IMG/VR virus record: IMGVR_UViG_3300030060_003910
Span: 30,355 to 94,354 of that record
Length of the DNA: 64,000 bases
Strand: one strand, 5' to 3'
From: a virus
This document shows, piece by piece, positions 1 to 64,000 of this stretch. Position 1 is the stretch's first letter. Each line of letters begins with the position of its first letter. A model generated the notes under the pieces. It had not been told where the DNA came from. It made no database searches and saw only the letters and a list, made by a program, of their open reading frames with translations. A program made the position numbers and the translations under genes.

Positions 1-2
1 AG

Positions 3-98
3 AAATTGAAGGAGTTTTACAAAACTCATGTTTATACTTGGGTTTCCGAAACTAACCGAGCATGGGTAGCAATTCCACAATTGGAGGAAGAAGAATGA
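3..98 (+). CDS. hypothetical protein, 5'-truncated
   Basis: Open frame KLKEFYK...QLEEEE* from the window edge; its TGA overlaps the next ATG (ATGA at 95-98). Confidence 0.5.
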   Translation, partial: KLKEFYKTHVYTWVSETNRAWVAIPQLEEEE

Positions 99-454
99 AC
101 ATTATTATACCCGACCATGCAATACACCGAACAGAATTGAGAATGAAAACTCCTGATATGGAAATGTCAGAAGAAGAAAAACTTGTTGAGCAACACAAAG
201 AAAAGTTTCCCAACCAACATTACATTGTCTATTCTAATTGGACTGATGCTATGCTTTGTTTGAAGCAGAAAGTTTTTATCACCCCAAAATGTCTGGGTGA
301 GTTTAACTACAGCGAAAAGGGTCAAACTCCCACTTGCGATTATTGCGATGAAAGAAACACTTGGATTTTGAAAGAGTTTCACTACGATTTGGAGGATTTG
401 GACTGGTTGATGGAGAACGGCCCATTCGCCCCAAATAAGGAGGTGAAAGAATGA
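95..454 (+). CDS. hypothetical protein with possible Cys metal site (CxxC)
   Basis: ORF 62..454; the ATG at 95 follows GGAGG and overlaps the upstream stop. Confidence 0.6.
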   Translation: MNIIIPDHAIHRTELRMKTPDMEMSEEEKLVEQHKEKFPNQHYIVYSNWTDAMLCLKQKVFITPKCLGEFNYSEKGQTPTCDYCDERNTWILKEFHYDLEDLDWLMENGPFAPNKEVKE

Positions 455-690
455 AGGTTGAAATTAACGGAATGGATTTCAAAGAATGGATGGTTGCCTT
501 TGAAAAGCAAAGGAACCATATGAACCAAATTATTGCAGAAACTCTTGGTGAAAGTGTTGAAAAAGTCAAGAATGATATGGATAATATGACTCATATTGCT
601 CTTTTATATCATGAAGGGAAAATTTCAGAAGAGGAATTTACTCGTCTAATGACCCAAGAGTTTCCTGAATTAATGGAGGAAGAAGAATGA
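451..690 (+). CDS. hypothetical protein
   Basis: ATGA overlap, preceded by GGAGGTGA SD. Confidence 0.65.
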   Translation: MKVEINGMDFKEWMVAFEKQRNHMNQIIAETLGESVEKVKNDMDNMTHIALLYHEGKISEEEFTRLMTQEFPELMEEEE

Positions 691-1001
691 CGGAAGAAAA
701 GAAAGACTTTTGGTGGAGAATACCGTGGAATGTTTTAGCAAAAAGACCTGGAGGAATTAGGTATAATCAAGTTTTGACTTGGTTAGAAAATGAACACAAT
801 GAAGCGTATAATCATTGGGTTTCAATTGAAAATGATTATCGTAAAGACTTCACTTTTGGAAATTATGCTCGTATTTTGACTTGGCTAGAAGAGGAATATA
901 TTGAACTATTTATTCAATGGAAGCCAGTCCTTAAACAAATTGAGGTTGAATCGGAAAAATCGGCAAGAGAATTAGCGAGAAAGAGAGGTTGGGTAAAATG
1001 A
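687..1001 (+). CDS. hypothetical protein with internal duplication (YxxxLTWLExE...W twice)
   Basis: ATGA overlap; repeats YNQVLTWLENEHNEAYNHW and YARILTWLEEEYIELFIQW. Confidence 0.65.
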   Translation: MTEEKKDFWWRIPWNVLAKRPGGIRYNQVLTWLENEHNEAYNHWVSIENDYRKDFTFGNYARILTWLEEEYIELFIQWKPVLKQIEVESEKSARELARKRGWVK

Positions 1002-1216
1002 AGGCTTTAGGTAAATATGCAATAATTAAACTAGAAAACTCTACCTCTAAATCAGGTATTCAGGTTAGGATTGATAGCACAGGTATTGTGCATTCATGTC
1101 CTTCAATGCCTGAAATTGAAGGTAAATTGGTTTTGTTTGATGATAGACACCGTTTCGTATCTCACGATGATATGATTATTGTTTCTACTGAACACTTATT
1201 GGGAGTGATTGAATGA
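998..1216 (+). CDS. groES: GroES/Cpn10-like co-chaperonin
   Basis: MKALGKYAIIK...SKSGI...GKLVLF...IIVSTEHLLGVIE matches the Cpn10 pattern; directly upstream of groEL. Confidence 0.7.
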   Translation: MKALGKYAIIKLENSTSKSGIQVRIDSTGIVHSCPSMPEIEGKLVLFDDRHRFVSHDDMIIVSTEHLLGVIE

Positions 1217-2736
1217 TTTTGAATGGAGAAGAAGTAAAGCAAAAGTTGCTACAAGGCATCAATCTGGTTGCTGATACAGTTAAACCAACATTAGGCCCAC
1301 AAGCAAAGACTGTAATTTTGCAGGGTAATCCTCCAATTGTGATTAATGATGGAGTGACGATTACGAAATATATTTCCCATGACGACCCTTATGTTCAAAT
1401 GGGAGTTCAATTAGTTCAAAATTTAGCAAGTAAAGCCCAAGAAGGTTCAGGCGATGGAACAACAACCGCCTGTATTCTTGCACAGGCTTTTTGTAATGAA
1501 TTAATGAGTAATGAAGAACAAATGACCACGCATGACTTTAACCTTCTAATGGACTCTCTTCGTGAGCAAACAATTAATTTCTTAGACGGTATCTCTATGA
1601 CTGTTGATGATTCGGATATTCTAAATGTTGCTACAATTGCGGCAAACAATGATGCTTCTCTTGGCTATTTGATTCAAGAAGCGTTTAATACGGTTGGTCG
1701 TGATGGTGTGATTACTGTTGAGGAATCTAATGATTATCAAACTCAATTGATTCTTCGTGAAGGTATGGAAATCCAAGAAGGATATTTGAGTCATCTTATG
1801 TGCAATACGGAAAGTGGAAAGGTTGAGTTTAATAATCCCGTTGTTTTCATGTCAAATATGGGCCTTCGTCATTTTAAAGACATCATGCCTTTGCTTGAAT
1901 ATTCAGCGAGTCAAAGCCGACCTCTTTTGATTATGTGCAAAGGTATGGATGGTTCAGCACTTAACAATTTGATTATGAATCTAATCAATAAGACTGTTGA
2001 ATGTGCAGTAGTGATGGCTCCTAATTTCGGAGATGCTCAGATTGATGAATTGTCGGATATTCAATCATTAATTGGTGGTAAAGTCTTTGTTGAAGAAAGC
2101 AAAGACGATTCAAAACTCTTTACTGAAACCGATTTGGGAACCTGTTCCAAGGTCATTATCACAAAAGAAACTACGACTTTTATTGGCGGAGAAGGCAAAA
2201 CCGAAGATAGAATTAAAGCCCTGAAAGAACAGGCACTTGATTTGAAAGGACATGACTTGGCTCGGATTAAATCAAGAGTAGCCCGCCTCAAAGGTGGAAT
2301 TGCTACTATCAAGGTTGGTGCATCTTCATCAATTGAAATGCGAGAAAAGAAAGAACGACTTGATGATGCACTTCACGCAACAAAGGCCGCTTTGGAAGAA
2401 GGTATTGTTGTTGGTGGTGGTGTCCCATTTATTCGTCTTGCTTATGCAATTGAAGCACCCGAATGGTTCAGAAAGTCTGTTGTAAAACCTTATCGTGTTT
2501 TGATGGATAATGCAAACTACACCGAGCAAACAAGGGTTGTAGGGTTTGAAATTGAAAAGACAATTGATGGAACAAATCCTAATTGGGGATTCAATGCAGT
2601 TTCATGTCAGCATGAAGATTTGTTTAAGGCAGGAGTCTTTGACCCCGTGAAGGTTTCCAAGAATAGTTTCTTGGCGGCATTGTCAATTGCTCAGTTGTTT
2701 TATTCAACAGATGTTGCAGTATTAGTGGAGGAATAA
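1213..2736 (+). CDS. groEL: Group I chaperonin GroEL
   Basis: VKPTLGP, INDGVTI, GDGTTTA, TIAANND, APNFGD, EKKERLDDALHATKAALEEGIVVGGG, GVFDPVKV. Confidence 0.95.
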   Translation: MILNGEEVKQKLLQGINLVADTVKPTLGPQAKTVILQGNPPIVINDGVTITKYISHDDPYVQMGVQLVQNLASKAQEGSGDGTTTACILAQAFCNELMSNEEQMTTHDFNLLMDSLREQTINFLDGISMTVDDSDILNVATIAANNDASLGYLIQEAFNTVGRDGVITVEESNDYQTQLILREGMEIQEGYLSHLMCNTESGKVEFNNPVVFMSNMGLRHFKDIMPLLEYSASQSRPLLIMCKGMDGSALNNLIMNLINKTVECAVVMAPNFGDAQIDELSDIQSLIGGKVFVEESKDDSKLFTETDLGTCSKVIITKETTTFIGGEGKTEDRIKALKEQALDLKGHDLARIKSRVARLKGGIATIKVGASSSIEMREKKERLDDALHATKAALEEGIVVGGGVPFIRLAYAIEAPEWFRKSVVKPYRVLMDNANYTEQTRVVGFEIEKTIDGTNPNWGFNAVSCQHEDLFKAGVFDPVKVSKNSFLAALSIAQLFYSTDVAVLVEE

Positions 2737-2738
2737 AA

Positions 2739-2906
2739 ATGGATAAAGTAACATTAGAAGAACTTAGAGAGTTAAGAGATGAAGGGATGCTACCGTTTAT
2801 GATGTATGGTTGGGCTATACGCAAAGGAATTCCCAAAGATAAAATTGATGAAGAAGTCGCTAAATTAGAAAAAGCGATTAATGAAATGCTTGAACAGGAG
2901 GAATAA
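2739..2906 (+). CDS. small hypothetical protein (55 aa, not in ORF track)
   Basis: MDKVTLEELRELRDEG...MLEQEE*; GGAGG SD; fills the gap between genes. Confidence 0.6.
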   Translation: MDKVTLEELRELRDEGMLPFMMYGWAIRKGIPKDKIDEEVAKLEKAINEMLEQEE

Positions 2907-2908
2907 AC

Positions 2909-3130
2909 ATGGTTAAAAAATTAGAAGATATGGGTTATGTTAAAATTTCCGAGTATGAGAAAATACAATTATTTAACAAAGATGCTGATTTTGACGAACT
3001 AGACGCTATTTTATATCTTACTGACGGTATTTCTCGTGAGAGTTTTAATATTCTTGATGAATTTGTGGAAGTTTGGCTACCAAGAGAGTATTTCTTTCCA
3101 AATAATGTGGAAGAACTAAAGGAGGATTAA
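2909..3130 (+). CDS. hypothetical protein
   Basis: GGAGG SD, tight packing. Confidence 0.6.
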   Translation: MVKKLEDMGYVKISEYEKIQLFNKDADFDELDAILYLTDGISRESFNILDEFVEVWLPREYFFPNNVEELKED

Positions 3131-3132
3131 AT

Positions 3133-3264
3133 ATGTTAGATGCTTTAAATATTTTACTAGATAGCGAAATTGTGAGAATGACTGTTGTTTATGCTGATGG
3201 TTCACTAGATATTTTAATTAGGCAAAAAGACGGGACATTTAGTGTAGAAAGGAGGAATCGTTGA
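3133..3264 (+). CDS. small hypothetical protein (43 aa)
   Basis: MLDALNILLDSEIVRMTVVYADG...ERRNR*; GGAGG SD. Confidence 0.5.
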   Translation: MLDALNILLDSEIVRMTVVYADGSLDILIRQKDGTFSVERRNR

Positions 3265-3380
3265 TGGAATGTCCAAATTGTAAGAGAAGTATTATTCCTC
3301 ATTTTGGTGGGTATCATATGCGAAGATATGGTATGTGTCAGGATTGTTGGGAATTAAAACTCAAGGAGACTAAGAAATGA
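3264..3380 (+). CDS. small Zn-finger protein (38 aa)
   Basis: MECPNCKR...GMCQDCWELK; TGATG and ATGA overlaps; SD. Confidence 0.55.
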   Translation: MECPNCKRSIIPHFGGYHMRRYGMCQDCWELKLKETKK

Positions 3381-3775
3381 AAGAGAAAGCAATTACTGTT
3401 GTTTTACCTGCGCCACACAAGCAAAGGATAAAATGCCCTATTTGTGAAGGAAATAAATGTAAAGTCTGCAATATGTCTGGGGAACTAGGTATTAATGTAG
3501 CACCAAAGATTCCGATTCAAAGGGCGCATATTATCAAATATGTTGCTGAAAATATGCACGAAGTAGCAAAGGAAATTACTCGCAAATATGGTTTAGTGCC
3601 TGAAGTTAATACGGCTGAAGTGATAGAAGTAAATGGAGGACAATTTGAAGTTGTTCAGATTTCTAGTCTTGGTGGTGTTTGCTGGGTTGTAAATCGCTTG
3701 GATGATTTAGATACTCCAAGATACTTTACATCAAAACAGGAACTTGACAAGTTTAAACAGGGGTGGATGAATTGA
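3377..3775 (+). CDS. Zn-finger protein (CPICEG-x-CKVCNMSG, similar to the DnaJ Cys-rich repeat)
   Basis: Two CxxC motifs with downstream Gly. Confidence 0.6.
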   Translation: MKEKAITVVLPAPHKQRIKCPICEGNKCKVCNMSGELGINVAPKIPIQRAHIIKYVAENMHEVAKEITRKYGLVPEVNTAEVIEVNGGQFEVVQISSLGGVCWVVNRLDDLDTPRYFTSKQELDKFKQGWMN

Positions 3776-3789
3776 TAGAAGGAGATGAA

Positions 3790-3912
3790 TTGATAGACTT
3801 TGATAGATGGTTTTTAAAAACCTATCCTCCCAAAAACATTAGAGACATTATTATGGAAAAAGGATTCTTTCATAAGATACTATTTCCTATTTATTCGGAG
3901 GAAGAGGAATGA
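3790..3912 (+). CDS. small hypothetical protein (40 aa, TTG start)
   Basis: MIDFDRWFLKTYPP...SEEEE*; GGAG SD; ATGA overlap with the next gene. Confidence 0.4.
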   Translation: MIDFDRWFLKTYPPKNIRDIIMEKGFFHKILFPIYSEEEE

Positions 3913-4121
3913 CAGATGAATTAGAAGTAAAAGGAACCATAGTCCGTAATGCTGAACTGGACTGTAAAATAAAGCGTGGTGTCTATTGGAACATAGATGT
4001 CATGGATATTCGTTGGTATCGTAATGACAAGCCAACAAATAAAGGCATTCGTTTGAATGTTGATGAAGCAAAATTGTTATTACAAATTTTAAGGAGAGAA
4101 TTAGATGAAGAGAGTAAGTGA
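3909..4121 (+). CDS. PC4/Sub1-like ssDNA-binding protein
   Basis: MDIRWYRNDKPTNKGIRLNVDEAKLL matches the PC4 motif DIRxxy...KPxxKGIsL. Confidence 0.75.
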   Translation: MTDELEVKGTIVRNAELDCKIKRGVYWNIDVMDIRWYRNDKPTNKGIRLNVDEAKLLLQILRRELDEESK

Positions 4122-4365
4122 TGTTCAATCAAAGAAAAGCCTACGGGCGGCAAATGAAGAAAGACAATATGGGCATAATGCTGTTCCTCGGTTTGGAAAC
4201 TGTGCTGGAAAAATTATTGATTTGTTTGCTATTTATGTTGAAGAAAGTATGACTGTTCCGCCTAAAGGTGGAAGAGGTTGTCGTGTTCAAAAAGAACATA
4301 TTGATTTGTGTTTCGGTAAGTTTTATCAGGCTATGAGAGAATTTATGGATGGTGAAAAAGAATGA
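4105..4365 (+). CDS. putative divergent histone-fold protein
   Basis: Short helix KKSLRAA, long helix AVPRF...IIDLFAIYVEES, then GRGCRVQKEHIDLCF, which resembles GRKTIKxEDIxLA. Confidence 0.4.
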   Translation: MKRVSDVQSKKSLRAANEERQYGHNAVPRFGNCAGKIIDLFAIYVEESMTVPPKGGRGCRVQKEHIDLCFGKFYQAMREFMDGEKE

Positions 4366-4517
4366 CTGAGAAATTTAAAAAAGGAGAGTTTTTGTATATG
4401 GAATTGACAACATGGTTATTAGAACACTTTAAAGATGTTTATGATGATTATCAATTAAATGCTGCTGAAGCACACATTCAAAAGTGGAGAAAATACATAA
4501 AGGGTGATAAAGAATGA
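4362..4517 (+). CDS. small hypothetical protein (51 aa)
   Basis: MTEKFKKGEFLYMELTTWLLEHFKDVYDDY...; ATGA overlaps at both ends; GGTGA SD. Confidence 0.6.
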   Translation: MTEKFKKGEFLYMELTTWLLEHFKDVYDDYQLNAAEAHIQKWRKYIKGDKE

Positions 4518-4867
4518 ATAAACTTTACTTGATTACAACCAACAATAAGAAGTTTGATTCTTGGGCTAAACAATTGAAGAAGAACCTCAAGGGACTAGCC
4601 CTTGACCACTTCAATTCAGGATATAATGATGTAGTTAATGGAAACTATTTGGCGAGAGCCTCTTTTGTTTGTTATTGGGAAATCTATTCAAATGATTCTC
4701 TAGCAAGATTAGCACCAGCCATTACCCAAGCATCATTTATTCATATGTTGCATAGGTTCATGGAAATGGAAATGCACGAAGAAGTGAGAGTTGTTGAGCA
4801 ATTAATGATGAATTTCTTGCGGCTCCTTCAAAGACTAGAAGGAGAGGAAAATAATGAAGAAGAGTGA
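4514..4867 (+). CDS. hypothetical protein
   Basis: GGTGA SD, ATGA overlap. Confidence 0.65.
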   Translation: MNKLYLITTNNKKFDSWAKQLKKNLKGLALDHFNSGYNDVVNGNYLARASFVCYWEIYSNDSLARLAPAITQASFIHMLHRFMEMEMHEEVRVVEQLMMNFLRLLQRLEGEENNEEE

Positions 4868-5096
4868 TTGGGTCTATCTAGCAAACGCTATGTGGACTTA
4901 TTCAGAAAGAAATGAAGGAAAAATCAGTATACTTCTAAAACAACTGATTAAAGAAATAAATAATAATAAGGAGATGATTGAAAATGACATGGGAAAATAT
5001 GAGCAGAATGCTACAAGCAACAGACCAATTGACACCGACTCAACAAATAAGTCGGATTTCAAGAGACTTGGAAACATTCACGACGGAGAAGAATAG
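4854..5096 (+). CDS. hypothetical protein (3' end overlaps the ligase)
   Basis: SD GGAGAGG; fills the 4867-4984 gap. Confidence 0.45.
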   Translation: MKKSDWVYLANAMWTYSERNEGKISILLKQLIKEINNNKEMIENDMGKYEQNATSNRPIDTDSTNKSDFKRLGNIHDGEE

Positions 5097-6525
5097 CCCT
5101 TCTTTGGTTTTGCAGATTCTTGACAAAGATAAACTGGAAGCAAATAGCCTCGGTTTAGCAAAGGCAAAGAAATGGATGGCTAAAATCTTTGATGTTTTTG
5201 ATGATGAAATTGATGGATTGATGTATGCCCACGATGATTTGGGCGAAGCAATTTATCACCTTGACCCATCAGCAGAAAAACAACGAACCATTTCTGTTCA
5301 GTATGTTCATCGTATTTTGAACATGAACTGCGGAAAGATTGATTCTAACGAGTTTTCTATTCTTGAGGAATCAATTTTGGCTATGTCTGCAAATGCACGA
5401 CGCTGGTTCATTCGGTATATGCTAAGAACGCCACGAAATGGAATCAATGAAGGAACCGTTGCGAAGATTATCGCCAAGCACTACAATAAGAAGCAAGCAG
5501 ATGTTAAGAAACATTTGAACTTCAATTCTGTTGAGGTGGTTTGTTATCACTATAATGCTGGTTCCAATCCTCCATGTAATCTAACCTATGGAAAATTCAT
5601 CAAACCAATGCTTGCTAAGGAAGTTCCGATGAATAAGTGGCCTACTAACTTTGTTGTTGATTACAAATACGATGGAAACAGATACCAAATTCATATTGAT
5701 GGCGACAAAACTATGATTTTTAATCGTAAAGGTAAAATCGTAACTCAGCAATTCCCTGATGTTGTTGAATTGGTTCAAGAGTATGATGTTGAAAATGCTA
5801 TTCTTGATGGTGAAATCTATCCTATCTTGGAAAATGGCGCACCTGCACCTCATAAGCAAATGGGAACAAGGGTTCATTCAAAGAATATTCAAGAGGCTAT
5901 GGAAAGAGTCAAGGTTGAATGGGTCATTTTTGATTGTCTCATGTTGAACAACGAAACAGTCATGGATTTGTCATATACGGAACGGTTGGAGAAGATGAAA
6001 GACCTGCCGAATCAAGCACACCGAATCACCGAGGGCGACATTATGGCCTTTTACCATGAAGCAATCAACGAAGGGTTTGAAGGAATCATCGTTAAGGATG
6101 CAAGCCAACCTTATCAATCAGGAAAACGCTCCGTTTTCTGGGCTAAATATAAACCTCCGCAGATTAATCTTGATGTTGTTATCCTCTCCGCAAAATATGG
6201 GGAAGGTAAGCGGTCAAATGTTTTCGGCACTTACGAGTTAGGCGTGAGGGCTAATAATGGTTATCACAGCGTCGGATGGTGTGGAACAGGCTTCTCGGAT
6301 AGCGATTTAATCAACCTCACGAACACGCTACGGCGTAATGTTGAATCCTTTGACAACGGGCGATTCTTTGTTTCGCCTGTTGTTATTCTTGAAGTTAAGG
6401 CTGATTTGGTTAGCCGTGATGAAAAAGGCAACTTGGGTCTAAGGTTCCCAAGATGTGTCCGTATTCGTGATGATAAATTTGTTGCGGATATTAATACCTT
6501 GAATGATGTGGAGAGATTAGAATGA
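4984..6525 (+). CDS. lig: ATP-dependent DNA ligase
   Basis: Motif I KYDGNR, ILDGEI, IFDCL, EGFEGIIVKD, WAKYK, motif VI LRFPRCVRIRDDK. Confidence 0.95.
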   Translation: MTWENMSRMLQATDQLTPTQQISRISRDLETFTTEKNSPSLVLQILDKDKLEANSLGLAKAKKWMAKIFDVFDDEIDGLMYAHDDLGEAIYHLDPSAEKQRTISVQYVHRILNMNCGKIDSNEFSILEESILAMSANARRWFIRYMLRTPRNGINEGTVAKIIAKHYNKKQADVKKHLNFNSVEVVCYHYNAGSNPPCNLTYGKFIKPMLAKEVPMNKWPTNFVVDYKYDGNRYQIHIDGDKTMIFNRKGKIVTQQFPDVVELVQEYDVENAILDGEIYPILENGAPAPHKQMGTRVHSKNIQEAMERVKVEWVIFDCLMLNNETVMDLSYTERLEKMKDLPNQAHRITEGDIMAFYHEAINEGFEGIIVKDASQPYQSGKRSVFWAKYKPPQINLDVVILSAKYGEGKRSNVFGTYELGVRANNGYHSVGWCGTGFSDSDLINLTNTLRRNVESFDNGRFFVSPVVILEVKADLVSRDEKGNLGLRFPRCVRIRDDKFVADINTLNDVERLE

Positions 6526-6896
6526 AAGAAGAATCAGCAGTATGGAATACAAAGTATTTTGCAGACCAACATGGGCGTTGTAGGAAAATTTCTGAAATGA
6601 GTATGAAACAAACAGATATAGCAATTAGGTCTTCATTTACAAGAATGAAGACCTCTATGCTACATTTAGAAAGACTTTACCATAGAAGATTTGTTTTGAA
6701 GCAGAAATTAGGAGAAGAAGATTACATGGTGAGAAACCATAAGCAAAAGATTATTCAAAATCTTGGTCTGAAATCGGAACTTGAAAAGAATGAACATATG
6801 CAACAGATTCTTCTAACTGCTCTCACTTTCATTGAAAGCGGAAAGGATATTTCTTTGATTAAGGCTGTTCTTGAACAAGCGAGGGATGATGAATGA
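6522..6896 (+). CDS. hypothetical protein
   Basis: ATGA overlaps at both ends. Confidence 0.6.
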   Translation: MKEESAVWNTKYFADQHGRCRKISEMSMKQTDIAIRSSFTRMKTSMLHLERLYHRRFVLKQKLGEEDYMVRNHKQKIIQNLGLKSELEKNEHMQQILLTALTFIESGKDISLIKAVLEQARDDE

Positions 6897-7336
6897 TTCA
6901 ACAAGGAGAAATGACAATTATTGATGCAATTACTTACAGGTGTTTAAAAATTGATGAAGATGGCTATGCTCATCTAAAAAATATTCTGCATGAACAAGGC
7001 CGACCTAAGTTAGTTTTACAGAAGTATTGTCCTTATATTAAGGATAATCAAATCATTGTTCCTGAAAAGCCTGCCTATAAGAAACCAAAACCTACCACTA
7101 AAATTAATGTAACTCAGTTAATTAAAGAAACAACCGACCTTCAAGTTTCAAATGAGGCAAAATATTTTATTACTCAATGGGTTGAAACAGCGATTGCCAA
7201 CCTTATTAGCAACGCAGAAGAAAACGCAATTGAAAGGGGAGAGTCTCGCTTAACGGCCGCTCACTTCTTTTGGCTTGAAACAAATACTGCACCTAATGGT
7301 TATTGGCCTTCAAATACACAATATATGCAGGACTGA
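6893..7336 (+). CDS. protein with a C-terminal histone fold and a small N-terminal beta domain
   Basis: INVTQLIKETTDLQVSNEAKYFITQWVETAIANLISNAEENAIERGESRLTAAHF aligns by eye with archaeal histones (RIIK..A.RVSDDA...A...GRKTIKAEDI). Confidence 0.65.
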   Translation: MIQQGEMTIIDAITYRCLKIDEDGYAHLKNILHEQGRPKLVLQKYCPYIKDNQIIVPEKPAYKKPKPTTKINVTQLIKETTDLQVSNEAKYFITQWVETAIANLISNAEENAIERGESRLTAAHFFWLETNTAPNGYWPSNTQYMQD

Positions 7337-7341
7337 TATTT

Positions 7342-7737
7342 ATGTATAGTAAAGATATGCTAATTGGTATCTTACTAACTGCTGGTAAGTTGGATTTTAA
7401 TATTGAAAGAGCAAGTGATTCTCAAATTGGTTATCGTGTAAGAGTGAAAATTATCCTTCGTGCTGAAGAATCATTTCTTAGGGCCGTTGAAAGAACGCTT
7501 TTTCAACATGAGATTACTTCTTCTTACAAAGAAAAAGAGTCAAAGACAAGACCAAAGCCCATTCTAAAGATTGGCGGAATCAAAAATCTGTATAAATTGA
7601 CAGAATTGGTTCCTGTATTACCTGACGCAAAAGGAGACTGGGGAACATTTAGAGAACTGGTTGAATTAATATCAGAGAATAAACATAGAACATCAAGTGG
7701 ACTTGATAGAATATTTGAATTGAAAGGGGTCATTTAA
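7342..7737 (+). CDS. degenerate single-motif LAGLIDADG protein (probably catalytically inactive)
   Basis: MLIGILLTAG helix, SQIGYRVRVKI, and C-terminal KHRTSSGLDRIFELK typical of LAGLIDADG endonucleases; no acidic catalytic residue. Confidence 0.6.
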   Translation: MYSKDMLIGILLTAGKLDFNIERASDSQIGYRVRVKIILRAEESFLRAVERTLFQHEITSSYKEKESKTRPKPILKIGGIKNLYKLTELVPVLPDAKGDWGTFRELVELISENKHRTSSGLDRIFELKGVI

Positions 7738-8591
7738 TGGGACTAACAAATAGAAATAATGATAATAGAACAATCCTACTAACAGGCAAAACTGGAACTG
7801 GAAAATCAATAAAGGCACTTACTTTCGTAAATGACCCAATCGTTCTATATGCAAACGACATTGATTTTGATGTAGGTTCATTTCCTGTGGAGAACGGAAT
7901 CGTTATTGAAGATGTGCATTACAAACCTGATAAGTCAGCAATCTTGCACATCATACGCAATTATCGTGGTCAAGTAGTATTGACTTCTATTAACCAAAAG
8001 TCTGTTCCCAAAGAAATTAAGGATATGTGTAAAATCAAAAGAGCAGGTTCTCATAATTTCCTTGAGGAAGAAATTAAAGCAATTGCTCCAAATAGCGAAA
8101 GTCCTTTCTCTTTAGATAGAGATACTTATTCTATTGTGAACGGTTTTCTTAAGGAGAGAAATAGAGATTTGGTCGCTGAAATTTTACTGTTTAACAAACC
8201 ATCAGATACACAGATTCTATCGTGGTTGTCTGAAAATATGCACCCTAACAGATTAATTTTTGTTGATGGAAGAGTTAAGCGAAGATGGAGTCAAAGATAC
8301 TTTTATGAGATGCTTGCCTATTCTCATACAGGTTCTTTTGTTGGACAATTAAATATGCCAAAAAGAAGAGCATATTCACAAATACCAAAACTAGCAAGAA
8401 GACTTGGTGTTAAGAACCAAAGACTTCTTCCTGCTTTATTGAAAGATGAAGCGTTTAAAGAACAGGCAAAAAAGAAACTTAACAATGCCGAATGCCGATT
8501 GCTTAAAATCGGTGAGAAACGGCGTAGAAAGAAAACTACACCTATTGTAATAACACAAACATCATTAGGTGATTTTATGAAGGATGGATAA
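7737..8591 (+). CDS. rfcL: clamp loader (RFC) large subunit-like protein
   Basis: Walker A GKTGTGKS, IVIEDVH, C-terminal PIP box QTSLGDF; adjacent to RFC small subunit. Confidence 0.65.
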   Translation: MGLTNRNNDNRTILLTGKTGTGKSIKALTFVNDPIVLYANDIDFDVGSFPVENGIVIEDVHYKPDKSAILHIIRNYRGQVVLTSINQKSVPKEIKDMCKIKRAGSHNFLEEEIKAIAPNSESPFSLDRDTYSIVNGFLKERNRDLVAEILLFNKPSDTQILSWLSENMHPNRLIFVDGRVKRRWSQRYFYEMLAYSHTGSFVGQLNMPKRRAYSQIPKLARRLGVKNQRLLPALLKDEAFKEQAKKKLNNAECRLLKIGEKRRRKKTTPIVITQTSLGDFMKDG

Positions 8592-8593
8592 AT

Positions 8594-8827
8594 ATGCCAA
8601 GAGGAACTCACGGATTTAGCATGGCTATAGAAGAAATAATTAAATTGATTAAGAAAGAGGGGCCACTACCCACCGAAGCAATAAAGATTAAAATTGAAAA
8701 TATTCCTAGACTCAAAAATACTAGAATAACTTCAAATCGTATTGGTCAGTATCTTCGTAGAATGCCCTTTTTTGTTGTTGAAAAACAGCCAAACGGAACA
8801 AAAATATATGGAATAATGGAGGAATAA
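8594..8827 (+). CDS. small winged-helix DNA-binding protein
   Basis: IIKLIKKEGPLPTEAI...TSNRIGQYLRR...beta hairpin. Confidence 0.55.
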   Translation: MPRGTHGFSMAIEEIIKLIKKEGPLPTEAIKIKIENIPRLKNTRITSNRIGQYLRRMPFFVVEKQPNGTKIYGIMEE

Positions 8828-8829
8828 AA

Positions 8830-9738
8830 ATGCTATGGACAGAAAAATATAGACCTAAAAATTTAAATGAAGTAATTGGACAAGAACACTTTGTATCTGA
8901 TGCAAGAGGTTGGGTTGAAGAAAACAATATGCCTAATATTTTGTTATACGGAAATCCTGGAAATGGTAAAACAGGCGCAGGATTAGTGATTGGAAGAGAA
9001 ATCTTGGGTGATTCCTTTCAAGATAATTTTGTTGAAGTGAATGCTTCGGATGATAGGCGATTAGAAAATGTGCGAACTACGATTAAGAATATCGCACAAA
9101 GCGGAACAATTGGGGATGCACCTTTTAGAATCGTATTATTAGATGAGATGGATGGTATGACCACCGATGCTCAAAATGCACTAAAGCGTATCATGGAACG
9201 ATATGCAAGCAATATTCGTTTTATTATTACCTGCAACGACAGAAATAAGATTATCTTTGCATTACAAAGTCGCTGTGCAAATTATCATTTTAAGCCACTC
9301 TCTAATGAGGCGGTCTTGGAAGTTTTAACTTCAATTCTCAAGGCTGAAGAAATAACCCGATTCTCCCAAGATGAATTGGACTCCTTTATATATGCGATGA
9401 ATGGTGATATGCGGAGGGCGATTACGGAACTCCAAGCGGCAAAGGCAAGCAATTCCACCCTCAAAACGCAAATTGATGCAGGATTAAATGAATACAAAAA
9501 ATTGTTAATGAAAATCGTCAATAAAGATAACTTCGCATTAAGCACGATACATGATTTCTTACACAACGGATTTACTATCCGTGAAATCTGTATTGGCTTA
9601 CATGATGCAGTTATTCAAACTGAATTAGAAAGTAATGTCAAATTCAAAATTTTAAGAACCATAGGAGAAAGCGAATGGCGTTCAACCACTATGACTCCAA
9701 AGGTTTTAGCATCTTGGCTAGTTAGCCAACTATCATAG
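8830..9738 (+). CDS. rfcS: replication factor C small subunit
   Basis: WTEKYRP, GNPGNGKT, EVNASDDR, LLDEMDGMT, AQNALKR, LQSRC, GDMRRAI. Confidence 0.95.
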   Translation: MLWTEKYRPKNLNEVIGQEHFVSDARGWVEENNMPNILLYGNPGNGKTGAGLVIGREILGDSFQDNFVEVNASDDRRLENVRTTIKNIAQSGTIGDAPFRIVLLDEMDGMTTDAQNALKRIMERYASNIRFIITCNDRNKIIFALQSRCANYHFKPLSNEAVLEVLTSILKAEEITRFSQDELDSFIYAMNGDMRRAITELQAAKASNSTLKTQIDAGLNEYKKLLMKIVNKDNFALSTIHDFLHNGFTIREICIGLHDAVIQTELESNVKFKILRTIGESEWRSTTMTPKVLASWLVSQLS

Positions 9739-9740
9739 AA

Positions 9741-10997
9741 TTGAACAAAGAAAAAATAAATATGGAAGTGAAGAACATGGACGAAAACATGAAAGCAGAA
9801 ATTGAAAAAGGCGCACAGGCTATCGGCTTGAGCGTTGAAGAAGCGAAGAACAAGTTTGAAGAGATTTGTTCCGAAAACAACATTGAAACCACAAACCCTA
9901 TCGCAAAGGGTCTTTGGCGAAACTTTGTTGCGAATGTAAAGCGAACACAGAACAATGATGGTGCTGAACAGAAAGACAATGATTCTTTCTACAAAGCAGC
10001 CTTTGGTTTCTTTGTGTCGTTAGATGCACCAAGAGATATGATGGCTTGGAACAGAATGAAAGCAAAAGAAGAGTTTATGCGTGATTCTGACAATGCTCTT
10101 GAACAGGGTATTGTGGCTATTGCTTCACAGAATGCTCTTGGAAAGTGGGTTGTTTCCCGCTATCACAACGGAGAATATAATGAAAAGACCATTTCAACTC
10201 TCCCTTCGGGTGCAGAAGAAACAGAAGATGGTCGTTTCTTTATCCCATTGGATAACACCCCTACCTACATGAATGGTGGTAGAAACAACAATTACGGTAA
10301 GCCTCTTCCCGCAGAACAAATGCGACGAAGTGGTATTTTCTTTGGTTCCGTTGGAACGGGAGAAATGAAGCCGTATTATTTCTCTTACAAAAATCAAGGT
10401 GGTGTGGACTTTGCACCAAATACTTTTGAGTGGGTGCATTTCCTTTGTGTTGCCAATGACAATGGAACTGACATTTATGGTGCTAAGGATTTGACTTTCA
10501 ACAGTCTTTCTCTTAACTCTGAAATGAATCCTGATAACGAACTTTATCGTGATATGTCCACCTTTGACTTTGAGGATTGCTTGCGTGAAAACTTTTCATC
10601 GCATCTTGTTCCTCTTGTTGATATGGATAAAGCGCACATTGAACGCCAAGCACTTCCTTCAAAGGAACGCTATGTCATTACTGACGGAACGGTGTGCAAT
10701 ATGAACATGACTCCAACAAAGAACGGAAACAGAATCATCAATCTAACTGACTTGAATGCAGAAATGGATTATGATTCTAATGAATCCGGTATTACTACTT
10801 GCTGGATTCCTGAGCATTTAACGCTTGACTTTGGCATTGGTTCTTCTGTCGTTGTTATTGGCCGAACAAGCCAAAGAACAACTGATGAAGGTGTTGAACC
10901 AACAACAATTAATGTTGCTGGCCTTTACTGCACAGTTCGTCATGGTTCAGCCGTTGAGGTTTCTGTTCCTGTTGAAGAGGACTTTGACTGGTTTTGA
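9741..10997 (+). CDS. OB-fold ssDNA-binding protein (RPA/SSB-like); true start probably 9762 or 9777
   Basis: C-terminal OB pattern GTVCNM...IINLTD...TTCW...VVVIGR; acidic-aromatic tail EEDFDWF; replication context. Confidence 0.55.
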   Translation: MNKEKINMEVKNMDENMKAEIEKGAQAIGLSVEEAKNKFEEICSENNIETTNPIAKGLWRNFVANVKRTQNNDGAEQKDNDSFYKAAFGFFVSLDAPRDMMAWNRMKAKEEFMRDSDNALEQGIVAIASQNALGKWVVSRYHNGEYNEKTISTLPSGAEETEDGRFFIPLDNTPTYMNGGRNNNYGKPLPAEQMRRSGIFFGSVGTGEMKPYYFSYKNQGGVDFAPNTFEWVHFLCVANDNGTDIYGAKDLTFNSLSLNSEMNPDNELYRDMSTFDFEDCLRENFSSHLVPLVDMDKAHIERQALPSKERYVITDGTVCNMNMTPTKNGNRIINLTDLNAEMDYDSNESGITTCWIPEHLTLDFGIGSSVVVIGRTSQRTTDEGVEPTTINVAGLYCTVRHGSAVEVSVPVEEDFDWF

Positions 10998-11075
10998 TTA
11001 AAAACCATTCATTGTGTAGTCGTTGGCGTTAATGACGGCCATAGGGGTGCGAAGCCTTTCCCTTTGGAGGGAAAA
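10989..11075 (+). promoter_or_regulatory. intergenic cluster of hairpins, the last covering the SD of ORF 11078
   Basis: TGGTTTT/AAAACCA, GTCGTTG/TAATGAC, AGGGG-TGCGAAG-CCTTT, TTTCCCT-TTGG-AGGGAAA. Confidence 0.45.
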
Positions 11076-11077
11076 AC

Positions 11078-11329
11078 ATGGATGATATAAAGAACGAAAG
11101 ATTTTTAATTAAAGAAACAAGTTATCTCGTTGATTTGAAAGATGTAGATTTTATCACTTGGAGCGAAAATGAAAGAGACTTAGGTAAGTATTTGGCTAAG
11201 TTGCATATTGGTTCTAAGGAAACAAGATATATGTGTCAATCAGCAGAAGAACTAAAGACTTTACTTCAAACTTGGTCGGAAGTGAAGGGAGAAAAATTAG
11301 ACCTTGATATAGATGAATTAGCATGGTGA
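11078..11329 (+). CDS. hypothetical protein
   Basis: GGAGGG SD; ORF track. Confidence 0.65.
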   Translation: MDDIKNERFLIKETSYLVDLKDVDFITWSENERDLGKYLAKLHIGSKETRYMCQSAEELKTLLQTWSEVKGEKLDLDIDELAW

Positions 11330-11333
11330 TAAC

Positions 11334-12149
11334 ATGGGATTAACAAATGGAAAAACGAAAATTGATGAAGGAATGGCACAAAACGCAAGAGTTGTGGCTT
11401 TTAAGGATAAACTGGCAAAACAAACGGCAGGGCGATTGGCTCGTAAAAATCGTTTAATTTGTGGTATTTGGGGAGAACCAAAGACCGTTAAAAGCGGTTT
11501 GGCTCTTGATTTTCCAGATAAGCAAATTTATGTTCTTGACTGGGATGATGGTTGTGAACCAACATGGCGACAAAACCATGAAATGACTGATAGGATTACT
11601 CTTTGGAATCCTGAAGTGCGAAACAAAAACGGTGAATTGGATATTCAAAAGTCTGAAGCCAATTCGGAAGATTTTGTTCTCTTTGTTAAATCAAAGATTG
11701 AAGAAGGCGAAGATTGTCTTTTTGTCTTTGACGGTGTAGATAAGTGGCTTGATTGTTGCACATTAAATGTAACTGGCTCTTCAAAAATTGGAAAGCCACA
11801 AAAGATGAAGTTTGAGTGGGGCAAGAGAAACGCTCCATTTTATTCTCTTTTGATGATGTGTAAGAATCTTGATTGCGACCAAATCTACATTACACACGCA
11901 AAGGCTGATTATGGAGCAACAGGTGAAGTTATTGGTTCTAAACCAAACTGGCACAACTGGGGCGATTATCTGTATCAAATCATTTCAACAAGAAGAACAC
12001 GCAAAAAGAACGATGTTGTGTATAAGTCTGAATTAATCAGCAGTAAAACCAACACCGAGTTAGTGGGCAAATCTTGGGAAACATTGACTGTTGGTAGCGG
12101 TAAAGTTTCTTGGGGAGGAATGCCTGAATTGCGTGAGGGATTGATTTGA
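11334..12149 (+). CDS. Sak4/AAA_24-like RecA-fold ATPase (recombination/annealing)
   Basis: Variant Walker A GEPKTVKS, YVLDWDDG, Walker B FVFDGVD, IYITHAK. Confidence 0.7.
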   Translation: MGLTNGKTKIDEGMAQNARVVAFKDKLAKQTAGRLARKNRLICGIWGEPKTVKSGLALDFPDKQIYVLDWDDGCEPTWRQNHEMTDRITLWNPEVRNKNGELDIQKSEANSEDFVLFVKSKIEEGEDCLFVFDGVDKWLDCCTLNVTGSSKIGKPQKMKFEWGKRNAPFYSLLMMCKNLDCDQIYITHAKADYGATGEVIGSKPNWHNWGDYLYQIISTRRTRKKNDVVYKSELISSKTNTELVGKSWETLTVGSGKVSWGGMPELREGLI

Positions 12150-12913
12150 AGTTCACAATTGATAGTGATACTCTAAAGAAAGCATTAGAAAGTGTTCAAG
12201 TAAGAGGCAAAGGAACAACGAATAGTGGTTTTGGCTCAACTAATTTTGGCACTTATGCTTATTTAGTGGCTGATACTGCTTCCATTGAAATTTGGAATGG
12301 GAATGCTACTTTTTGTGTTAAAATTAGCCTTGATGCTACTGTTGAAGAACAGGGTAGAGTTTGTTTTGATAGCGCAACTGTTATTCCTTATTTAAAGAAT
12401 TTTAGCGGAGAAGATATAGTTTTCTCGGTTAGGGATTTTATTGTCATCAATTGCGGAACAAAGAAGGCTTCTATTCCTTTAGTAGTTAATCACCCGAATG
12501 CTGATGCTATCGCAAGAATCCAGAATATGTTGAATCCAGTTTCATACGAGATTCAGCCGCAGACTCTTTATAACTTCGGTAAATCTAAGTTTGAAGGAGC
12601 ATTTACTCTTACACAACGACAATTACAGGATGCAATTAAAGCCTGTGAATTAGTCAAAAGTGGAGTGTATAAGTTTGATTTCAATAATGGTGTGTTGAAT
12701 GTTTCAACCCGCCAAAATGTTACGAATAAATACGAAGAAACGATAACTCCTGCTTTTCCTACGGGAGAACCTGCTACGGTGGAGTTTAGTTCACCAATCT
12801 ATGCTTTCTTTAAGAAAGACCAGATGTTGAACTTTTACCTAAAAGATGACTTTCCTCTTTTAGTAGTAGCAAATGATAGAATACTGTTGAAAGCACCACA
12901 TATTTCGGGGTGA
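12146..12913 (+). CDS. pcn: DNA sliding clamp (PCNA-sized)
   Basis: 255 aa; MKFTIDSDTLKKAL, repeated two-domain pattern ending DFPLLV...ILLKAPH; lies between RFC and PolB; PIP boxes present in partners. Confidence 0.7.
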   Translation: MKFTIDSDTLKKALESVQVRGKGTTNSGFGSTNFGTYAYLVADTASIEIWNGNATFCVKISLDATVEEQGRVCFDSATVIPYLKNFSGEDIVFSVRDFIVINCGTKKASIPLVVNHPNADAIARIQNMLNPVSYEIQPQTLYNFGKSKFEGAFTLTQRQLQDAIKACELVKSGVYKFDFNNGVLNVSTRQNVTNKYEETITPAFPTGEPATVEFSSPIYAFFKKDQMLNFYLKDDFPLLVVANDRILLKAPHISG

Positions 12914-12919
12914 ATAATA

Positions 12920-14623
12920 ATGATAATTAGCAGAATGAATGATGGAAATAGAATATATAAATCTTGGAGAGAAAACGGAGAGAAGAAACACGAGATTGTT
13001 CCCTTTCGGCCTTATTTTTATGTTAAGGAAGATAGCGCAGAACCATTTGAATATAGACCTTCTAAATATATTAGTCGGGAGTTTGAGTATATTCGTGGTG
13101 ATTGGGTTAATCTTGACAACGAGCCATTGAAGAAAGTCATTGTTGAAACTTCTCACGATATGCGAAAAGCAAAGGATATGTTCGGTGAAACCTATGAAGC
13201 CGATGTTCCCTTTCACTTTCGGTATTGTGTTGATGAGTTAGATGAAATGCCAGAATACAAACTGCGTAAGTGGTATTGGGATATGGAATGGCAACAAGGT
13301 GGTGATTATCACGACCAATTGACTACAATCGTTGTTTATGATAATTATGACGAAGAATACATTCAATGGGTTTGGTGGCCTAATTTCCCATTCAAGGAAG
13401 AAACCACCCAAAAAGATTTGGCTGATGTTATTTTAGAAGGAGATATTTGCCCACCCTCTAACTGTGCTGTGCGTTTTTTCTCATCAGAAAAAGATATGAT
13501 TGAGGATTTTATGAACACCATGATTGTAAAAGACCCCGATATGCTAATTGCTTGGTTTGGTCATTTTGCTGATTTACCAAAGTTATTTGAACGGGCTTGT
13601 GCGGTGGGTCTTGACCCTCGCATTATTTCACCAACGGCAACAGTTAAGGGAGTAAAGTCTGTAAAAGATGGCTTTGAGTTTAAATATTCCGAAAAAGGTT
13701 TTTCACCAATTGAACAACCTATTGGTGGACGAATTACACTTTCTTTGGACTTGGCCTTTGAAAGACAATGGAATGATTCTCAAAGAGGAACATTACCTTC
13801 TCTTTCTCTTGATTATATCGGTGAAACTGTTCTTGATAAGAAGAAGTTAGTATCGGAAAAATTTCCTGATACTAACGAATTTTATCGTAGGGGTTGGTTA
13901 GAAGATACAGCAACTTATCTTCAATATGCTTTAAGAGATGTTGAATTGATGGTTGAGATTGATGAAACTAATTTTTGTAGTGAAGCAATTGTTTCTCTTC
14001 AACGACTACTGAAAGCACCATTTGATGCTTGTTTCTATGCTTCTCACATGGGTTCTATTTACTTTATGAGAAATGCTTGGTGGAAAGCACCAACGGGTAG
14101 CAAAGTGGATAAAAGACAAGAATATGAAGGTGCTATGATTTATGACCCATTAAGTGAAGAAACAAACGGACTACATTTGAATGTAGCCGCTTTTGATTTT
14201 GCTGGTCTATACCCTTCAATGATGATTGCTCGCAATATCAGTTGGGAAACCAAATCTCAAGAACCAACAGAATTTGCAGTTAATATTCTAACTCCTAGAG
14301 ACTTTAGCGAAACCAAGCATGAACAGATGCTCTATTACAAAACAGATGAACTCGGCCTACTACCAAGAGCCGTCCTTGAATTGAAGGAGTTGCGAAATGA
14401 ATATAAACGACTGATGCGAGAGGCAAGAGAAACGGATAATGGCGAGTATGTAAAGTGGTATAACAATCAAATGGCAGTAAAGCGATTAATGGCCTCTTTT
14501 TACGGCATTGTTGCTTTTCAAGGATTTGGATGGGCTGATGTAGATTTAGCAGCATCTATTACCGCAAGTGCAAGAGAAGCAATTAGATTAGCGGCGTTTG
14601 CTGCAAAGGAGATGGAAGTATGA
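12920..14623 (+). CDS. polB: family B DNA polymerase, N-terminal part (exonuclease, motifs A and B)
   Basis: ExoI WDME, ExoII GHFADLP, ExoIII YALRD, YEGAMI, FDFAGLYPS, KRLMASFYG, ITASAR. Confidence 0.92.
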   Translation: MIISRMNDGNRIYKSWRENGEKKHEIVPFRPYFYVKEDSAEPFEYRPSKYISREFEYIRGDWVNLDNEPLKKVIVETSHDMRKAKDMFGETYEADVPFHFRYCVDELDEMPEYKLRKWYWDMEWQQGGDYHDQLTTIVVYDNYDEEYIQWVWWPNFPFKEETTQKDLADVILEGDICPPSNCAVRFFSSEKDMIEDFMNTMIVKDPDMLIAWFGHFADLPKLFERACAVGLDPRIISPTATVKGVKSVKDGFEFKYSEKGFSPIEQPIGGRITLSLDLAFERQWNDSQRGTLPSLSLDYIGETVLDKKKLVSEKFPDTNEFYRRGWLEDTATYLQYALRDVELMVEIDETNFCSEAIVSLQRLLKAPFDACFYASHMGSIYFMRNAWWKAPTGSKVDKRQEYEGAMIYDPLSEETNGLHLNVAAFDFAGLYPSMMIARNISWETKSQEPTEFAVNILTPRDFSETKHEQMLYYKTDELGLLPRAVLELKELRNEYKRLMREARETDNGEYVKWYNNQMAVKRLMASFYGIVAFQGFGWADVDLAASITASAREAIRLAAFAAKEMEV

Positions 14624-14829
14624 ATAGTTTTTGTAAAAATTGGATTAATCAAGAAATACCTAAAATGCCAGATGGATTTACTGCATCACAAATGCACAGT
14701 AGGCTATCTAATTTAGGTAAAACTTTAAAGTATCTTGAGAATACGACTAGCATTGGGGTTTATCTCAAAAGACACGAAGCCTTAAATATGAATGATTCAT
14801 CGGGAATTAGAACCTATTGGAGGAAATAA
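14620..14829 (+). CDS. small hypothetical protein (possible wHTH) inside the polB split
   Basis: FTASQMHSRL...TTSIGVYLKR...IRTYW; ATGA overlap. Confidence 0.5.
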   Translation: MNSFCKNWINQEIPKMPDGFTASQMHSRLSNLGKTLKYLENTTSIGVYLKRHEALNMNDSSGIRTYWRK

Positions 14830-14831
14830 AT

Positions 14832-15005
14832 ATGAAAACAAAATATATTACAGTTAAATTATCTTATGATACAGAAGAAACCTATGATATTACAATGCAG
14901 GAAGTCAAAGAGATTTTTCAAATGATGAATAATCTCAAGAGACACGCTATCATTGTAGATGTTGAACAAGGTGTGAATGAAAATGATGATGGACAGGACG
15001 AATGA
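14832..15005 (+). CDS. small hypothetical protein
   Basis: GGAGG SD before the ATG at 14832. Confidence 0.55.
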   Translation: MKTKYITVKLSYDTEETYDITMQEVKEIFQMMNNLKRHAIIVDVEQGVNENDDGQDE

Positions 15006-15114
15006 ATTGCTGGAGGAATTATTGATGATGATTAACAGAAGCAACAAAATTCTAATGATGGTAAATGTCGTCAATATCGCAACAATTATTACATTACTGG
15101 TGGTGGTATTATGA
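14983..15114 (+). CDS. small membrane-anchored protein (43 aa, not in ORF track)
   Basis: MMMDRTNELLEELL...VNVVNIATIITLLVVVL*; C-terminal hydrophobic helix; ATGA overlap. Confidence 0.55.
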   Translation: MMMDRTNELLEELLMMINRSNKILMMVNVVNIATIITLLVVVL

Positions 15115-15311
15115 AAGAAGAAAAACTATATTTAGAAACATTGAAAGAAATAAGAGACATGAAAGAATATGTAAAGGACGAGATTGATTCCCTGTTTGTG
15201 GAATTACAAAAACTTCGTGATATGCGAGGAGCAATTGAAGAATTACAAGAAGAAGTGGCGAAACTTGCAGGTGAACCTGTTGGTATGCTCTTTACTAATT
15301 ATTGGGCGTGA
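15111..15311 (+). CDS. small coiled-coil protein
   Basis: Heptad-like E/K/L-rich sequence. Confidence 0.55.
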   Translation: MKEEKLYLETLKEIRDMKEYVKDEIDSLFVELQKLRDMRGAIEELQEEVAKLAGEPVGMLFTNYWA

Positions 15312-15315
15312 TTGA

Positions 15316-16209
15316 ATGAAAGTGGTTTATGGACATACTGATTCTATCTATGTGCAAATTGATTCCGTAGAAGCCGCACAAAAAGCAATTAAGGTGATTG
15401 AAGATGAAGTCAAAAAAAGTTTCCCGAATATTCTCGGACTTGAACAGCATCCCGTTAGTCTGGAGTTTGAGAAGTATTATTCGGCGTTGGGTGTTGGAAC
15501 AACCAAAAACAGAAACGCAGGGTTAGTATCTTGGGAAGATGGAGAATGGTTAGAAAAGCCCAAGTTTAGTATGACTGGATTTACGGCAAAGCGTGTTAGT
15601 GAAACTAAATTGGCTAAACATATTCAAACTGAAACTCTCAAAATGTGGGTTGAAGGTAAAACACAAGCAGAAATTGTGCATTATCTACACCGACAATATA
15701 CAATGGTTCTTGATGGAGAATTGAGTATAATGCCTCTTATCAAAAGAAGCCGTCTGAGGGAAAATAGGTTCATGGTAAAATGCCCCGAATGTAATACAAA
15801 GTATCATGTTCGTGATTGTATTAACTTGAAACATAAGGTATGTGAAAAGTGTGCAACAGAAACGACTAGATTTACAACCCTTGATGGAAAGAAACCCACA
15901 TTTGGTGCTGGTATTGCAGGTGTTTTGTATGCTTGGGAAAAGAAAGACACTAATTTTGATGATTCTTATATTTATTTAAAAGTAAAGGGCGTAAATGATT
16001 TTTATACTCATCCTTTAACGCAAGAAAGGCGAGAAGTTGAATACTTATCAGGCACAACCGCTAAGGATTTTAGCGGTTATCGTCCAGACCTTGCGTTCTA
16101 TGCCTCGCAGGTGGTAAAGAAGGCCGAACCGATTTTCAAGGCGATGGATTGGGATATATCGGCCATACGGACGGGGAGATTACAGGCAAGCCTTGATGAA
16201 TGGTGGTGA
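15316..16209 (+). CDS. polB: family B DNA polymerase, C-terminal part (motif C, thumb) with Zn-ribbon insert and PIP box
   Basis: VVYGHTDSIYV, LEFEKYY, KNRNAG, CPEC...CEKC, QASLDEWW. Confidence 0.9.
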   Translation: MKVVYGHTDSIYVQIDSVEAAQKAIKVIEDEVKKSFPNILGLEQHPVSLEFEKYYSALGVGTTKNRNAGLVSWEDGEWLEKPKFSMTGFTAKRVSETKLAKHIQTETLKMWVEGKTQAEIVHYLHRQYTMVLDGELSIMPLIKRSRLRENRFMVKCPECNTKYHVRDCINLKHKVCEKCATETTRFTTLDGKKPTFGAGIAGVLYAWEKKDTNFDDSYIYLKVKGVNDFYTHPLTQERREVEYLSGTTAKDFSGYRPDLAFYASQVVKKAEPIFKAMDWDISAIRTGRLQASLDEWW

Positions 16210-16213
16210 AAAT

Positions 16214-16390
16214 ATGAAAAAAGATACATTAAATAAAATAAGAGAAAAATGGATTTATGAATTTGGTAAATTTCAATTAACTGTCAAAGAAGATATGTCC
16301 TTTGAGGATTTTCTTCTTTGGTATGTTGATATGTTAGATGGAGAATATAGAGCATTTGTTGATGAGGTGAAAAGAAATGAACACAGATGA
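16214..16390 (+). CDS. hypothetical protein
   Basis: GGTGGTGA SD. Confidence 0.55.
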   Translation: MKKDTLNKIREKWIYEFGKFQLTVKEDMSFEDFLLWYVDMLDGEYRAFVDEVKRNEHR

Positions 16391-17288
16391 AAAATATGAA
16401 GCAAGAATTAACTCAATGAGGCCATTTACTTACGATTGGCAACCAGAAAATTATGACGACCCATCAAAGCCAATTTTGAAGATTAGTAAATCTTCTCTTG
16501 TTGGTGCATTTGCTTGGTGCAACAAGAAATATGAATTTTCATATATCCAAAGATTACCTCAAGACCAAACAGAAGCCATGAGAAAGGGAACGGTTCTTCA
16601 CAATAACCGTGAAGAATTTTTTGATGTTTTTGATATTAAGAAAGCAGAAACTATGAATAACTCCGAAGTGCTTGAATACTGCACTTCGCTTATGCCTATT
16701 GATGATTATTTTGATATTTCTTTAACAGTCGCCGCATTTGAAGCACAGCGATTTATTGAAGCGAGAAGTGAGGGTAGAGTTGAAGAATACTTACCCGTCA
16801 TTAATGAGCGAATGTTTGATTGTGAAATTACTGTTCCTCAAAATGTAAGTAAGAAATATCCTTTACAGCGAGATTATGTAGTAAGGCTTCAAGGCATCAT
16901 TGACCGTGTGTTTATTGAGAACGGCAAACTTATTCCGTTTGAATATAAGACAGGCGGTTGGAAAGATTCAAAGTTTAGTAGTATGCGGCAAGAAATGGCT
17001 TTTTATCAATTGATGATTGAAAATGCTCCCGAAGAAGTGCTTGAAAAGCATGGATTGACAAAAGACATGGAGGTTAGTCATTGGGGTTGGTATTATCCTG
17101 TTGCTAACCATATCACAGTTGAACCTGTTAAGAAGCGTTCAATGACAGCACTTTGGGATAATATTGCTAAACTAATTTATACATATGAACAGGGAGAATT
17201 TCCGACTAGTTTTTGGAGAAGCACCTGTTCACAATATTGTTCGTATTACGGTATTTGTCCTGCGGCACAAGAGGATGCGTGGCTATAA
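16377..17288 (+). CDS. Cas4-like PD-(D/E)XK exonuclease with Fe-S Cys
   Basis: SKSS..WC, GTVLH, GIIDRV, EYKTG, QEMAFY, CSQYCSYYGIC. Confidence 0.85.
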   Translation: MNTDEKYEARINSMRPFTYDWQPENYDDPSKPILKISKSSLVGAFAWCNKKYEFSYIQRLPQDQTEAMRKGTVLHNNREEFFDVFDIKKAETMNNSEVLEYCTSLMPIDDYFDISLTVAAFEAQRFIEARSEGRVEEYLPVINERMFDCEITVPQNVSKKYPLQRDYVVRLQGIIDRVFIENGKLIPFEYKTGGWKDSKFSSMRQEMAFYQLMIENAPEEVLEKHGLTKDMEVSHWGWYYPVANHITVEPVKKRSMTALWDNIAKLIYTYEQGEFPTSFWRSTCSQYCSYYGICPAAQEDAWL

Positions 17289-17461
17289 TGATAGATGAGT
17301 TTATGAATTGTATTTATGATTTATTACTGATATATTGGCCTAATATAAACCCAGTAATATTACATGACGCTTTATTTGACCCTATGAATGTAATTAAACT
17401 AGACCAACTTTTGAGTAATTTATATACAATAACGGAGGAATTAGATGAAAGATTTAATTGA
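17288..17461 (+). CDS. small hypothetical protein
   Basis: TAATG overlap. Confidence 0.4.
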   Translation: MIDEFMNCIYDLLLIYWPNINPVILHDALFDPMNVIKLDQLLSNLYTITEELDERFN

Positions 17462-17816
17462 AAGAAAAGTGCTTGGAAGAAATTGGACATTCAATGAGAT
17501 TTCTAATCTCAATGATACGGTAGCCAATCTATCGCAAGATATTTACTCAGAAATGACTCTTATTGAAAAATTTAAACTGGTTCAGGATTTGAGAATCAAA
17601 GAAGATTATGTAGGAGCATATTTTGAAGATGTGCTTAAATTAACAGTAATGACCGTCTTAAACGGCGAGATTGCTATGACAATAAAACAGTTGCTCAATG
17701 GAGCAACAATTAATTTTGGAGGTAATACAAATGAAGTTTCCGAGGGAAGTATGGGCGGGGAGCCACATAAAGAACGCCCCGCAAATGAAAAGAAAAGTCG
17801 TCTTAGCGAGGAATGA
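17445..17816 (+). CDS. hypothetical protein (3' end overlaps the primase)
   Basis: GGAGG SD. Confidence 0.55.
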   Translation: MKDLIERKVLGRNWTFNEISNLNDTVANLSQDIYSEMTLIEKFKLVQDLRIKEDYVGAYFEDVLKLTVMTVLNGEIAMTIKQLLNGATINFGGNTNEVSEGSMGGEPHKERPANEKKSRLSEE

Positions 17817-18771
17817 TTATGCTAACTTTATTAATGCTCAAAATAACAGGACGAATGTATATACTACGGTCTATGATTTCCAGCATTTTTCAGAGAAAGC
17901 GAAGGTAGAATCCTCAGTAATTATTGATAGAATTTTTCTTGATTTTGATGCACACGAAGATAAATTAGATTTGGCTTGGAGGGATGTTAAAGTGGTAATG
18001 CAATTAGTTCATCAAAAAGATTATCTACATACGCTTTTCTTTTCGGGTCGTGGCTTTCATCTATTTTTGTTCGGTAAGAAAACAAATAATATGAGAAATG
18101 TTCAAACTCTTTTCCGAGAGATTAAAGCATATCTCTCATCAAAAGTTGGTAGTAAAAATACACTTGATGATAGGGTAGGACAAACAACAAGATTACGCCG
18201 TATTCCTAATACGGTAAATATGTCATCTTCTGACGAAAACGGCAAACCCTATTATTGCATACCCTTGACACAGTTTGACCTTATGTGTGAACTTGAAGAT
18301 ATTCTTGAGATTGCGAAAGAACCCCGCCTTATCCCCTTCCAAAAGGGTGGAAAAAACGAGGTGTTGTTTCCCGATGCACCCCCCATTGAGGCGATAGAGG
18401 GCGAGGTTTCCGTTCCTGATACGGTAGGAAAACTCCCAATGTTGCCCTGTTTGCATAATGCGGTAATGACGGAGAATCCTTCACATATGGCGAGAGCATA
18501 CCTTGTTTCTTGGTATCGTGATTTGCTTTCGGGCTATCGTGATTTATCTTCGGGACAAGAAAAAATGAAAGTGCTGAACTTAGTGGTTGAAGAACTTGAA
18601 AGAGTATTTTCTGAATCTGATTCGGTATGGCTTGATTGGGATAAAAACGAAACTAGAAAACACGCAAGATTTACAGTATTCAATAACTACAATACGCCTC
18701 ATTGTGATAAATTGATTAGTGATGGTTTTTGTGTTGGTAAATGTTGGAGGTATCACGGTGCTAGTAATTGA
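17731..18771 (+). CDS. archaeo-eukaryotic primase, PriS catalytic domain fused to a PriL-like Fe-S domain
   Basis: FLDFD, FSGRGFH, RLRRIPNT; C-terminal LPCL...YNTPHC...FCVGKC. Confidence 0.85.
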   Translation: MKFPREVWAGSHIKNAPQMKRKVVLARNDYANFINAQNNRTNVYTTVYDFQHFSEKAKVESSVIIDRIFLDFDAHEDKLDLAWRDVKVVMQLVHQKDYLHTLFFSGRGFHLFLFGKKTNNMRNVQTLFREIKAYLSSKVGSKNTLDDRVGQTTRLRRIPNTVNMSSSDENGKPYYCIPLTQFDLMCELEDILEIAKEPRLIPFQKGGKNEVLFPDAPPIEAIEGEVSVPDTVGKLPMLPCLHNAVMTENPSHMARAYLVSWYRDLLSGYRDLSSGQEKMKVLNLVVEELERVFSESDSVWLDWDKNETRKHARFTVFNNYNTPHCDKLISDGFCVGKCWRYHGASN

Positions 18772-19447
18772 TTCAAGAGAGAAGTCCAAATTAGCCAAAC
18801 TGGTTATGCAAAAAGCAAAGGGCTTAAATATACAATACGAACAGCGTTGGATTGAGATAGGCGACTACATCTACGATGATGTTTGTTTTGAAGCAAAATC
18901 AACAACGGACTTTTTGGGTTCAGTAATGACAAAAAGATTATGGACGCAAATTGACAATATGGATAGACACTATAAAACAAATGTAGTGATTATTCATGGT
19001 AGTCTTGATGAAGCCATTATGAATGTAATTGAGAACTCTGGAAGCAATATGCCAATTGGAACAAGAAGTATAATGCTTAACAATAAATTTCTTGGTGCAA
19101 TTGGTAGACTTATTCTTGATACAGATGTAAAACCAGTATGGGTTGAAACAGAAGAAGAAGCGGCTTTGATTATTACAGCAGTATGTAAAATGAAACCAAT
19201 GACAAGAGATGTAATTGCGCCGCAAGTATTCAAGAGATTAACTACTGATGATTTGCGACTAGATTTGCTATCCAGCATTAAAGGCGTATCAATTAAGAAA
19301 GCAAAAGAATTAATAAAACAATTTGGTTCCATTATGGAAATAGGTGAGTGTTCAGAATATGAATTACAAGCCATTGAAGGAATCGGAGAAACCTTAGCCA
19401 AAAGAATACTCTCCACATTAAACTCGGAAGAGAAGGTGAAAATATGA
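18758..19447 (+). CDS. ERCC4/XPF-family nuclease with HhH motifs
   Basis: VIDSRE, GDY, EAKSTTDF, IKGVSIKKA, IEGIGETLA; GTG start after GGAGGT. Confidence 0.88.
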   Translation: MLVIDSREKSKLAKLVMQKAKGLNIQYEQRWIEIGDYIYDDVCFEAKSTTDFLGSVMTKRLWTQIDNMDRHYKTNVVIIHGSLDEAIMNVIENSGSNMPIGTRSIMLNNKFLGAIGRLILDTDVKPVWVETEEEAALIITAVCKMKPMTRDVIAPQVFKRLTTDDLRLDLLSSIKGVSIKKAKELIKQFGSIMEIGECSEYELQAIEGIGETLAKRILSTLNSEEKVKI

Positions 19448-20907
19448 ATGAAGAATATAATGAAGAAGAATATATGGAAGCATTTGAAACAAACGCAGGT
19501 GTTTTTAGCGAAGCCTTGCCCAAAGTCGTTAGAGACTTTCAATCATCAGCAGTTGAGGTATCACACTACAATGATATTCCTGCTGGTATTAGTTTCTTTA
19601 ACATTCTTGGTCAAGTGGTAAAAGATTTTATTACAATTCCTAACGGAAGAAACCATGAAGATACGCGAATCCATTTCTGTTGGGTTCAAACAAGTGGAAC
19701 TGGTAAATCTACTATGTGGAACTTTGTTGGGCCAGTTGCGGAAAAAACATTTGGTATGATTAATTCTGCAAACAATCACCCTCCGTTTGTTCGTAATAAC
19801 TTACCAATGAATCGTATTTTCAATACATTCGGTGTAACTGATTATACAGATTCAGTTCTTATTGGTGGTTATGATAAAGAAGTGGACGATGATGGAGAAA
19901 TTGAATATCAAAGAAGGCCAGGAGTTTTAGAAGGAAATGGTCTTGCTCATTGGGATGAGTTTGAATATTCAGGTATCTTCAAACAAAGCCAGCACAAAGA
20001 AAACTCTATCGTTTATCTCAATACTTTGATGAACTCCTTAGCAGGTGAGTCTTGGATTATTTCTAAGGCTTTGACTTCTTTTGGTGGCATGATTATGGAA
20101 TGTTTCTGTGAGCGTTCTGTTTTGGCTATGACTTATCCACCTAATAATCTAAACGATGTTATGGCTGAGAAGGGCGTTCTTCAAAGAATGCTTTTGTATG
20201 TTTGGGAAGTGCCTGAGTTTATTCAACACAAGATGCGTCTTGAACAAATTGACAAAGCAGGAACGGTTGAAGAAGTTAATCAACCTATTGATAAATACGC
20301 AAATGCTTTGTATAAGATTTATGAATTAACTCGCGAAAGGTTCAATCAAGTGGGAGGCGACCCACTTAAAACCATGAAATATACTCAAGACTTTAATCAA
20401 GTTCTAAGACTTGAATATGAAAGTATGCGTATGTATCTTCAAAACACCCGGCCCGATGTTGCTAAAATTGCGGGTAATTTTACCACCCGTTTGATGAAGA
20501 TTCTGTATAAAATGTCTGTTCTTTGTAGTGTTGCATCTGCGCCTTCAATTAAAGATAAAGACCAACAATTCGTAGTTACTGGGCATAATGTCCGTCAAGC
20601 GGCAACAATCGTCCGACAATGTTATATGACATTGGTTGATTGGCTAGAGCGAAGCCTACGGGCGAAGCGCAAGAGCATAGCCGAGAACTCGCTTGAGTCG
20701 GTGTTTATGGACATTTATAACAAAATGAAGAAAGACGATGATGGTTTCGTCAATAAGACTACTCTCTTAACGGAAGTCCGAACAAAGGCTAAAAAATCAA
20801 GAGCGCAAGTGTATAGGCACTTTGATGTTATTAGACATAAGTTTGAAGAACAAAAAGGGCCAAGCAATAGGACTTACATTAAGTTGATAAGGAGTGATGA
20901 AGAATGA
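19444..20907 (+). CDS. MCM-like AAA+ helicase lacking the N-terminal domain, with C-terminal wHTH
   Basis: SGTGKS, RPGVLEGNGLAHWDEFE (compare MCM AGALVLAD.G...IDEFD), VLQR, TTRLMKIL (compare TxRQLESL). Confidence 0.65.
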   Translation: MNEEYNEEEYMEAFETNAGVFSEALPKVVRDFQSSAVEVSHYNDIPAGISFFNILGQVVKDFITIPNGRNHEDTRIHFCWVQTSGTGKSTMWNFVGPVAEKTFGMINSANNHPPFVRNNLPMNRIFNTFGVTDYTDSVLIGGYDKEVDDDGEIEYQRRPGVLEGNGLAHWDEFEYSGIFKQSQHKENSIVYLNTLMNSLAGESWIISKALTSFGGMIMECFCERSVLAMTYPPNNLNDVMAEKGVLQRMLLYVWEVPEFIQHKMRLEQIDKAGTVEEVNQPIDKYANALYKIYELTRERFNQVGGDPLKTMKYTQDFNQVLRLEYESMRMYLQNTRPDVAKIAGNFTTRLMKILYKMSVLCSVASAPSIKDKDQQFVVTGHNVRQAATIVRQCYMTLVDWLERSLRAKRKSIAENSLESVFMDIYNKMKKDDDGFVNKTTLLTEVRTKAKKSRAQVYRHFDVIRHKFEEQKGPSNRTYIKLIRSDEE

Positions 20908-21131
20908 AGTGGGAAAACACATACCTAGTGTTTCAAGTTGAAAAAGGGCCAAAAGTGATTATTGATACTCTAAACACTTACGGCGATGATGGATGGGAAT
21001 GTTGTTCGCAATTAATTGTTGCGAATAAGCAAATCGTCTGCTTTTTAAAGCGACGAACTGACATTGACGAGGAACCAAAGGTGAACAAGGAAGAAGAAAA
21101 GATTAGCAAACTTTGGTCTAACGGTGAATGA
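20904..21131 (+). CDS. DUF4177-like small protein
   Basis: MKWE...LNTYGDDGWECCS...FLKR. Confidence 0.6.
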   Translation: MKWENTYLVFQVEKGPKVIIDTLNTYGDDGWECCSQLIVANKQIVCFLKRRTDIDEEPKVNKEEEKISKLWSNGE

Positions 21132-21726
21132 TATGTCTGTATTGGCTATTGATTTAGAAACCAAAAATATGTCCTATGACATTGGTGGTTTTGGTAATAC
21201 CCATATGTTTCAGGTTTCAACCGTAGCAACATGGGATGGAAACAACGGAACTGTTTATGTTGATGAACCTGTTGAATCTTTTGCTAAATCAGGCCACACC
21301 ATTAAGCCTTTGTCCGAACTTAAATATGATTTAGATAATCATTTTCAAAAGGGAGGATTATTGTTGGGACACAACATTAAGGCTTTTGATTTGCCTGTTC
21401 TTAGAGATGCGATGGATATTTATTGCATTAATAAGTATATTAAAGAAGAACAATTTATTGATACTTCAAGAATCCTGCTGAAAGAACATGGTGAGAGATT
21501 TCAACTAAAAAATCTTGTTAAATGCACCATGAATGATGCAAAATTAATGGAAAGTGCTGATGCACCTAAATTATGGAAGATGGGTCAATTTGATGATGTG
21601 GTTGAGTATTGTATGAAAGATACCCAATTAGTCTATGACCTTTGGAAGTATGGGCAAAATAATGGTATTGTTAAGGCTTTTTCCTTAGAAAAAGGAGAAC
21701 ATAAAGAATTAGAGGTGATGTGGTAA
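21124..21726 (+). CDS. DEDD 3'-5' exonuclease (RNase_H_2/YprB-like)
   Basis: AIDLET, GHNIKAFDLPVL, FIDT, EYCMKD. Confidence 0.85.
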   Translation: MNDMSVLAIDLETKNMSYDIGGFGNTHMFQVSTVATWDGNNGTVYVDEPVESFAKSGHTIKPLSELKYDLDNHFQKGGLLLGHNIKAFDLPVLRDAMDIYCINKYIKEEQFIDTSRILLKEHGERFQLKNLVKCTMNDAKLMESADAPKLWKMGQFDDVVEYCMKDTQLVYDLWKYGQNNGIVKAFSLEKGEHKELEVMW

Positions 21727-21872
21727 TGACGACATGGGAATGGATTGGTTTATTCTTTTTCATCAGTATTCTAATGCTTCTATTCTTTGCCGCTTTCGGT
21801 GGAACTAATATCACCGATGAAAGCGTTGAAGAATACATGAAGCGGCTGATGGGCGAAGATAGCCAAAAGTGA
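21726..21872 (+). CDS. small membrane protein (48 aa, not in ORF track)
   Basis: MTTWEWIGLFFFISILMLLFFAAFGG...; TAATG overlap; GAGGTGA SD. Confidence 0.6.
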   Translation: MTTWEWIGLFFFISILMLLFFAAFGGTNITDESVEEYMKRLMGEDSQK

Positions 21873-21876
21873 TGAT

Positions 21877-22020
21877 ATGGGATTAAAGCAAGAGTGTTTT
21901 TACTGTAAAGAAAAGACAGTAGCAAGACGATTACTTGGCTTTTATGTCGGTTCTACTGAACAGACAAAATTATGGGAATGCCGAGCCTGTAATGCCATTT
22001 GGTCGGAAAAAACAAATTGA
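21877..22020 (+). CDS. Zn-ribbon protein (47 aa), TFS/RpoM C-ribbon-like
   Basis: CFYC-x24-WECRACNAIW; last gene before the terminator. Confidence 0.55.
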   Translation: MGLKQECFYCKEKTVARRLLGFYVGSTEQTKLWECRACNAIWSEKTN

Positions 22021-22051
22021 GGGGGAGCGTATGCTCCCTCTCTTTTTTTTT
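22019..22051 (+). terminator. hairpin plus oligo-T terminator ending the + strand arm
   Basis: GAGGGGGAGC-GTAT-GCTCCCTCTC followed by T9. Confidence 0.75.
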
Positions 22052-22147
22052 GGTTTTTCAACTTTTGTGAATTTTTTAAAAATTCATTAGGCCGTAATTT
22101 TTGTTTGGCTAAATGAGAGCATTTATGCTTTTTAAAAAGACGACCCC

Positions 22148-22183
22148 TGCATTCAATTCCTCCTGCGGCACGAATTGAATGCA
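22148..22183. repeat. 12-bp perfect inverted repeat
   Basis: TGCATTCAATTC-N12-GAATTGAATGCA. Confidence 0.85.
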
Positions 22184-22217
22184 ACGCAAAAGTTGGTGTC
22201 TTTGGGCCAAAGCCTCA

Positions 22218-23885
22218 TCAATTGAGTTGCATAAGCATCCACATATCAGCATCAACACAGGTAATATCATAAATTTTTCCAGCCGCCAAAGAATAAGGAA
22301 GGCTTAATACCGCACCCGTGGTATCTGTTATGGAATCGTCGCTTCCTGTTCTATTTATCTGTAAAGTATCACCAACAACCTTTGCTACAATTCTATATGT
22401 TCTTCCTATATCTACTGATTCTGCGTCAGGTAAATTAAGCATTAAATCTTGTGGTGGCTGTCCACCACCAGCCGCAGGTGCAGAAGCAATAATCAAATCA
22501 TCTGTTTTTAAAATATCATAAGCAGAAAGTGGTGGCCCCCCGCTTAAACCGTTATCACCGGCTTTGTGAACAACATTTTGTATTCTTCCTTTTGTATTTA
22601 TTGCTCCGCTTAGTGATAGAACTCCATCCCCTACTGTGCTTGTTCCTATTCCTACTTTATCTTGTCCAGCATCAGCAAAAATTAAATTTGCATTTGTATC
22701 GCCCTCTACTCTAAAATTTATATCTGCTCCGGCATCATTGAAAACTGTCTCATCGCTATCCAATTCAATTCTTGAAGTGATAGCGCCATTTTTCAAAGTT
22801 CTAAAGGTTATTCTTCCGTCTTCGCTTCCATCAGTAGGGTCTACGATTTCTGCAAAAATGTCCACATAATCTGCTGTGCTTCCTGCTGAATCTTTTCCTC
22901 TAAATCTTAAATGGGCTAAATCATCACCTGCGGCTGGACTTGCTGAATTACGATAATAAACAACATCGGGAGAAGCAGAACCGCCATCTTCTGCAACCTC
23001 AATTAAAAAGTCAATATCAGAAGAACTTGTTCCTTTAACATGTAAAATACCAGTTGGGTTGCCTGTCCCTATCCCTACTTTCCCATCGGTTGTTATTCTT
23101 AATCTTTCTACTGCCGAACCAGTTTTGAAAACCATAGGTTCTGAACTAGAATATGCTTGTATTTCTGCTAAACCGCTTGTTGGCGAATTTGCATATCCTA
23201 GGGAAATTTTATTCGCTTGAATGTCTTCTGTGACTAGTAAAGAACCTTCAATCTTTACTTCTGTATTTGGAAATGATGGGTCATTGTCGCCATACAGAAC
23301 CAACCTATCTACAACGCTAGAACCGTCTTTTACCTTAAAAATAATATCTTTGTCTGTTTCTAAAGACTCAAATTCAACATCTCCGGCGTTGCTTTTTATT
23401 GTAGCACTTTCAGTATATCCTGAATCATCTCTACCGATGCTCAAACTGTTTTCAGTTTTATTAACAGTAAGATACTGAATACCTACATTTGCAGTTCCGT
23501 TATGAGTAATAACTGCAATAATAGTATCTCCTGCCGTATATTGGGCAACCTTATCAGCCGCAGTAGGGTTTCTTATGGTTAAAACTGGAGAAGAAGCACT
23601 ACTAGCAATTAATAAATGATAACCATTTGTATATGTTGAACTCAATGTTAAATTAGCAACTGCCGAAACCGCCACTCTTTTACCATCACGGAAAATAACT
23701 CCTGCGCCAACATCAATTTGTGTTGCGCTGTCAATAGTAATGTCAAAACCACTAATTGCATAGTTTTGACCTAAACCATCTGAAAGGGCTTTAATAATCC
23801 CGGTATGAGGAAAATCTACACCATCTTCAATTTGATTAGGCGTTCCAGTTGTGCTTTGTCCATAAAAGTTCGGATTACTTACCAT
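22218..23885 (-). CDS. tail fibre / receptor-binding protein
   Basis: KVGIGT fibre repeats, G/S/T-rich beta character, last gene of the tail module. Confidence 0.65.
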   Translation of the reverse strand: MVSNPNFYGQSTTGTPNQIEDGVDFPHTGIIKALSDGLGQNYAISGFDITIDSATQIDVGAGVIFRDGKRVAVSAVANLTLSSTYTNGYHLLIASSASSPVLTIRNPTAADKVAQYTAGDTIIAVITHNGTANVGIQYLTVNKTENSLSIGRDDSGYTESATIKSNAGDVEFESLETDKDIIFKVKDGSSVVDRLVLYGDNDPSFPNTEVKIEGSLLVTEDIQANKISLGYANSPTSGLAEIQAYSSSEPMVFKTGSAVERLRITTDGKVGIGTGNPTGILHVKGTSSSDIDFLIEVAEDGGSASPDVVYYRNSASPAAGDDLAHLRFRGKDSAGSTADYVDIFAEIVDPTDGSEDGRITFRTLKNGAITSRIELDSDETVFNDAGADINFRVEGDTNANLIFADAGQDKVGIGTSTVGDGVLSLSGAINTKGRIQNVVHKAGDNGLSGGPPLSAYDILKTDDLIIASAPAAGGGQPPQDLMLNLPDAESVDIGRTYRIVAKVVGDTLQINRTGSDDSITDTTGAVLSLPYSLAAGKIYDITCVDADMWMLMQLN

Positions 23886-23886
23886 A

Positions 23887-24225
23887 TTACTCAACCTCCA
23901 ACAAAATAAACAGTTCTAGTGTTTCTGTTGTGGAAAATGGGCCAACTCCTTCAAAATTGGTTCTATATACTAAATCGCTCCCGTTAAATAAACCTACTTC
24001 ACGAATAACTTGGCCTTGAATAGCACTACCCGCTACTGATACTTTTACCTCAATAACATTTAATGTAGAATTTGTAATTGTTAATGTTGTAGAAGCAGAT
24101 AATGGAACATCTAAATCGGTAGCAGTTGGGCTAGTAGAGTTTCCACCAAGACCAATTTTTGCAGTATCAAACAGATTATCTTTGATATGGGTAGCAATCA
24201 ATGTTTTTAATTCATCTGTAATCAT
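23887..24225 (-). CDS. tail-collar/fibre attachment-like protein
   Basis: IGLGG..SPTATDL...IREVGLF motif typical of fibre N-terminal domains. Confidence 0.55.
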   Translation of the reverse strand: MITDELKTLIATHIKDNLFDTAKIGLGGNSTSPTATDLDVPLSASTTLTITNSTLNVIEVKVSVAGSAIQGQVIREVGLFNGSDLVYRTNFEGVGPFSTTETLELFILLEVE

Positions 24226-27200
24226 GCTAAATCTTCCTCCACTAAATCAGTAATCGTGATTGCTCCACCTGTAAATCCTAAAGCAGTAGTAAATCCTAAC
24301 GCTGTTCCAAAGCCGAGAGTCCGACCTGCGCCTCCCGCACTTCTCTTCCGAACCAACAATTTAAGTTCTTTGGTGTTCAAGGTGTTTAAGAAATTGTAAG
24401 AAATCTCATTTGATTGTAAATTAGCACTTCTTAACGCTGCTTTTGTTTCTTTGCTTGAAATCAACAGTTCCGAGAAAACATCAGAAAGGTCTTTACTGTA
24501 TCGGCCAAGTTGTAATTTAATAAAACCAGTAAGTTGGTGTTCCATTTCTAATACGATAAACTCATTCATCTCAATATTCTCTCTCGGAATAAATACATTT
24601 ACAATATCGCCAACTCGTAATTGATTTATTCCTTTATTTTGCATAGTGAAAGATAATTTTTGATTAAGACGAGAATGAATCAGCAAAAGTTTAGTAGCCC
24701 TCTTATCTACTTCTTCTTGAGTTAATAGAGTATTATCTACCACTTCTAATGTCTTCCGCCCTCTTTTTTGTATTGAGCGCAAGTCTTTACGAATTGCTTT
24801 ATGTGCATTTCCATATACATTGATTTCGTTAAAGAAATCAAAGAGAGTTGAAACTTTATCAAATTCAGAAATTAAAAATTCTCCGCTATCATCAATGGTA
24901 ATATTCGTTTTTAAAGAATTTTCACTTTCAGGAAAAATCTTGAACACATTGTTTTCTTCAACAAGTTTCATTCCCTTTCTATCAAGAATATATTGTATTG
25001 CAGAATACAAATCTAATCCTTGATAATTAGGTGCTAAATACATAGGAGCATTAGTTGATGTTGTTTCAAATTCAATTCCTTCTTGTTCAAGTAATTCATT
25101 GATTAGGTCTTCACCTTCAAGACCAACGCTAACAGTAGAACCAATACAGGCTCTCGTTGGGTCAATTTTTAATTCTTCATTTGATGAAACAGTAAAGGTT
25201 TCGGAAACTGAAACAATTCCTTGTCTATTCAATTGCTTACCAAGATTAATAGAATCATATTTTAAGTTGGCTTTAGCCGTAAAAGTTACTTTTTCAGAAT
25301 TGATTCCATCACTAAAATTCATAGAGTATTCACCGTCAGGAAGATTACTTTCAAAGAAGTTAGAAGTAGAATGCAAAACCAAATTAGCGTCTGTGGATTG
25401 TTTGTCAGTATCAACCATAACAAACATGGATAGAACACCCTCATCTGAAAACTCATTATTGGTTCCTAAAACCTTCCCTTCTTTGTAAAAATAGCCATCT
25501 TTTATTTCTTCATATACTTCATTTTTATTAGATTTTTTAGTATAGGTTGAAGAAAGAATATTGAATTTTATTTCTTCTGGCATAAAATCATAGAGGCAAG
25601 TTTCATTTGGTTGTAAAATTCTATATGCTGTTTCATCAACCAAAGCGGCATCGCAAATTAAATGATGTTCTTCACTATCACTATTTGAAACTTCGTGTGA
25701 AATAACATAGATTAAAGTGTTTGAACTTGTATGTTGCGGTATCGCACCTTCCATACCTGCTCTTTTTTCTTTTCCTCCTTTTGTAAAAGCCGTTCCTTCC
25801 GCATTGACTCCATCTTCGGGAACCAAATAGCAACCAGTTAAATCCATAAATTTTAAAAAGGTATTGTAAAAAGTTGTTTGGCTATCATCAGGTCTTGTGG
25901 TTTTAATAACATTTTTCTTTAATGTTCCTGCTGAAGTTAAAATATCGGAAACAGAAAAATTACTCATATCATCGCCGTCGCCATCTACTGAATCGGCATC
26001 AATCCAAAGCCTAGGCTTAAAACACATAAATGCTCCATCTGCTTCATATGGTCTTGAACCTCCATAAGAAGCACTTGAATCGGAAACATTATCAAATCCT
26101 TTAAAATGATATAAAGAACCAATAACAGCATGATTATCGCTACCTACCACTACCTTTCTATTACCCATAAGAACCTGAGTTGTTGAGCCTTCTTCTGCTT
26201 TGTATTTTCCTCCATCTTCAATAGAAAATCTATCTAACACTACACCTATCAAAGAATTGTGCGCTCTCGCCGGAATAAAATTACCAGCAGAATGCTGTGT
26301 CATTTGTTGAATTACTGCAAAATTACCAACATCTCTATCGGCTGTGCCTAAATTGGTATCAAATGCAAGTGGCCCAATAATTTCTGACAGCCTATCTCCT
26401 GTTCCAAAACTTTCAAAACTTAATGCTCCGCTATTGGCAGTATGGGCATCATCTCCTGAATCATCACCATAATTGCTTCCATTAGGAATAATACAGCACT
26501 TTAGAGGATGAACATCATTATTATCTAATCTAGCAAAACTATCTTTTTTATTTCTGCCTTTCATAGTGATGGTATCAAAACTTATTTTAAAGCACCCATT
26601 AGTGGTTGTATCTGCACTTCCATCATTTGTTAAAAACCCGTCGCTAACTAAGTCGTAAGTATTTCCGCTAACTGGCGTTCCGCTTGATATTGTTCCGATA
26701 GTTCTTCCCTTACTATCAAATAAGAAATCATTTGTTGATAAACTAACACTTCCAGTAAATGTTATTTTATCACCTGTAATGTTGTCTATTGTTCCAACTA
26801 GTGTCTTTTCTCCATTTTTAACAGAAAGACCATAAGAATTGTCTCGGTATTTTATGATTGGTTTTTCTGGATTAATGGGATTAAAGAAAAAATCAACACA
26901 AACTTCTGTTAATCTCATAATTCCAAATCTATTTAGTTGAGAAATATCTTCCGAACTAGAAAAAGAGACGGTTTGATGATTAATGTCCTTTAATTGTATT
27001 CTGTTTCCTCCGTTTGTTGCGGAGTCTTTTTGATTTTTATTTTCCAATAAAAATAAATTATAGTTATTTATCTCTTTTGCGATACTACCAGAAGATTCAC
27101 TTAATAGGCTATCTTGTCTTAAACTAGTGTATGGTAAAATATCGCTATTAATATAGATAAATAATCTAGCGGCAGATTCGTCTGGATAAACAAAAGAAGC

Positions 27201-30200
27201 CTTTGTTCTCTGTTCTAATTCAGTCAATTGTGGAAAGGCACGATTAGATGTTTTATGAATGCGAATATCTGAAAAATTAGAGCCGAAGGGACTAGTTAAT
27301 CCCCTTTCTTCTGGCGGTAAGACTCTATAAGAAGAAGAGGTTGTGTGTGCATTTGTTAGATTAGTAGTAGAAATGTTAGGTTTAAAATTATAGGAATTTG
27401 CTAAATAGTTATATTTTCCTTTATTTGGGTAGGCAGGTCTAATGGCTTTTTCTGCTCCAGTAGAACCAGTATGAACTAAAGGAAGATTTAGTGAAAAGTT
27501 TCCAATAGATAGACCTGTAATTTTGTAATATGGTTGTCCGAACCGTGAAGAATAATCACCAGCAATTGTTGTGCTATCTACATTAAGTGGAACTAATCTT
27601 ACATTTGGCCCTAGTGTTGCGTATTGAAGATGAGGGCGAGTTAAAATTTTTCCTCCCCAAAGGTGCGCTCCATTAATCAAAAGTAATTCGTTTGTAGGTT
27701 TAGCGACAGTAAAGATAATATCATTCGTATCTAAATCAACAGGAAATCTGTCCAGCATAACTAATGTGTGATTAGCATTTGAGGTGGTTGCGGTGTGTAA
27801 AACATCAAATACTAAACCAATAAAAACTTTGTCAGCAGAAGTATCTTCGTTAGGAACAAAAAATAACGGGTCGCCAATATTTAAAGAATGAGCGTTTGCT
27901 GTTGTCATTTGAAAATGCAAATTTGTAATATTTCCAAAAGCAGTAATCGTTCCAACTTCAGTAAAAGTAAATTCACTTACATCATCATAAAAATGAACTT
28001 TTCTACCTAAAGTGATAGGAATATATGGAGCCAATTCAATTTCTGTAATGTTGTCTTTCTTTGAAGTAGAAACCACTTCAAAGTCAATTAAAGTATTTAC
28101 AGTATCAAAGGTTGATTCTCCTGCGCTCCCGTGTTCGTCTTTTAATTTTGATTGAAAAGCAAAGTCATTTGAAATAGATGATGGCTTATGAATTGCATAA
28201 CCAATTGCACCAGCACTTGCATTTGCGCTTGTTGAGACTAATGAAGTATCTTCAAGACCGCTTGACATCGTAATTTTATTTCCTGCTGTAAAAATTAATC
28301 CTTTATTAGCGGCTCCTGTAAGAGAAGAGGGTTTATTTGTAGCAAGATGGGATGAACTAAGTGCTTTTGAGAGAACATAATTTTTCTCTGTGTCAATGTA
28401 AATTTTTTCTGAATTTGCTTCTGTTAATGCTGCAGTAAAGGTAAGAACTACATTAGAAGTTCCAGAAACCCCAAGAATTTCTCCTATATATCCATTAACT
28501 GTAAAAATCTTATCTCCTTCTGTTGGAAGAATATCAAAGTCAGAGTCTGCAACTCCTGTTGTTAATGAACCAGCATTCAAAGGAACAGTAAAATTAGTAG
28601 AATCAATCTGCGATAATTTATTATATGGACTATTGCTAGAATAAATAATGTCTTCACTAAACAAAGTATTTAGATTCACAATTGGAGAAAGTAATTTACT
28701 AAACTTATCTCTTCCTTGAATTTCCATAATGGTTTGTCCATTCTCCTTTTTGTTTTCAATATTTTCAACTTCACCATTGAACCTTTCAATAAAGATTTGA
28801 TATTGTCCTTTAGCAAAACTCAACGGGTTAGTATGATATGAATCGGTATCAAATGATAAAGTAATCATTTCTTTTGTTGCATCACAGGCAGTAATGGTCG
28901 CAAATCTTTCATTATGGTTTAATGATGTAAAAGAGACATACATCTTGCTAAACCTGCCGTTTAGTAGTGAAATATCAAGCATAAGTGTCCCGTCAGTTGC
29001 GTTATATGCTCGCCTGTGAAGCACATCGCCGCTTGTCGGGGTCGTGGACTGTGCGGTAAAAGAAGCGTCGTTCTCCGTTCTCGCATAGGGGTGTGTGGAC
29101 GATTGGAAGGTTATCTCTTGGGTTGTTCCAGACAGGCTTCCAAAAGATTGAACAATTAAAATGTTATCTCCTAACTTGACCTCATCTCCTGCATTTAGAA
29201 CAGTATTTAAATTATACTCAGTATTGAAAGAAAATACTGCATTAGAAGTCTTTGAACTATATGTTGCGGCTAAAGCAAAAAATTCGTTCATATCACCACG
29301 ATGAATATTATGACGCACACGATATGCGTCAAACTCTTTCACCTTTCTGGGCATAATTCTGCCGTTATCAATAATAGATGTTTCTGCAAACCCGCCCTTT
29401 CCATCAATTGATTCAGTATTTGTGTGGTCATATACATTGTAAAGTAGATTAGATTTTGTTGGTGAAAAATCATAATGCAAATATCTTTTTGGGCCAGTAT
29501 ATGCAGGAGAGTTCTTCTCATCATCATCCATTCTTTTAGCATTCGGAAACATTTCATTATAATCACTATTATCAGCAGTAAGAGTTCCGCCTTCATTAAT
29601 AGTAATTGAATCACCCTCAGTAATAGTATTATCTAAATCTCTTAATTTATCTGTTAATGTGACTCTATGAGTAAATCTACTATAATCAATAACTACCTTG
29701 CCAAAGTCTTGAACAGTTCTAAATGTAATAGCATTTGTTGTATCAAAGGTATGAGAAGTGGTTGATATGCTGGCGTGTTTTTGCATAGCATAATATTTGG
29801 TATCGTGGTCTAATTCATTGTTTTTATCAAGCAATTCATTAAAGAAATAAAATAAAGGTCTAGCACAGGAAAGTTTATCTTCTAATGTAAGGCTTGAAGT
29901 GTTGTTTAAAATACCAGCAGAGAAAGCAAGAATGTTATTATTTGTTTTTACATGGCCCTTAAAAATCATAAACTTCGTATCTTTAGGAATCTCATTTCCT
30001 AATTTTGGTTCAAACTCAAAAGCATCTCCCGCCGAATCTTCTGTTAAAATTTCTGTAATTCTAGCAAAATGATGACGAGTATCTGTGTCTGAATATACTA
30101 AAACAAAGTAATAGTGAGTAGCAAAGGCGGCGGGATTAAATTGTATTCCATCTGTGGTGAGAGCATCATAACACTTAATCCTAAACCCTTTCGTTGTATT

Positions 30201-30407
30201 TAGATTAGAATATTGAGTAGTCCCTGTAAAGACTTCTGTTGTAAAGGTATTTGCTCCATCAGCCGCAATAGCCGTAAATATTCTTTCGTCATTATTTATA
30301 GATGTATCTGTGAATAAAGGATTTGTTGGTGCTTCTGCTAAAGAAATAGCCGCAGAAGAAGAAGGAGTTGGGGGTTCAACTGGAATATTGCCTAAAGTGA
30401 AGGTCAT
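24222..30407 (-). CDS. large tail tip/baseplate hub protein (2061 aa)
   Basis: Size and position after the tape measure; FNGEVE..IQGRD and LRVGDIVNV hub-like segments. Confidence 0.65.
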   Translation of the reverse strand: MTFTLGNIPVEPPTPSSSAAISLAEAPTNPLFTDTSINNDERIFTAIAADGANTFTTEVFTGTTQYSNLNTTKGFRIKCYDALTTDGIQFNPAAFATHYYFVLVYSDTDTRHHFARITEILTEDSAGDAFEFEPKLGNEIPKDTKFMIFKGHVKTNNNILAFSAGILNNTSSLTLEDKLSCARPLFYFFNELLDKNNELDHDTKYYAMQKHASISTTSHTFDTTNAITFRTVQDFGKVVIDYSRFTHRVTLTDKLRDLDNTITEGDSITINEGGTLTADNSDYNEMFPNAKRMDDDEKNSPAYTGPKRYLHYDFSPTKSNLLYNVYDHTNTESIDGKGGFAETSIIDNGRIMPRKVKEFDAYRVRHNIHRGDMNEFFALAATYSSKTSNAVFSFNTEYNLNTVLNAGDEVKLGDNILIVQSFGSLSGTTQEITFQSSTHPYARTENDASFTAQSTTPTSGDVLHRRAYNATDGTLMLDISLLNGRFSKMYVSFTSLNHNERFATITACDATKEMITLSFDTDSYHTNPLSFAKGQYQIFIERFNGEVENIENKKENGQTIMEIQGRDKFSKLLSPIVNLNTLFSEDIIYSSNSPYNKLSQIDSTNFTVPLNAGSLTTGVADSDFDILPTEGDKIFTVNGYIGEILGVSGTSNVVLTFTAALTEANSEKIYIDTEKNYVLSKALSSSHLATNKPSSLTGAANKGLIFTAGNKITMSSGLEDTSLVSTSANASAGAIGYAIHKPSSISNDFAFQSKLKDEHGSAGESTFDTVNTLIDFEVVSTSKKDNITEIELAPYIPITLGRKVHFYDDVSEFTFTEVGTITAFGNITNLHFQMTTANAHSLNIGDPLFFVPNEDTSADKVFIGLVFDVLHTATTSNANHTLVMLDRFPVDLDTNDIIFTVAKPTNELLLINGAHLWGGKILTRPHLQYATLGPNVRLVPLNVDSTTIAGDYSSRFGQPYYKITGLSIGNFSLNLPLVHTGSTGAEKAIRPAYPNKGKYNYLANSYNFKPNISTTNLTNAHTTSSSYRVLPPEERGLTSPFGSNFSDIRIHKTSNRAFPQLTELEQRTKASFVYPDESAARLFIYINSDILPYTSLRQDSLLSESSGSIAKEINNYNLFLLENKNQKDSATNGGNRIQLKDINHQTVSFSSSEDISQLNRFGIMRLTEVCVDFFFNPINPEKPIIKYRDNSYGLSVKNGEKTLVGTIDNITGDKITFTGSVSLSTNDFLFDSKGRTIGTISSGTPVSGNTYDLVSDGFLTNDGSADTTTNGCFKISFDTITMKGRNKKDSFARLDNNDVHPLKCCIIPNGSNYGDDSGDDAHTANSGALSFESFGTGDRLSEIIGPLAFDTNLGTADRDVGNFAVIQQMTQHSAGNFIPARAHNSLIGVVLDRFSIEDGGKYKAEEGSTTQVLMGNRKVVVGSDNHAVIGSLYHFKGFDNVSDSSASYGGSRPYEADGAFMCFKPRLWIDADSVDGDGDDMSNFSVSDILTSAGTLKKNVIKTTRPDDSQTTFYNTFLKFMDLTGCYLVPEDGVNAEGTAFTKGGKEKRAGMEGAIPQHTSSNTLIYVISHEVSNSDSEEHHLICDAALVDETAYRILQPNETCLYDFMPEEIKFNILSSTYTKKSNKNEVYEEIKDGYFYKEGKVLGTNNEFSDEGVLSMFVMVDTDKQSTDANLVLHSTSNFFESNLPDGEYSMNFSDGINSEKVTFTAKANLKYDSINLGKQLNRQGIVSVSETFTVSSNEELKIDPTRACIGSTVSVGLEGEDLINELLEQEGIEFETTSTNAPMYLAPNYQGLDLYSAIQYILDRKGMKLVEENNVFKIFPESENSLKTNITIDDSGEFLISEFDKVSTLFDFFNEINVYGNAHKAIRKDLRSIQKRGRKTLEVVDNTLLTQEEVDKRATKLLLIHSRLNQKLSFTMQNKGINQLRVGDIVNVFIPRENIEMNEFIVLEMEHQLTGFIKLQLGRYSKDLSDVFSELLISSKETKAALRSANLQSNEISYNFLNTLNTKELKLLVRKRSAGGAGRTLGFGTALGFTTALGFTGGAITITDLVEEDLA

Positions 30408-31567
30408 TCATCCACCTCCTCAAATCGTAAATATAAAACAGTATTATTTAAATTAGGCATTAGGTTATTAACTGCACTAAATTCAGTTTTTCTAATATTC
30501 ATGATACTTAACTCATGCAATTCTCCCATGAATTGATTATTTGTTGTAGCAGAATTAGCCCCCGTTGCACCTCCACCATTCGCCCCGATAAAAAAATCTT
30601 CTGCTTCCATTGTAAAGGAATCCGTTTGAGTATGCGTTCCTGTTTTAACCAGTCTTCCGTTTAAAAAGACTAGGACTTCTTTATTTTGATTATCCCATGA
30701 ACAAGCAACATGATAAGTATTATTTATGTAAGAAGGCTCAAAGAAATCGTCATGTATAAATATTTCACTACCCGAAGAAACAGAAACCGAAGGGTCTAAT
30801 TTCAAAGTAAGTGCGCTTGATGAAGCAGAATCTACTATACCAAAAGAAGTAAATGTAAAACCATCCCTAATGAATACTTCCTTGCCATCAAAAACATATT
30901 GATTGGCATTAGATAAATTAGCAGCCTTGCTTGAAAAAGCACTTGTAGTAGAACCGATTGATTTATATTTTACTTTTCCATCTTCTTCAAAACCCTTTTC
31001 TACAAAAGAATCATATTGGCTTCCAAGATTCGGGATAATCACGGCATCACTTGTAAAGTATTCCATTGATGCAGTTCCTAATTTGATTCCTACTTTGATT
31101 TTATATCTTGCTGGATTATTCTCATTGTGTAAAGTATCGTTCACTAAACTCACTTGAAAATTAGTGCTGTGAAAAATTCTCATTTCATGTGTAATTCTGC
31201 TGGCTCTTGGTAAATACAATTCACTTTCAAAATTATTTTGCTCAGTAGCAGTAAAGATTGCCTGTTCTAAACCTGGCATAATTTTTTTATTATGTGCATT
31301 AAAAGAAAAACCACTACCGATAGTAGTTTGAGTAATATTTGATGGTTTGGTTATGCTACCCGTGGTTCGGTGGATGCCATAGCCATTTATTTCATACGGT
31401 GTCAAAACACACTCAAAGGTAAAATTATCTTCTAAATCCCAAAGACCATAGGGAATACCCGTTCCTGTTGAAACGATATTGTCTGTATAATCTAAAGTCA
31501 AAAAACCATTACACATAATCGGAAAAACAAGCGAGCGTTGTTTTCCTGTAAAAATAGCATATGACAT
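30404..31567 (-). CDS. tail protein with LamG/ConA-like lectin domain
   Basis: FTFECV, YHVACSWD, VFLNG, FFIGA, FMGELHELSI, LYLRFEE. Confidence 0.75.
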   Translation of the reverse strand: MSYAIFTGKQRSLVFPIMCNGFLTLDYTDNIVSTGTGIPYGLWDLEDNFTFECVLTPYEINGYGIHRTTGSITKPSNITQTTIGSGFSFNAHNKKIMPGLEQAIFTATEQNNFESELYLPRASRITHEMRIFHSTNFQVSLVNDTLHNENNPARYKIKVGIKLGTASMEYFTSDAVIIPNLGSQYDSFVEKGFEEDGKVKYKSIGSTTSAFSSKAANLSNANQYVFDGKEVFIRDGFTFTSFGIVDSASSSALTLKLDPSVSVSSGSEIFIHDDFFEPSYINNTYHVACSWDNQNKEVLVFLNGRLVKTGTHTQTDSFTMEAEDFFIGANGGGATGANSATTNNQFMGELHELSIMNIRKTEFSAVNNLMPNLNNTVLYLRFEEVDE

Positions 31568-31576
31568 AATAAAACC

Positions 31577-32191
31577 TCAAGGAAGAACATTTGCTACGAC
31601 AAATTCTAAATTAAATGAAATATCAATGCTTTCTCCAGTCATTTCGTATGAAAAACTTTGAATAAATCCACTTAACCCCTTTGATGTAGATGATGTAGGA
31701 AATGTTCCTGCTCTGACCACATTTGTATTATCCTTTTCTAAAGAATTTCCTCTTGATTTAAAGGTTAAAGGAATTTGAACAGTAGTTCCTCTATCTGCAT
31801 AATTTTCATCAACCTTTGAATCCATAAGAACAACTAATTCATTGATTGCTTGATAAGAAGCCAGACCTGTTGAATCAACACCAGATGCAATCATTTGAGC
31901 CACTTCTTGCGCTGTAAAGGTTAGGTTAGTAGCACTTCCACCCGATTTAGTGTGGCTTCTGCGTATTTCCGTATCAACGATAAAACCACTTAATGAAATT
32001 CTCTTATTAGACATCCCTAAATCTAAAGCAACCGTGGTAGATTCTCCTGTGGCTAAACCGCTTAAAGGAATGGGAATAGCAGGAATTGTTTTATCAACTG
32101 ATACGCTCACACTATTTACTTTTAATGGTATAGTATCAATAGATGAACTACTACCACTATGTTCTTGTAATTTAAGATAAACAAAACTCAT
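31577..32191 (-). CDS. distal tail/tube-initiator-like protein
   Basis: Immediately after the tape measure; LGMSNKRISLSG, FIQSFSY..FNLEFV. Confidence 0.5.
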   Translation of the reverse strand: MSFVYLKLQEHSGSSSSIDTIPLKVNSVSVSVDKTIPAIPIPLSGLATGESTTVALDLGMSNKRISLSGFIVDTEIRRSHTKSGGSATNLTFTAQEVAQMIASGVDSTGLASYQAINELVVLMDSKVDENYADRGTTVQIPLTFKSRGNSLEKDNTNVVRAGTFPTSSTSKGLSGFIQSFSYEMTGESIDISFNLEFVVANVLP

Positions 32192-32196
32192 TTAAA

Positions 32197-33768
32197 TCAC
32201 CTAAATGTGCTTGAAGAGGTGCTTCTGTTAATTTTTGAATTAATCATTCGTCCAATTTCATCGGCCATTCTTCTCATTTCTGCCTTTGAAGTGTCTTTAG
32301 CATTAATAGTAATATTGAAATTATTTACTGTTCCACCTGCCATTTTTCTTGAATTAGTATTTGAATGAACTCTTGAACCTCTTGGTAATGAAACTAATTC
32401 TGGCCCTTTCTCTCCAACAACGGCAAGACCACCCGCCGAAACACCGCCGTTAGCAAAGAAAGGAATTTTATTTAATAACTTTTTAATACCTAATTTAACC
32501 AAAAGCGATGCTACTGCTCCGACAACAATTGCACCAATAATAACAGGAAGACCGAAGATAAAAGCAGATACAACGGTTGCTATCACTAAAATCCTAATAA
32601 TTTTCTCTTTTAAGGTAGTTGTTCCTGAAAGAATATTGAAAACATATCTAAGTCCTTGTTCAAGGGCTTTTCCTGCAATACCAACTAGAAAAGCGATAAC
32701 GGTAGATATTAGTCCCGTAAAGATACCAAATGAAATTTGAAGTAGGCCCCAAATAATTTCCCACATTCCGCCAAACATTTTAATAAAATCGCCTTGCATG
32801 AGTCCTTCATAGATTTCACTTATACCCTGCCAAACATCAGAGAAGCCCTCAATAATCATAGGTAAAAATGATGAAACTACCTTTGATGCAAATTCAAAGC
32901 CTTTCATAATAGGGCCTTTAAACATCCACAATAAACCAAAGAAAAGAGTAATGTAAATAGTTCCCATCACAACAAATTTAAACAATGCCTTGCCTAATCC
33001 TTTAGCAAATAATTTGAAAGACTGTCCTGCAAGTTTCCATTTAGGATTCTTAAAGAAAGCCACAACTCCTTCTCTTATATTTTTCATGGCTTGTTTTCTT
33101 TGAAGCATACCCTGTTTCATCATTCCTTTGAATCCTCGCTTTTTGCCTTTAAATTGGCCTTCCATTTCAAATCCTGTCGGGAACATTAACGGAGCCTTAT
33201 CAATTACTTCTCCATAGCGCAAATCCTGAATACTCTTAAAAGAAGGAAGGGCTTTTCCTATTTTTCCAATATTTCCTAAAAATGAACCTTCTTTTCCTTC
33301 TTTCATTTTTCTAGTTATGCTACCTAGAGTTCTAAAAGCAGTTGAAAGTTTATTTACCGCCCTAAACATTCCAGGCGGTAAAAACCCATACATAATTTTT
33401 CTAGCGTTTGCTGCTTCTAAACCAAAGATTTTTACTTGCTCATTAGTGCTAGATAAGGCTAAATCAAAGAATTCAAAGATGTTAGCACCTTTATTTGCTT
33501 CTAGAAATGCTTTTCTTGATGCTTTGTTTGTTAATTCAAATGCCTTTCCTTGACGATTTAAAAGTTTAATTGAATCAGTAAGTGCTTTGCTTCTTCTTTC
33601 AAAACTAACATCTAATTCCTTTTCAACTTTATTTAGTCTTTCATTTTCTCTTCTCTGCATATTAGCAGCAGTAGAGGCAATTTTTTGTTGCCTTGTCATT
33701 TCCGATAATGAAGCATTTAATTGATTAAATGTTTTTTTCAGGTCATCAAGTTGTTTCCTGTTCAACAT
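32197..33768 (-). CDS. tape measure protein
   Basis: Helical and hydrophobic repeats; C-terminal FANGG...VGEKGPELV motif; follows the tail chaperones. Confidence 0.85.
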   Translation of the reverse strand: MLNRKQLDDLKKTFNQLNASLSEMTRQQKIASTAANMQRRENERLNKVEKELDVSFERRSKALTDSIKLLNRQGKAFELTNKASRKAFLEANKGANIFEFFDLALSSTNEQVKIFGLEAANARKIMYGFLPPGMFRAVNKLSTAFRTLGSITRKMKEGKEGSFLGNIGKIGKALPSFKSIQDLRYGEVIDKAPLMFPTGFEMEGQFKGKKRGFKGMMKQGMLQRKQAMKNIREGVVAFFKNPKWKLAGQSFKLFAKGLGKALFKFVVMGTIYITLFFGLLWMFKGPIMKGFEFASKVVSSFLPMIIEGFSDVWQGISEIYEGLMQGDFIKMFGGMWEIIWGLLQISFGIFTGLISTVIAFLVGIAGKALEQGLRYVFNILSGTTTLKEKIIRILVIATVVSAFIFGLPVIIGAIVVGAVASLLVKLGIKKLLNKIPFFANGGVSAGGLAVVGEKGPELVSLPRGSRVHSNTNSRKMAGGTVNNFNITINAKDTSKAEMRRMADEIGRMINSKINRSTSSSTFR

Positions 33769-33775
33769 TATATCA

Positions 33776-33990
33776 TCACCGTTTAATTTGTTTTTCTGCT
33801 TTATCTAATTCTTCTTTTTCAATTTCTAAAACTACTCTATGAACTGATAATAAATCCATAACCATAGAATGCGGCATTTTGTATATTTCTAGGGGGCTTA
33901 TTGATAACGCTTTCGCTAAAGTATAAACGATTACCAAGGAAATATCAGAAGGAGAAGCCTGTCCTCCCTTCAATACCCCCTTTAGTCTTC
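33776..33990 (-). CDS. tail assembly chaperone, -1 frameshift extension (gpGT-like)
   Basis: The -1 frame is open from the slippery site: RRLKGVLKGGQASP...LAKALSISPLEIYKMP. Confidence 0.75.
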
Positions 33991-34350
33991 GTTTTTTTCT
34001 TCATCCTCCTCTAAAGCCGAAAACGGGTTTGGGAGAATTTCTTTTAATTGATTGCCGATATACGGCGTGAGTCGTAAAATATCAATCGCAGAAAGACTTG
34101 GTTCTGTCTTTACTACGAAATTTTCAACCATGAATCTAAACATCGCGTTTAGGTCTAACTCCATGTCTTGACGCTTTGCATCAATTTTCATCATGGCGTT
34201 CATGGCCTTATCAACCTCAAGCCATGTGGGTTCTTTTACCCAGACTTTGAGGTATTCTTCTTTCTCAGGTGCTACACGAATATAGTGTAGTTTTGGCTCG
34301 GTTAGTGCAAATAGCACACTTTTATCTGATACAATTTTTTTGTTCAACAT
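33982..34350 (-). CDS. tail assembly chaperone (gpG-like)
   Basis: Lies between tail tube and tape measure; ends in A AAA AAC. Confidence 0.75.
   Translation of the reverse strand: MLNKKIVSDKSVLFALTEPKLHYIRVAPEKEEYLKVWVKEPTWLEVDKAMNAMMKIDAKRQDMELDLNAMFRFMVENFVVKTEPSLSAIDILRLTPYIGNQLKEILPNPFSALEEDEEKNED
33991..33997 (-). other. programmed -1 ribosomal frameshift slippery site A AAA AAC
   Basis: Minus strand reads GAA GAA AAA AAC GAA GAC TAA; in-frame X XXY YYZ heptamer. Confidence 0.8.
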
Positions 34351-34398
34351 ATTATCCACCTTTATACCAACAAACAAACAAACGGTGTTGGTGGAATA

Positions 34399-34503
34399 TC
34401 ATTCTGCTAACTTAGACTTTTTGGGTGTTTCCTCTTTTTTCTTTTTCTTGTTAGTTTTACTTGCTTCAACGATTCTCAAATTCTTTTCGTATCTTGAAAC
34501 CAT
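34399..34503 (-). CDS. small basic protein (34 aa)
   Basis: MVSRYEKNLRIVEASKTNKKKKKEETPKKSKLAE*; GGGTGA SD. Confidence 0.45.
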   Translation of the reverse strand: MVSRYEKNLRIVEASKTNKKKKKEETPKKSKLAE

Positions 34504-34508
34504 GTAAA

Positions 34509-36131
34509 TCACCCCTGCAAAACCCAATGAGTCTTAACGGTGCAAAGACTTAAATTTCTTGGCATAACTGTTGCTTCAACAACAATTGGGCCTTTATCAT
34601 CAGCGATTGGGAAGTTATTTGAACTGATAAAATAGTCAGTAAATTTCAAAGTAATAGTTTCTCCACTTGGCTTTGTAAATAATAACTCAATTGTTTGAGT
34701 TGTATCTTCTGTATCATTTCTAAGAGCCTTATATAAAGCATTATCAGTCACATGGCCTGTAAATGAAATCTCATAAGTTCTTTGTGCAGGAATAGATTCT
34801 TGAACTTCTTTAGAAGAAACTCCTAAAAATCTTCTATCTTGTAGGTTGTTGTTCATTGTCAAAGTCAAGGTGTTAATCTTCAGGAAAGTTTCACCTAATA
34901 CCTTAAATGTTCCATCGGAGAAGAAGAAAGGCTCTCTAAATTCTTGAGGGTATGATATGGGAGAATTTGCATCAAAGTTGAAAAACTCCTTTTCGTCAGC
35001 CTGTCCTCTTCTAGCATCATAAAGAATATCTTCATCTAACTGATGAACATTTCTAGTATTTAGAGAAAGGCTCATTTTAACTTCTTCATTTTCGTTGGCT
35101 GACATAGTGAGAGTATTTACTCTTAATCCTCTAGCGATTTGAACAAAATTTAAGTCCTCATCAACGGAACTGGAAGAATTTGTTCTGTAAATGTTTGTTC
35201 CTGTTAATTTAGAATGATTGTATTCCATAGCAAAAGAAGGCAGTAGGTCGCTATTTTGCTCTTCAAATGTATAGGTAATTGGGTTGTTGATGCTTCCCGA
35301 AACAATATTAGGTCTTGTTAGCCTAAAAATATCGTCTAAAACTAAAACCTTTTGTTCATCAATTGGAGGACAAACATCGTTTCCTACATTTCTATAAAAG
35401 ATTGGGCCAGTTTCAACGAACCCATTAATTGTTTTTCCAGCACCAGCCGTTTGTCTTGTCCCTGATTCATCTACTGCTTCAATGAGAACTTGGTTGGTAT
35501 CATCGGAAGTGAATCTATCCGATGGACTGTTAATATCAACAATTGTGCATTCTAAGGTCGTGCATTTTCCTAAGAAATAATACAACCATGAGCCGTGATT
35601 AGCAACAATACTTAAATCAGCATTTCCAAAATTAGTAATACTTTTATACTGATATGTATAATTTCGTGAACCACCAAGACTCAAATTAACTTGCTTCAAT
35701 TCAGGTTCAACTGTTGGAAAGGTAGCACTTTCAAGAATACCTAACCATTGGTCAGAAAGTAGCCTTTTTGCTGTTCCATCAAAGGGCGCAGGAACAGGTG
35801 CGCCATAAGAATTAATTACAAAATAATCAGAATTATTATTTGGAGTGACTGTATCAGCAATAGTGATGCTATCTTCATCATTACTTTTAATCTTGTGAGA
35901 GGATAATAAACTGTGGTCGGACTTATATCTTTCCAAGGTGCAACCAACATACAAATTCTTTACTAATTTAAAATTACCAGCGAAACCAGCCGATACCTGA
36001 ATTACGCTTGTTTCGGTTGAACCATTAAATGTTCCGCCACCGTCAGCGAGTCCAACACCCAAATACAAATCGCATTCAGGTATAAAAGTTAAACTGGTTC
36101 CTGCTCCTAAAAAAATATCTTCGTTTGCCAT
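34509..36131 (-). CDS. major tail (tube) protein
   Basis: LPSFAME, VNTLTMS, LTLTMNNNL, QRTYEISFTG; position before the chaperones. Confidence 0.75.
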   Translation of the reverse strand: MANEDIFLGAGTSLTFIPECDLYLGVGLADGGGTFNGSTETSVIQVSAGFAGNFKLVKNLYVGCTLERYKSDHSLLSSHKIKSNDEDSITIADTVTPNNNSDYFVINSYGAPVPAPFDGTAKRLLSDQWLGILESATFPTVEPELKQVNLSLGGSRNYTYQYKSITNFGNADLSIVANHGSWLYYFLGKCTTLECTIVDINSPSDRFTSDDTNQVLIEAVDESGTRQTAGAGKTINGFVETGPIFYRNVGNDVCPPIDEQKVLVLDDIFRLTRPNIVSGSINNPITYTFEEQNSDLLPSFAMEYNHSKLTGTNIYRTNSSSSVDEDLNFVQIARGLRVNTLTMSANENEEVKMSLSLNTRNVHQLDEDILYDARRGQADEKEFFNFDANSPISYPQEFREPFFFSDGTFKVLGETFLKINTLTLTMNNNLQDRRFLGVSSKEVQESIPAQRTYEISFTGHVTDNALYKALRNDTEDTTQTIELLFTKPSGETITLKFTDYFISSNNFPIADDKGPIVVEATVMPRNLSLCTVKTHWVLQG

Positions 36132-36160
36132 GCTATTCTCCCCCTTTTCCAACTAACTTA

Positions 36161-36673
36161 CTAGGGAATAGATAATGCGAATCTTTTTGCTTCTAAATTG
36201 ACTTTATATCCGAATAAACGCTTGGCTCTATCATTTGATTCGCTTCTTGAGCCAACAAATAACTGATTGAACTTTGAGCCATCACTTGCAGTATAACCCT
36301 TGCGCTTACCCTCAAGAACCCTACGAAGAACCAAGTATATAGCCCTTAGCCTGTCTTTTCCGTATGAGGCATCAGCACCCCCTCGCTCGTCATGCAGAAC
36401 CCGAATATGAAGGGTAAAAGAATAAGTTTCATTTCTCACATCATAATGAATTGTTGGGTATGTAATTGACTGTGAATCCTCAAAAACAACAATTGTTGCA
36501 GGGGTTCTGCTCAAATCAACACGAACACCTTTATTAGCAGATAATGTTCTAATATCAATAAAATCTGGAATAACGGCGTGGTCTGAACTGATTTCTCCTG
36601 CACTTACAAGAGCAGTAGCATTAGACGACCAATTGTTTGATAGCAAATCTATGAGAAGAGAGACTTCATCCAA
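36161..36673 (-). CDS. tail terminator/completion-like protein
   Basis: Position upstream of the tail tube, size and alpha/beta pattern. Confidence 0.5.
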   Translation of the reverse strand: MDEVSLLIDLLSNNWSSNATALVSAGEISSDHAVIPDFIDIRTLSANKGVRVDLSRTPATIVVFEDSQSITYPTIHYDVRNETYSFTLHIRVLHDERGGADASYGKDRLRAIYLVLRRVLEGKRKGYTASDGSKFNQLFVGSRSESNDRAKRLFGYKVNLEAKRFALSIP

Positions 36674-36864
36674 TTTTCCACCTCCGTATTAATTTGTTTT
36701 TCAATTGATTTTTGATATTCTTCTAAAGCAAACTTCATTACTTCATCATCACTAAAACCAATATCAATTCCCAATGTTTCCGAAACGGCTTGCATGGCTA
36801 ATTGTCTTTCCTTTTGAATCTCAAGTAGTTGATTAAACTTGGAAAGGTCAATTTCAATCGCCAT
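36649..36864 (-). CDS. hypothetical neck-region protein
   Basis: ORF track, tight packing. Confidence 0.5.
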   Translation of the reverse strand: MAIEIDLSKFNQLLEIQKERQLAMQAVSETLGIDIGFSDDEVMKFALEEYQKSIEKQINTEVENWMKSLFS

Positions 36865-36869
36865 GAAAA

Positions 36870-38186
36870 TCAATCCAAGAAATATACAATGTCGCCCTTT
36901 CCTTTCAAAATATCCATAGCCTCTTTACGAAGAATATCATATTTTTCTTTTGTAGAAATATTTCCGCCCGATTCTGTAATTAGAATGCTTTGGTCGTCGT
37001 GCCGAATAATTTCAGATGCGGCTAATTTGGTTGTGGCTTCATGAATTGCAGATGGAACTCTATTATCACCAGCGATATATGAAACAATAACTGAGTTATT
37101 TCTGTGATAGGGATAGTCCTTCAAAAAGAAAATACGACCTTCTTCGTTAATTGTCCAGAAATCACCAAGTCTTCTTAAGTCTTCTTTATCTGTAAATGCT
37201 TCTAATGTGCAAACAGTTGGGATTTCACTAGTAGTAGTAAATGTTAAAGAATTAGAACCACTTACTGAAAACGCACCACTAGTTGTTGCGCTACTTAAAA
37301 CAACAGTTGTTGAATCTGTAATAGAAGTAATTGTGCTTCCGCTAACAAGATTACTAATCCCACTTACAACCATTCCTACCGCTAATTTGCTAGAATCAGC
37401 AACGGTGAGATTAACTGAGTCATTACCTGAACAAGCCTGTTTTATGGTGGCCTTGATGGTGCAATCTGCCCCATCATCTCCCGAAAGTAGGGATGAGAAG
37501 AGGATTTGCTTCCCATTTGACTTGGCCTTCGCACCATAGAAAAAGTCAGAAATGGAAAGATTATTAGAAGTGAGGCTTTTTGGCGCAGTTGCACCAGTAA
37601 ATTGAGACATTGAAGGAAATGATTCATTCACCAAAGAGATAATTTCCTCGTTAGTTGTCTTGATACCAAAGGTATTATTGAATTCATCATTACCCAAGCC
37701 ATCCAAATTATTTTCTGCAATCATCTCAAAAGACACGCCGCTATTTGGCAATTGAAGGATAATAGAATTTAAGTCTCTAAAATTATCAAGCAAAGTAATT
37801 TTTGCTTGAGCCGATGCAATTTCAATATATTGGCTACCCTGCCACAAAAGAAGAGAAACAATCTTTCTTACTTTCATTTTTGCTAATTGCACAAAACCAA
37901 CATGACCGCCGTAATATGCCTTGTGTGGCAAGTGAGAAAATTCAAAGTTATGATACTCGTCCTTCGTGATAATTGGTCGGTATGAACGCTTTACCTTGTC
38001 GTCCACGATACCCTCTACTCTCTTTATGATTGACCCGATTTGGGCCAATGTAGGGTATGTGGTTGTTGAAAAAGCGGGAACCTGTAATAGATTCGCAACC
38101 TCGGTAGCATTGGTGTAAAACCCCCGACCTTGCGAATAATCAGGATTAATTTCCGTAAAATCGCTAGGCGAGATTGTTTGTCCCAT
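36870..38186 (-). CDS. head-tail adaptor (gp6/gp15-like) with inserted beta domains
   Basis: YTNATEV...IIKRVEGIVD; VSYIAG..VPSAIHEATTKLAA. Confidence 0.7.
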   Translation of the reverse strand: MGQTISPSDFTEINPDYSQGRGFYTNATEVANLLQVPAFSTTTYPTLAQIGSIIKRVEGIVDDKVKRSYRPIITKDEYHNFEFSHLPHKAYYGGHVGFVQLAKMKVRKIVSLLLWQGSQYIEIASAQAKITLLDNFRDLNSIILQLPNSGVSFEMIAENNLDGLGNDEFNNTFGIKTTNEEIISLVNESFPSMSQFTGATAPKSLTSNNLSISDFFYGAKAKSNGKQILFSSLLSGDDGADCTIKATIKQACSGNDSVNLTVADSSKLAVGMVVSGISNLVSGSTITSITDSTTVVLSSATTSGAFSVSGSNSLTFTTTSEIPTVCTLEAFTDKEDLRRLGDFWTINEEGRIFFLKDYPYHRNNSVIVSYIAGDNRVPSAIHEATTKLAASEIIRHDDQSILITESGGNISTKEKYDILRKEAMDILKGKGDIVYFLD

Positions 38187-38187
38187 T

Positions 38188-39894
38188 TTAAGCACCAATC
38201 ATTTTCTGCAAAGCCCTAATGTTTTTCTTTAACTTATTGATGTAATTAGCCATTGGTTTGTTTTGGCCTCTTCTTGCACCACTTAAGTTAAATTCACCAT
38301 GATTCGTTACTTCAAACTCTACTTCAACAATAGAGTTTTTGAATGCATCAATTAACCCCTCTTTCGGAATGGGAACCATTGAAACCTTTTCTGCTCCAAA
38401 ATCTCCAGCAGTTCTTGTTTTAAAACTTCTTTTAGTTTGGCCTTCGGCATCTTCTGTTTCATCAAATTCAAATACTGAAATTTCAGATTTATAGTTTTCT
38501 TTTTCATCTCGGCTAAGATTTTTATATTCTTCTTCCGAAATAAAAATCTTGCTTCCATCTTTATTTCTTTTAGTTTTATGACTAAATGCTTTTTGAGACT
38601 GTTCTTCAATTTGTTCAGGAGTTAAATTTTTACCGCCAAAATCTTCAAGATTTTTAATTGCGTCAAGAGCCATCTCTCTGTATGTTTGTTCTGTTTTTCT
38701 TGAATTTTTAATAGTAGCATAACATTTTACAGAATATACAACATCGGGAACAACTAAAAATTTGTCAAGTATTCTCATAATAGTTTCTTCGTTATCATAA
38801 AAGAACCCTTCAGGTGTTCCCGAACCGCCGTCAAATGGAAACTTAACTCTCACTTCTCTTGTTGTTTCAGCAAAAGTATAAAAATAATATTTATCGCCTA
38901 CTTGAACAATATCTTCTTCTCTCATCAAATCTGTTCTGTCTAAATCTAATCTAGCGGCTGAAATAACGGCAACATTCAAATCTTCGGTAAGGTTTGTTGG
39001 CATAGGCATTTGTTGTCCAACTTCCTCAAAAGTTTCATTACCGTCTTCATCTTCTACTAATTCCATTTCAGTAAGAGTATTTTTACTTTCAAGTTCTCCT
39101 GAAATTTGTTCAATGTGTTTTTCAGGCAAGTCAAAAGAATAATCAAAAGTTTCCTTTCCTACCATTGACTTGGAGTTTCTTTCTCTAAAGGCCGCTTCTT
39201 GTCCTGTTTCTTCTAGAATAAAATCAGTTTTTGCAGCAATTAAAGCCCCTTCATCAAAAAAGGGAAACCTTGCTTCCATGTGTGCTTTTAATCCACTTTT
39301 TTCGGATTGAAAACCATAAGTGTATTTTCCTTCCTGTCCAACCCCTTTATGTTGCCGAATAGTAATATCATAAGAAACATCAAAATCATCATATTCTAAT
39401 TCTTTACCCTCGGAGTTTTTTTCTATTTTCTTTAGTTTATTTTTAGCATACCAAGATTCAAAATTAAAATCAGGTAATTTAGTAATTCCGCCTTCAATAA
39501 AAGAAACATCTGTTCCCCTAAGCCTACCTAAAACTCTATTATTAGATAAGTCCTTTAGTTTTTTATCTTTGATAAATTCTAAATTTGCAGTATTTGGTTT
39601 AGGTGCCTGTCCCTGCTTTCTTCGCAGTTCGGAAAATCTACTCCAAGCCTTAGTATCTTTCTTTAATTCTTCTTGTAAAGATTCATCTAAAACATCTTCC
39701 AATACAGCACTTAACTCTTCATCTAGTTTTTGTGCATTAACTTCACTTTCTTCTACGCTTTCTCTAGCAATTCTTAATTTATTACGAAAAGACTTTTGTC
39801 CTTCTGTAATATAATCTCTCATTTGAGTAAAAATATAATCTTTAGATTTGGGCAGAGAAAGAGTTTGATTACCCCATCTAAAACTAACAGACAT
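38188..39894 (-). CDS. hypothetical protein (568 aa, highly charged)
   Basis: Long ORF; GAGGTGA SD. Confidence 0.7.
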   Translation of the reverse strand: MSVSFRWGNQTLSLPKSKDYIFTQMRDYITEGQKSFRNKLRIARESVEESEVNAQKLDEELSAVLEDVLDESLQEELKKDTKAWSRFSELRRKQGQAPKPNTANLEFIKDKKLKDLSNNRVLGRLRGTDVSFIEGGITKLPDFNFESWYAKNKLKKIEKNSEGKELEYDDFDVSYDITIRQHKGVGQEGKYTYGFQSEKSGLKAHMEARFPFFDEGALIAAKTDFILEETGQEAAFRERNSKSMVGKETFDYSFDLPEKHIEQISGELESKNTLTEMELVEDEDGNETFEEVGQQMPMPTNLTEDLNVAVISAARLDLDRTDLMREEDIVQVGDKYYFYTFAETTREVRVKFPFDGGSGTPEGFFYDNEETIMRILDKFLVVPDVVYSVKCYATIKNSRKTEQTYREMALDAIKNLEDFGGKNLTPEQIEEQSQKAFSHKTKRNKDGSKIFISEEEYKNLSRDEKENYKSEISVFEFDETEDAEGQTKRSFKTRTAGDFGAEKVSMVPIPKEGLIDAFKNSIVEVEFEVTNHGEFNLSGARRGQNKPMANYINKLKKNIRALQKMIGA

Positions 39895-39904
39895 TTATTT
39901 CACC

Positions 39905-40555
39905 TCACATTAACCATTTTGCCCAAGCCGCACCTTTTTGGATTGCTGCACCTAAATGTAATCCACTTGAAGGAGGCTCATAACTCATTTGACCTTGAGC
40001 ATCAATCCAATAAGGACGGCCATATCCGTCTGTTCCCGAAGGAGGAATGGGGTAGCCTGAACCGTTATTCATAGCACCTTGCATTTGGTTATATTGTTGA
40101 GTATTTCCAGTAACATTGGCTAAAGCCATACCTGCTGATGGTTGTTGCATACCTCCGCCATTAAAGCCCTGCGATTCAAGATATTGTTGTTTAGCCATCT
40201 TTCTTTGCATAACAACCTCAGTATTGATTGCAGATTGTAGTAATTTTTGAATATCCAAGTCAATGTTTTCCTGAGTAATTCTTTCATATTCACGAAGAGC
40301 ATCTCGGTTCACAGTAAGATTGCTACCGTTGGTGTCAAAACTCAACTTAGCAAGCATTTGGGAAACAACTCTCTCAACAACATCTTCCATCAACTTTTCA
40401 AGAGCAACTAAGAATTGTTCTCCGTGATACTGGAAGAACTCTTCAACATGGTTTTCCTGTAATGAAAGTAAATTGTTCACAGTTTTAAACTGTGTATCAC
40501 TTTGTGCCTGAACTGCACCTAACACGGTGCTATTGCTTGTTCCCAGTATTCCCAC
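39905..40555 (-). CDS. hypothetical protein: helical core, Q/G-rich linker, WW-like segment, C-terminal amphipathic helix
   Basis: GTG start with GGAGG SD; IPPSGTDGYGRPYWIDAQGQMSYEPP; LGAAIQKGAAWAKWLM. Confidence 0.65.
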   Translation of the reverse strand: MGILGTSNSTVLGAVQAQSDTQFKTVNNLLSLQENHVEEFFQYHGEQFLVALEKLMEDVVERVVSQMLAKLSFDTNGSNLTVNRDALREYERITQENIDLDIQKLLQSAINTEVVMQRKMAKQQYLESQGFNGGGMQQPSAGMALANVTGNTQQYNQMQGAMNNGSGYPIPPSGTDGYGRPYWIDAQGQMSYEPPSSGLHLGAAIQKGAAWAKWLM

Positions 40556-40557
40556 TT

Positions 40558-41226
40558 CTATTCCTCCTTAATTTTTTCTTCTTTAGGTAATTCGTTCTGT
40601 GCTTGAACACCGTTCTTTAACATCAAATGGTTTAGCCGTTCAGTCATAATGTTCATTTCTGCAATCAAGCGAATGACTTCATCGGTGGCCGTCTTTGTGT
40701 CTGCTAAGGCGGGTGGGGTTATAAACCAACCTGCCGCCGTAAGGGACATAACATCATCCTTCGTTAATGTCTTAATTGGGCCACTCTTAAGCATTTTAGG
40801 CATTCGTGGTTTAAAGGCACTAAATTCAAGTCCATGTTTATCTGCAAGAATTTGTTGTTGTAGCATTTCTAATTGCATATACATAGAAGCGTGTTTAGGA
40901 CAATAAGTTCCCATTAGAGGCCGTCCTTTGACTACGCCATCTAAAGGCATAGGTGGACGCATATAATCTCCTTGTTCCCAAATGTGATGAAAACCACAGA
41001 CAACACACCTATCTTTGAGATTAAACTTCTTTCCATACTTAATGCCCAAAAACTTCTTTGGTTCTGCTTTTAAAACCAATTTAAGTTCTTTTAGTTGAGT
41101 CTTTGGCTTATACGAAATAAACTTGTATTCTTGCACAACACCGCTTGCTCTTGCCTGTTGAAGTGGCGAGAGAGCAGGGTTAAATTGTTGTGGTGCATTT
41201 TGTCCTATAATGTTGTTTTGATACAT
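40558..41226 (-). CDS. Zn-finger protein (CVVC...CPKH) with C-terminal coiled coil
   Basis: CVVCG and YCPKH motifs. Confidence 0.65.
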   Translation of the reverse strand: MYQNNIIGQNAPQQFNPALSPLQQARASGVVQEYKFISYKPKTQLKELKLVLKAEPKKFLGIKYGKKFNLKDRCVVCGFHHIWEQGDYMRPPMPLDGVVKGRPLMGTYCPKHASMYMQLEMLQQQILADKHGLEFSAFKPRMPKMLKSGPIKTLTKDDVMSLTAAGWFITPPALADTKTATDEVIRLIAEMNIMTERLNHLMLKNGVQAQNELPKEEKIKEE

Positions 41227-41231
41227 AGCAA

Positions 41232-41900
41232 TCAATAATCCTTTATCATTGTAGTGATTCCTCTATAAACCATTTCGGGGTCAGACTTTGCAGATACAAT
41301 ATACTTGAAACAGGGTATTCCTTTATCATTTAACTTTCTCATACCGTATTTAAATGGTTCAAAAATTTCGTGTTTGTCAATAGATTGGCCTTCTTCTAAT
41401 GGGTATTTCTTTCCCCATATATCATATTTATTTGCCCAAATACCTACTGCCATTGGATAATCCGAGTCTCTTTTCTTTTTTCTATTTGACCATGTGCTTG
41501 AAATAATTGAATCTACTAAAAATTTCCATGCTAATTGGTGGTCTAAGTTTGCTTCACTATCTAAATGCCGGTGGTCAATCATAAAAATAACATATTTGAC
41601 TCTTCTATTTTGCATATCCTTTTCCCATTCTTTCCAGTAAATTGCTTCTCCACCAATATCTGCGCTCCTTACTGTATGTGAATCCCCATCAATTTTGACA
41701 TTTTTTCTCGTTGCTCTATGTCTTCCAACCGTTCTTTCCTGTATTTGTGGAACTTCTCCTCTCGTTCTTAATTGATGGCTTAGTGTTGTTTTTCCTACCA
41801 TTGTAGCCCCATAAACTCCAAAATTGATTGCGTGAATCTTTTTGTAAAATCCTATAATTGCCTCACCGACTAAAATAGCAAAGCCTGTCATTAATGACAT
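41232..41900 (-). CDS. Ras-superfamily small GTPase, Arf/Sar-like
   Basis: G1 GATMVGKTT, G2 RTVG, G3 DIGGE, YVIFMID, G4 ANKYD, G5 VSAK; N-terminal hydrophobic helix. Confidence 0.85.
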   Translation of the reverse strand: MSLMTGFAILVGEAIIGFYKKIHAINFGVYGATMVGKTTLSHQLRTRGEVPQIQERTVGRHRATRKNVKIDGDSHTVRSADIGGEAIYWKEWEKDMQNRRVKYVIFMIDHRHLDSEANLDHQLAWKFLVDSIISSTWSNRKKKRDSDYPMAVGIWANKYDIWGKKYPLEEGQSIDKHEIFEPFKYGMRKLNDKGIPCFKYIVSAKSDPEMVYRGITTMIKDY

Positions 41901-42118
41901 TAATGCCCCCACCCGTTTAACAAAGTGTCAAACAGGAAACCCATGATGTTTATATCAAAAACACCAAGAATGTTTCCAACAAGGAAACCAGAAAGACCGG
42001 CACAAAAGCCCCAAAACCACGCTCGCATTTTCAAAAAGAAAATGTCAGCAGAATGCGCTCTTTGTTGATTGTAAGCGTAGTCCGAATCGGAAAAGCCCAT
42101 TATGTCTCCAAAGACCAT
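41900..42118 (-). CDS. small membrane protein
   Basis: AWFWGFCAGLSGFLVGNILGVF hydrophobic segment; TAATG coupling to the GTPase. Confidence 0.7.
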   Translation of the reverse strand: MVFGDIMGFSDSDYAYNQQRAHSADIFFLKMRAWFWGFCAGLSGFLVGNILGVFDINIMGFLFDTLLNGWGH

Positions 42119-42129
42119 TCTTTCACCGC

Positions 42130-42513
42130 CTATTGTAGTGCGGCTAAGAACTCATTTCCTACGCTATTTTCTTCTTCCTGCTGAATAGGTTGATAGAAAG
42201 TAGTGTTGTATTGCTTTGCGCTTTCACGCATCTTTTGTCTTTGTTGTTCGTCCCTAGCCTTTCGTTCCCAGTAAGCCGCAATTTTACGGTCTAAGAGCCA
42301 AAGTTCAATTCTGTCATTAAGAGATAAATCAAAGATAGCCTTCATTACCATGATTGCTCCGATTGTTCCCAAGCCAAACAGAACAGAATGCGCTAATGGG
42401 CCATATGGAAAATTCATTCCAAAAGCCGCATATGCCCAAACATTTGTTCCGCTTAATGCGCCAACAAATAAAATTGTCATAATGAGTCTTGTGTCTTGAC
42501 TTAATGCCGCCAT
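42130..42513 (-). CDS. two-TM membrane protein with charged C-terminal tail
   Basis: LIMTILFVGALSG..., SVLFGLGTIGAIMVM; GAGGTG SD. Confidence 0.7.
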   Translation of the reverse strand: MAALSQDTRLIMTILFVGALSGTNVWAYAAFGMNFPYGPLAHSVLFGLGTIGAIMVMKAIFDLSLNDRIELWLLDRKIAAYWERKARDEQQRQKMRESAKQYNTTFYQPIQQEEENSVGNEFLAALQ

Positions 42514-42522
42514 TTTAACACC

Positions 42523-42807
42523 TCAAGCAAAGTGAATGAAAGTATTTGCGTTTCCACTAGTCTCTTCATAAAAGAGTCCAACAGAACAAATAACACCATG
42601 CATGTCAAATTCAAGATTTTGGGTTCCTGCACCATCTATGTTAATACGGGCTAATTCTTTACCCGTATTATCTGTTCCGTCAAATACTTTTATTTGAGAA
42701 GGCGCACCGCCACTATCATTATTAACATGGATAGAAATTAATTTGCATTTACCAGTAAAAACCTGTCCACTAGCCGTTAAAAGACCACTACTTCTGCAAC
42801 TCGGCAT
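42523..42807 (-). CDS. small beta-sandwich virion protein (putative)
   Basis: All-beta pattern; downstream of the capsid gene. Confidence 0.5.
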   Translation of the reverse strand: MPSCRSSGLLTASGQVFTGKCKLISIHVNNDSGGAPSQIKVFDGTDNTGKELARINIDGAGTQNLEFDMHGVICSVGLFYEETSGNANTFIHFA

Positions 42808-42868
42808 GATTCATCACTTCCGTTCAACCTGTCTATGAGGCATCACCCTCTTAACCCTATCGCTAGGA

Positions 42869-43189
42869 TTATTCAGTCAAAGACGACTTTTTGCTCTTAG
42901 CGGGGGCTTTCTTCACCTTTGCTTTAGCGGGGAGAAGATATGCACACAATTTGTCATGTGTGTCAAAATCTTCACCTAAAGCCCTACTTAAGCGAGTCAA
43001 GCGAGCAGGTTCTACTTGCTTCAATTCTTTCCTATCACTTTCAGCAAAGGAAATATCAAGGCATAAATCACCTAAATACCGCAAAGCGTCTTGAGCAGGA
43101 ACATCTAAGGTAATGTCCCTACTCAAGACTTCGCCATTAACCAAGAGGGTTTTTGACCTAGAACCCCAAGCAAGTTTAATTGTTGCCAA
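42869..43189 (-). CDS. hypothetical protein (TTG start)
   Basis: GAGGTGG SD; K/A-rich tail. Confidence 0.55.
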   Translation of the reverse strand: MATIKLAWGSRSKTLLVNGEVLSRDITLDVPAQDALRYLGDLCLDISFAESDRKELKQVEPARLTRLSRALGEDFDTHDKLCAYLLPAKAKVKKAPAKSKKSSLTE

Positions 43190-43199
43190 TTAAACCACC

Positions 43200-43535
43200 T
43201 CAAAGGAGGCCAAAGACTCTTACACGAACCATTCCTTCATCAGCCGTTCCGCTTTGTTGAGCAGAACCAGTAGAAAGGATGATTTTAACGCTAGAAACGG
43301 ATTCATATGCACCTGCGGTTGAAATCACAGGTCTTGCTGAATGTCCAATTTCTTCAACGCCAGTAATCATAACTTGGGTAATTTGACTCAATCCTACTTC
43401 GGTGGCAGTTAAGGTAATACCGCCAGAAACATAATTAGTGATGTTAATGATTGCATCAACCATATATTCATCGCCATTCGCTCTTGGCTTGGTAAAACCT
43501 TTGTGGTCTGCCAATAATGTAACTGTATGTGCCAA
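43200..43535 (-). CDS. putative capsid decoration protein
   Basis: Directly after the major capsid gene; YVSGG..L...GL pattern; GAGGTGA SD. Confidence 0.55.
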   Translation of the reverse strand: MAHTVTLLADHKGFTKPRANGDEYMVDAIINITNYVSGGITLTATEVGLSQITQVMITGVEEIGHSARPVISTAGAYESVSSVKIILSTGSAQQSGTADEGMVRVRVFGLL

Positions 43536-43545
43536 TTAAATCACC

Positions 43546-44898
43546 TCAAAGGAGATTGGTAATCTTTCCTTGACCCTTGAAGTAAGAACAGCCAGTCTCA
43601 GCCATTGTGCGGTAAAGAGCCTTGTTTCCAAGGTTGCCAACACCGAATGGGTTTCCGTTGCTGATACCGTCTTCAAAGTATTGTGTAGGCTTCATCACAG
43701 ATAGCCACAAATGGTCAGTATCAAGGAAAAGCATATCGCTGATTAAAGAACTGTTTGTTCCGGTAGAAGGCATAGCGGCAACAGGAATCAAAGGAATGTC
43801 GTAGTAGGTAGAAACACGGAAACCGACTTCTTGACCCTTAACACCACGAACACCGTTCACGGTTGGAACGATTTCCTTTCTATCCATAAATCGCTCTTGA
43901 GCCTGAAGCAAGTCAGAAAGCGTTTGAAGCGTATCATATCCCGTAAGAATGACCTTTGGCGAACCACCAGCAACACGGAGTCTGCGAACCATATCGTTGA
44001 TAACGGTAAGCGTTAATTGTCGTGCTTCTGCGGAGGTATAGCCAGCACCGAAAGAAACTTCTGCATCCAAATACTCGTTGCCCGAAGCACTTCGGAGTTT
44101 TCCGTAAAGAGTGTCAATTTGTTGGTCAGATGCACTATCAACGAGGTTTCCACCAGAATTGTCAGCCAATTCGGTAATCTCAGCCGAGTTAGAAACAATC
44201 TTCATAAGAGAAGTGTAGCCTCTATCAATGGCATTTGCCGTATTGTAAGCCGTTGTTGGAGAATAGTTCTCTAATGGCATAACAAGCATAGTGTTTTGAA
44301 CTTCAGCGTGATGCTTCCCCATATCCTCTCTCAATTGAGCGCGAATATCACCGATACCATCATCAATTTGAGCCATTTCCATAGCCAATTCGCTGAAAGC
44401 GAATTGATGAGCGATGATTTTTGGACTCGTAAAGAGCGTATCGTATTCGGGAGCAATTGATTGAAGACCATCCGAATCCGAATCTAATGATGCGTTTTCT
44501 GGAACACCACCAATTCGGTCTGCTCTTAAAGCATCAGCACCATAAAGTGCAGTATTAAGAGTAGTGTTGGAAGCGGCAGAAATGTCCAAAAAGTTTCCAG
44601 CACCACCAGCAGGACGCTTCTTGAGGATTCTCCAACCACTTGAAGAATAAGGTCGCTTTGCGATAACAGACAATGCGTTGCATTCTCGGTTTAGCATAGA
44701 CCAGACTTTTTGGCCGTAAATTTTGTTGTAAAGGTTTGCGTTAATACCCGTTGGGTCGCTTAACGAACCATCGTGAGCGACATGAATGCCGCTAACGGTT
44801 CCTGCGGCTTTTAGCAATTGATTGCTAATATGCCCGGTTGCGCCCGTTCCGTATGTTGCTGCTTCTAAATCTGCAATAGTGTTAATATATCCTACCAT
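43546..44898 (-). CDS. major capsid protein (HK97 fold)
   Basis: Follows protease/scaffold; PKIIAHQFAFSEL, GGSPKVILTG, YDIPLIP, MLFLD, GQGKITNL. Confidence 0.85.
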   Translation of the reverse strand: MVGYINTIADLEAATYGTGATGHISNQLLKAAGTVSGIHVAHDGSLSDPTGINANLYNKIYGQKVWSMLNRECNALSVIAKRPYSSSGWRILKKRPAGGAGNFLDISAASNTTLNTALYGADALRADRIGGVPENASLDSDSDGLQSIAPEYDTLFTSPKIIAHQFAFSELAMEMAQIDDGIGDIRAQLREDMGKHHAEVQNTMLVMPLENYSPTTAYNTANAIDRGYTSLMKIVSNSAEITELADNSGGNLVDSASDQQIDTLYGKLRSASGNEYLDAEVSFGAGYTSAEARQLTLTVINDMVRRLRVAGGSPKVILTGYDTLQTLSDLLQAQERFMDRKEIVPTVNGVRGVKGQEVGFRVSTYYDIPLIPVAAMPSTGTNSSLISDMLFLDTDHLWLSVMKPTQYFEDGISNGNPFGVGNLGNKALYRTMAETGCSYFKGQGKITNLL

Positions 44899-44909
44899 CT
44901 TAAATCACC

Positions 44910-46148
44910 TCAAAGGTTTCCTCCAACCATTTTATGAATGTCAGCCCAATCCATTTCGGCTAATTCTTCCATAGTAGGGAGTTTGATTTGGGCTTCTTCT
45001 TGAGCCTTAATAATGTTGTCTCTTTCAGTCGTCAAAGACTTTCGGAGGGAAGCAAATTCATTCTTAAGAGAAGCAATTTCGGAAGCCGCATCATATTGCG
45101 ACTTTGCGAGAATGTTCTCTCTTTGAGAAGTTTCAGCCTTAAAGCGAGCCTCAAACTGCTTTTGGAGGTTGTCGTAAGCCAACTTCTCCAATTGCTCTTG
45201 ACGGAAAGCATCGTAAGCCTTCTCAATGTTAGCAACGCTCAAATCAAGCGTTTCTAACTCATTGTTGTTAAATGCCTTAACAACGGGCAAGTCGGAAGCC
45301 TTTGGTCGGCCCCCTTCAATGATGATTCTGTCAGCAGGTTCTCCAATTTCAACACCTGCGCCATCAAGAGTAGGAACATAGGCTTTGGCTTCATCATCCA
45401 TGTATTCACCCATGCCTTTTTCTTCCATCATCTTGTCTTTTTCAGACATCATCTTGTCTTTTTCAGACATCATTTTGTCTTTATCCATTAACTTTTCCGA
45501 CATCATTTTTTCGTCGTCCATGTCCATGCTTTCTTCTTCTTCCTTTCTCAGCATATTGACTTCCTCCATAAGAGCGTCAAGTTCTGCCAATGCTTTTTCA
45601 ATTTTGGTCATATTTTTCACCTTTTTTGTTTTTTCTTGCTTTAAAATGTCAAACTTTGCTTCTGGATTAATTCCTTTTTCACAAATAGTGACTTCATGTA
45701 ATTCTAACTTTGAAATTTCGTTGTATTGTCCAAATTCATTATTGGTTTTCTTTACTTTTTCTAAAGCCTGTCCTCCAATACTAAAACTTCTTAATGAACC
45801 TTTTCTAATGCCTCGGTTAATTTCTTTGGCTTTTTCAATATCATCTCTTAATTTGATTACAACAAAGAATCCTACATCATCAACTTCTGTTTTGAATAGT
45901 CTCCCTGATTTATCTCGGTATGATTTAACGACTTCTCCGACTTGAACATTTGAATGATTTGTCATTACATTTCTAAACTTTGGGTTCTCCATGTATTTAT
46001 TTACCGCTTCTTTAAGGGCTTTGAGTGTGATTAAATCATTTTGCTTATCAACGATTTCAATGCTTGCATATCCTCCAATCATCAAGTCGTCTTGGCTTTT
46101 AAGAATCCTGAAATCGTGAGCGTTGTTCTTCATCACCGCAGAAGTCAT
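44910..46148 (-). CDS. prohead protease (HK97/U35-like) fused to a scaffold domain
   Basis: IGGYAS...DKQND, NHSN..VGEV, LRSFSIGG, LHEVTI...NPEA; coiled-coil C-terminal half. Confidence 0.88.
   Translation of the reverse strand: MTSAVMKNNAHDFRILKSQDDLMIGGYASIEIVDKQNDLITLKALKEAVNKYMENPKFRNVMTNHSNVQVGEVVKSYRDKSGRLFKTEVDDVGFFVVIKLRDDIEKAKEINRGIRKGSLRSFSIGGQALEKVKKTNNEFGQYNEISKLELHEVTICEKGINPEAKFDILKQEKTKKVKNMTKIEKALAELDALMEEVNMLRKEEEESMDMDDEKMMSEKLMDKDKMMSEKDKMMSEKDKMMEEKGMGEYMDDEAKAYVPTLDGAGVEIGEPADRIIIEGGRPKASDLPVVKAFNNNELETLDLSVANIEKAYDAFRQEQLEKLAYDNLQKQFEARFKAETSQRENILAKSQYDAASEIASLKNEFASLRKSLTTERDNIIKAQEEAQIKLPTMEELAEMDWADIHKMVGGNL
45426..45482 (-). repeat. 21-nt tandem repeat (about 2.7 copies) encoding DKMMSEK
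   Basis: CATCATCTTGTCTTTTTCAGA repeated on the + strand. Confidence 0.8.
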
Positions 46149-46178
46149 TCTTCTCAACCCCAACTACCTATTATCCAG

Positions 46179-46186
46179 TATATAAA
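46179..46186 (-). promoter_or_regulatory. candidate archaeal TATA box for the protease-capsid operon
   Basis: TTTATATA about 31 nt upstream of the ATG at 46148, in the intergenic gap. Confidence 0.45.
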
Positions 46187-46192
46187 GAACAC

Positions 46193-49189
46193 CTATTCTT
46201 CGGTGGGAAGGGGCAATTTATTATACCTATCCTCATAGATGTTCCACTTTCCTTCATCCCCTTCCTTATCAGCAGGGGTCTGTTTGTAGCCTGTCCAAGC
46301 AAGCCACATTTTTTCTCCGTCCACATCTAAGACTCTATAATGCATTTTTGTTTCAAACTTGTTGCCTTCTAAGAAATATTCATGGTAGCCATCTCTTTGA
46401 ATACCTAAACGAATTTTACCTGAATCTACTATTTTGCCTTTAGTTACTGTTTTTGCTACTTCTGCTGGATATTTACCAGCAGCCCCGAATAAGTCAAACA
46501 TCTCTTCTTCGTTTTCAATATCAATTGTCCAGAACATATTTTCTGTCTTTAGTTTGATTGCTAAGGTTAAGTTATCATCTTCTCTAGCATATAATTTAAA
46601 TTCTCCTTCTCTTAATTCAGGAGGTGTTTTATATTCTCCTTCAACAGCCTTAATATCTTCTTTAAGCATAGCGTATTTATCCGAAAAGCCTGAACCGAAA
46701 GAACTACAACTTTTGTATTCGTCTCTAATTGCGAGATATTCCTCATCATCATCATTATCGCCAATTACATCTTCAAGAAATTCAAGAACTTCTTCACAAG
46801 ACATTTCATTCAAAAAATTAGCATAGTTTTCTATTTCTTCTTCCATTGTATCAGCATACACTATATCGCTACCATAATTTATCTCATTAAAAATTTCATT
46901 CCATGAATTACCAGAATTTTCTAAAATGCTTTCATAGGTTCCTCTTGTTTTCCCAATTAACGCTTGCTTCATTTGTTCGCAACAATCTCCCGAAACATCA
47001 GCCTCCATTTCAACTTCTGCTACATTTTGATTTACATTAGGTTCTTCTTCTACTCTCATAGTAGGGTTATTCATTCTTTGTTTTACTTTTAATTGTTGAG
47101 CCATCATAGGCTTCATTGATTTTAAAATCTCTTCTTCTTGCATGATTTTATCATCATCAGCAGCAATTTTATCATTTTTTTCGCTGATGCCATCTCTAAG
47201 AATAGCCCATTTTTTTAACTTCTTTTCATCGGAATCAAGAACCTGTTCATACAAATCTTCATGTTTTTCTTTTAAGAAATTATGTATCTGCCTTGGAGTC
47301 TGTTCTCCGTTCATTTTTAGATATTGGAAAATAGCAACAGTTAATTCACTTTGCTTAGTCTTCATAATATCAATGGCTTGTTGTTTCCACATATCTATAT
47401 CCATTGTAGCATTCTTAGACATTAGATTATCTTCTTCATAACCATAAATAGCGAACCCTTCTAAATCATACTTAATGATAACATTTGCTTGTCCGTGAAT
47501 GTGGTCTGTAATTTTAACACCTTTCGTAAATGCTTCAACATTATAGTTAAGAGACTTCTTGGTGTCTTGTGAAAGTAATTCCAAAGTGATTAATTTATCG
47601 GGATGCTCAACTTCAGGTATTTCAATTGGTTTAGCAGAAAACAAACTAAATCCTTCTCCCTTCTTTTTGACTTCATCCACCTTAACTCGGATAATGTCTC
47701 CAACATCAACAGCAATTTTTGTATTCAAAGCCTTACCTACATTTAAATATTGTTTCTTATCAATTTCAACTGTCCCTTCCATTTCGTCAGTAATTGGCCC
47801 AACACCAACTGTATAAGAATATAAATTGCTTTTTGTCTTTTTCTTATCTAATACAATAACATCTAAATCAACAAACTTCTTTAACTTAATCCACTTTGGG
47901 TTTTTCTTTGTTCCAATATAATAAGTAGAAGTAGCGTCTTTGATAACGACTCCTTCCGAAGAAGGATTTTGCATAATTTCATCTGCATATTTTTGTATAT
48001 CCTTAAGATTGTCTGCTTGTCGCGTATCTTTCTTTGAAGGATAAGCAATTGCTTCACTAGATTTTGATGCATAATTATTGAATAAAATTGTCATTCTACT
48101 CTCTAATTCTTCATCCGCAAGAGTCTGAGACTCATGGCGGATAATATCAAAAACATGACATCTTAATGTAGCATCTTTGTATTTGCCTTTAAAAACATGA
48201 GCGATTGTATCTGCTCTATGAAGAGGGTCGTCGCCATCAAAGAGAACTAATTCTGCATCAAAGATACAGTCTCCATATTCTTTCTTCTTTAATTCTTCAG
48301 CCTGTGCTTTACATTTATCAGTAATGTCTTTTTCATTATAAGAATAAATTTTTACTTTATCATCAATTTTATGTAATTGAACTCTCATGCCGTCAAATTT
48401 TTCTTGAACATACCAATTGCCGCTAAATCCTTTTAACTCACTAATATCATCTACTTCAAAAATCCTATACATAGGTTTATTGGGAACAATGAACTGGGAA
48501 ATAGATTTTTTCTCGTCGCTTGGAACAGACTTTTGAACACCTTCAATATCGGTAATGTCTGTCCATTCTTCTTTACTATTCTTAGACAAGAAGATTAATT
48601 CTAACATATCCATAGCGGCCTTTACTTTAGATTCAACCTTCTTTGAGTCTTTTCCATCACCGTAATGCTCTATAATATAGAGGGCCACATCGTCCACTTC
48701 TAGGTCAAGTCCCATAAGACCCGCCGTAATTGTGTCGGGAGCCATGTCTTTAACGCTGTAAATGTCATCGGATAGGGCTTTATTGTCGTCCCTTATAGCA
48801 TAATGCACAAATTTAACCATGCTTTCGGGATTATCTAGTAATTCTTCAAGCACACTATCCTTGAACATGGCGGCGAAGGGGTCGGCCACAAGGGATGAAG
48901 AATATCGTAAAAGTTTAATATTCTCGTAAAGTTCTTTGGCTTGGCGTGAAGAGGGGTCTTTGACATCTTTATCGTCTAAATCCTTTTCATCAATGAAGTT
49001 TTTCATTTCTTTACCAGCCGCATCAGCCTCATTATACGATTCAATGATAGTATCAACTGCTTTACGCCAACGACCCGAATATTCTGTTGGGTCTTGTCTT
49101 GCAGATAAATAGGCCACTCTCGTCTTTTCAAAAAGACGCAATATTTCTTGAGAAGGCTGTTTATCCTTCTCAATAGAAGCCAATTTCAT
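46193..49189 (-). CDS. multidomain ATP-dependent ligase-like protein in the head module, with a degenerate LigD phosphoesterase-like C-terminus
   Basis: QEKFDGMR, IFDAEL, HVFDII, SEGVVIKD, WIKLKK, OB domain; C-terminal DSGKI...EYFLEGNKFETKMHYR...WLAW. Confidence 0.8.
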   Translation of the reverse strand: MKLASIEKDKQPSQEILRLFEKTRVAYLSARQDPTEYSGRWRKAVDTIIESYNEADAAGKEMKNFIDEKDLDDKDVKDPSSRQAKELYENIKLLRYSSSLVADPFAAMFKDSVLEELLDNPESMVKFVHYAIRDDNKALSDDIYSVKDMAPDTITAGLMGLDLEVDDVALYIIEHYGDGKDSKKVESKVKAAMDMLELIFLSKNSKEEWTDITDIEGVQKSVPSDEKKSISQFIVPNKPMYRIFEVDDISELKGFSGNWYVQEKFDGMRVQLHKIDDKVKIYSYNEKDITDKCKAQAEELKKKEYGDCIFDAELVLFDGDDPLHRADTIAHVFKGKYKDATLRCHVFDIIRHESQTLADEELESRMTILFNNYASKSSEAIAYPSKKDTRQADNLKDIQKYADEIMQNPSSEGVVIKDATSTYYIGTKKNPKWIKLKKFVDLDVIVLDKKKTKSNLYSYTVGVGPITDEMEGTVEIDKKQYLNVGKALNTKIAVDVGDIIRVKVDEVKKKGEGFSLFSAKPIEIPEVEHPDKLITLELLSQDTKKSLNYNVEAFTKGVKITDHIHGQANVIIKYDLEGFAIYGYEEDNLMSKNATMDIDMWKQQAIDIMKTKQSELTVAIFQYLKMNGEQTPRQIHNFLKEKHEDLYEQVLDSDEKKLKKWAILRDGISEKNDKIAADDDKIMQEEEILKSMKPMMAQQLKVKQRMNNPTMRVEEEPNVNQNVAEVEMEADVSGDCCEQMKQALIGKTRGTYESILENSGNSWNEIFNEINYGSDIVYADTMEEEIENYANFLNEMSCEEVLEFLEDVIGDNDDDEEYLAIRDEYKSCSSFGSGFSDKYAMLKEDIKAVEGEYKTPPELREGEFKLYAREDDNLTLAIKLKTENMFWTIDIENEEEMFDLFGAAGKYPAEVAKTVTKGKIVDSGKIRLGIQRDGYHEYFLEGNKFETKMHYRVLDVDGEKMWLAWTGYKQTPADKEGDEGKWNIYEDRYNKLPLPTEE

Positions 49190-49203
49190 AGTAATCACTA
49201 TGC

Positions 49204-49758
49204 TTAGTTCCTAAATCGCGTAGACCTTCTTTCAAATTTAGGGTCTAAAGTTTCTCCTGAATAATCCGAATCGTATGCAATTGTTTGTTCAGCGATTTTA
49301 GATAATTGTTCTTCAAGTTCTCCTAATTGCTTAGTAATGTCTACAATATGTCGTTGCATAAATTGTTTCATATCCGGGTCTTTTACATCCTTTAAATCCC
49401 TTGCTAGACCTTGAAGCATTTTATCAAATCCATCAATTTGAGCAAGAATATTTCTTCTTTTTTCATCATCTAAAAAAGGATTTGTCTCAAAATCTTCGGG
49501 TAAAACAGCCTTTAATAATTCATACATTTTTGTAATCTCACCAGCATAAGCATGAAAAGTTGTTGGCCCATCATTTGATTCTGCCTTGTAGTTATAGTTT
49601 TCAGCCTTTGGTCGCTTCAATTTAACTGCTTCCGAATCATCATCCATAGGATTTCTGTTGTTATCCATCAAGGATTGATAAAGAATTTCCTTGGCTTCTC
49701 TTGCCTTTTGGATAATAATGCTAATTTGTCTTTCTTCTCTCGTTACTCTTTCAGGCAT
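49204..49758 (-). CDS. hypothetical protein
   Basis: GGAGTGA SD before the ATG at 49758. Confidence 0.6.
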   Translation of the reverse strand: MPERVTREERQISIIIQKAREAKEILYQSLMDNNRNPMDDDSEAVKLKRPKAENYNYKAESNDGPTTFHAYAGEITKMYELLKAVLPEDFETNPFLDDEKRRNILAQIDGFDKMLQGLARDLKDVKDPDMKQFMQRHIVDITKQLGELEEQLSKIAEQTIAYDSDYSGETLDPKFERRSTRFRN

Positions 49759-49763
49759 ATAAA

Positions 49764-50009
49764 TCACTCCATCTTTGAAACCATCTTGTGAATATCCGAC
49801 CAATCCATGCTAGAAACATCAGTAGATGGTAATGTGTCAAAACCACCAACAGTATTATCCATAGCAGGTGTTGGGCTTTGTGAAACAACAAGACCAGCCT
49901 TCATCAAAAGACTGTCTTTTGCGTAGATTGTTTTTTCTAACGCTTCAACCTTTGCGGTTAAAGCCTTAATAATTTCTAAAACATCTTTGTTAATACTTTC
50001 TTCTGTCAT
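49764..50009 (-). CDS. small coiled-coil protein ending in the scaffold-like motif MDWSDIHKMV
   Basis: Motif shared with the protease/scaffold C-terminus. Confidence 0.7.
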   Translation of the reverse strand: MTEESINKDVLEIIKALTAKVEALEKTIYAKDSLLMKAGLVVSQSPTPAMDNTVGGFDTLPSTDVSSMDWSDIHKMVSKME

Positions 50010-50013
50010 AATA

Positions 50014-50268
50014 TCACATTCCAAATTTAGCCTTGCACTTATCTCTTTCTTTCATATATTCTTCTTCGGACATTCCGCCCATTCCAAATTTCTTATTCAA
50101 ACGGTCTATACAGGCAAGATAACTTTGAGCATCTAAAGTGCTTCCTCTCATAGGTTTTCTTCTGCTTTCGCCTCTAAATCCTGCTGAACTCATTCCCCTT
50201 GCTTTTGATACTTCATTACAGTCATTACAACCGCAACCGCATGCCTTTAAAATTGTTTTCCAACTCAT
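50014..50268 (-). CDS. W-x-x-ILK leader protein, Cys-rich
   Basis: MSWKTILKACGCGC. Confidence 0.65.
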   Translation of the reverse strand: MSWKTILKACGCGCNDCNEVSKARGMSSAGFRGESRRKPMRGSTLDAQSYLACIDRLNKKFGMGGMSEEEYMKERDKCKAKFGM

Positions 50269-50453
50269 TTCTTATCCTCTCCTTTGTAAAAAGACTGAAC
50301 TAATTTATTATATTCTTTTTGATATTTAGGAATTGTAGCAAAATCCATGCTTACTCCTGCCCTTCCTTCTGGATTATATTTATCCATCATTATTTGAGTA
50401 GCCTTAGTCTGTGCTTCGTCATAGGACATTTTAAGAATATTTTGCCAACTCAT
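50265..50453 (-). CDS. W-x-x-ILK leader protein
   Basis: MSWQNILKM. Confidence 0.65.
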   Translation of the reverse strand: MSWQNILKMSYDEAQTKATQIMMDKYNPEGRAGVSMDFATIPKYQKEYNKLVQSFYKGEDKK

Positions 50454-50815
50454 TGCTTTTTCTCTCCTTTTCCTCTTGGATGAATTAAATCTCGTAATTG
50501 ACGATAGAGCAATTCATACTCCTTACGCAACTTCGTAGCAGTAGCGACAATATCAATGTTGCGTTCATCCATTGACTTCATTTTCTTGTTTAACTTCTTA
50601 TCTGATTTAATTAGTTCTAATTCTCTAAGAGTAGAAATAAGTTCACCTAGTTTAGTAAAATCTTGACCAAAAAATTCGGTGGGTTCTGCGGCTTGAAGTG
50701 TTTTCTTTAACTTCTTTCTTCCTTTAGCATCCAAAGAATCAAGGAGTTTCTTAGGCTCCTGTTTTTTCTCTTTTAGAATAAAATCATTACCCTCTCCATA
50801 ATAGTCCCAAGTCAT
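50450..50815 (-). CDS. hypothetical helical protein
   Basis: ORF track; MTWDYY...FILKE. Confidence 0.65.
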   Translation of the reverse strand: MTWDYYGEGNDFILKEKKQEPKKLLDSLDAKGRKKLKKTLQAAEPTEFFGQDFTKLGELISTLRELELIKSDKKLNKKMKSMDERNIDIVATATKLRKEYELLYRQLRDLIHPRGKGEKKQ

Positions 50816-52476
50816 CACTCTTCCTCCTTTGGTGGGTCTTTAAAAACCCTCTTGGATTCTTTTGTTCGTAATTCTTTCGGCTTTCTATCCTTAATTTTAC
50901 TCTCAATGAAATTAACAACTTCTTGTAGTTCTTCCGCTTTCTCTTCATATTTTTGAGATAATTCTTCAAACTTTCCTACGACATCTACATCAAGTGTAGG
51001 TGCGCCTTCAAAGAAACCTCCATCTGCTTCTATAACCAGTTTAGTATCAGGATTGCTTTCCAAATATCCCATTAATCCTTGTTCAATATCGCCTTCCGCT
51101 TTAGAACTAAGCCTTTCCATCTGTTTAGCATATCTACTTAAATCAAAAGCAATATTGGCTCCCTTAGTTAATTGTTCTTTAATTTCAGGTAGGGGGTCGC
51201 TTTGTTTAAATATGTTTAAAAGAGTGCTAAATTCTTTCAAAGTAGGGTTCAATCTATCAAAAGCATCCAAATCTACTTGAATCCTTTCTAATTTTCTTTC
51301 TTCAGCACGAAGTTCTTTTTGAAGTTCTTCCTTAGCATCTCTAATGTGCTTTTCTCTATTGCTATCAATATCTTTAATCATCGCACTAATCTCTTTAATT
51401 GAAGCAATTTTCTTTTCTCGGTTTCCCTTGCTTCCCGAAGCAATAACTCTTCGCAAGGCTTGATTTAATTTTTTAACCTGTCTAGCAACTAAATCATCTG
51501 GATTTTTGATAATCTCTCTAATGCTGTCTATTTTTTCTTCAATAAATACTTTTGTGTTCCTAATAGTAGCAGAATATTTTTGTGTAGCCTTAATTCTTCT
51601 TAATGCCCTTTCGTATTCTCTATTACCAGCCGCATCAGTTGTTCTCTTTTTGGCTCTTTGTAGCATACGAAGTCTTTCGTCTTTTACCTTCTTTCTAGGA
51701 ACTAAAGTTCTTGGCTCTCTCTTCCATCTTTGCTTATGAATAGTTCTAAAAACTTCTAAGAAACCAATCTTTTCCCCATCAACATCAAACTCAGTATTTA
51801 CAATATCGTTGAGTAATCCCTGTAAGTCTAATACATTAATATCTTCGCCCTTTTTAACTTGTTCTCTACCTTGTTTTGTATATTTATACATTGTTCCTGA
51901 AAGAACTCCATCAACTAAAAGCGACCCGTATTCATCTTCCAAAAAATTACTGTTGTCCTTCAGTCTAGTTAAGAAACCTAATAAACTGCTAGAATTAGTA
52001 GAAGTAGAACCTAATCTTGAATAACTTTGCATAACGCCTCTAACGACGAGTTTTCCATCTTTTCTTGATATTCTTGCATCAGAAGATATTTCCATCAAAA
52101 TATCTGCTTGGAAACTTAGATTTGATAAAATTTTGTAGGCGCTTTCTTCTTCAACAGACCTACTAAACTCTTCACCATATCTATTTTCTGCGATTCTAGC
52201 ATCTATTTGTGCCTGTTCATCAGCACTATCAACAGGAGCAGAATAACTTTCTTCTTCACTTGCTCTTGCAGAACCCGCTTCATCATCTTCTTGCTTGGCA
52301 ATAGCAATATATTTACGATAAGCAATCATATTTTGGGGATTCATATTCTCAATCAAAGATGCTTTGATTAAAGAGGCATTAGCCATTTCCTTAACCAACA
52401 TAGATGTATTTTCATCTAACTTTGCTTTGCTTAAAACATTAAGCAAAGATTTATCTTTGGCTAATTCAAAAAACAT
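50815..52476 (-). CDS. large coiled-coil protein
   Basis: 553 aa; GAGGT SD. Confidence 0.7.
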   Translation of the reverse strand: MFFELAKDKSLLNVLSKAKLDENTSMLVKEMANASLIKASLIENMNPQNMIAYRKYIAIAKQEDDEAGSARASEEESYSAPVDSADEQAQIDARIAENRYGEEFSRSVEEESAYKILSNLSFQADILMEISSDARISRKDGKLVVRGVMQSYSRLGSTSTNSSSLLGFLTRLKDNSNFLEDEYGSLLVDGVLSGTMYKYTKQGREQVKKGEDINVLDLQGLLNDIVNTEFDVDGEKIGFLEVFRTIHKQRWKREPRTLVPRKKVKDERLRMLQRAKKRTTDAAGNREYERALRRIKATQKYSATIRNTKVFIEEKIDSIREIIKNPDDLVARQVKKLNQALRRVIASGSKGNREKKIASIKEISAMIKDIDSNREKHIRDAKEELQKELRAEERKLERIQVDLDAFDRLNPTLKEFSTLLNIFKQSDPLPEIKEQLTKGANIAFDLSRYAKQMERLSSKAEGDIEQGLMGYLESNPDTKLVIEADGGFFEGAPTLDVDVVGKFEELSQKYEEKAEELQEVVNFIESKIKDRKPKELRTKESKRVFKDPPKEEE

Positions 52477-52485
52477 TTAAAAACC

Positions 52486-52710
52486 TCAAAAAGGAATATT
52501 TTCTTTCTTTCCTCTTTTCTTTGATGGTAAAAGAATAACATCAGGATTATCAGCAGAAGAAGGTAATGTCTTGTGAGAAGTATCGGGAGGCAAACCAACA
52601 GACATATCTCTGTTCTTTTGCTTCTTATTGTTTTCTTGAGAAGTCAAAGCCTTAACTTTGGCTAACTCTTTTGTCAATCTTCTTTGCTTTTGGTGTAAAT
52701 CTTCACTCAT
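52486..52710 (-). CDS. hypothetical protein
   Basis: GGAGG SD, ATGA overlap. Confidence 0.55.
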   Translation of the reverse strand: MSEDLHQKQRRLTKELAKVKALTSQENNKKQKNRDMSVGLPPDTSHKTLPSSADNPDVILLPSKKRGKKENIPF

Positions 52711-53012
52711 ATTTTTTCCTCCAAACTTCCCTGTGTTCTTTCTAAAATAGCAAGTAATTCTTCTTTGGACATTTTACTGATTCTTTTAATGACCATAGGA
52801 AATAAATCCTTTCTTGTCATTTCAGCAAGATTAGCCATATCTTCATCAAACATAGTGTCTAAATCACCACTTTCACCCATAGATGGAGAAGGTTTCCCAC
52901 CTGCAATTTTAACAGGAGGCTTTCTTCTTTGCGGCTTTCTTGGGTTTCTACTAGGGTCTAATTCCCTAATAGGGCTTGTTCTTGCCTTAATAATTGCTTC
53001 CCATTCATTCAT
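52707..53012 (-). CDS. W-x-x-IIK leader protein
   Basis: MNEWEAIIKA. Confidence 0.6.
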   Translation of the reverse strand: MNEWEAIIKARTSPIRELDPSRNPRKPQRRKPPVKIAGGKPSPSMGESGDLDTMFDEDMANLAEMTRKDLFPMVIKRISKMSKEELLAILERTQGSLEEKI

Positions 53013-53013
53013 T

Positions 53014-54654
53014 TTAACCAACTCTTCTTTCTGTCCTTGTGTCAGTATTTTGATTTCCAGCCTCTAAGGGCAAACCCGCCATTCTCTTATCTGGGCCTAC
53101 GCTCATTCTGCTTTTATTCCTTGTGGCGGGAGGGTTCTCTTGGGGCTTGCCTCCGCCTTGTATGGCCTGTTCTTGCATCTGGCCCAATTGTGAAGCATCA
53201 ATGTTTGTCCCTGCATACGGGTCAGGCGTTGCTTGCTCCCCCTCACCTTCTGCTGGTGGTTTTTCTTCGGGTTCAGGCTTTTTGAAAGTAAATTGTCCAT
53301 CTTCGTCCATATCAACCTCAAAGCCTAAGTTCTTTGTTGATGCAGCAATATTAACTTCAATTTCACGCTTACGAAGAACAGCAATTTCATCCTCTTCTTC
53401 GCTCGGTGGTAATTTCAAATTCCAATCGGTAATACCAAATTGCTTTACAAGGAATGGGAAAACATAATTGTTATAGACAGTTTGTGCTTTTTGAACGGCT
53501 CTATTTGTGACTAAAATCTGCATACCTTCATTGTTTAATCCACCGCTTGTAGTATTATCAGCCATGAATACTTTGCTTACACCATAAAAAGCAGAAATTC
53601 TATCTCTTAAATCGTCTTTCACAGAAACATAATCCATTTCCTTGAGACTATCCATGAACTTAATCCATTCAACAGCCCCTTTACCGCTTTCTGCTTCAAT
53701 TCCCATAACGGGGATGAAGTGGGGGTCGGCTTCCATCTTTTCTTTAACCGACCTCCAAAACGACCTCATAGAGTCCATGTTTCTTGTCTGAACTGCAAGC
53801 AAACCTCTCGGCATTCGGCTCTTTGTGTAGGATTGATTGACATAATTCTCCATAGCAATAAGTGTCATAATGTTGTTAAATAAAGTAATAACTGGAGACA
53901 TACCATAAAGACGAGAAGGACTATATTTACTAAAATGTAATACCTCTCCTTTTAAGAAATGCTGGTCTTCTCCTTTAACTCTATTAACATAATGAACAGG
54001 AAATAGACTACTACCACAAACTTCACATTTTTCATGTGGGTCTTTGTGAATAACACCACGATGATTTACACAGGTAAATCCTTTGGTTCCCCTTTGTCCG
54101 TTTTCATCACTATAAATAAACATTGTAACTGGGTCGCCACGATAAACTTCTTTGATACGATGCATTCTTATTTTACCATTACCGTCAATAAAGTATTCTT
54201 TAACAAGAACAATATAAGCATCATCCATAATATTTAAATCATCTTCAAGTTCCTGTAAAACATCAATAAACAACTGCTCAGACTTATTTACATAGCCTTC
54301 AATAAACTTCTCAGCATATTCTAATTGTTTAACATCAGGAATCTTAAGGTCAGCACTTTTACAACGAGAACATTCTTGAACAGGTCTTTTATGTTCTTTA
54401 CCACAATTATTACATCGTGCTTCATATGCTTTTTCCCAAATATAGCCTCTTCTAAATACTTCTTGCTTTAATTGAGTAATACAAGTTCTAGCAATAACTG
54501 ATTGATTGACAATATTATAGATGATTGGGCCAGTCATCATGTGATTGGTTTCTCTTTCTTGAATACCCATGTTATAGACTTTTCTATCAGCAGGTTTGGG
54601 AGTTTGTCTCCTAAACAGATTAGTAATGCTGAATCTTCTTTTTTCTTCAACCAT
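53014..54654 (-). CDS. portal protein with Zn-ribbon insertions
   Basis: EVLHF...YGMSP, MPRGLL, MDY..DDLRDRISAFYGV; CNNC/CSRC and CVNH/CEVC. Confidence 0.88.
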   Translation of the reverse strand: MVEEKRRFSITNLFRRQTPKPADRKVYNMGIQERETNHMMTGPIIYNIVNQSVIARTCITQLKQEVFRRGYIWEKAYEARCNNCGKEHKRPVQECSRCKSADLKIPDVKQLEYAEKFIEGYVNKSEQLFIDVLQELEDDLNIMDDAYIVLVKEYFIDGNGKIRMHRIKEVYRGDPVTMFIYSDENGQRGTKGFTCVNHRGVIHKDPHEKCEVCGSSLFPVHYVNRVKGEDQHFLKGEVLHFSKYSPSRLYGMSPVITLFNNIMTLIAMENYVNQSYTKSRMPRGLLAVQTRNMDSMRSFWRSVKEKMEADPHFIPVMGIEAESGKGAVEWIKFMDSLKEMDYVSVKDDLRDRISAFYGVSKVFMADNTTSGGLNNEGMQILVTNRAVQKAQTVYNNYVFPFLVKQFGITDWNLKLPPSEEEDEIAVLRKREIEVNIAASTKNLGFEVDMDEDGQFTFKKPEPEEKPPAEGEGEQATPDPYAGTNIDASQLGQMQEQAIQGGGKPQENPPATRNKSRMSVGPDKRMAGLPLEAGNQNTDTRTERRVG

Positions 54655-54707
54655 GAATCACACCCCCTGTTTTAATGCTACGCTATCCTCGCCTATGAAC
54701 GCTTCGG

Positions 54708-54941
54708 TTATGGTTGCCCGCTATCCTCAATGTCATACCTTTCGTTGCTTGAACGCAACATTTCTTCTAAAATACCCTTTAAATAAGCCGCCCTATTTTC
54801 AGGTCGCTTAAATCCTAATTTTAAATAGTAAATAACCATTCTTTTATTAATGTCTGCTAAGTTGGAAAACTTAACATATTTTTTCCTATCTCTAGGTAAT
54901 TCATCATTTAAGATTCCACTTTTAAGTTGTTTCCAACTCAT
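54708..54941 (-). CDS. W-leader protein
   Basis: MSWKQLKSGILN. Confidence 0.5.
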   Translation of the reverse strand: MSWKQLKSGILNDELPRDRKKYVKFSNLADINKRMVIYYLKLGFKRPENRAAYLKGILEEMLRSSNERYDIEDSGQP

Positions 54942-54952
54942 TTTATTTTTAA

Positions 54953-55117
54953 TTAATAGGGTTTGGTCCATAGTAAAGCCTCATCAATTCTGCAAGTAAA
55001 ACATCTGTTGCTAATTGTTTCTGTTTTACACTTTCTACAAACAGTCGCGTATCTAATTTTTTTAGGTAGTTTAGTTCTTACTTTGTGTTTAAAAATATCG
55101 TAGTGCTTGCGAGGCAT
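54953..55117 (-). CDS. small Zn-finger protein (54 aa, not in ORF track)
   Basis: MPRKHYDIFKH...CRKC...CFTC...KPY*; TAATG overlap. Confidence 0.5.
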   Translation of the reverse strand: MPRKHYDIFKHKVRTKLPKKIRYATVCRKCKTETISNRCFTCRIDEALLWTKPY

Positions 55118-55671
55118 TAGCAATTCCACCTTCTTCTTGCGGCTCTTGCTTTTTCGCTGTAAGTTCCATCTGCTCGCTTAAATCCTCTTGACCTTGCACA
55201 AAAAGATTTACGCCTCTTTGCTGCTTTGCTGCCTCTTTTTAACTTACTTGGTTTAGTAGTAACTGGTGGCTTTAAATTAGAACCCTGTTCACGCTTAAAC
55301 TTGGCACGACCTTTAGCACTTAATCCACCCGTTCTTGCGTGAATTTTTTTATTATAGCCCTTAAAGGGTTTCTTTTTCTTTTTAAGAATCTTTTCAATAT
55401 CTTCTGGTTTATGAGTGTAAATATCTCCATCTTCGTGCATAAAGATTTTACCTTCCTTTCTTAACTTAGATAGGGCTTGTTTAATTTCGGCTTCCTTACC
55501 AAACTGCTTTAGGTTTTTCATTCCTAATGCTCCGCCTTCTTTTTCAATTTCTCTAAGAATTTGACGCTCTAATTTTGACGCTTTCATTCTAGGACTAATA
55601 TTCATAAAATCAGTCATTTCATCAGGGTCTTGTTCAAATGGTTTTTTCAATATATCTTGCCAGTTAGTCAT
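55117..55671 (-). CDS. W-x-x-ILK leader protein: wHTH-like segment plus basic SFCAR...RRWNC domain
   Basis: MTNWQDILKK; internal EKILKK; GGLSAKGRAKF...RRKSFCARS...ARRRWNC. Confidence 0.75.
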   Translation of the reverse strand: MTNWQDILKKPFEQDPDEMTDFMNISPRMKASKLERQILREIEKEGGALGMKNLKQFGKEAEIKQALSKLRKEGKIFMHEDGDIYTHKPEDIEKILKKKKKPFKGYNKKIHARTGGLSAKGRAKFKREQGSNLKPPVTTKPSKLKRGSKAAKRRKSFCARSRGFKRADGTYSEKARAARRRWNC

Positions 55672-56239
55672 ACTTATCACCTATCATATAGCCTAATTTT
55701 TTTCCTGCTTCAATGTCGCTTGGATAATGACTTCCCATTTGTATTCTTGATAAAGAAATTTTGTCAGCCATTTCTTTGAGTTCTTTCTTTTTATCTGGAT
55801 ATTTTTTTCCTAATACTTTTTCTAAACCATGAGCAAGCATTGAATGTCCACTTGGAAATGCAGGAGTATCGTCTGTTTTTGTTTTTGTTGTTTTTATTTT
55901 ATCAGATATTTGATGAGGTCGTGGTCTTTGATATTTCATTTTAAGCGTCATGGCATAATAGTTAATGTCCTTCATAAAGTCCATATAATTATTTTTATCT
56001 TCACCTACAATCTTAAACATTTCTACATCTGGTTTTAAATCAGAATCTTTCATTTGCTTAGGAGTTATCCTTTTCTTTCTCATTGTTGCTATTACAGAAG
56101 GTATTTCTTTTTCTTCTTGAGGGTAACTTAATTTAGGAATATCTATTTTCATTTTTGGACTTCTTTCTAATATTTTTCTTTTATCTTTTGAAAGTTTTCC
56201 TTGCCATTTTCTTTTCTTAAGAATAGAAAACCAAGTCAT
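55664..56239 (-). CDS. PAP2/vanadium-haloperoxidase superfamily phosphatase with W-x-x-ILK leader
   Basis: KxxxxRPRP, FPSGHS, SRIQMGSHYPSD; starts MTWFSILKK. Confidence 0.88.
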   Translation of the reverse strand: MTWFSILKKRKWQGKLSKDKRKILERSPKMKIDIPKLSYPQEEKEIPSVIATMRKKRITPKQMKDSDLKPDVEMFKIVGEDKNNYMDFMKDINYYAMTLKMKYQRPRPHQISDKIKTTKTKTDDTPAFPSGHSMLAHGLEKVLGKKYPDKKKELKEMADKISLSRIQMGSHYPSDIEAGKKLGYMIGDKYD

Positions 56240-56577
56240 TTTTTCATCCTCTCGGTTTTTCTTTTACTTGATTCTTTTCTTGATAATGCTACCTTGTGTG
56301 CCGCATTTAGTCTCTTTTTTGTTTCGGGGTCTTTTGCTCTTTTTGCTGCAACTCTTGCCCTTTGTTCAACTAAATTAATAATTTGTGATTGTCTTTTATG
56401 TGGCTTTGATTTGAATGATGAACTTGAAAATGTTTCTCTTACATCTTTTGCAGTTTTGAATTTAACAGGAACAGTATCTTTTGGATTTTCGTCTGTATAT
56501 AATCTTCTTGCTGAACCTTTAGGTTTCTTTCCCGTTCCTTTCTTTGGGTCTTTCTTTAGAATATTAACCCAATTCAA
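56236..56577 (-). CDS. W-x-x-ILK leader protein, basic (RRLYTDENPKDT domain)
   Basis: MNWVNILKK; TTG start. Confidence 0.7.
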   Translation of the reverse strand: MNWVNILKKDPKKGTGKKPKGSARRLYTDENPKDTVPVKFKTAKDVRETFSSSSFKSKPHKRQSQIINLVEQRARVAAKRAKDPETKKRLNAAHKVALSRKESSKRKTERMKK

Positions 56578-57104
56578 GGTGAACCCTTCCTTCGTTTATA
56601 GGTCTTACAAGCAGCGCAAGTCGGCCTACATCTTCTTTTTGTTCCTTTAGATGCATCCTTTCTTCCGCAAGGCTTTGGCCCATCCTTTGAACCACATGAA
56701 CCACAATCAATCCACCCTCCTTGCGTTTTTCCTCCTTTAGATTCTTTTCCGCCTCTTCTTGAGAACCAACCATGAAGACCTTCACTTTTCTCTCTTTTGA
56801 AATTATCTCCACCTTTACGGAACATTTGTTCATATAAAAGGTCATTTTCTTTATAACAGTTCTCATTATTCTCTAAAATTCTATCTATTTCTTTTTCTTG
56901 CTCAGGAGTAAATTTTCCGTTGCGTATTACTTGACCAAAATAAAAGCCCATCTCGTCGCAACTTATTGTCGCAATTCTATTTAAAGCGAAGGTAGGGGCT
57001 GCTCTATAACTTTCCATAAAATCTAAAATATCTCGTCTATAATTATCACAACACAATTGACTAGCATCAAAAGTGAGACGCTTAAGAATTTTTTTCCAAG
57101 ACAA
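56574..57104 (-). CDS. W-x-x-ILK leader protein: CC...SCDE...C module plus basic Cys domain (WF...WIDC...PCGR...CRP)
   Basis: (M)SWKKILKR; TTG start at 57104. Confidence 0.7.
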   Translation of the reverse strand: MSWKKILKRLTFDASQLCCDNYRRDILDFMESYRAAPTFALNRIATISCDEMGFYFGQVIRNGKFTPEQEKEIDRILENNENCYKENDLLYEQMFRKGGDNFKREKSEGLHGWFSRRGGKESKGGKTQGGWIDCGSCGSKDGPKPCGRKDASKGTKRRCRPTCAACKTYKRRKGSP

Positions 57105-57109
57105 GATAA

Positions 57110-57271
57110 TCACTTCTTTTTGGATTTATTTCCCCAATTTGCAGCACCGACTTTACGGCAACGGACAAGCGCACCTGAAGCGTATGCAGAAGGCCATTTC
57201 TTATAACGGCTTCGCACTTTATGATAACAGGCATCTTTTTCTTTCTTTAATTCTTCAAACCATAACGACAT
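57110..57271 (-). CDS. small basic W-leader protein (53 aa, not in ORF track)
   Basis: MSLWFEELKKEKDACYHKVRSRYKKWPSAYASGALVRCRKVGAANWGNKSKKK*. Confidence 0.7.
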   Translation of the reverse strand: MSLWFEELKKEKDACYHKVRSRYKKWPSAYASGALVRCRKVGAANWGNKSKKK

Positions 57272-57275
57272 AATA

Positions 57276-58886
57276 TCACAACCCTATGTTTCCATATTTT
57301 TCAATATAATGCTTAATATATTTCTGCATTCTTCCAATTGCATAACTATAATTTTGACCAGACTCATACATCATATCAGCGAGTTTTAACTCTTTAAATA
57401 TTTTTTGACCTTCATTATCTAATTTTTCTGGTTTATTTTCTAAAAGTTTTTTAGTGGTTGAGATGATGTGGTCTACTTCTCTATCGCCTAAATTTTTCTT
57501 TTCTCTTAGATATGGATTTGAACTTTTAACAATTGTTCCAATGTTCTCTAAAGAGTCCATAACCGACATTTTACAATTGTCTTTGTATTTCTGTATATCA
57601 TCCAAGTAAATACCTTCCTTTAACCAATCAAAACCTACATGGTCTTTATGATTCTCCCACTTCATTAACTTGAAAATCTCATCACAACGGCCTTTATACC
57701 AATCGGCCTTCTTATATGACTTCTTCATGCGAATCAATTCAAGCAATAATTCAGCGTTGCCCTTTTTAAGACGAAAGTGAGGAAGACAATTCTTTAACAA
57801 TTTAGAAACATCATCCTGTGAATAAAAATTTAATCTATTAATTAAACGGGTTGCTTGTGGAGATTTCTGGTCTAAATGCATTCTACCGAAACCAAGAGAC
57901 TTATGCATTTCTTGCATAAAAGCCTTACCTCTTTCTCCCGTTGCGACTAATCCTACTCTTGGATTCATATTGCGGTCAAGTGTAATATAACCATCGGAGT
58001 CAATAAATGCAGCAGTATAAGCCCAAATGTTTTTCTTAATCATAGATGGAACTTTATAGTAAGAACCCTTAACTGAAGTAATGTCTAATTTCTTGATTGC
58101 CTTTGAGATTGAATTGGCACTTGATGACTTGTGTAAATCAGTAGGCATTCTTTCATGTATAGCAGAAGCATTAATTCCTGGATTTTCACAAACCATTTTT
58201 ACAATAAACTCTTGCTTTCTTTCCCTCTTTGATTTCGTAAGTGATTGGTCAGTAATCTTAGATATAACTTTTCTAAAATCTTTTTTAGCAGAAGACATGG
58301 TTTTGTGAAGTTCACTATACTTTTGGTTATAGGGCATTCCAGTCTGCTCTAATTCTGCTTCCCAGTATTTACAAAGAGCATCAATTGTTTCTCTTCTCAA
58401 TTCAGAACTCTTCATCTTGTGAAGTTTAGATAAATCTTTTTCATTATATCTCATTTTTCTTAAAGGAGCCTCATAATCATTTAACCAAGTAATAGAAGTA
58501 ATACACTTATTTAAATGGTCTGTATAAGCATCAATCATTGTATCAATTGCTTTAGACATTCGTGTTCGGTGTTCCCCCTTTAATGCACGACGAGACTTTC
58601 TCATCTTTCTAACTAAGTCTGGAATGGTGTGTTCTTGAACAATATATTCACTTGGAAAAGAGGCTAATTTTTTTCTTGCATCACTAGCATTAATATTGAA
58701 AGCAGAAGACAATTTGGTGATTTCTTCATGCTCAGACATTACATAAGAATTGCTAAAAATACTCTTCAATTCAGTATCTAACTGTTCCTCTATGGTATCT
58801 TTAACTTGTTCTTCTTCTTCATCTAAATCGGCTAAACGGTTCATTTGTTCAGCCGCTTGACGGTATTTATCTGCCTGTTCTGTCAT
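57276..58886 (-). CDS. coiled-coil, wHTH and LAGLIDADG endonuclease-domain protein
   Basis: ENPGINASAIH (wHTH); YTAAFIDSDG; LPHFRLKK. Confidence 0.75.
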   Translation of the reverse strand: MTEQADKYRQAAEQMNRLADLDEEEEQVKDTIEEQLDTELKSIFSNSYVMSEHEEITKLSSAFNINASDARKKLASFPSEYIVQEHTIPDLVRKMRKSRRALKGEHRTRMSKAIDTMIDAYTDHLNKCITSITWLNDYEAPLRKMRYNEKDLSKLHKMKSSELRRETIDALCKYWEAELEQTGMPYNQKYSELHKTMSSAKKDFRKVISKITDQSLTKSKRERKQEFIVKMVCENPGINASAIHERMPTDLHKSSSANSISKAIKKLDITSVKGSYYKVPSMIKKNIWAYTAAFIDSDGYITLDRNMNPRVGLVATGERGKAFMQEMHKSLGFGRMHLDQKSPQATRLINRLNFYSQDDVSKLLKNCLPHFRLKKGNAELLLELIRMKKSYKKADWYKGRCDEIFKLMKWENHKDHVGFDWLKEGIYLDDIQKYKDNCKMSVMDSLENIGTIVKSSNPYLREKKNLGDREVDHIISTTKKLLENKPEKLDNEGQKIFKELKLADMMYESGQNYSYAIGRMQKYIKHYIEKYGNIGL

Positions 58887-58895
58887 ATAAATACC

Positions 58896-60326
58896 TCAAA
58901 AGTTCAAGCCTATGGTGGACGAATAACCCTGTTGTGGCCGTTGTGGAGCATCGCCAAACAGCCCTAAATCGTCAAGGAGTATGAAGTTATCCGTGGCTTG
59001 GTAAGTGGCCGCATTCGCTAAGGCAAGGCTCATCACCATATCGTCATGCGCCCCGATTCCCTCAAACTTCCCTCGTTCAGTAATCGCAAACATTGACATT
59101 TCTTCAATCAATAACGAAGAAACTTTTCTGCTCTCTTCGTTGCCGTATGGGAAGTTAATCTTCCCGTTTTCAAGAGTCATTTGTAAATTAAGAATAATCT
59201 CCTGTTTCTTTCTTCGGGTTGTATCAAAGTCGTGAACATTTACATCAGCAACTTGACGAAGTTCTTGAGTAAAGGATTTAGCGAATGTGTTTGTTTCAAA
59301 CAGGATAACCTCTGGTCTAAACACTTGATTTAGCAGTTTCACCTTTTGAATATTCTCACGGAACTGAACATTCTTTGCTCGGTCAATATACACAATAGAT
59401 TTATTTTCGTTCTCATCCATTTCAAGAACAGTAATCACATTGTAGTCTCCATCAGTAGAAATAGCAGGGTCTACGCCTATGAAGTATTTATACCCTTCAC
59501 GCTTTAGTGGCTTCAGCACTAAATCTTTATTCTTAGCATTGTCTAAATGTTCGGGATTAAAGAGAGAAGTTCCTGTTGAAATAGGCACACACATATATTC
59601 CCGTGTGAACATTAATGAACCGACTTCTGCCTTACGAGCCATCAACGCCTCATAGTTCCAACGGTCAGGCCACAACGGTTCGTTTAGTGCATTTAAACAA
59701 GGGTAGGTTCTAACAGTATATGCAGCGTTTTCTGACAATTGTTGGTAAATATCTGTATAACTGAACGGCGTTCCAATAACACGCAAAGATGCGGTATGGT
59801 GAAGTGTTGGAATCATATCGCCGTAAAACCAATCAGTCACTTTTTGAATACCTGTCATACTAAACTCTTTCAAAGGGTCGTCAATAACAATCTCTTGAGG
59901 GTGAAGTCCACGAATCTGTGAACCAACCGACCTCTCAAGGATTTGGTTTCCATTGGTCAATGTAATGTTTCCAATAGCCCAACCTCTTGCGGGTTTAAAT
60001 TTCTTGAGCATTGGGTGGGTGAACATCTTATCAATGTCTCTCATGTGAACGAGAGTCTGCTTTTGGTTAGAAGAAATGTAAAGCATTTGATATGGTGGCT
60101 CTTCAAAGATTAACTTCCATACGACCCAACTGTGCATGAATACAGATTTACCGTGGTCACGGGAACAGATAATAACTGTTCTTTGAGTAGTGTTCATTAA
60201 TTCGTGCCATTCTTGAATGTAGGAAGGAAAGTCAAAACCTAATACATTTTGAAAGAAGTATGGAAATGAATTGCGGGACAATTGCATATCCATTTCATGT
60301 TCAAAATTGAAGGCTTCTAATTCCAT
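58896..60326 (-). CDS. terL: terminase large subunit
   Basis: CSRDHGKS, IRGLH, IVIDDP, VIGTP, IGVDPA, HDDMVMSLALA. Confidence 0.93.
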   Translation of the reverse strand: MELEAFNFEHEMDMQLSRNSFPYFFQNVLGFDFPSYIQEWHELMNTTQRTVIICSRDHGKSVFMHSWVVWKLIFEEPPYQMLYISSNQKQTLVHMRDIDKMFTHPMLKKFKPARGWAIGNITLTNGNQILERSVGSQIRGLHPQEIVIDDPLKEFSMTGIQKVTDWFYGDMIPTLHHTASLRVIGTPFSYTDIYQQLSENAAYTVRTYPCLNALNEPLWPDRWNYEALMARKAEVGSLMFTREYMCVPISTGTSLFNPEHLDNAKNKDLVLKPLKREGYKYFIGVDPAISTDGDYNVITVLEMDENENKSIVYIDRAKNVQFRENIQKVKLLNQVFRPEVILFETNTFAKSFTQELRQVADVNVHDFDTTRRKKQEIILNLQMTLENGKINFPYGNEESRKVSSLLIEEMSMFAITERGKFEGIGAHDDMVMSLALANAATYQATDNFILLDDLGLFGDAPQRPQQGYSSTIGLNF

Positions 60327-60337
60327 TATAACACCCC

Positions 60338-61720
60338 TCACTTTTCAGGCAGTTTCATCGCTGCGTTTTTATATTCTTGATATTTTCTTTTATATTCACT
60401 TTCTAATGACTGAATTTGAGAAGTTAGTTTATCTTTATCAGTAGGTCTTGTTTTCTTTTCTCTCTTAGTTTTAAGATTTTTAATTTTATTAAGAGTTCTC
60501 TTCCTATAACTCTTCCATGTTTCAAATGCTTGTTCTGCTGTTGTAGCAGCATCAAAGATAGTAGATGGGCCAGTTTTTGCTCTTTTTTGTTGTCCTATGT
60601 TAAAAACATTACGAGTATCTCCTGCTGGACTAATTGTTGTTTCTTCCTTTAAACCACTATCCCATATGTCAATAAATTGAGCATAAGAAGGTGGTTGCAT
60701 CCATGTATTTGTATTAGGGTCTTTGATTCTTATTGATTCAAGAATAAATCTCTTTTCTAGCATATCTCCTCTTGGCAAAATAACTTTTGCATCAACATGA
60801 GACAAATCGTTTTCATCTGAAACACAATAAAACCAGATTTTATTTTTTGGTTTAGCAGTTAATAGGTCGTCAGGTTGTTCTCTTAATAGAGAAATCCATT
60901 CTTCTATCATATTAGTTCTATTAAAGTGCAACCAAAGAAAATTTTTAAAACTACCTCTTTCTTCGCCTTTATCTTGATAATGGCCTGTTATCATAGTATT
61001 GTGAACAGAACTGTATTTTCCACCAGTTCCCGTTCTTTTGTCTGCTGGAACAAATTTTCCTGATGGCCCCTGTGAACTAAAACTGCCATCTGGCCTCCAC
61101 TTAAGAACCTCTTTCCAAGACTTTTCAAAGGTCGGGAATTTTTCTTTTTTCTTTTTGTTTCGCAATTTAAAAAGACTGAACCATGATGGAGTAGGGTCGT
61201 CAAGATAAACACACTTCGCAAACTCTCCCTTTCCACGAATATTACGAATAGCCCAATTGCCATTAGGGTATGCGCTATTCCATTCATTTACTACCGACTC
61301 AGGAAGTAATTGTTTCATTTGTTCCCAGTTCTCACTATCGGGGAAAGACCATCCGTTCTTTTTTGCAGTAGCAATCCAACGGGCATTATCTCCATCCCTA
61401 TGTCCAAAAGCGGCAACCAAGGGTTTAGATTGATTTAACTGTGGTTCTCTTGCATCCTGTAATGCGCGATTATTTCCACCAATTTGCCTTCCTTCTGCCG
61501 TAGCATACATTCCACCGACAACAGTATGTGATGGGTGTTCTTTGAAACCAACTGTTGATATTGCCTTATCTTCATCATTTACACGAATAAGCCAATTATC
61601 TAAAGCATAAAGACCAGTCTCTAAATCCTTTCTGCGAGTATAAGGGTCGTCAGGATTATCCTGAGCAAACCTTCTTTTCATATCTTCATATGAAAAGATA
61701 GCAGGAAGAACTTTAACCAT
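60338..61720 (-). CDS. multidomain protein with an N-terminal GNAT-like domain and internal W-x-x-x-x-K motifs
   Basis: AISTVG...VGGMYATAEGRQIG...AKKNGW; SWFSLFKL and SWKEVLKW. Confidence 0.55.
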   Translation of the reverse strand: MVKVLPAIFSYEDMKRRFAQDNPDDPYTRRKDLETGLYALDNWLIRVNDEDKAISTVGFKEHPSHTVVGGMYATAEGRQIGGNNRALQDAREPQLNQSKPLVAAFGHRDGDNARWIATAKKNGWSFPDSENWEQMKQLLPESVVNEWNSAYPNGNWAIRNIRGKGEFAKCVYLDDPTPSWFSLFKLRNKKKKEKFPTFEKSWKEVLKWRPDGSFSSQGPSGKFVPADKRTGTGGKYSSVHNTMITGHYQDKGEERGSFKNFLWLHFNRTNMIEEWISLLREQPDDLLTAKPKNKIWFYCVSDENDLSHVDAKVILPRGDMLEKRFILESIRIKDPNTNTWMQPPSYAQFIDIWDSGLKEETTISPAGDTRNVFNIGQQKRAKTGPSTIFDAATTAEQAFETWKSYRKRTLNKIKNLKTKREKKTRPTDKDKLTSQIQSLESEYKRKYQEYKNAAMKLPEK

Positions 61721-61726
61721 CAAACA

Positions 61727-64000
61727 TCACCTAAACGATGCTTTAATTAGATAAACTTGTTCACTACTGATACCATATTCTCTTGAAATATTTTCGTGAG
61801 AATCAATGGCCTTAACGATTTGTTCAACCTCAAACGAAGTCAAGTCAATATTATCATCAATCTGCATCTTCGTAATCATTTTGTTAATACCATACTCATT
61901 CATAGGAATTTGACCATAGATTACTTTCTTTCCTAATTGTTGTCTAACAACATCGTGAGCCTTCAATAACTTATGGAGAAGAACAGGCAAGTCCACTTGG
62001 GCAGACTCAAAGATAGCCTTTAATCTGTTATATGCCGCTTTTTTAGCAGGAGAGCCTTTTGTTAAAATACCTTGATTCATGTCTAACCAATGAGGCAAAG
62101 CAAAAACAGCAAAAGGCTTTCTAGCGTAAAAATCTTTGAAGAATTTTTCGTTTCTTTCAACAATAGTTTTACCTGCAAATTTATTATTTGCTCTCTTCAT
62201 ATCGCCTGTTTCTTTCATATAGTGATAAAGTAATGCTGCGGCATAATTATCGTTTCTTTCTTCAGTAGAGTTTCCAAAAATATTAGTTAATCCATCAGCA
62301 AACTCTTCTGCATCGGTAATCAAATCAACATCAATTTTAACTTCTGGCATGAAAATGCTGTCTAAGAAATCAGCAATCTTATTCATATCACCGACATCAA
62401 TTTCTTCTCTTGAACCAGCAAATAAAGTATCATAAGCACCAGACATAACAGTATCTAATCCTAAATCCAGACTCAATGTTTGAAGCACCTTTGAACCAAT
62501 GCCTGATGCAAATGAAGGCATCTCAATAGGTAGCATACCGCTATAAATCGGGTCAAAATAATATTTGATTGCTGAATCCATCATCTTTTGAAGTTCTTCT
62601 TTAAATCCTTGAAGTTCTCCTCTCATCGTTCCTTTTTGATTCAATGATAGAGGAACAGCCCCTCCTTGGATTTGACCAACGGTTGAGCCTTTACCTTCAT
62701 AATAATCAAATTGGCTCCCTCTTCCTCTTCCTTTAGAACTTCTTGCATCAACTTCTGCAATAAAATCTTCATCTGATAAAATATCATATAAGTCATTAAA
62801 GAATTCTTTAATTGCAGGAACATTTTCCGAACCAATCATATCCCCTTCACCAACAGAAGGGAACTTATCTTTATTACCATACATTTGAGCAAATTTGGTA
62901 TTATCTAAAACAGAAATAGGTAATGCCAGAACAGGAGCATCCCCTTTATCAAGAATATGAGTATCTTCGGTTTGTTCTAACCATTCTTCAATATCAACCT
63001 GTGTCTCTAAGGAAACCCCTTCACCTTCATCTAAATATTCAATCATATCTTCAAGCATTTCCTTAATTTCGGATTCCATTCTTGAATTAATTGTAATTAA
63101 TTTTTCTCCTCTGTTATATTCATAAACTAAAAGAGGGTCTGCTTGACCGATAAGTTGGTCGTATTCATCAGCCCAAGTTGTTTTCTGTTGTAATTCTTCC
63201 TCCCATTCGGAAACATCAAGGTCAAGTGTTCCGCCTTCGGTGCTACTTCCTGACGCTAAGGAAGATTCAAGGTATCTCAACATTTGAGCATTTATATCTC
63301 CTTCCATTCCTGTATCATCAGCATATCCTAGTTGGGAAGTGTCTTTGTCCATCATTCGGTCAATAGCCAATTTATGAACAACGATATTAAAGAATCTGTG
63401 ATACCCAGATTCAAATGAACGAGTAATAACTTCAAACTTAGCAATATATTCTAAGTTCATCCTGCCATCAAGAATCTGTTTATACAATTTGTCAAATTTC
63501 TTTTGAATTTCTTCGGGAAAGTCAACATTTTCAACCTCAATAAAGAAATTAGCCATGTCTTCCTCAAATTGTTCATAAAGTTTTCCAATTTCTGCCCAGT
63601 AGTTATATACCTTTTTACGAACAGATTTCTTGGAAACATCAACAGCACCCAAGAAATCATTCATGTTAATTTTAAATTCTTTGTATTCTGCAACATCTAA
63701 TTTATTCTCAAGTGCTTCCTGAATTAGTTCTAAATTATGCCTAAAGTTTTCGGGCAACTTGGCGGCTTCATTCCCTAATACATTATTTATTTGATTTAAT
63801 ATATCTTTTCTAGGATTTCTAATATCAATTCTTCCCTTAATTTTATCGCTGGTTAATTGAACAGAAGTGACTCTTGCGCCTTGATTATACAAATTTAATC
63901 TCAAAAATGGCTTAACTACCTCTTCCATGCTGGTTGCGGCAACCTGTGTTTTCTTAGCCCTCTTGCCTTTAATTTGTTCATTAATATATTTTCTTGCCCC
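61727..64000 (-). CDS. large acidic hypothetical protein, 5'-truncated
   Basis: The frame of ORF 61727..63928 stays open to the window end. Confidence 0.7.
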   Translation of the reverse strand, partial: GARKYINEQIKGKRAKKTQVAATSMEEVVKPFLRLNLYNQGARVTSVQLTSDKIKGRIDIRNPRKDILNQINNVLGNEAAKLPENFRHNLELIQEALENKLDVAEYKEFKINMNDFLGAVDVSKKSVRKKVYNYWAEIGKLYEQFEEDMANFFIEVENVDFPEEIQKKFDKLYKQILDGRMNLEYIAKFEVITRSFESGYHRFFNIVVHKLAIDRMMDKDTSQLGYADDTGMEGDINAQMLRYLESSLASGSSTEGGTLDLDVSEWEEELQQKTTWADEYDQLIGQADPLLVYEYNRGEKLITINSRMESEIKEMLEDMIEYLDEGEGVSLETQVDIEEWLEQTEDTHILDKGDAPVLALPISVLDNTKFAQMYGNKDKFPSVGEGDMIGSENVPAIKEFFNDLYDILSDEDFIAEVDARSSKGRGRGSQFDYYEGKGSTVGQIQGGAVPLSLNQKGTMRGELQGFKEELQKMMDSAIKYYFDPIYSGMLPIEMPSFASGIGSKVLQTLSLDLGLDTVMSGAYDTLFAGSREEIDVGDMNKIADFLDSIFMPEVKIDVDLITDAEEFADGLTNIFGNSTEERNDNYAAALLYHYMKETGDMKRANNKFAGKTIVERNEKFFKDFYARKPFAVFALPHWLDMNQGILTKGSPAKKAAYNRLKAIFESAQVDLPVLLHKLLKAHDVVRQQLGKKVIYGQIPMNEYGINKMITKMQIDDNIDLTSFEVEQIVKAIDSHENISREYGISSEQVYLIKASFR

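Follow-up and report, generated by a model that had tools for sequence, protein, structure and literature searches.

Unrelated proteins encoded around the portal gene of this magrovirus begin with the same eight-residue tag, M-[S/N/T]-W-x-[D/N/E]-I-L-K, which we read as a putative docking signal imitating the conserved tail at the C-terminus of the protease-scaffold, with probable trimming behind the Lys of the tag by the S78 prohead protease; judged from sequence comparison, this reading stands at about an even chance. Magroviruses, themselves among the ocean's most abundant archaeal viruses, are not yet culturable; their hosts are the Marine Group II archaea, which rank with the commonest microbes of surface seawater. 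Within the window, the 64,000-nucleotide stretch analysed here, nine open reading frames share the start M-x(0-2)-W-x-x-[I/V]-[L/I]-K, all at the positions that a preliminary description of the DNA had given them. The nine lie on the minus strand throughout, with a purine-rich, Shine-Dalgarno-like sequence upstream. Two carry a shorter or degenerate form (W-K-Q-L-K and W-F-E-E-L-K), and each deviant form is retained within its own family in related viruses. No published description of the tag was found in the literature.

At one end of the array, 50014..50268 (minus strand, as are all features of the window given below) encodes 84 residues, MSWKTILK (W-K at 50245-50262) followed by a Cys-rich body; Pfam and PHROG gave no match for this protein. 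Next to it, 50265..50453 encodes 62 residues headed by MSWQNILK. The 101-residue product of 52707..53012 (MNEWEAIIK), directly downstream of the portal gene (53014..54654, PF04860), belongs to a family that is present, tag included, in 35 related loci. The portal gene is flanked by leader genes; on its other side lies 54708..54941 (77 residues), which starts with the short form MSWKQLK. The 184-residue protein of 55117..55671 consists of MTNWQDILK, an insert of about 90 residues, EKILK and a basic DUF6321 module, and that of 55664..56239 (191 residues) joins MTWFSILK to a PAP2-superfamily phosphatase domain (PF01569, E 1.6e-12). Two genes start with TTG: 56236..56577 encodes (TTG)NWVNILK with a basic body (113 residues), and 56574..57104 encodes (TTG)SWKKILK with a Cys-rich, basic C-terminus (176 residues). 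The last of the nine, 57110..57271, places MSLWFEELK ahead of a DUF5872-like basic module within 53 residues (phrog_727, E 5.6e-21). Leader genes also lie on both sides of the probable gene for the terminase large subunit (58896..60341), which was assigned from a Terminase_6C match below threshold (E 5.8e-4, 20.3 bits against a cut-off of 22.6) together with a homologue, 71% identical, at the equivalent place in G001, an independent complete magrovirus genome (GC 43%).

Homologue comparison added a tenth tagged gene, 50450..50818, which encodes a core head-arm protein of 122 residues. Its tag is interrupted by a seven-residue insertion (MTW-DYYGEGN-DFILK); W, I and K are invariant in the family, and homologues in other magrovirus clades start with the canonical MSWxxILK. 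A weak DUF5677 match to this protein fell just below the Pfam cut-off (27.0 bits against 27.1).

Over the whole 94,354-bp genome, the strict pattern W-x-x-h-h-K occurred 17 times among 148 candidate open reading frames. Twelve copies were N-terminal, against an expectation of 0.07 (Poisson P = 4e-23), and all 12 sit on the minus (head) strand; if variant forms are counted too, about 17 N-terminal copies are present, all of them on the head arm. No tag was found in this genome at the start of early-arm (plus-strand), replication or tail genes, in agreement with the earlier remark that the early arm is free of the leader. Eight more leader genes lie outside the window at genome positions 545-8620, transcriptionally just upstream of the last gene of the window, and about one-sixth of the genes of the virus are tag-headed. 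In 162 non-redundant leaders, the I, L and K codons are used as in the background of long open reading frames; the tag is therefore conserved at the level of protein, as had been proposed.

In 80 loci with portals 81-99% identical, 97 clusters included about 72 genuine tagged families; the tag heads at least 70 unrelated families, most of them confined to one or a few of the loci. The tagged set is thus polymorphic between close relatives, and Pfam matched about 5 of 68 family representatives. Within the tag, W and K never vary across these loci, and conservation breaks off sharply behind K. G001, whose capsid protein is 57% identical to that of this virus, has the same layout: its head arm contains about 13 tagged genes, its tail and replication modules none. 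This survey upheld the claim of a modular N-terminal tag, restricted to the head arm, on interchangeable and unrelated proteins. The tagged genes stand in hypervariable arrays, shuffled and fused at the tag, as might be expected if the tag were without function, whether as a relic of common descent or as a short homology patch promoting cassette exchange by recombination. We consider this extremely unlikely; synonymous tag codons follow background usage, so that there is no homogenisation of the tag at the DNA level, and the bodies behind the tag are unrelated (mean column identity 5%), yet W and K stay fixed even between clades with no more than 57-67% identity in their capsid proteins.

Sequence comparison points to the tail of the protease-scaffold as the probable template for the tag. 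An S78 prohead protease (Peptidase_S78 Pfam match) fused to a coiled-coil scaffold is encoded at 44910..46163 and ends in ...EMDWADIHKMVGGNL, with its W-K at 44931-44948; an 86-residue protein (49764..50024) ends in the same tail, ...SSMDWSDIHKMVSKME, with W-K at 49785-49802. Over 85 distinct tails the consensus is E-M-[D/S]-W-[S/G/N]-D-I-H-[K/N], which shares with the tag its M, W, D and I and in many cases its K, the first six residues of the tag reading M-x-W-x-D-I. The likeness of the tag to its comparators is partial, because in the scaffold tail an invariant His takes the place of the tag's Leu and the Lys is present in only 56% of cases, and because the capsid L-L-K described below lacks the Trp. 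A W/F-x-x-V-H tail is kept even in distant relatives without tagged genes, and the scaffold tail is therefore the older element.

The preliminary description had also taken RILK and DILK around the protease domain for tag-like borders. FRILK and FDILK are conserved on either side of the domain; the limits of the Pfam match probably put them within, or next to, the strands that open and close the S78 fold. They are more simply explained as parts of that fold, are probably structural, and add nothing to the case for the tag. The h-h-K borders claimed in the second ligase did not hold up either, the sites being kept in only 17-25% of the homologues of this ligase-like protein.

For cleavage, the comparator is the major capsid protein (43546..44898; SU10_MCP family by profile match). 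Its N-x-L-L-K30 (44809-44820) is invariant, and L28-L29-K30 lies between variable flanks, as the earlier claim of an N-terminal LLK core would have it; distant relatives retain h-x-K followed by [A/S/T]-D-x-P. This makes N-x-L-L-K30, which the I-L-K end of the tag resembles, a candidate maturation cleavage site; the AF2 model of the capsid protein had a pLDDT of 34, too low to place K30 before the N-arm. The delta-domain (HK97-type) capsid protein of phage phi12 and its SaPI homologue are cut after K or R, between R128 and L129 and between K87 and Q88 (PMC8569155), presumably by the protease that the phage itself encodes.

The case for docking and the case for cleavage thus lean on different comparators, the scaffold tail and the capsid L-L-K. 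Docking could suffice if the tag bound the scaffold-tail site and stayed on the protein without proteolysis, in the style of encapsulin cargo peptides; this would account for the scaffold-tail likeness, the scaffold tail, also a terminal peptide, requires no cleavage, and the family of 50450..50818 tolerates seven residues between W and ILK. We nevertheless think it unlikely, given that Lys is invariant in 100% of tags as against 56% of scaffold tails, that conservation stops exactly after it, that the I-L-K end matches the capsid L-L-K, and that tags are kept between fusion modules, where a single docking peptide would do.

Such fusions were found in several proteins. In the 461-residue product of 60338..61723, a GNAT-fold N-domain (61166-61723) ends in a junction tag, WFSLFK (61166-61183); a short linker separates this from another tag, WKEVLK (61100-61117), which leads into a variable C-terminal module. 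Across the GNAT-domain family, W181 and K186, which precede the variable C-modules, persist in 90% or more of the members, even at identities as low as 25%. In 55117..55671, the degenerate junction EKILK (55381-55395) stands before the DUF6321 module, which in relatives follows directly behind the tag. The body of 54708..54941 recurs in other genomes as the C-terminal module of a GNAT-domain fusion, with W-L-T-L-K at the joint, and in one related locus (L004) the PAP2 body of 55664..56239 is fused behind a DUF5872-like module via K-K-S-W-F-D-I-L-K. Twelve fusions carry, starting exactly behind an internal tag, a body that elsewhere belongs to a free-standing tagged protein. These comparisons indicate that the internal copies in 60338..61723 and 55117..55671 are true module junctions, bearing out the suggestion that they mark module borders. 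Internal tags in the near-identical fusions may have been retained simply because the fusions are recent.

The presence of the tag at fusion junctions, the suitability of a P1 Lys for HK97-type proteases and the sharp boundary after K would all fit a processing site pure and simple, cut by the prohead or another protease to separate polyprotein modules, with head targeting achieved by other means or the proteins left unpackaged. That appears very unlikely to us: removing eight residues from free-standing proteins would be pointless unless they had some further role, neither the Trp nor the agreement of M-x-W-x-D-I with the scaffold tail would be explained, and the capsid site manages without Trp.

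The GNAT fold of the N-domain of 60338..61723 was assigned from an AF2 model (pLDDT 87) and from Foldseek matches to GCN5, PCAF and NatC (E 1e-5 to 1e-3, TM about 0.5). No Pfam model matched the domain, and its R-Q-I-G-G-N is only a partial match to the acetyl-CoA pyrophosphate-binding motif, Q/R-x-x-G-x-G/A. A MuF polymorphic toxin was considered for this protein and rejected, there being no Phage_Mu_F Pfam match and the fold search having led to GNAT. A GNAT-fold domain that is itself tag-ended and encoded beside the terminase might suggest that the tag is recognised by a partner other than the capsid (the virus's own GNAT-fold enzyme, acetylating the Lys or the N-terminus, its chaperonin, or some factor of the host), in which case the position on the head arm would reflect no more than late expression. 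We judge this quite unlikely, as the GNAT gene was seen in just 21 of the scanned loci and had no match in complete genome G001 with its many tagged genes, as the tag works internally, so that a free N-terminus is not needed, and as the scaffold-tail likeness would again go unexplained.

What the sequences show is the tag and where it occurs, that it is conserved as protein, that it is reused at junctions, and that it resembles both the scaffold tail and the capsid L-L-K; docking, packaging, cleavage and delivery into the host are what we infer. The tag would be a portable address label whose M-x-W-x-D-I imitates the protease-scaffold tail; because of this imitation, tagged proteins would dock at the scaffold-tail site, probably on the capsid inner face and less likely on the portal. 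Procapsid assembly would then enclose them, and the HK97-type (S78) prohead protease would probably cut after the tag Lys, freeing the cargo within the head. Since the tag is short and self-contained, any gene acquiring it would join the packaged set, which would explain both the fast turnover of unrelated small genes and the reuse of the tag as a fusion joint. As a counterpoint, some tagged proteins are large (762 residues), and the DNA would have to share the space in the head with about 17 protein species.

A more far-reaching proposal, which we put forward tentatively and as possible rather than probable, is that the capsid-binding tail of the scaffold was turned into a universal eight-residue loading code with a built-in Lys cleavage site; acquiring it would make any gene's product an effector delivered by the virion, giving a rapidly evolving arsenal of injected effectors. 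To our knowledge, neither archaeal viruses nor viruses with an HK97-type (S78) protease have been described as using such a loading code. If the tag is indeed a loading code, sequence alone would pick out orphan genes encoding virion-borne, first-acting proteins (candidate counter-defence or take-over factors), and HK97-type shells could be loaded with foreign proteins by means of a minimal peptide. The scaffold-tail likeness gives a concrete, testable binding hypothesis.

Short terminal peptides direct the entry of scaffolds or proteases into the procapsid in other systems. The P22 scaffold has a C-terminal coat-binding tail, and HK97 gp4 reportedly carries a targeting tail. SPN3US gp245 has a C-terminal propeptide (PMC7411985). 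The magrovirus scaffold tail, E-M-[D/S]-W-x-D-I-H, is conserved in the manner of these tails; in magroviruses, this type of peptide appears to have been transferred to the starts of other proteins by the dozen, and we know of no such mimicry described for the P22, HK97 or SPN3US systems. In the giant phages phiKZ and SPN3US, many head-internal proteins are processed at A/S/G-x-E by the prohead protease (PMC7411985), but their propeptides run from tens to more than 100 residues without a shared eight-residue tag, and the protease is T4-like with a P1 Glu.

Encapsulin cargo-loading peptides are likewise short terminal peptides on diverse cargo that bind the inner face of an HK97-fold shell, but they are usually C-terminal, have a different consensus, involve no protease and serve cellular nanocompartments rather than DNA-filled virions. 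An encapsulin cargo system was rejected for this DNA, in which portal, terminase and tail genes are present and the motif is unrelated. The GNAT-fusion family resembles the MuF polymorphic toxins of temperate phages in its conserved head-associated N-domain, its variable C-modules and its position near the portal or terminase gene; it differs in that the N-domain is GNAT-fold and the modules are separated by the tag.

The closest parallel is the capsid-targeting sequence of T4, which the preliminary description had named and which remains the right analogy, given a short shared N-terminal tag on variable, unrelated proteins. The T4 sequence is a 10-residue peptide with separate targeting and processing positions, found on divergent internal proteins, and is thought to bind the scaffold core before being removed inside the prohead (PMC9026906). 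In T4 (IPI, IPII, IPIII and Alt, with the gp21 protease) as in magroviruses, a short N-terminal peptide heads unrelated, often basic proteins, and the cargo set varies between related viruses. However, MKTYQEFIAE, cut after Glu, has no sequence likeness to MSWxDILK, presumably cut after Lys, and the gp21 protease has its counterpart in an HK97/S78-type protease fused to the scaffold. Membership of the T4 gp21 (L/I-x-E) system was accordingly rejected, motif and Peptidase_S78 both differing, and the magrovirus tag is better regarded as an analogue. It differs further from T4 in its archaeal host, in its occurrence at internal junctions and in copying the scaffold's own C-terminal tail; if the tag is a loading code, a T4-style strategy arose separately in an archaeal virus whose protease is of another kind.

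All nine ORFs around the portal that the preliminary description had credited with a shared leader, an N-terminal tag of about eight residues with the form M-x(0-2)-W-x-x-[I/V]-[L/I]-K, begin at the starts proposed there, two of them with TTG. Two of the nine carry shorter forms of the tag, W-K-Q-L-K and W-F-E-E-L-K, which are retained within their respective families among relatives. In a tenth gene of the same stretch (50450-50818) an insert of 7 residues interrupts the tag; homologues of this gene from other clades begin with the canonical MSWxxILK. When the strict motif W-x-x-h-h-K (h, hydrophobic) was sought in the 148 candidate ORFs of the whole genome, 17 occurrences were found, 12 of them N-terminal against 0.07 expected (P = 4e-23), which rules out a chance origin of the N-terminal tags. 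Conservation was confirmed to lie at the protein level: in 162 non-redundant leaders, the codons chosen for I, L and K match the background in long ORFs, indicating that the constraint acts on the peptide and ruling out a DNA-level signal such as a promoter or a recombination site.

The genome that holds the 64-kb window is a magrovirus as defined by Philosof et al. 2017 (PMC5434244). It spans 94,354 bp, and its bases 1-30 are repeated at genome position 94028, at the end of the window, so that the record is terminally redundant and probably complete; the array of tagged genes runs on across the record's ends. Searches with the portal and capsid proteins retrieved uncultured marine viruses of ~94-100 kb as relatives, and the closest ones in culture are haloarchaeal siphoviruses, e.g. 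HVTV-1. The plus-strand arm (1-22,000) contains the replication genes; GroES-like (75 aa) and GroEL-like (507 aa) genes were recognised by eye at its start (989-2736). In transcription order, the minus-strand arm opens with proteins of 733 and 461 aa (the latter at 60338-61723), followed by the terminase large subunit (58896-60341), a protein of 536 aa (57276-58886), six small proteins and the portal (53014-54654). Next come further small proteins along with one of 553 aa, a ligase-like protein of 1001 aa, the fusion of S78 prohead protease and coiled-coil scaffold (44910-46163), the SU10_MCP-family capsid protein (43546-44898) and, last, the tail proteins. No Pfam family matches the 536-aa ORF, which is situated between the terminase and the tagged genes; a LAGLIDADG-like stretch, AAFIDSDGYI, is present in it, and it may be a free-standing homing endonuclease. 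All 12 strict N-terminal copies of the motif lie on the head arm. Including variants, the genome has ~17 tagged genes, eight of which lie beyond the window (genome 545-8620; products include proteins of 762, 281, 252 and 218 aa), directly upstream, in the sense of transcription, of the window's last gene. No replication gene of the genome is tagged, in agreement with the leaderless early arm described initially, and neither is any tail gene.

The leader recurs on variable genes of other magroviruses. Among 80 loci whose portals are 81-99% identical, 536 tagged ORFs share the strand of the portal and 18 are on the other; stripped of the tag, the proteins cluster into 97 groups, of which ~72 are genuine tagged families, mutually unrelated. 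Alignment of 68 family representatives gave a mean column identity of 5%, with W and K as the sole invariant columns; the tag consensus is M-[S/N/T/K]-W-[K/F/E/Q]-[D/N/E]-[I>V]-[L>I]-K, with no constraint on the position behind K. Distant clades were reached by a related-locus search, a degenerate DNA scan and a genome search. A second clade, its capsid protein 64% identical, also carries the tag, and the degenerate scan recovered contigs whose nucleotide sequences show no detectable kinship to this genome; of the four that were followed up, three encode an S78 protease-scaffold and a capsid protein 61-67% identical. One of these contigs is an independent complete magrovirus genome of 102.7 kb (G001; GC 43%), which has the same layout: ~13 tagged genes, all of them in the head arm. 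Among the nearest relatives outside the magroviruses, the tag was absent from HVTV-1 and from five contigs with a capsid protein ~46% identical, when searched; these tag-less relatives instead encode very large proteins (1000-1700 aa) near the portal. The magrovirus papers that were searched make no mention of the tag.

Searches of Pfam and PHROGs for the function of the tagged proteins returned almost nothing, and an ESM Atlas search with the 762-aa protein gave no match. Assignable domains in the window's tagged proteins comprise one PAP2 phosphatase and basic DUF6321-like (55117-55671) and DUF5872-like (57110-57271) modules. The latter two have matches inside, or at the C-terminus of, far larger bacteriophage proteins (phrog_10346, phrog_727, phrog_3477) and are therefore mobile modules common to archaeal and bacterial viruses. 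In relatives, the tagged set includes a pentapeptide-repeat protein and hints of zinc-ribbon and winged-helix domains, the remainder being orphans. The pentapeptide-repeat protein (PF00805, E 1.7e-10), which begins MWKDILK and is encoded at 1666-2421 of the related locus L018, is a candidate counter-defence cargo, because some bacterial members of this family are DNA mimics.

The tag is also used within proteins. Members of the family of the 461-aa protein (189-693 aa in total) have a conserved N-domain of ~180 residues followed by wholly variable C-terminal parts, and a tag-like W-[F/W]-x-h-h-K invariably forms the boundary; its W181 and K186 persist in 90% or more of the members, at identities as low as 25%. 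Several members have extra tags between later modules; the window's own protein has two, WFSLFK and WKEVLK, at a distance of 22 residues. The C-module found in three genomes is the homologue of a tagged protein that stands free in the window (54708-54941), and a systematic search revealed 12 fusions whose internal tag leads exactly into the body of a free-standing tagged protein, as where a DUF5872-like module is followed by K-K-S-W-F-D-I-L-K and then the PAP2 phosphatase. The DUF6321 module of 55117-55671, which in relatives adjoins the tag directly, comes behind a degenerate E-K-I-L-K; the internal motif copies noticed earlier in this protein and in 60338-61723 thus mark module junctions. 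Since the tag is used at internal junctions, the peptide needs no free N-terminus, which argues against its being an N-terminal acetylation signal, a degron or a signal peptide; internal use is in keeping with a role in docking, in processing or in both. The N-domain itself (61166-61723), directly upstream of the terminase, matches no Pfam model and is modelled as a GNAT fold (pLDDT 87; matches to GCN5, PCAF and NatC, TM ~0.5). Of the scanned loci only 21 yielded it, and G001 gave no match; it therefore cannot be the tag's obligatory partner.

A template for the tag was sought in the C-terminus of the protease-scaffold. The last 24 residues of 134 homologues (85 distinct tails) gave the consensus E-M-[D/S]-W-[S/G/N]-D-I-H-[K/N]-[M/L]-[V/A]-G-G, in which W and H are invariant and M, D and I each exceed 90%. 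Placed in register with the tag, M, W, D/N/E and I coincide, as does K in 56% of tails; at the position of the tag's Leu the tail carries His. The 86-aa product of 49764-50024 has this tail at its C-terminus too. In the tag-less distant relatives the protease-scaffold still ends in [W/F]-x-x-V-H, which makes the tail the older element and the tag apparently a copy of it. Two such proteins, at 7756-9987 of locus L083 and 7980-9986 of locus L087 (capsid ~46% identical, GC 46-48%, no tagged genes), end in [W/F]-x-x-V-H-[D/N]-[M/L]; in L087 a 1689-aa protein is encoded upstream of the protease-scaffold. The HK97 prohead protease has a C-terminal signal that targets it to procapsids. In P22 and SPN3US, too, C-terminal tails steer scaffold or prohead protease into procapsids (PMC7411985; PMC10275583).

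The invariant Lys of the tag, the abrupt end of conservation behind it and the I-L-K ending fit a putative prohead-protease site. The capsid N-terminal LLK singled out in the preliminary description proved to be conserved, as an invariant N-x-L-L-K30 amid variable flanks, and at this position capsid relatives down to ~30% identity retain h-x-K with [A/S/T]-D-x-P behind it; an AF2 model of the capsid protein was of too low confidence (pLDDT 34) to place K30 relative to the N-arm. HK97 gp5 is cleaved behind Lys103. The phage phi12 capsid protein is cut behind R128 and its SaPI homologue Ccm behind K87, presumably by the phage protease, and the authors pointed out the basic P1 residue common to both (PMC8569155). 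Generic h-h-K sites in the ligase-like, 553-aa, 733-aa and portal proteins were rejected as cleavage marks, most being unconserved; those of the ligase-like protein, read earlier as domain borders, recur in 17-25% of homologues. FRILK and FDILK, on either side of the protease domain, are conserved as F-x-I-L-K, yet by the limits of the Pfam match they are probably part of the S78 fold, and they were set aside as processing sites.

A head-loading role of some kind, with or without cleavage, appears fairly likely. The best reading, which on these sequence comparisons we hold to be evenly poised, is of a bipartite tag: by imitating the scaffold tail it would dock the tagged protein in the procapsid, and cleavage at its Lys would then free the protein. 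The analogy drawn initially with the capsid targeting sequence of phage T4 internal proteins would hold at the level of function; the magrovirus tag is no member of the T4 system, yet on the bipartite reading it would work alike (PMC9026906).
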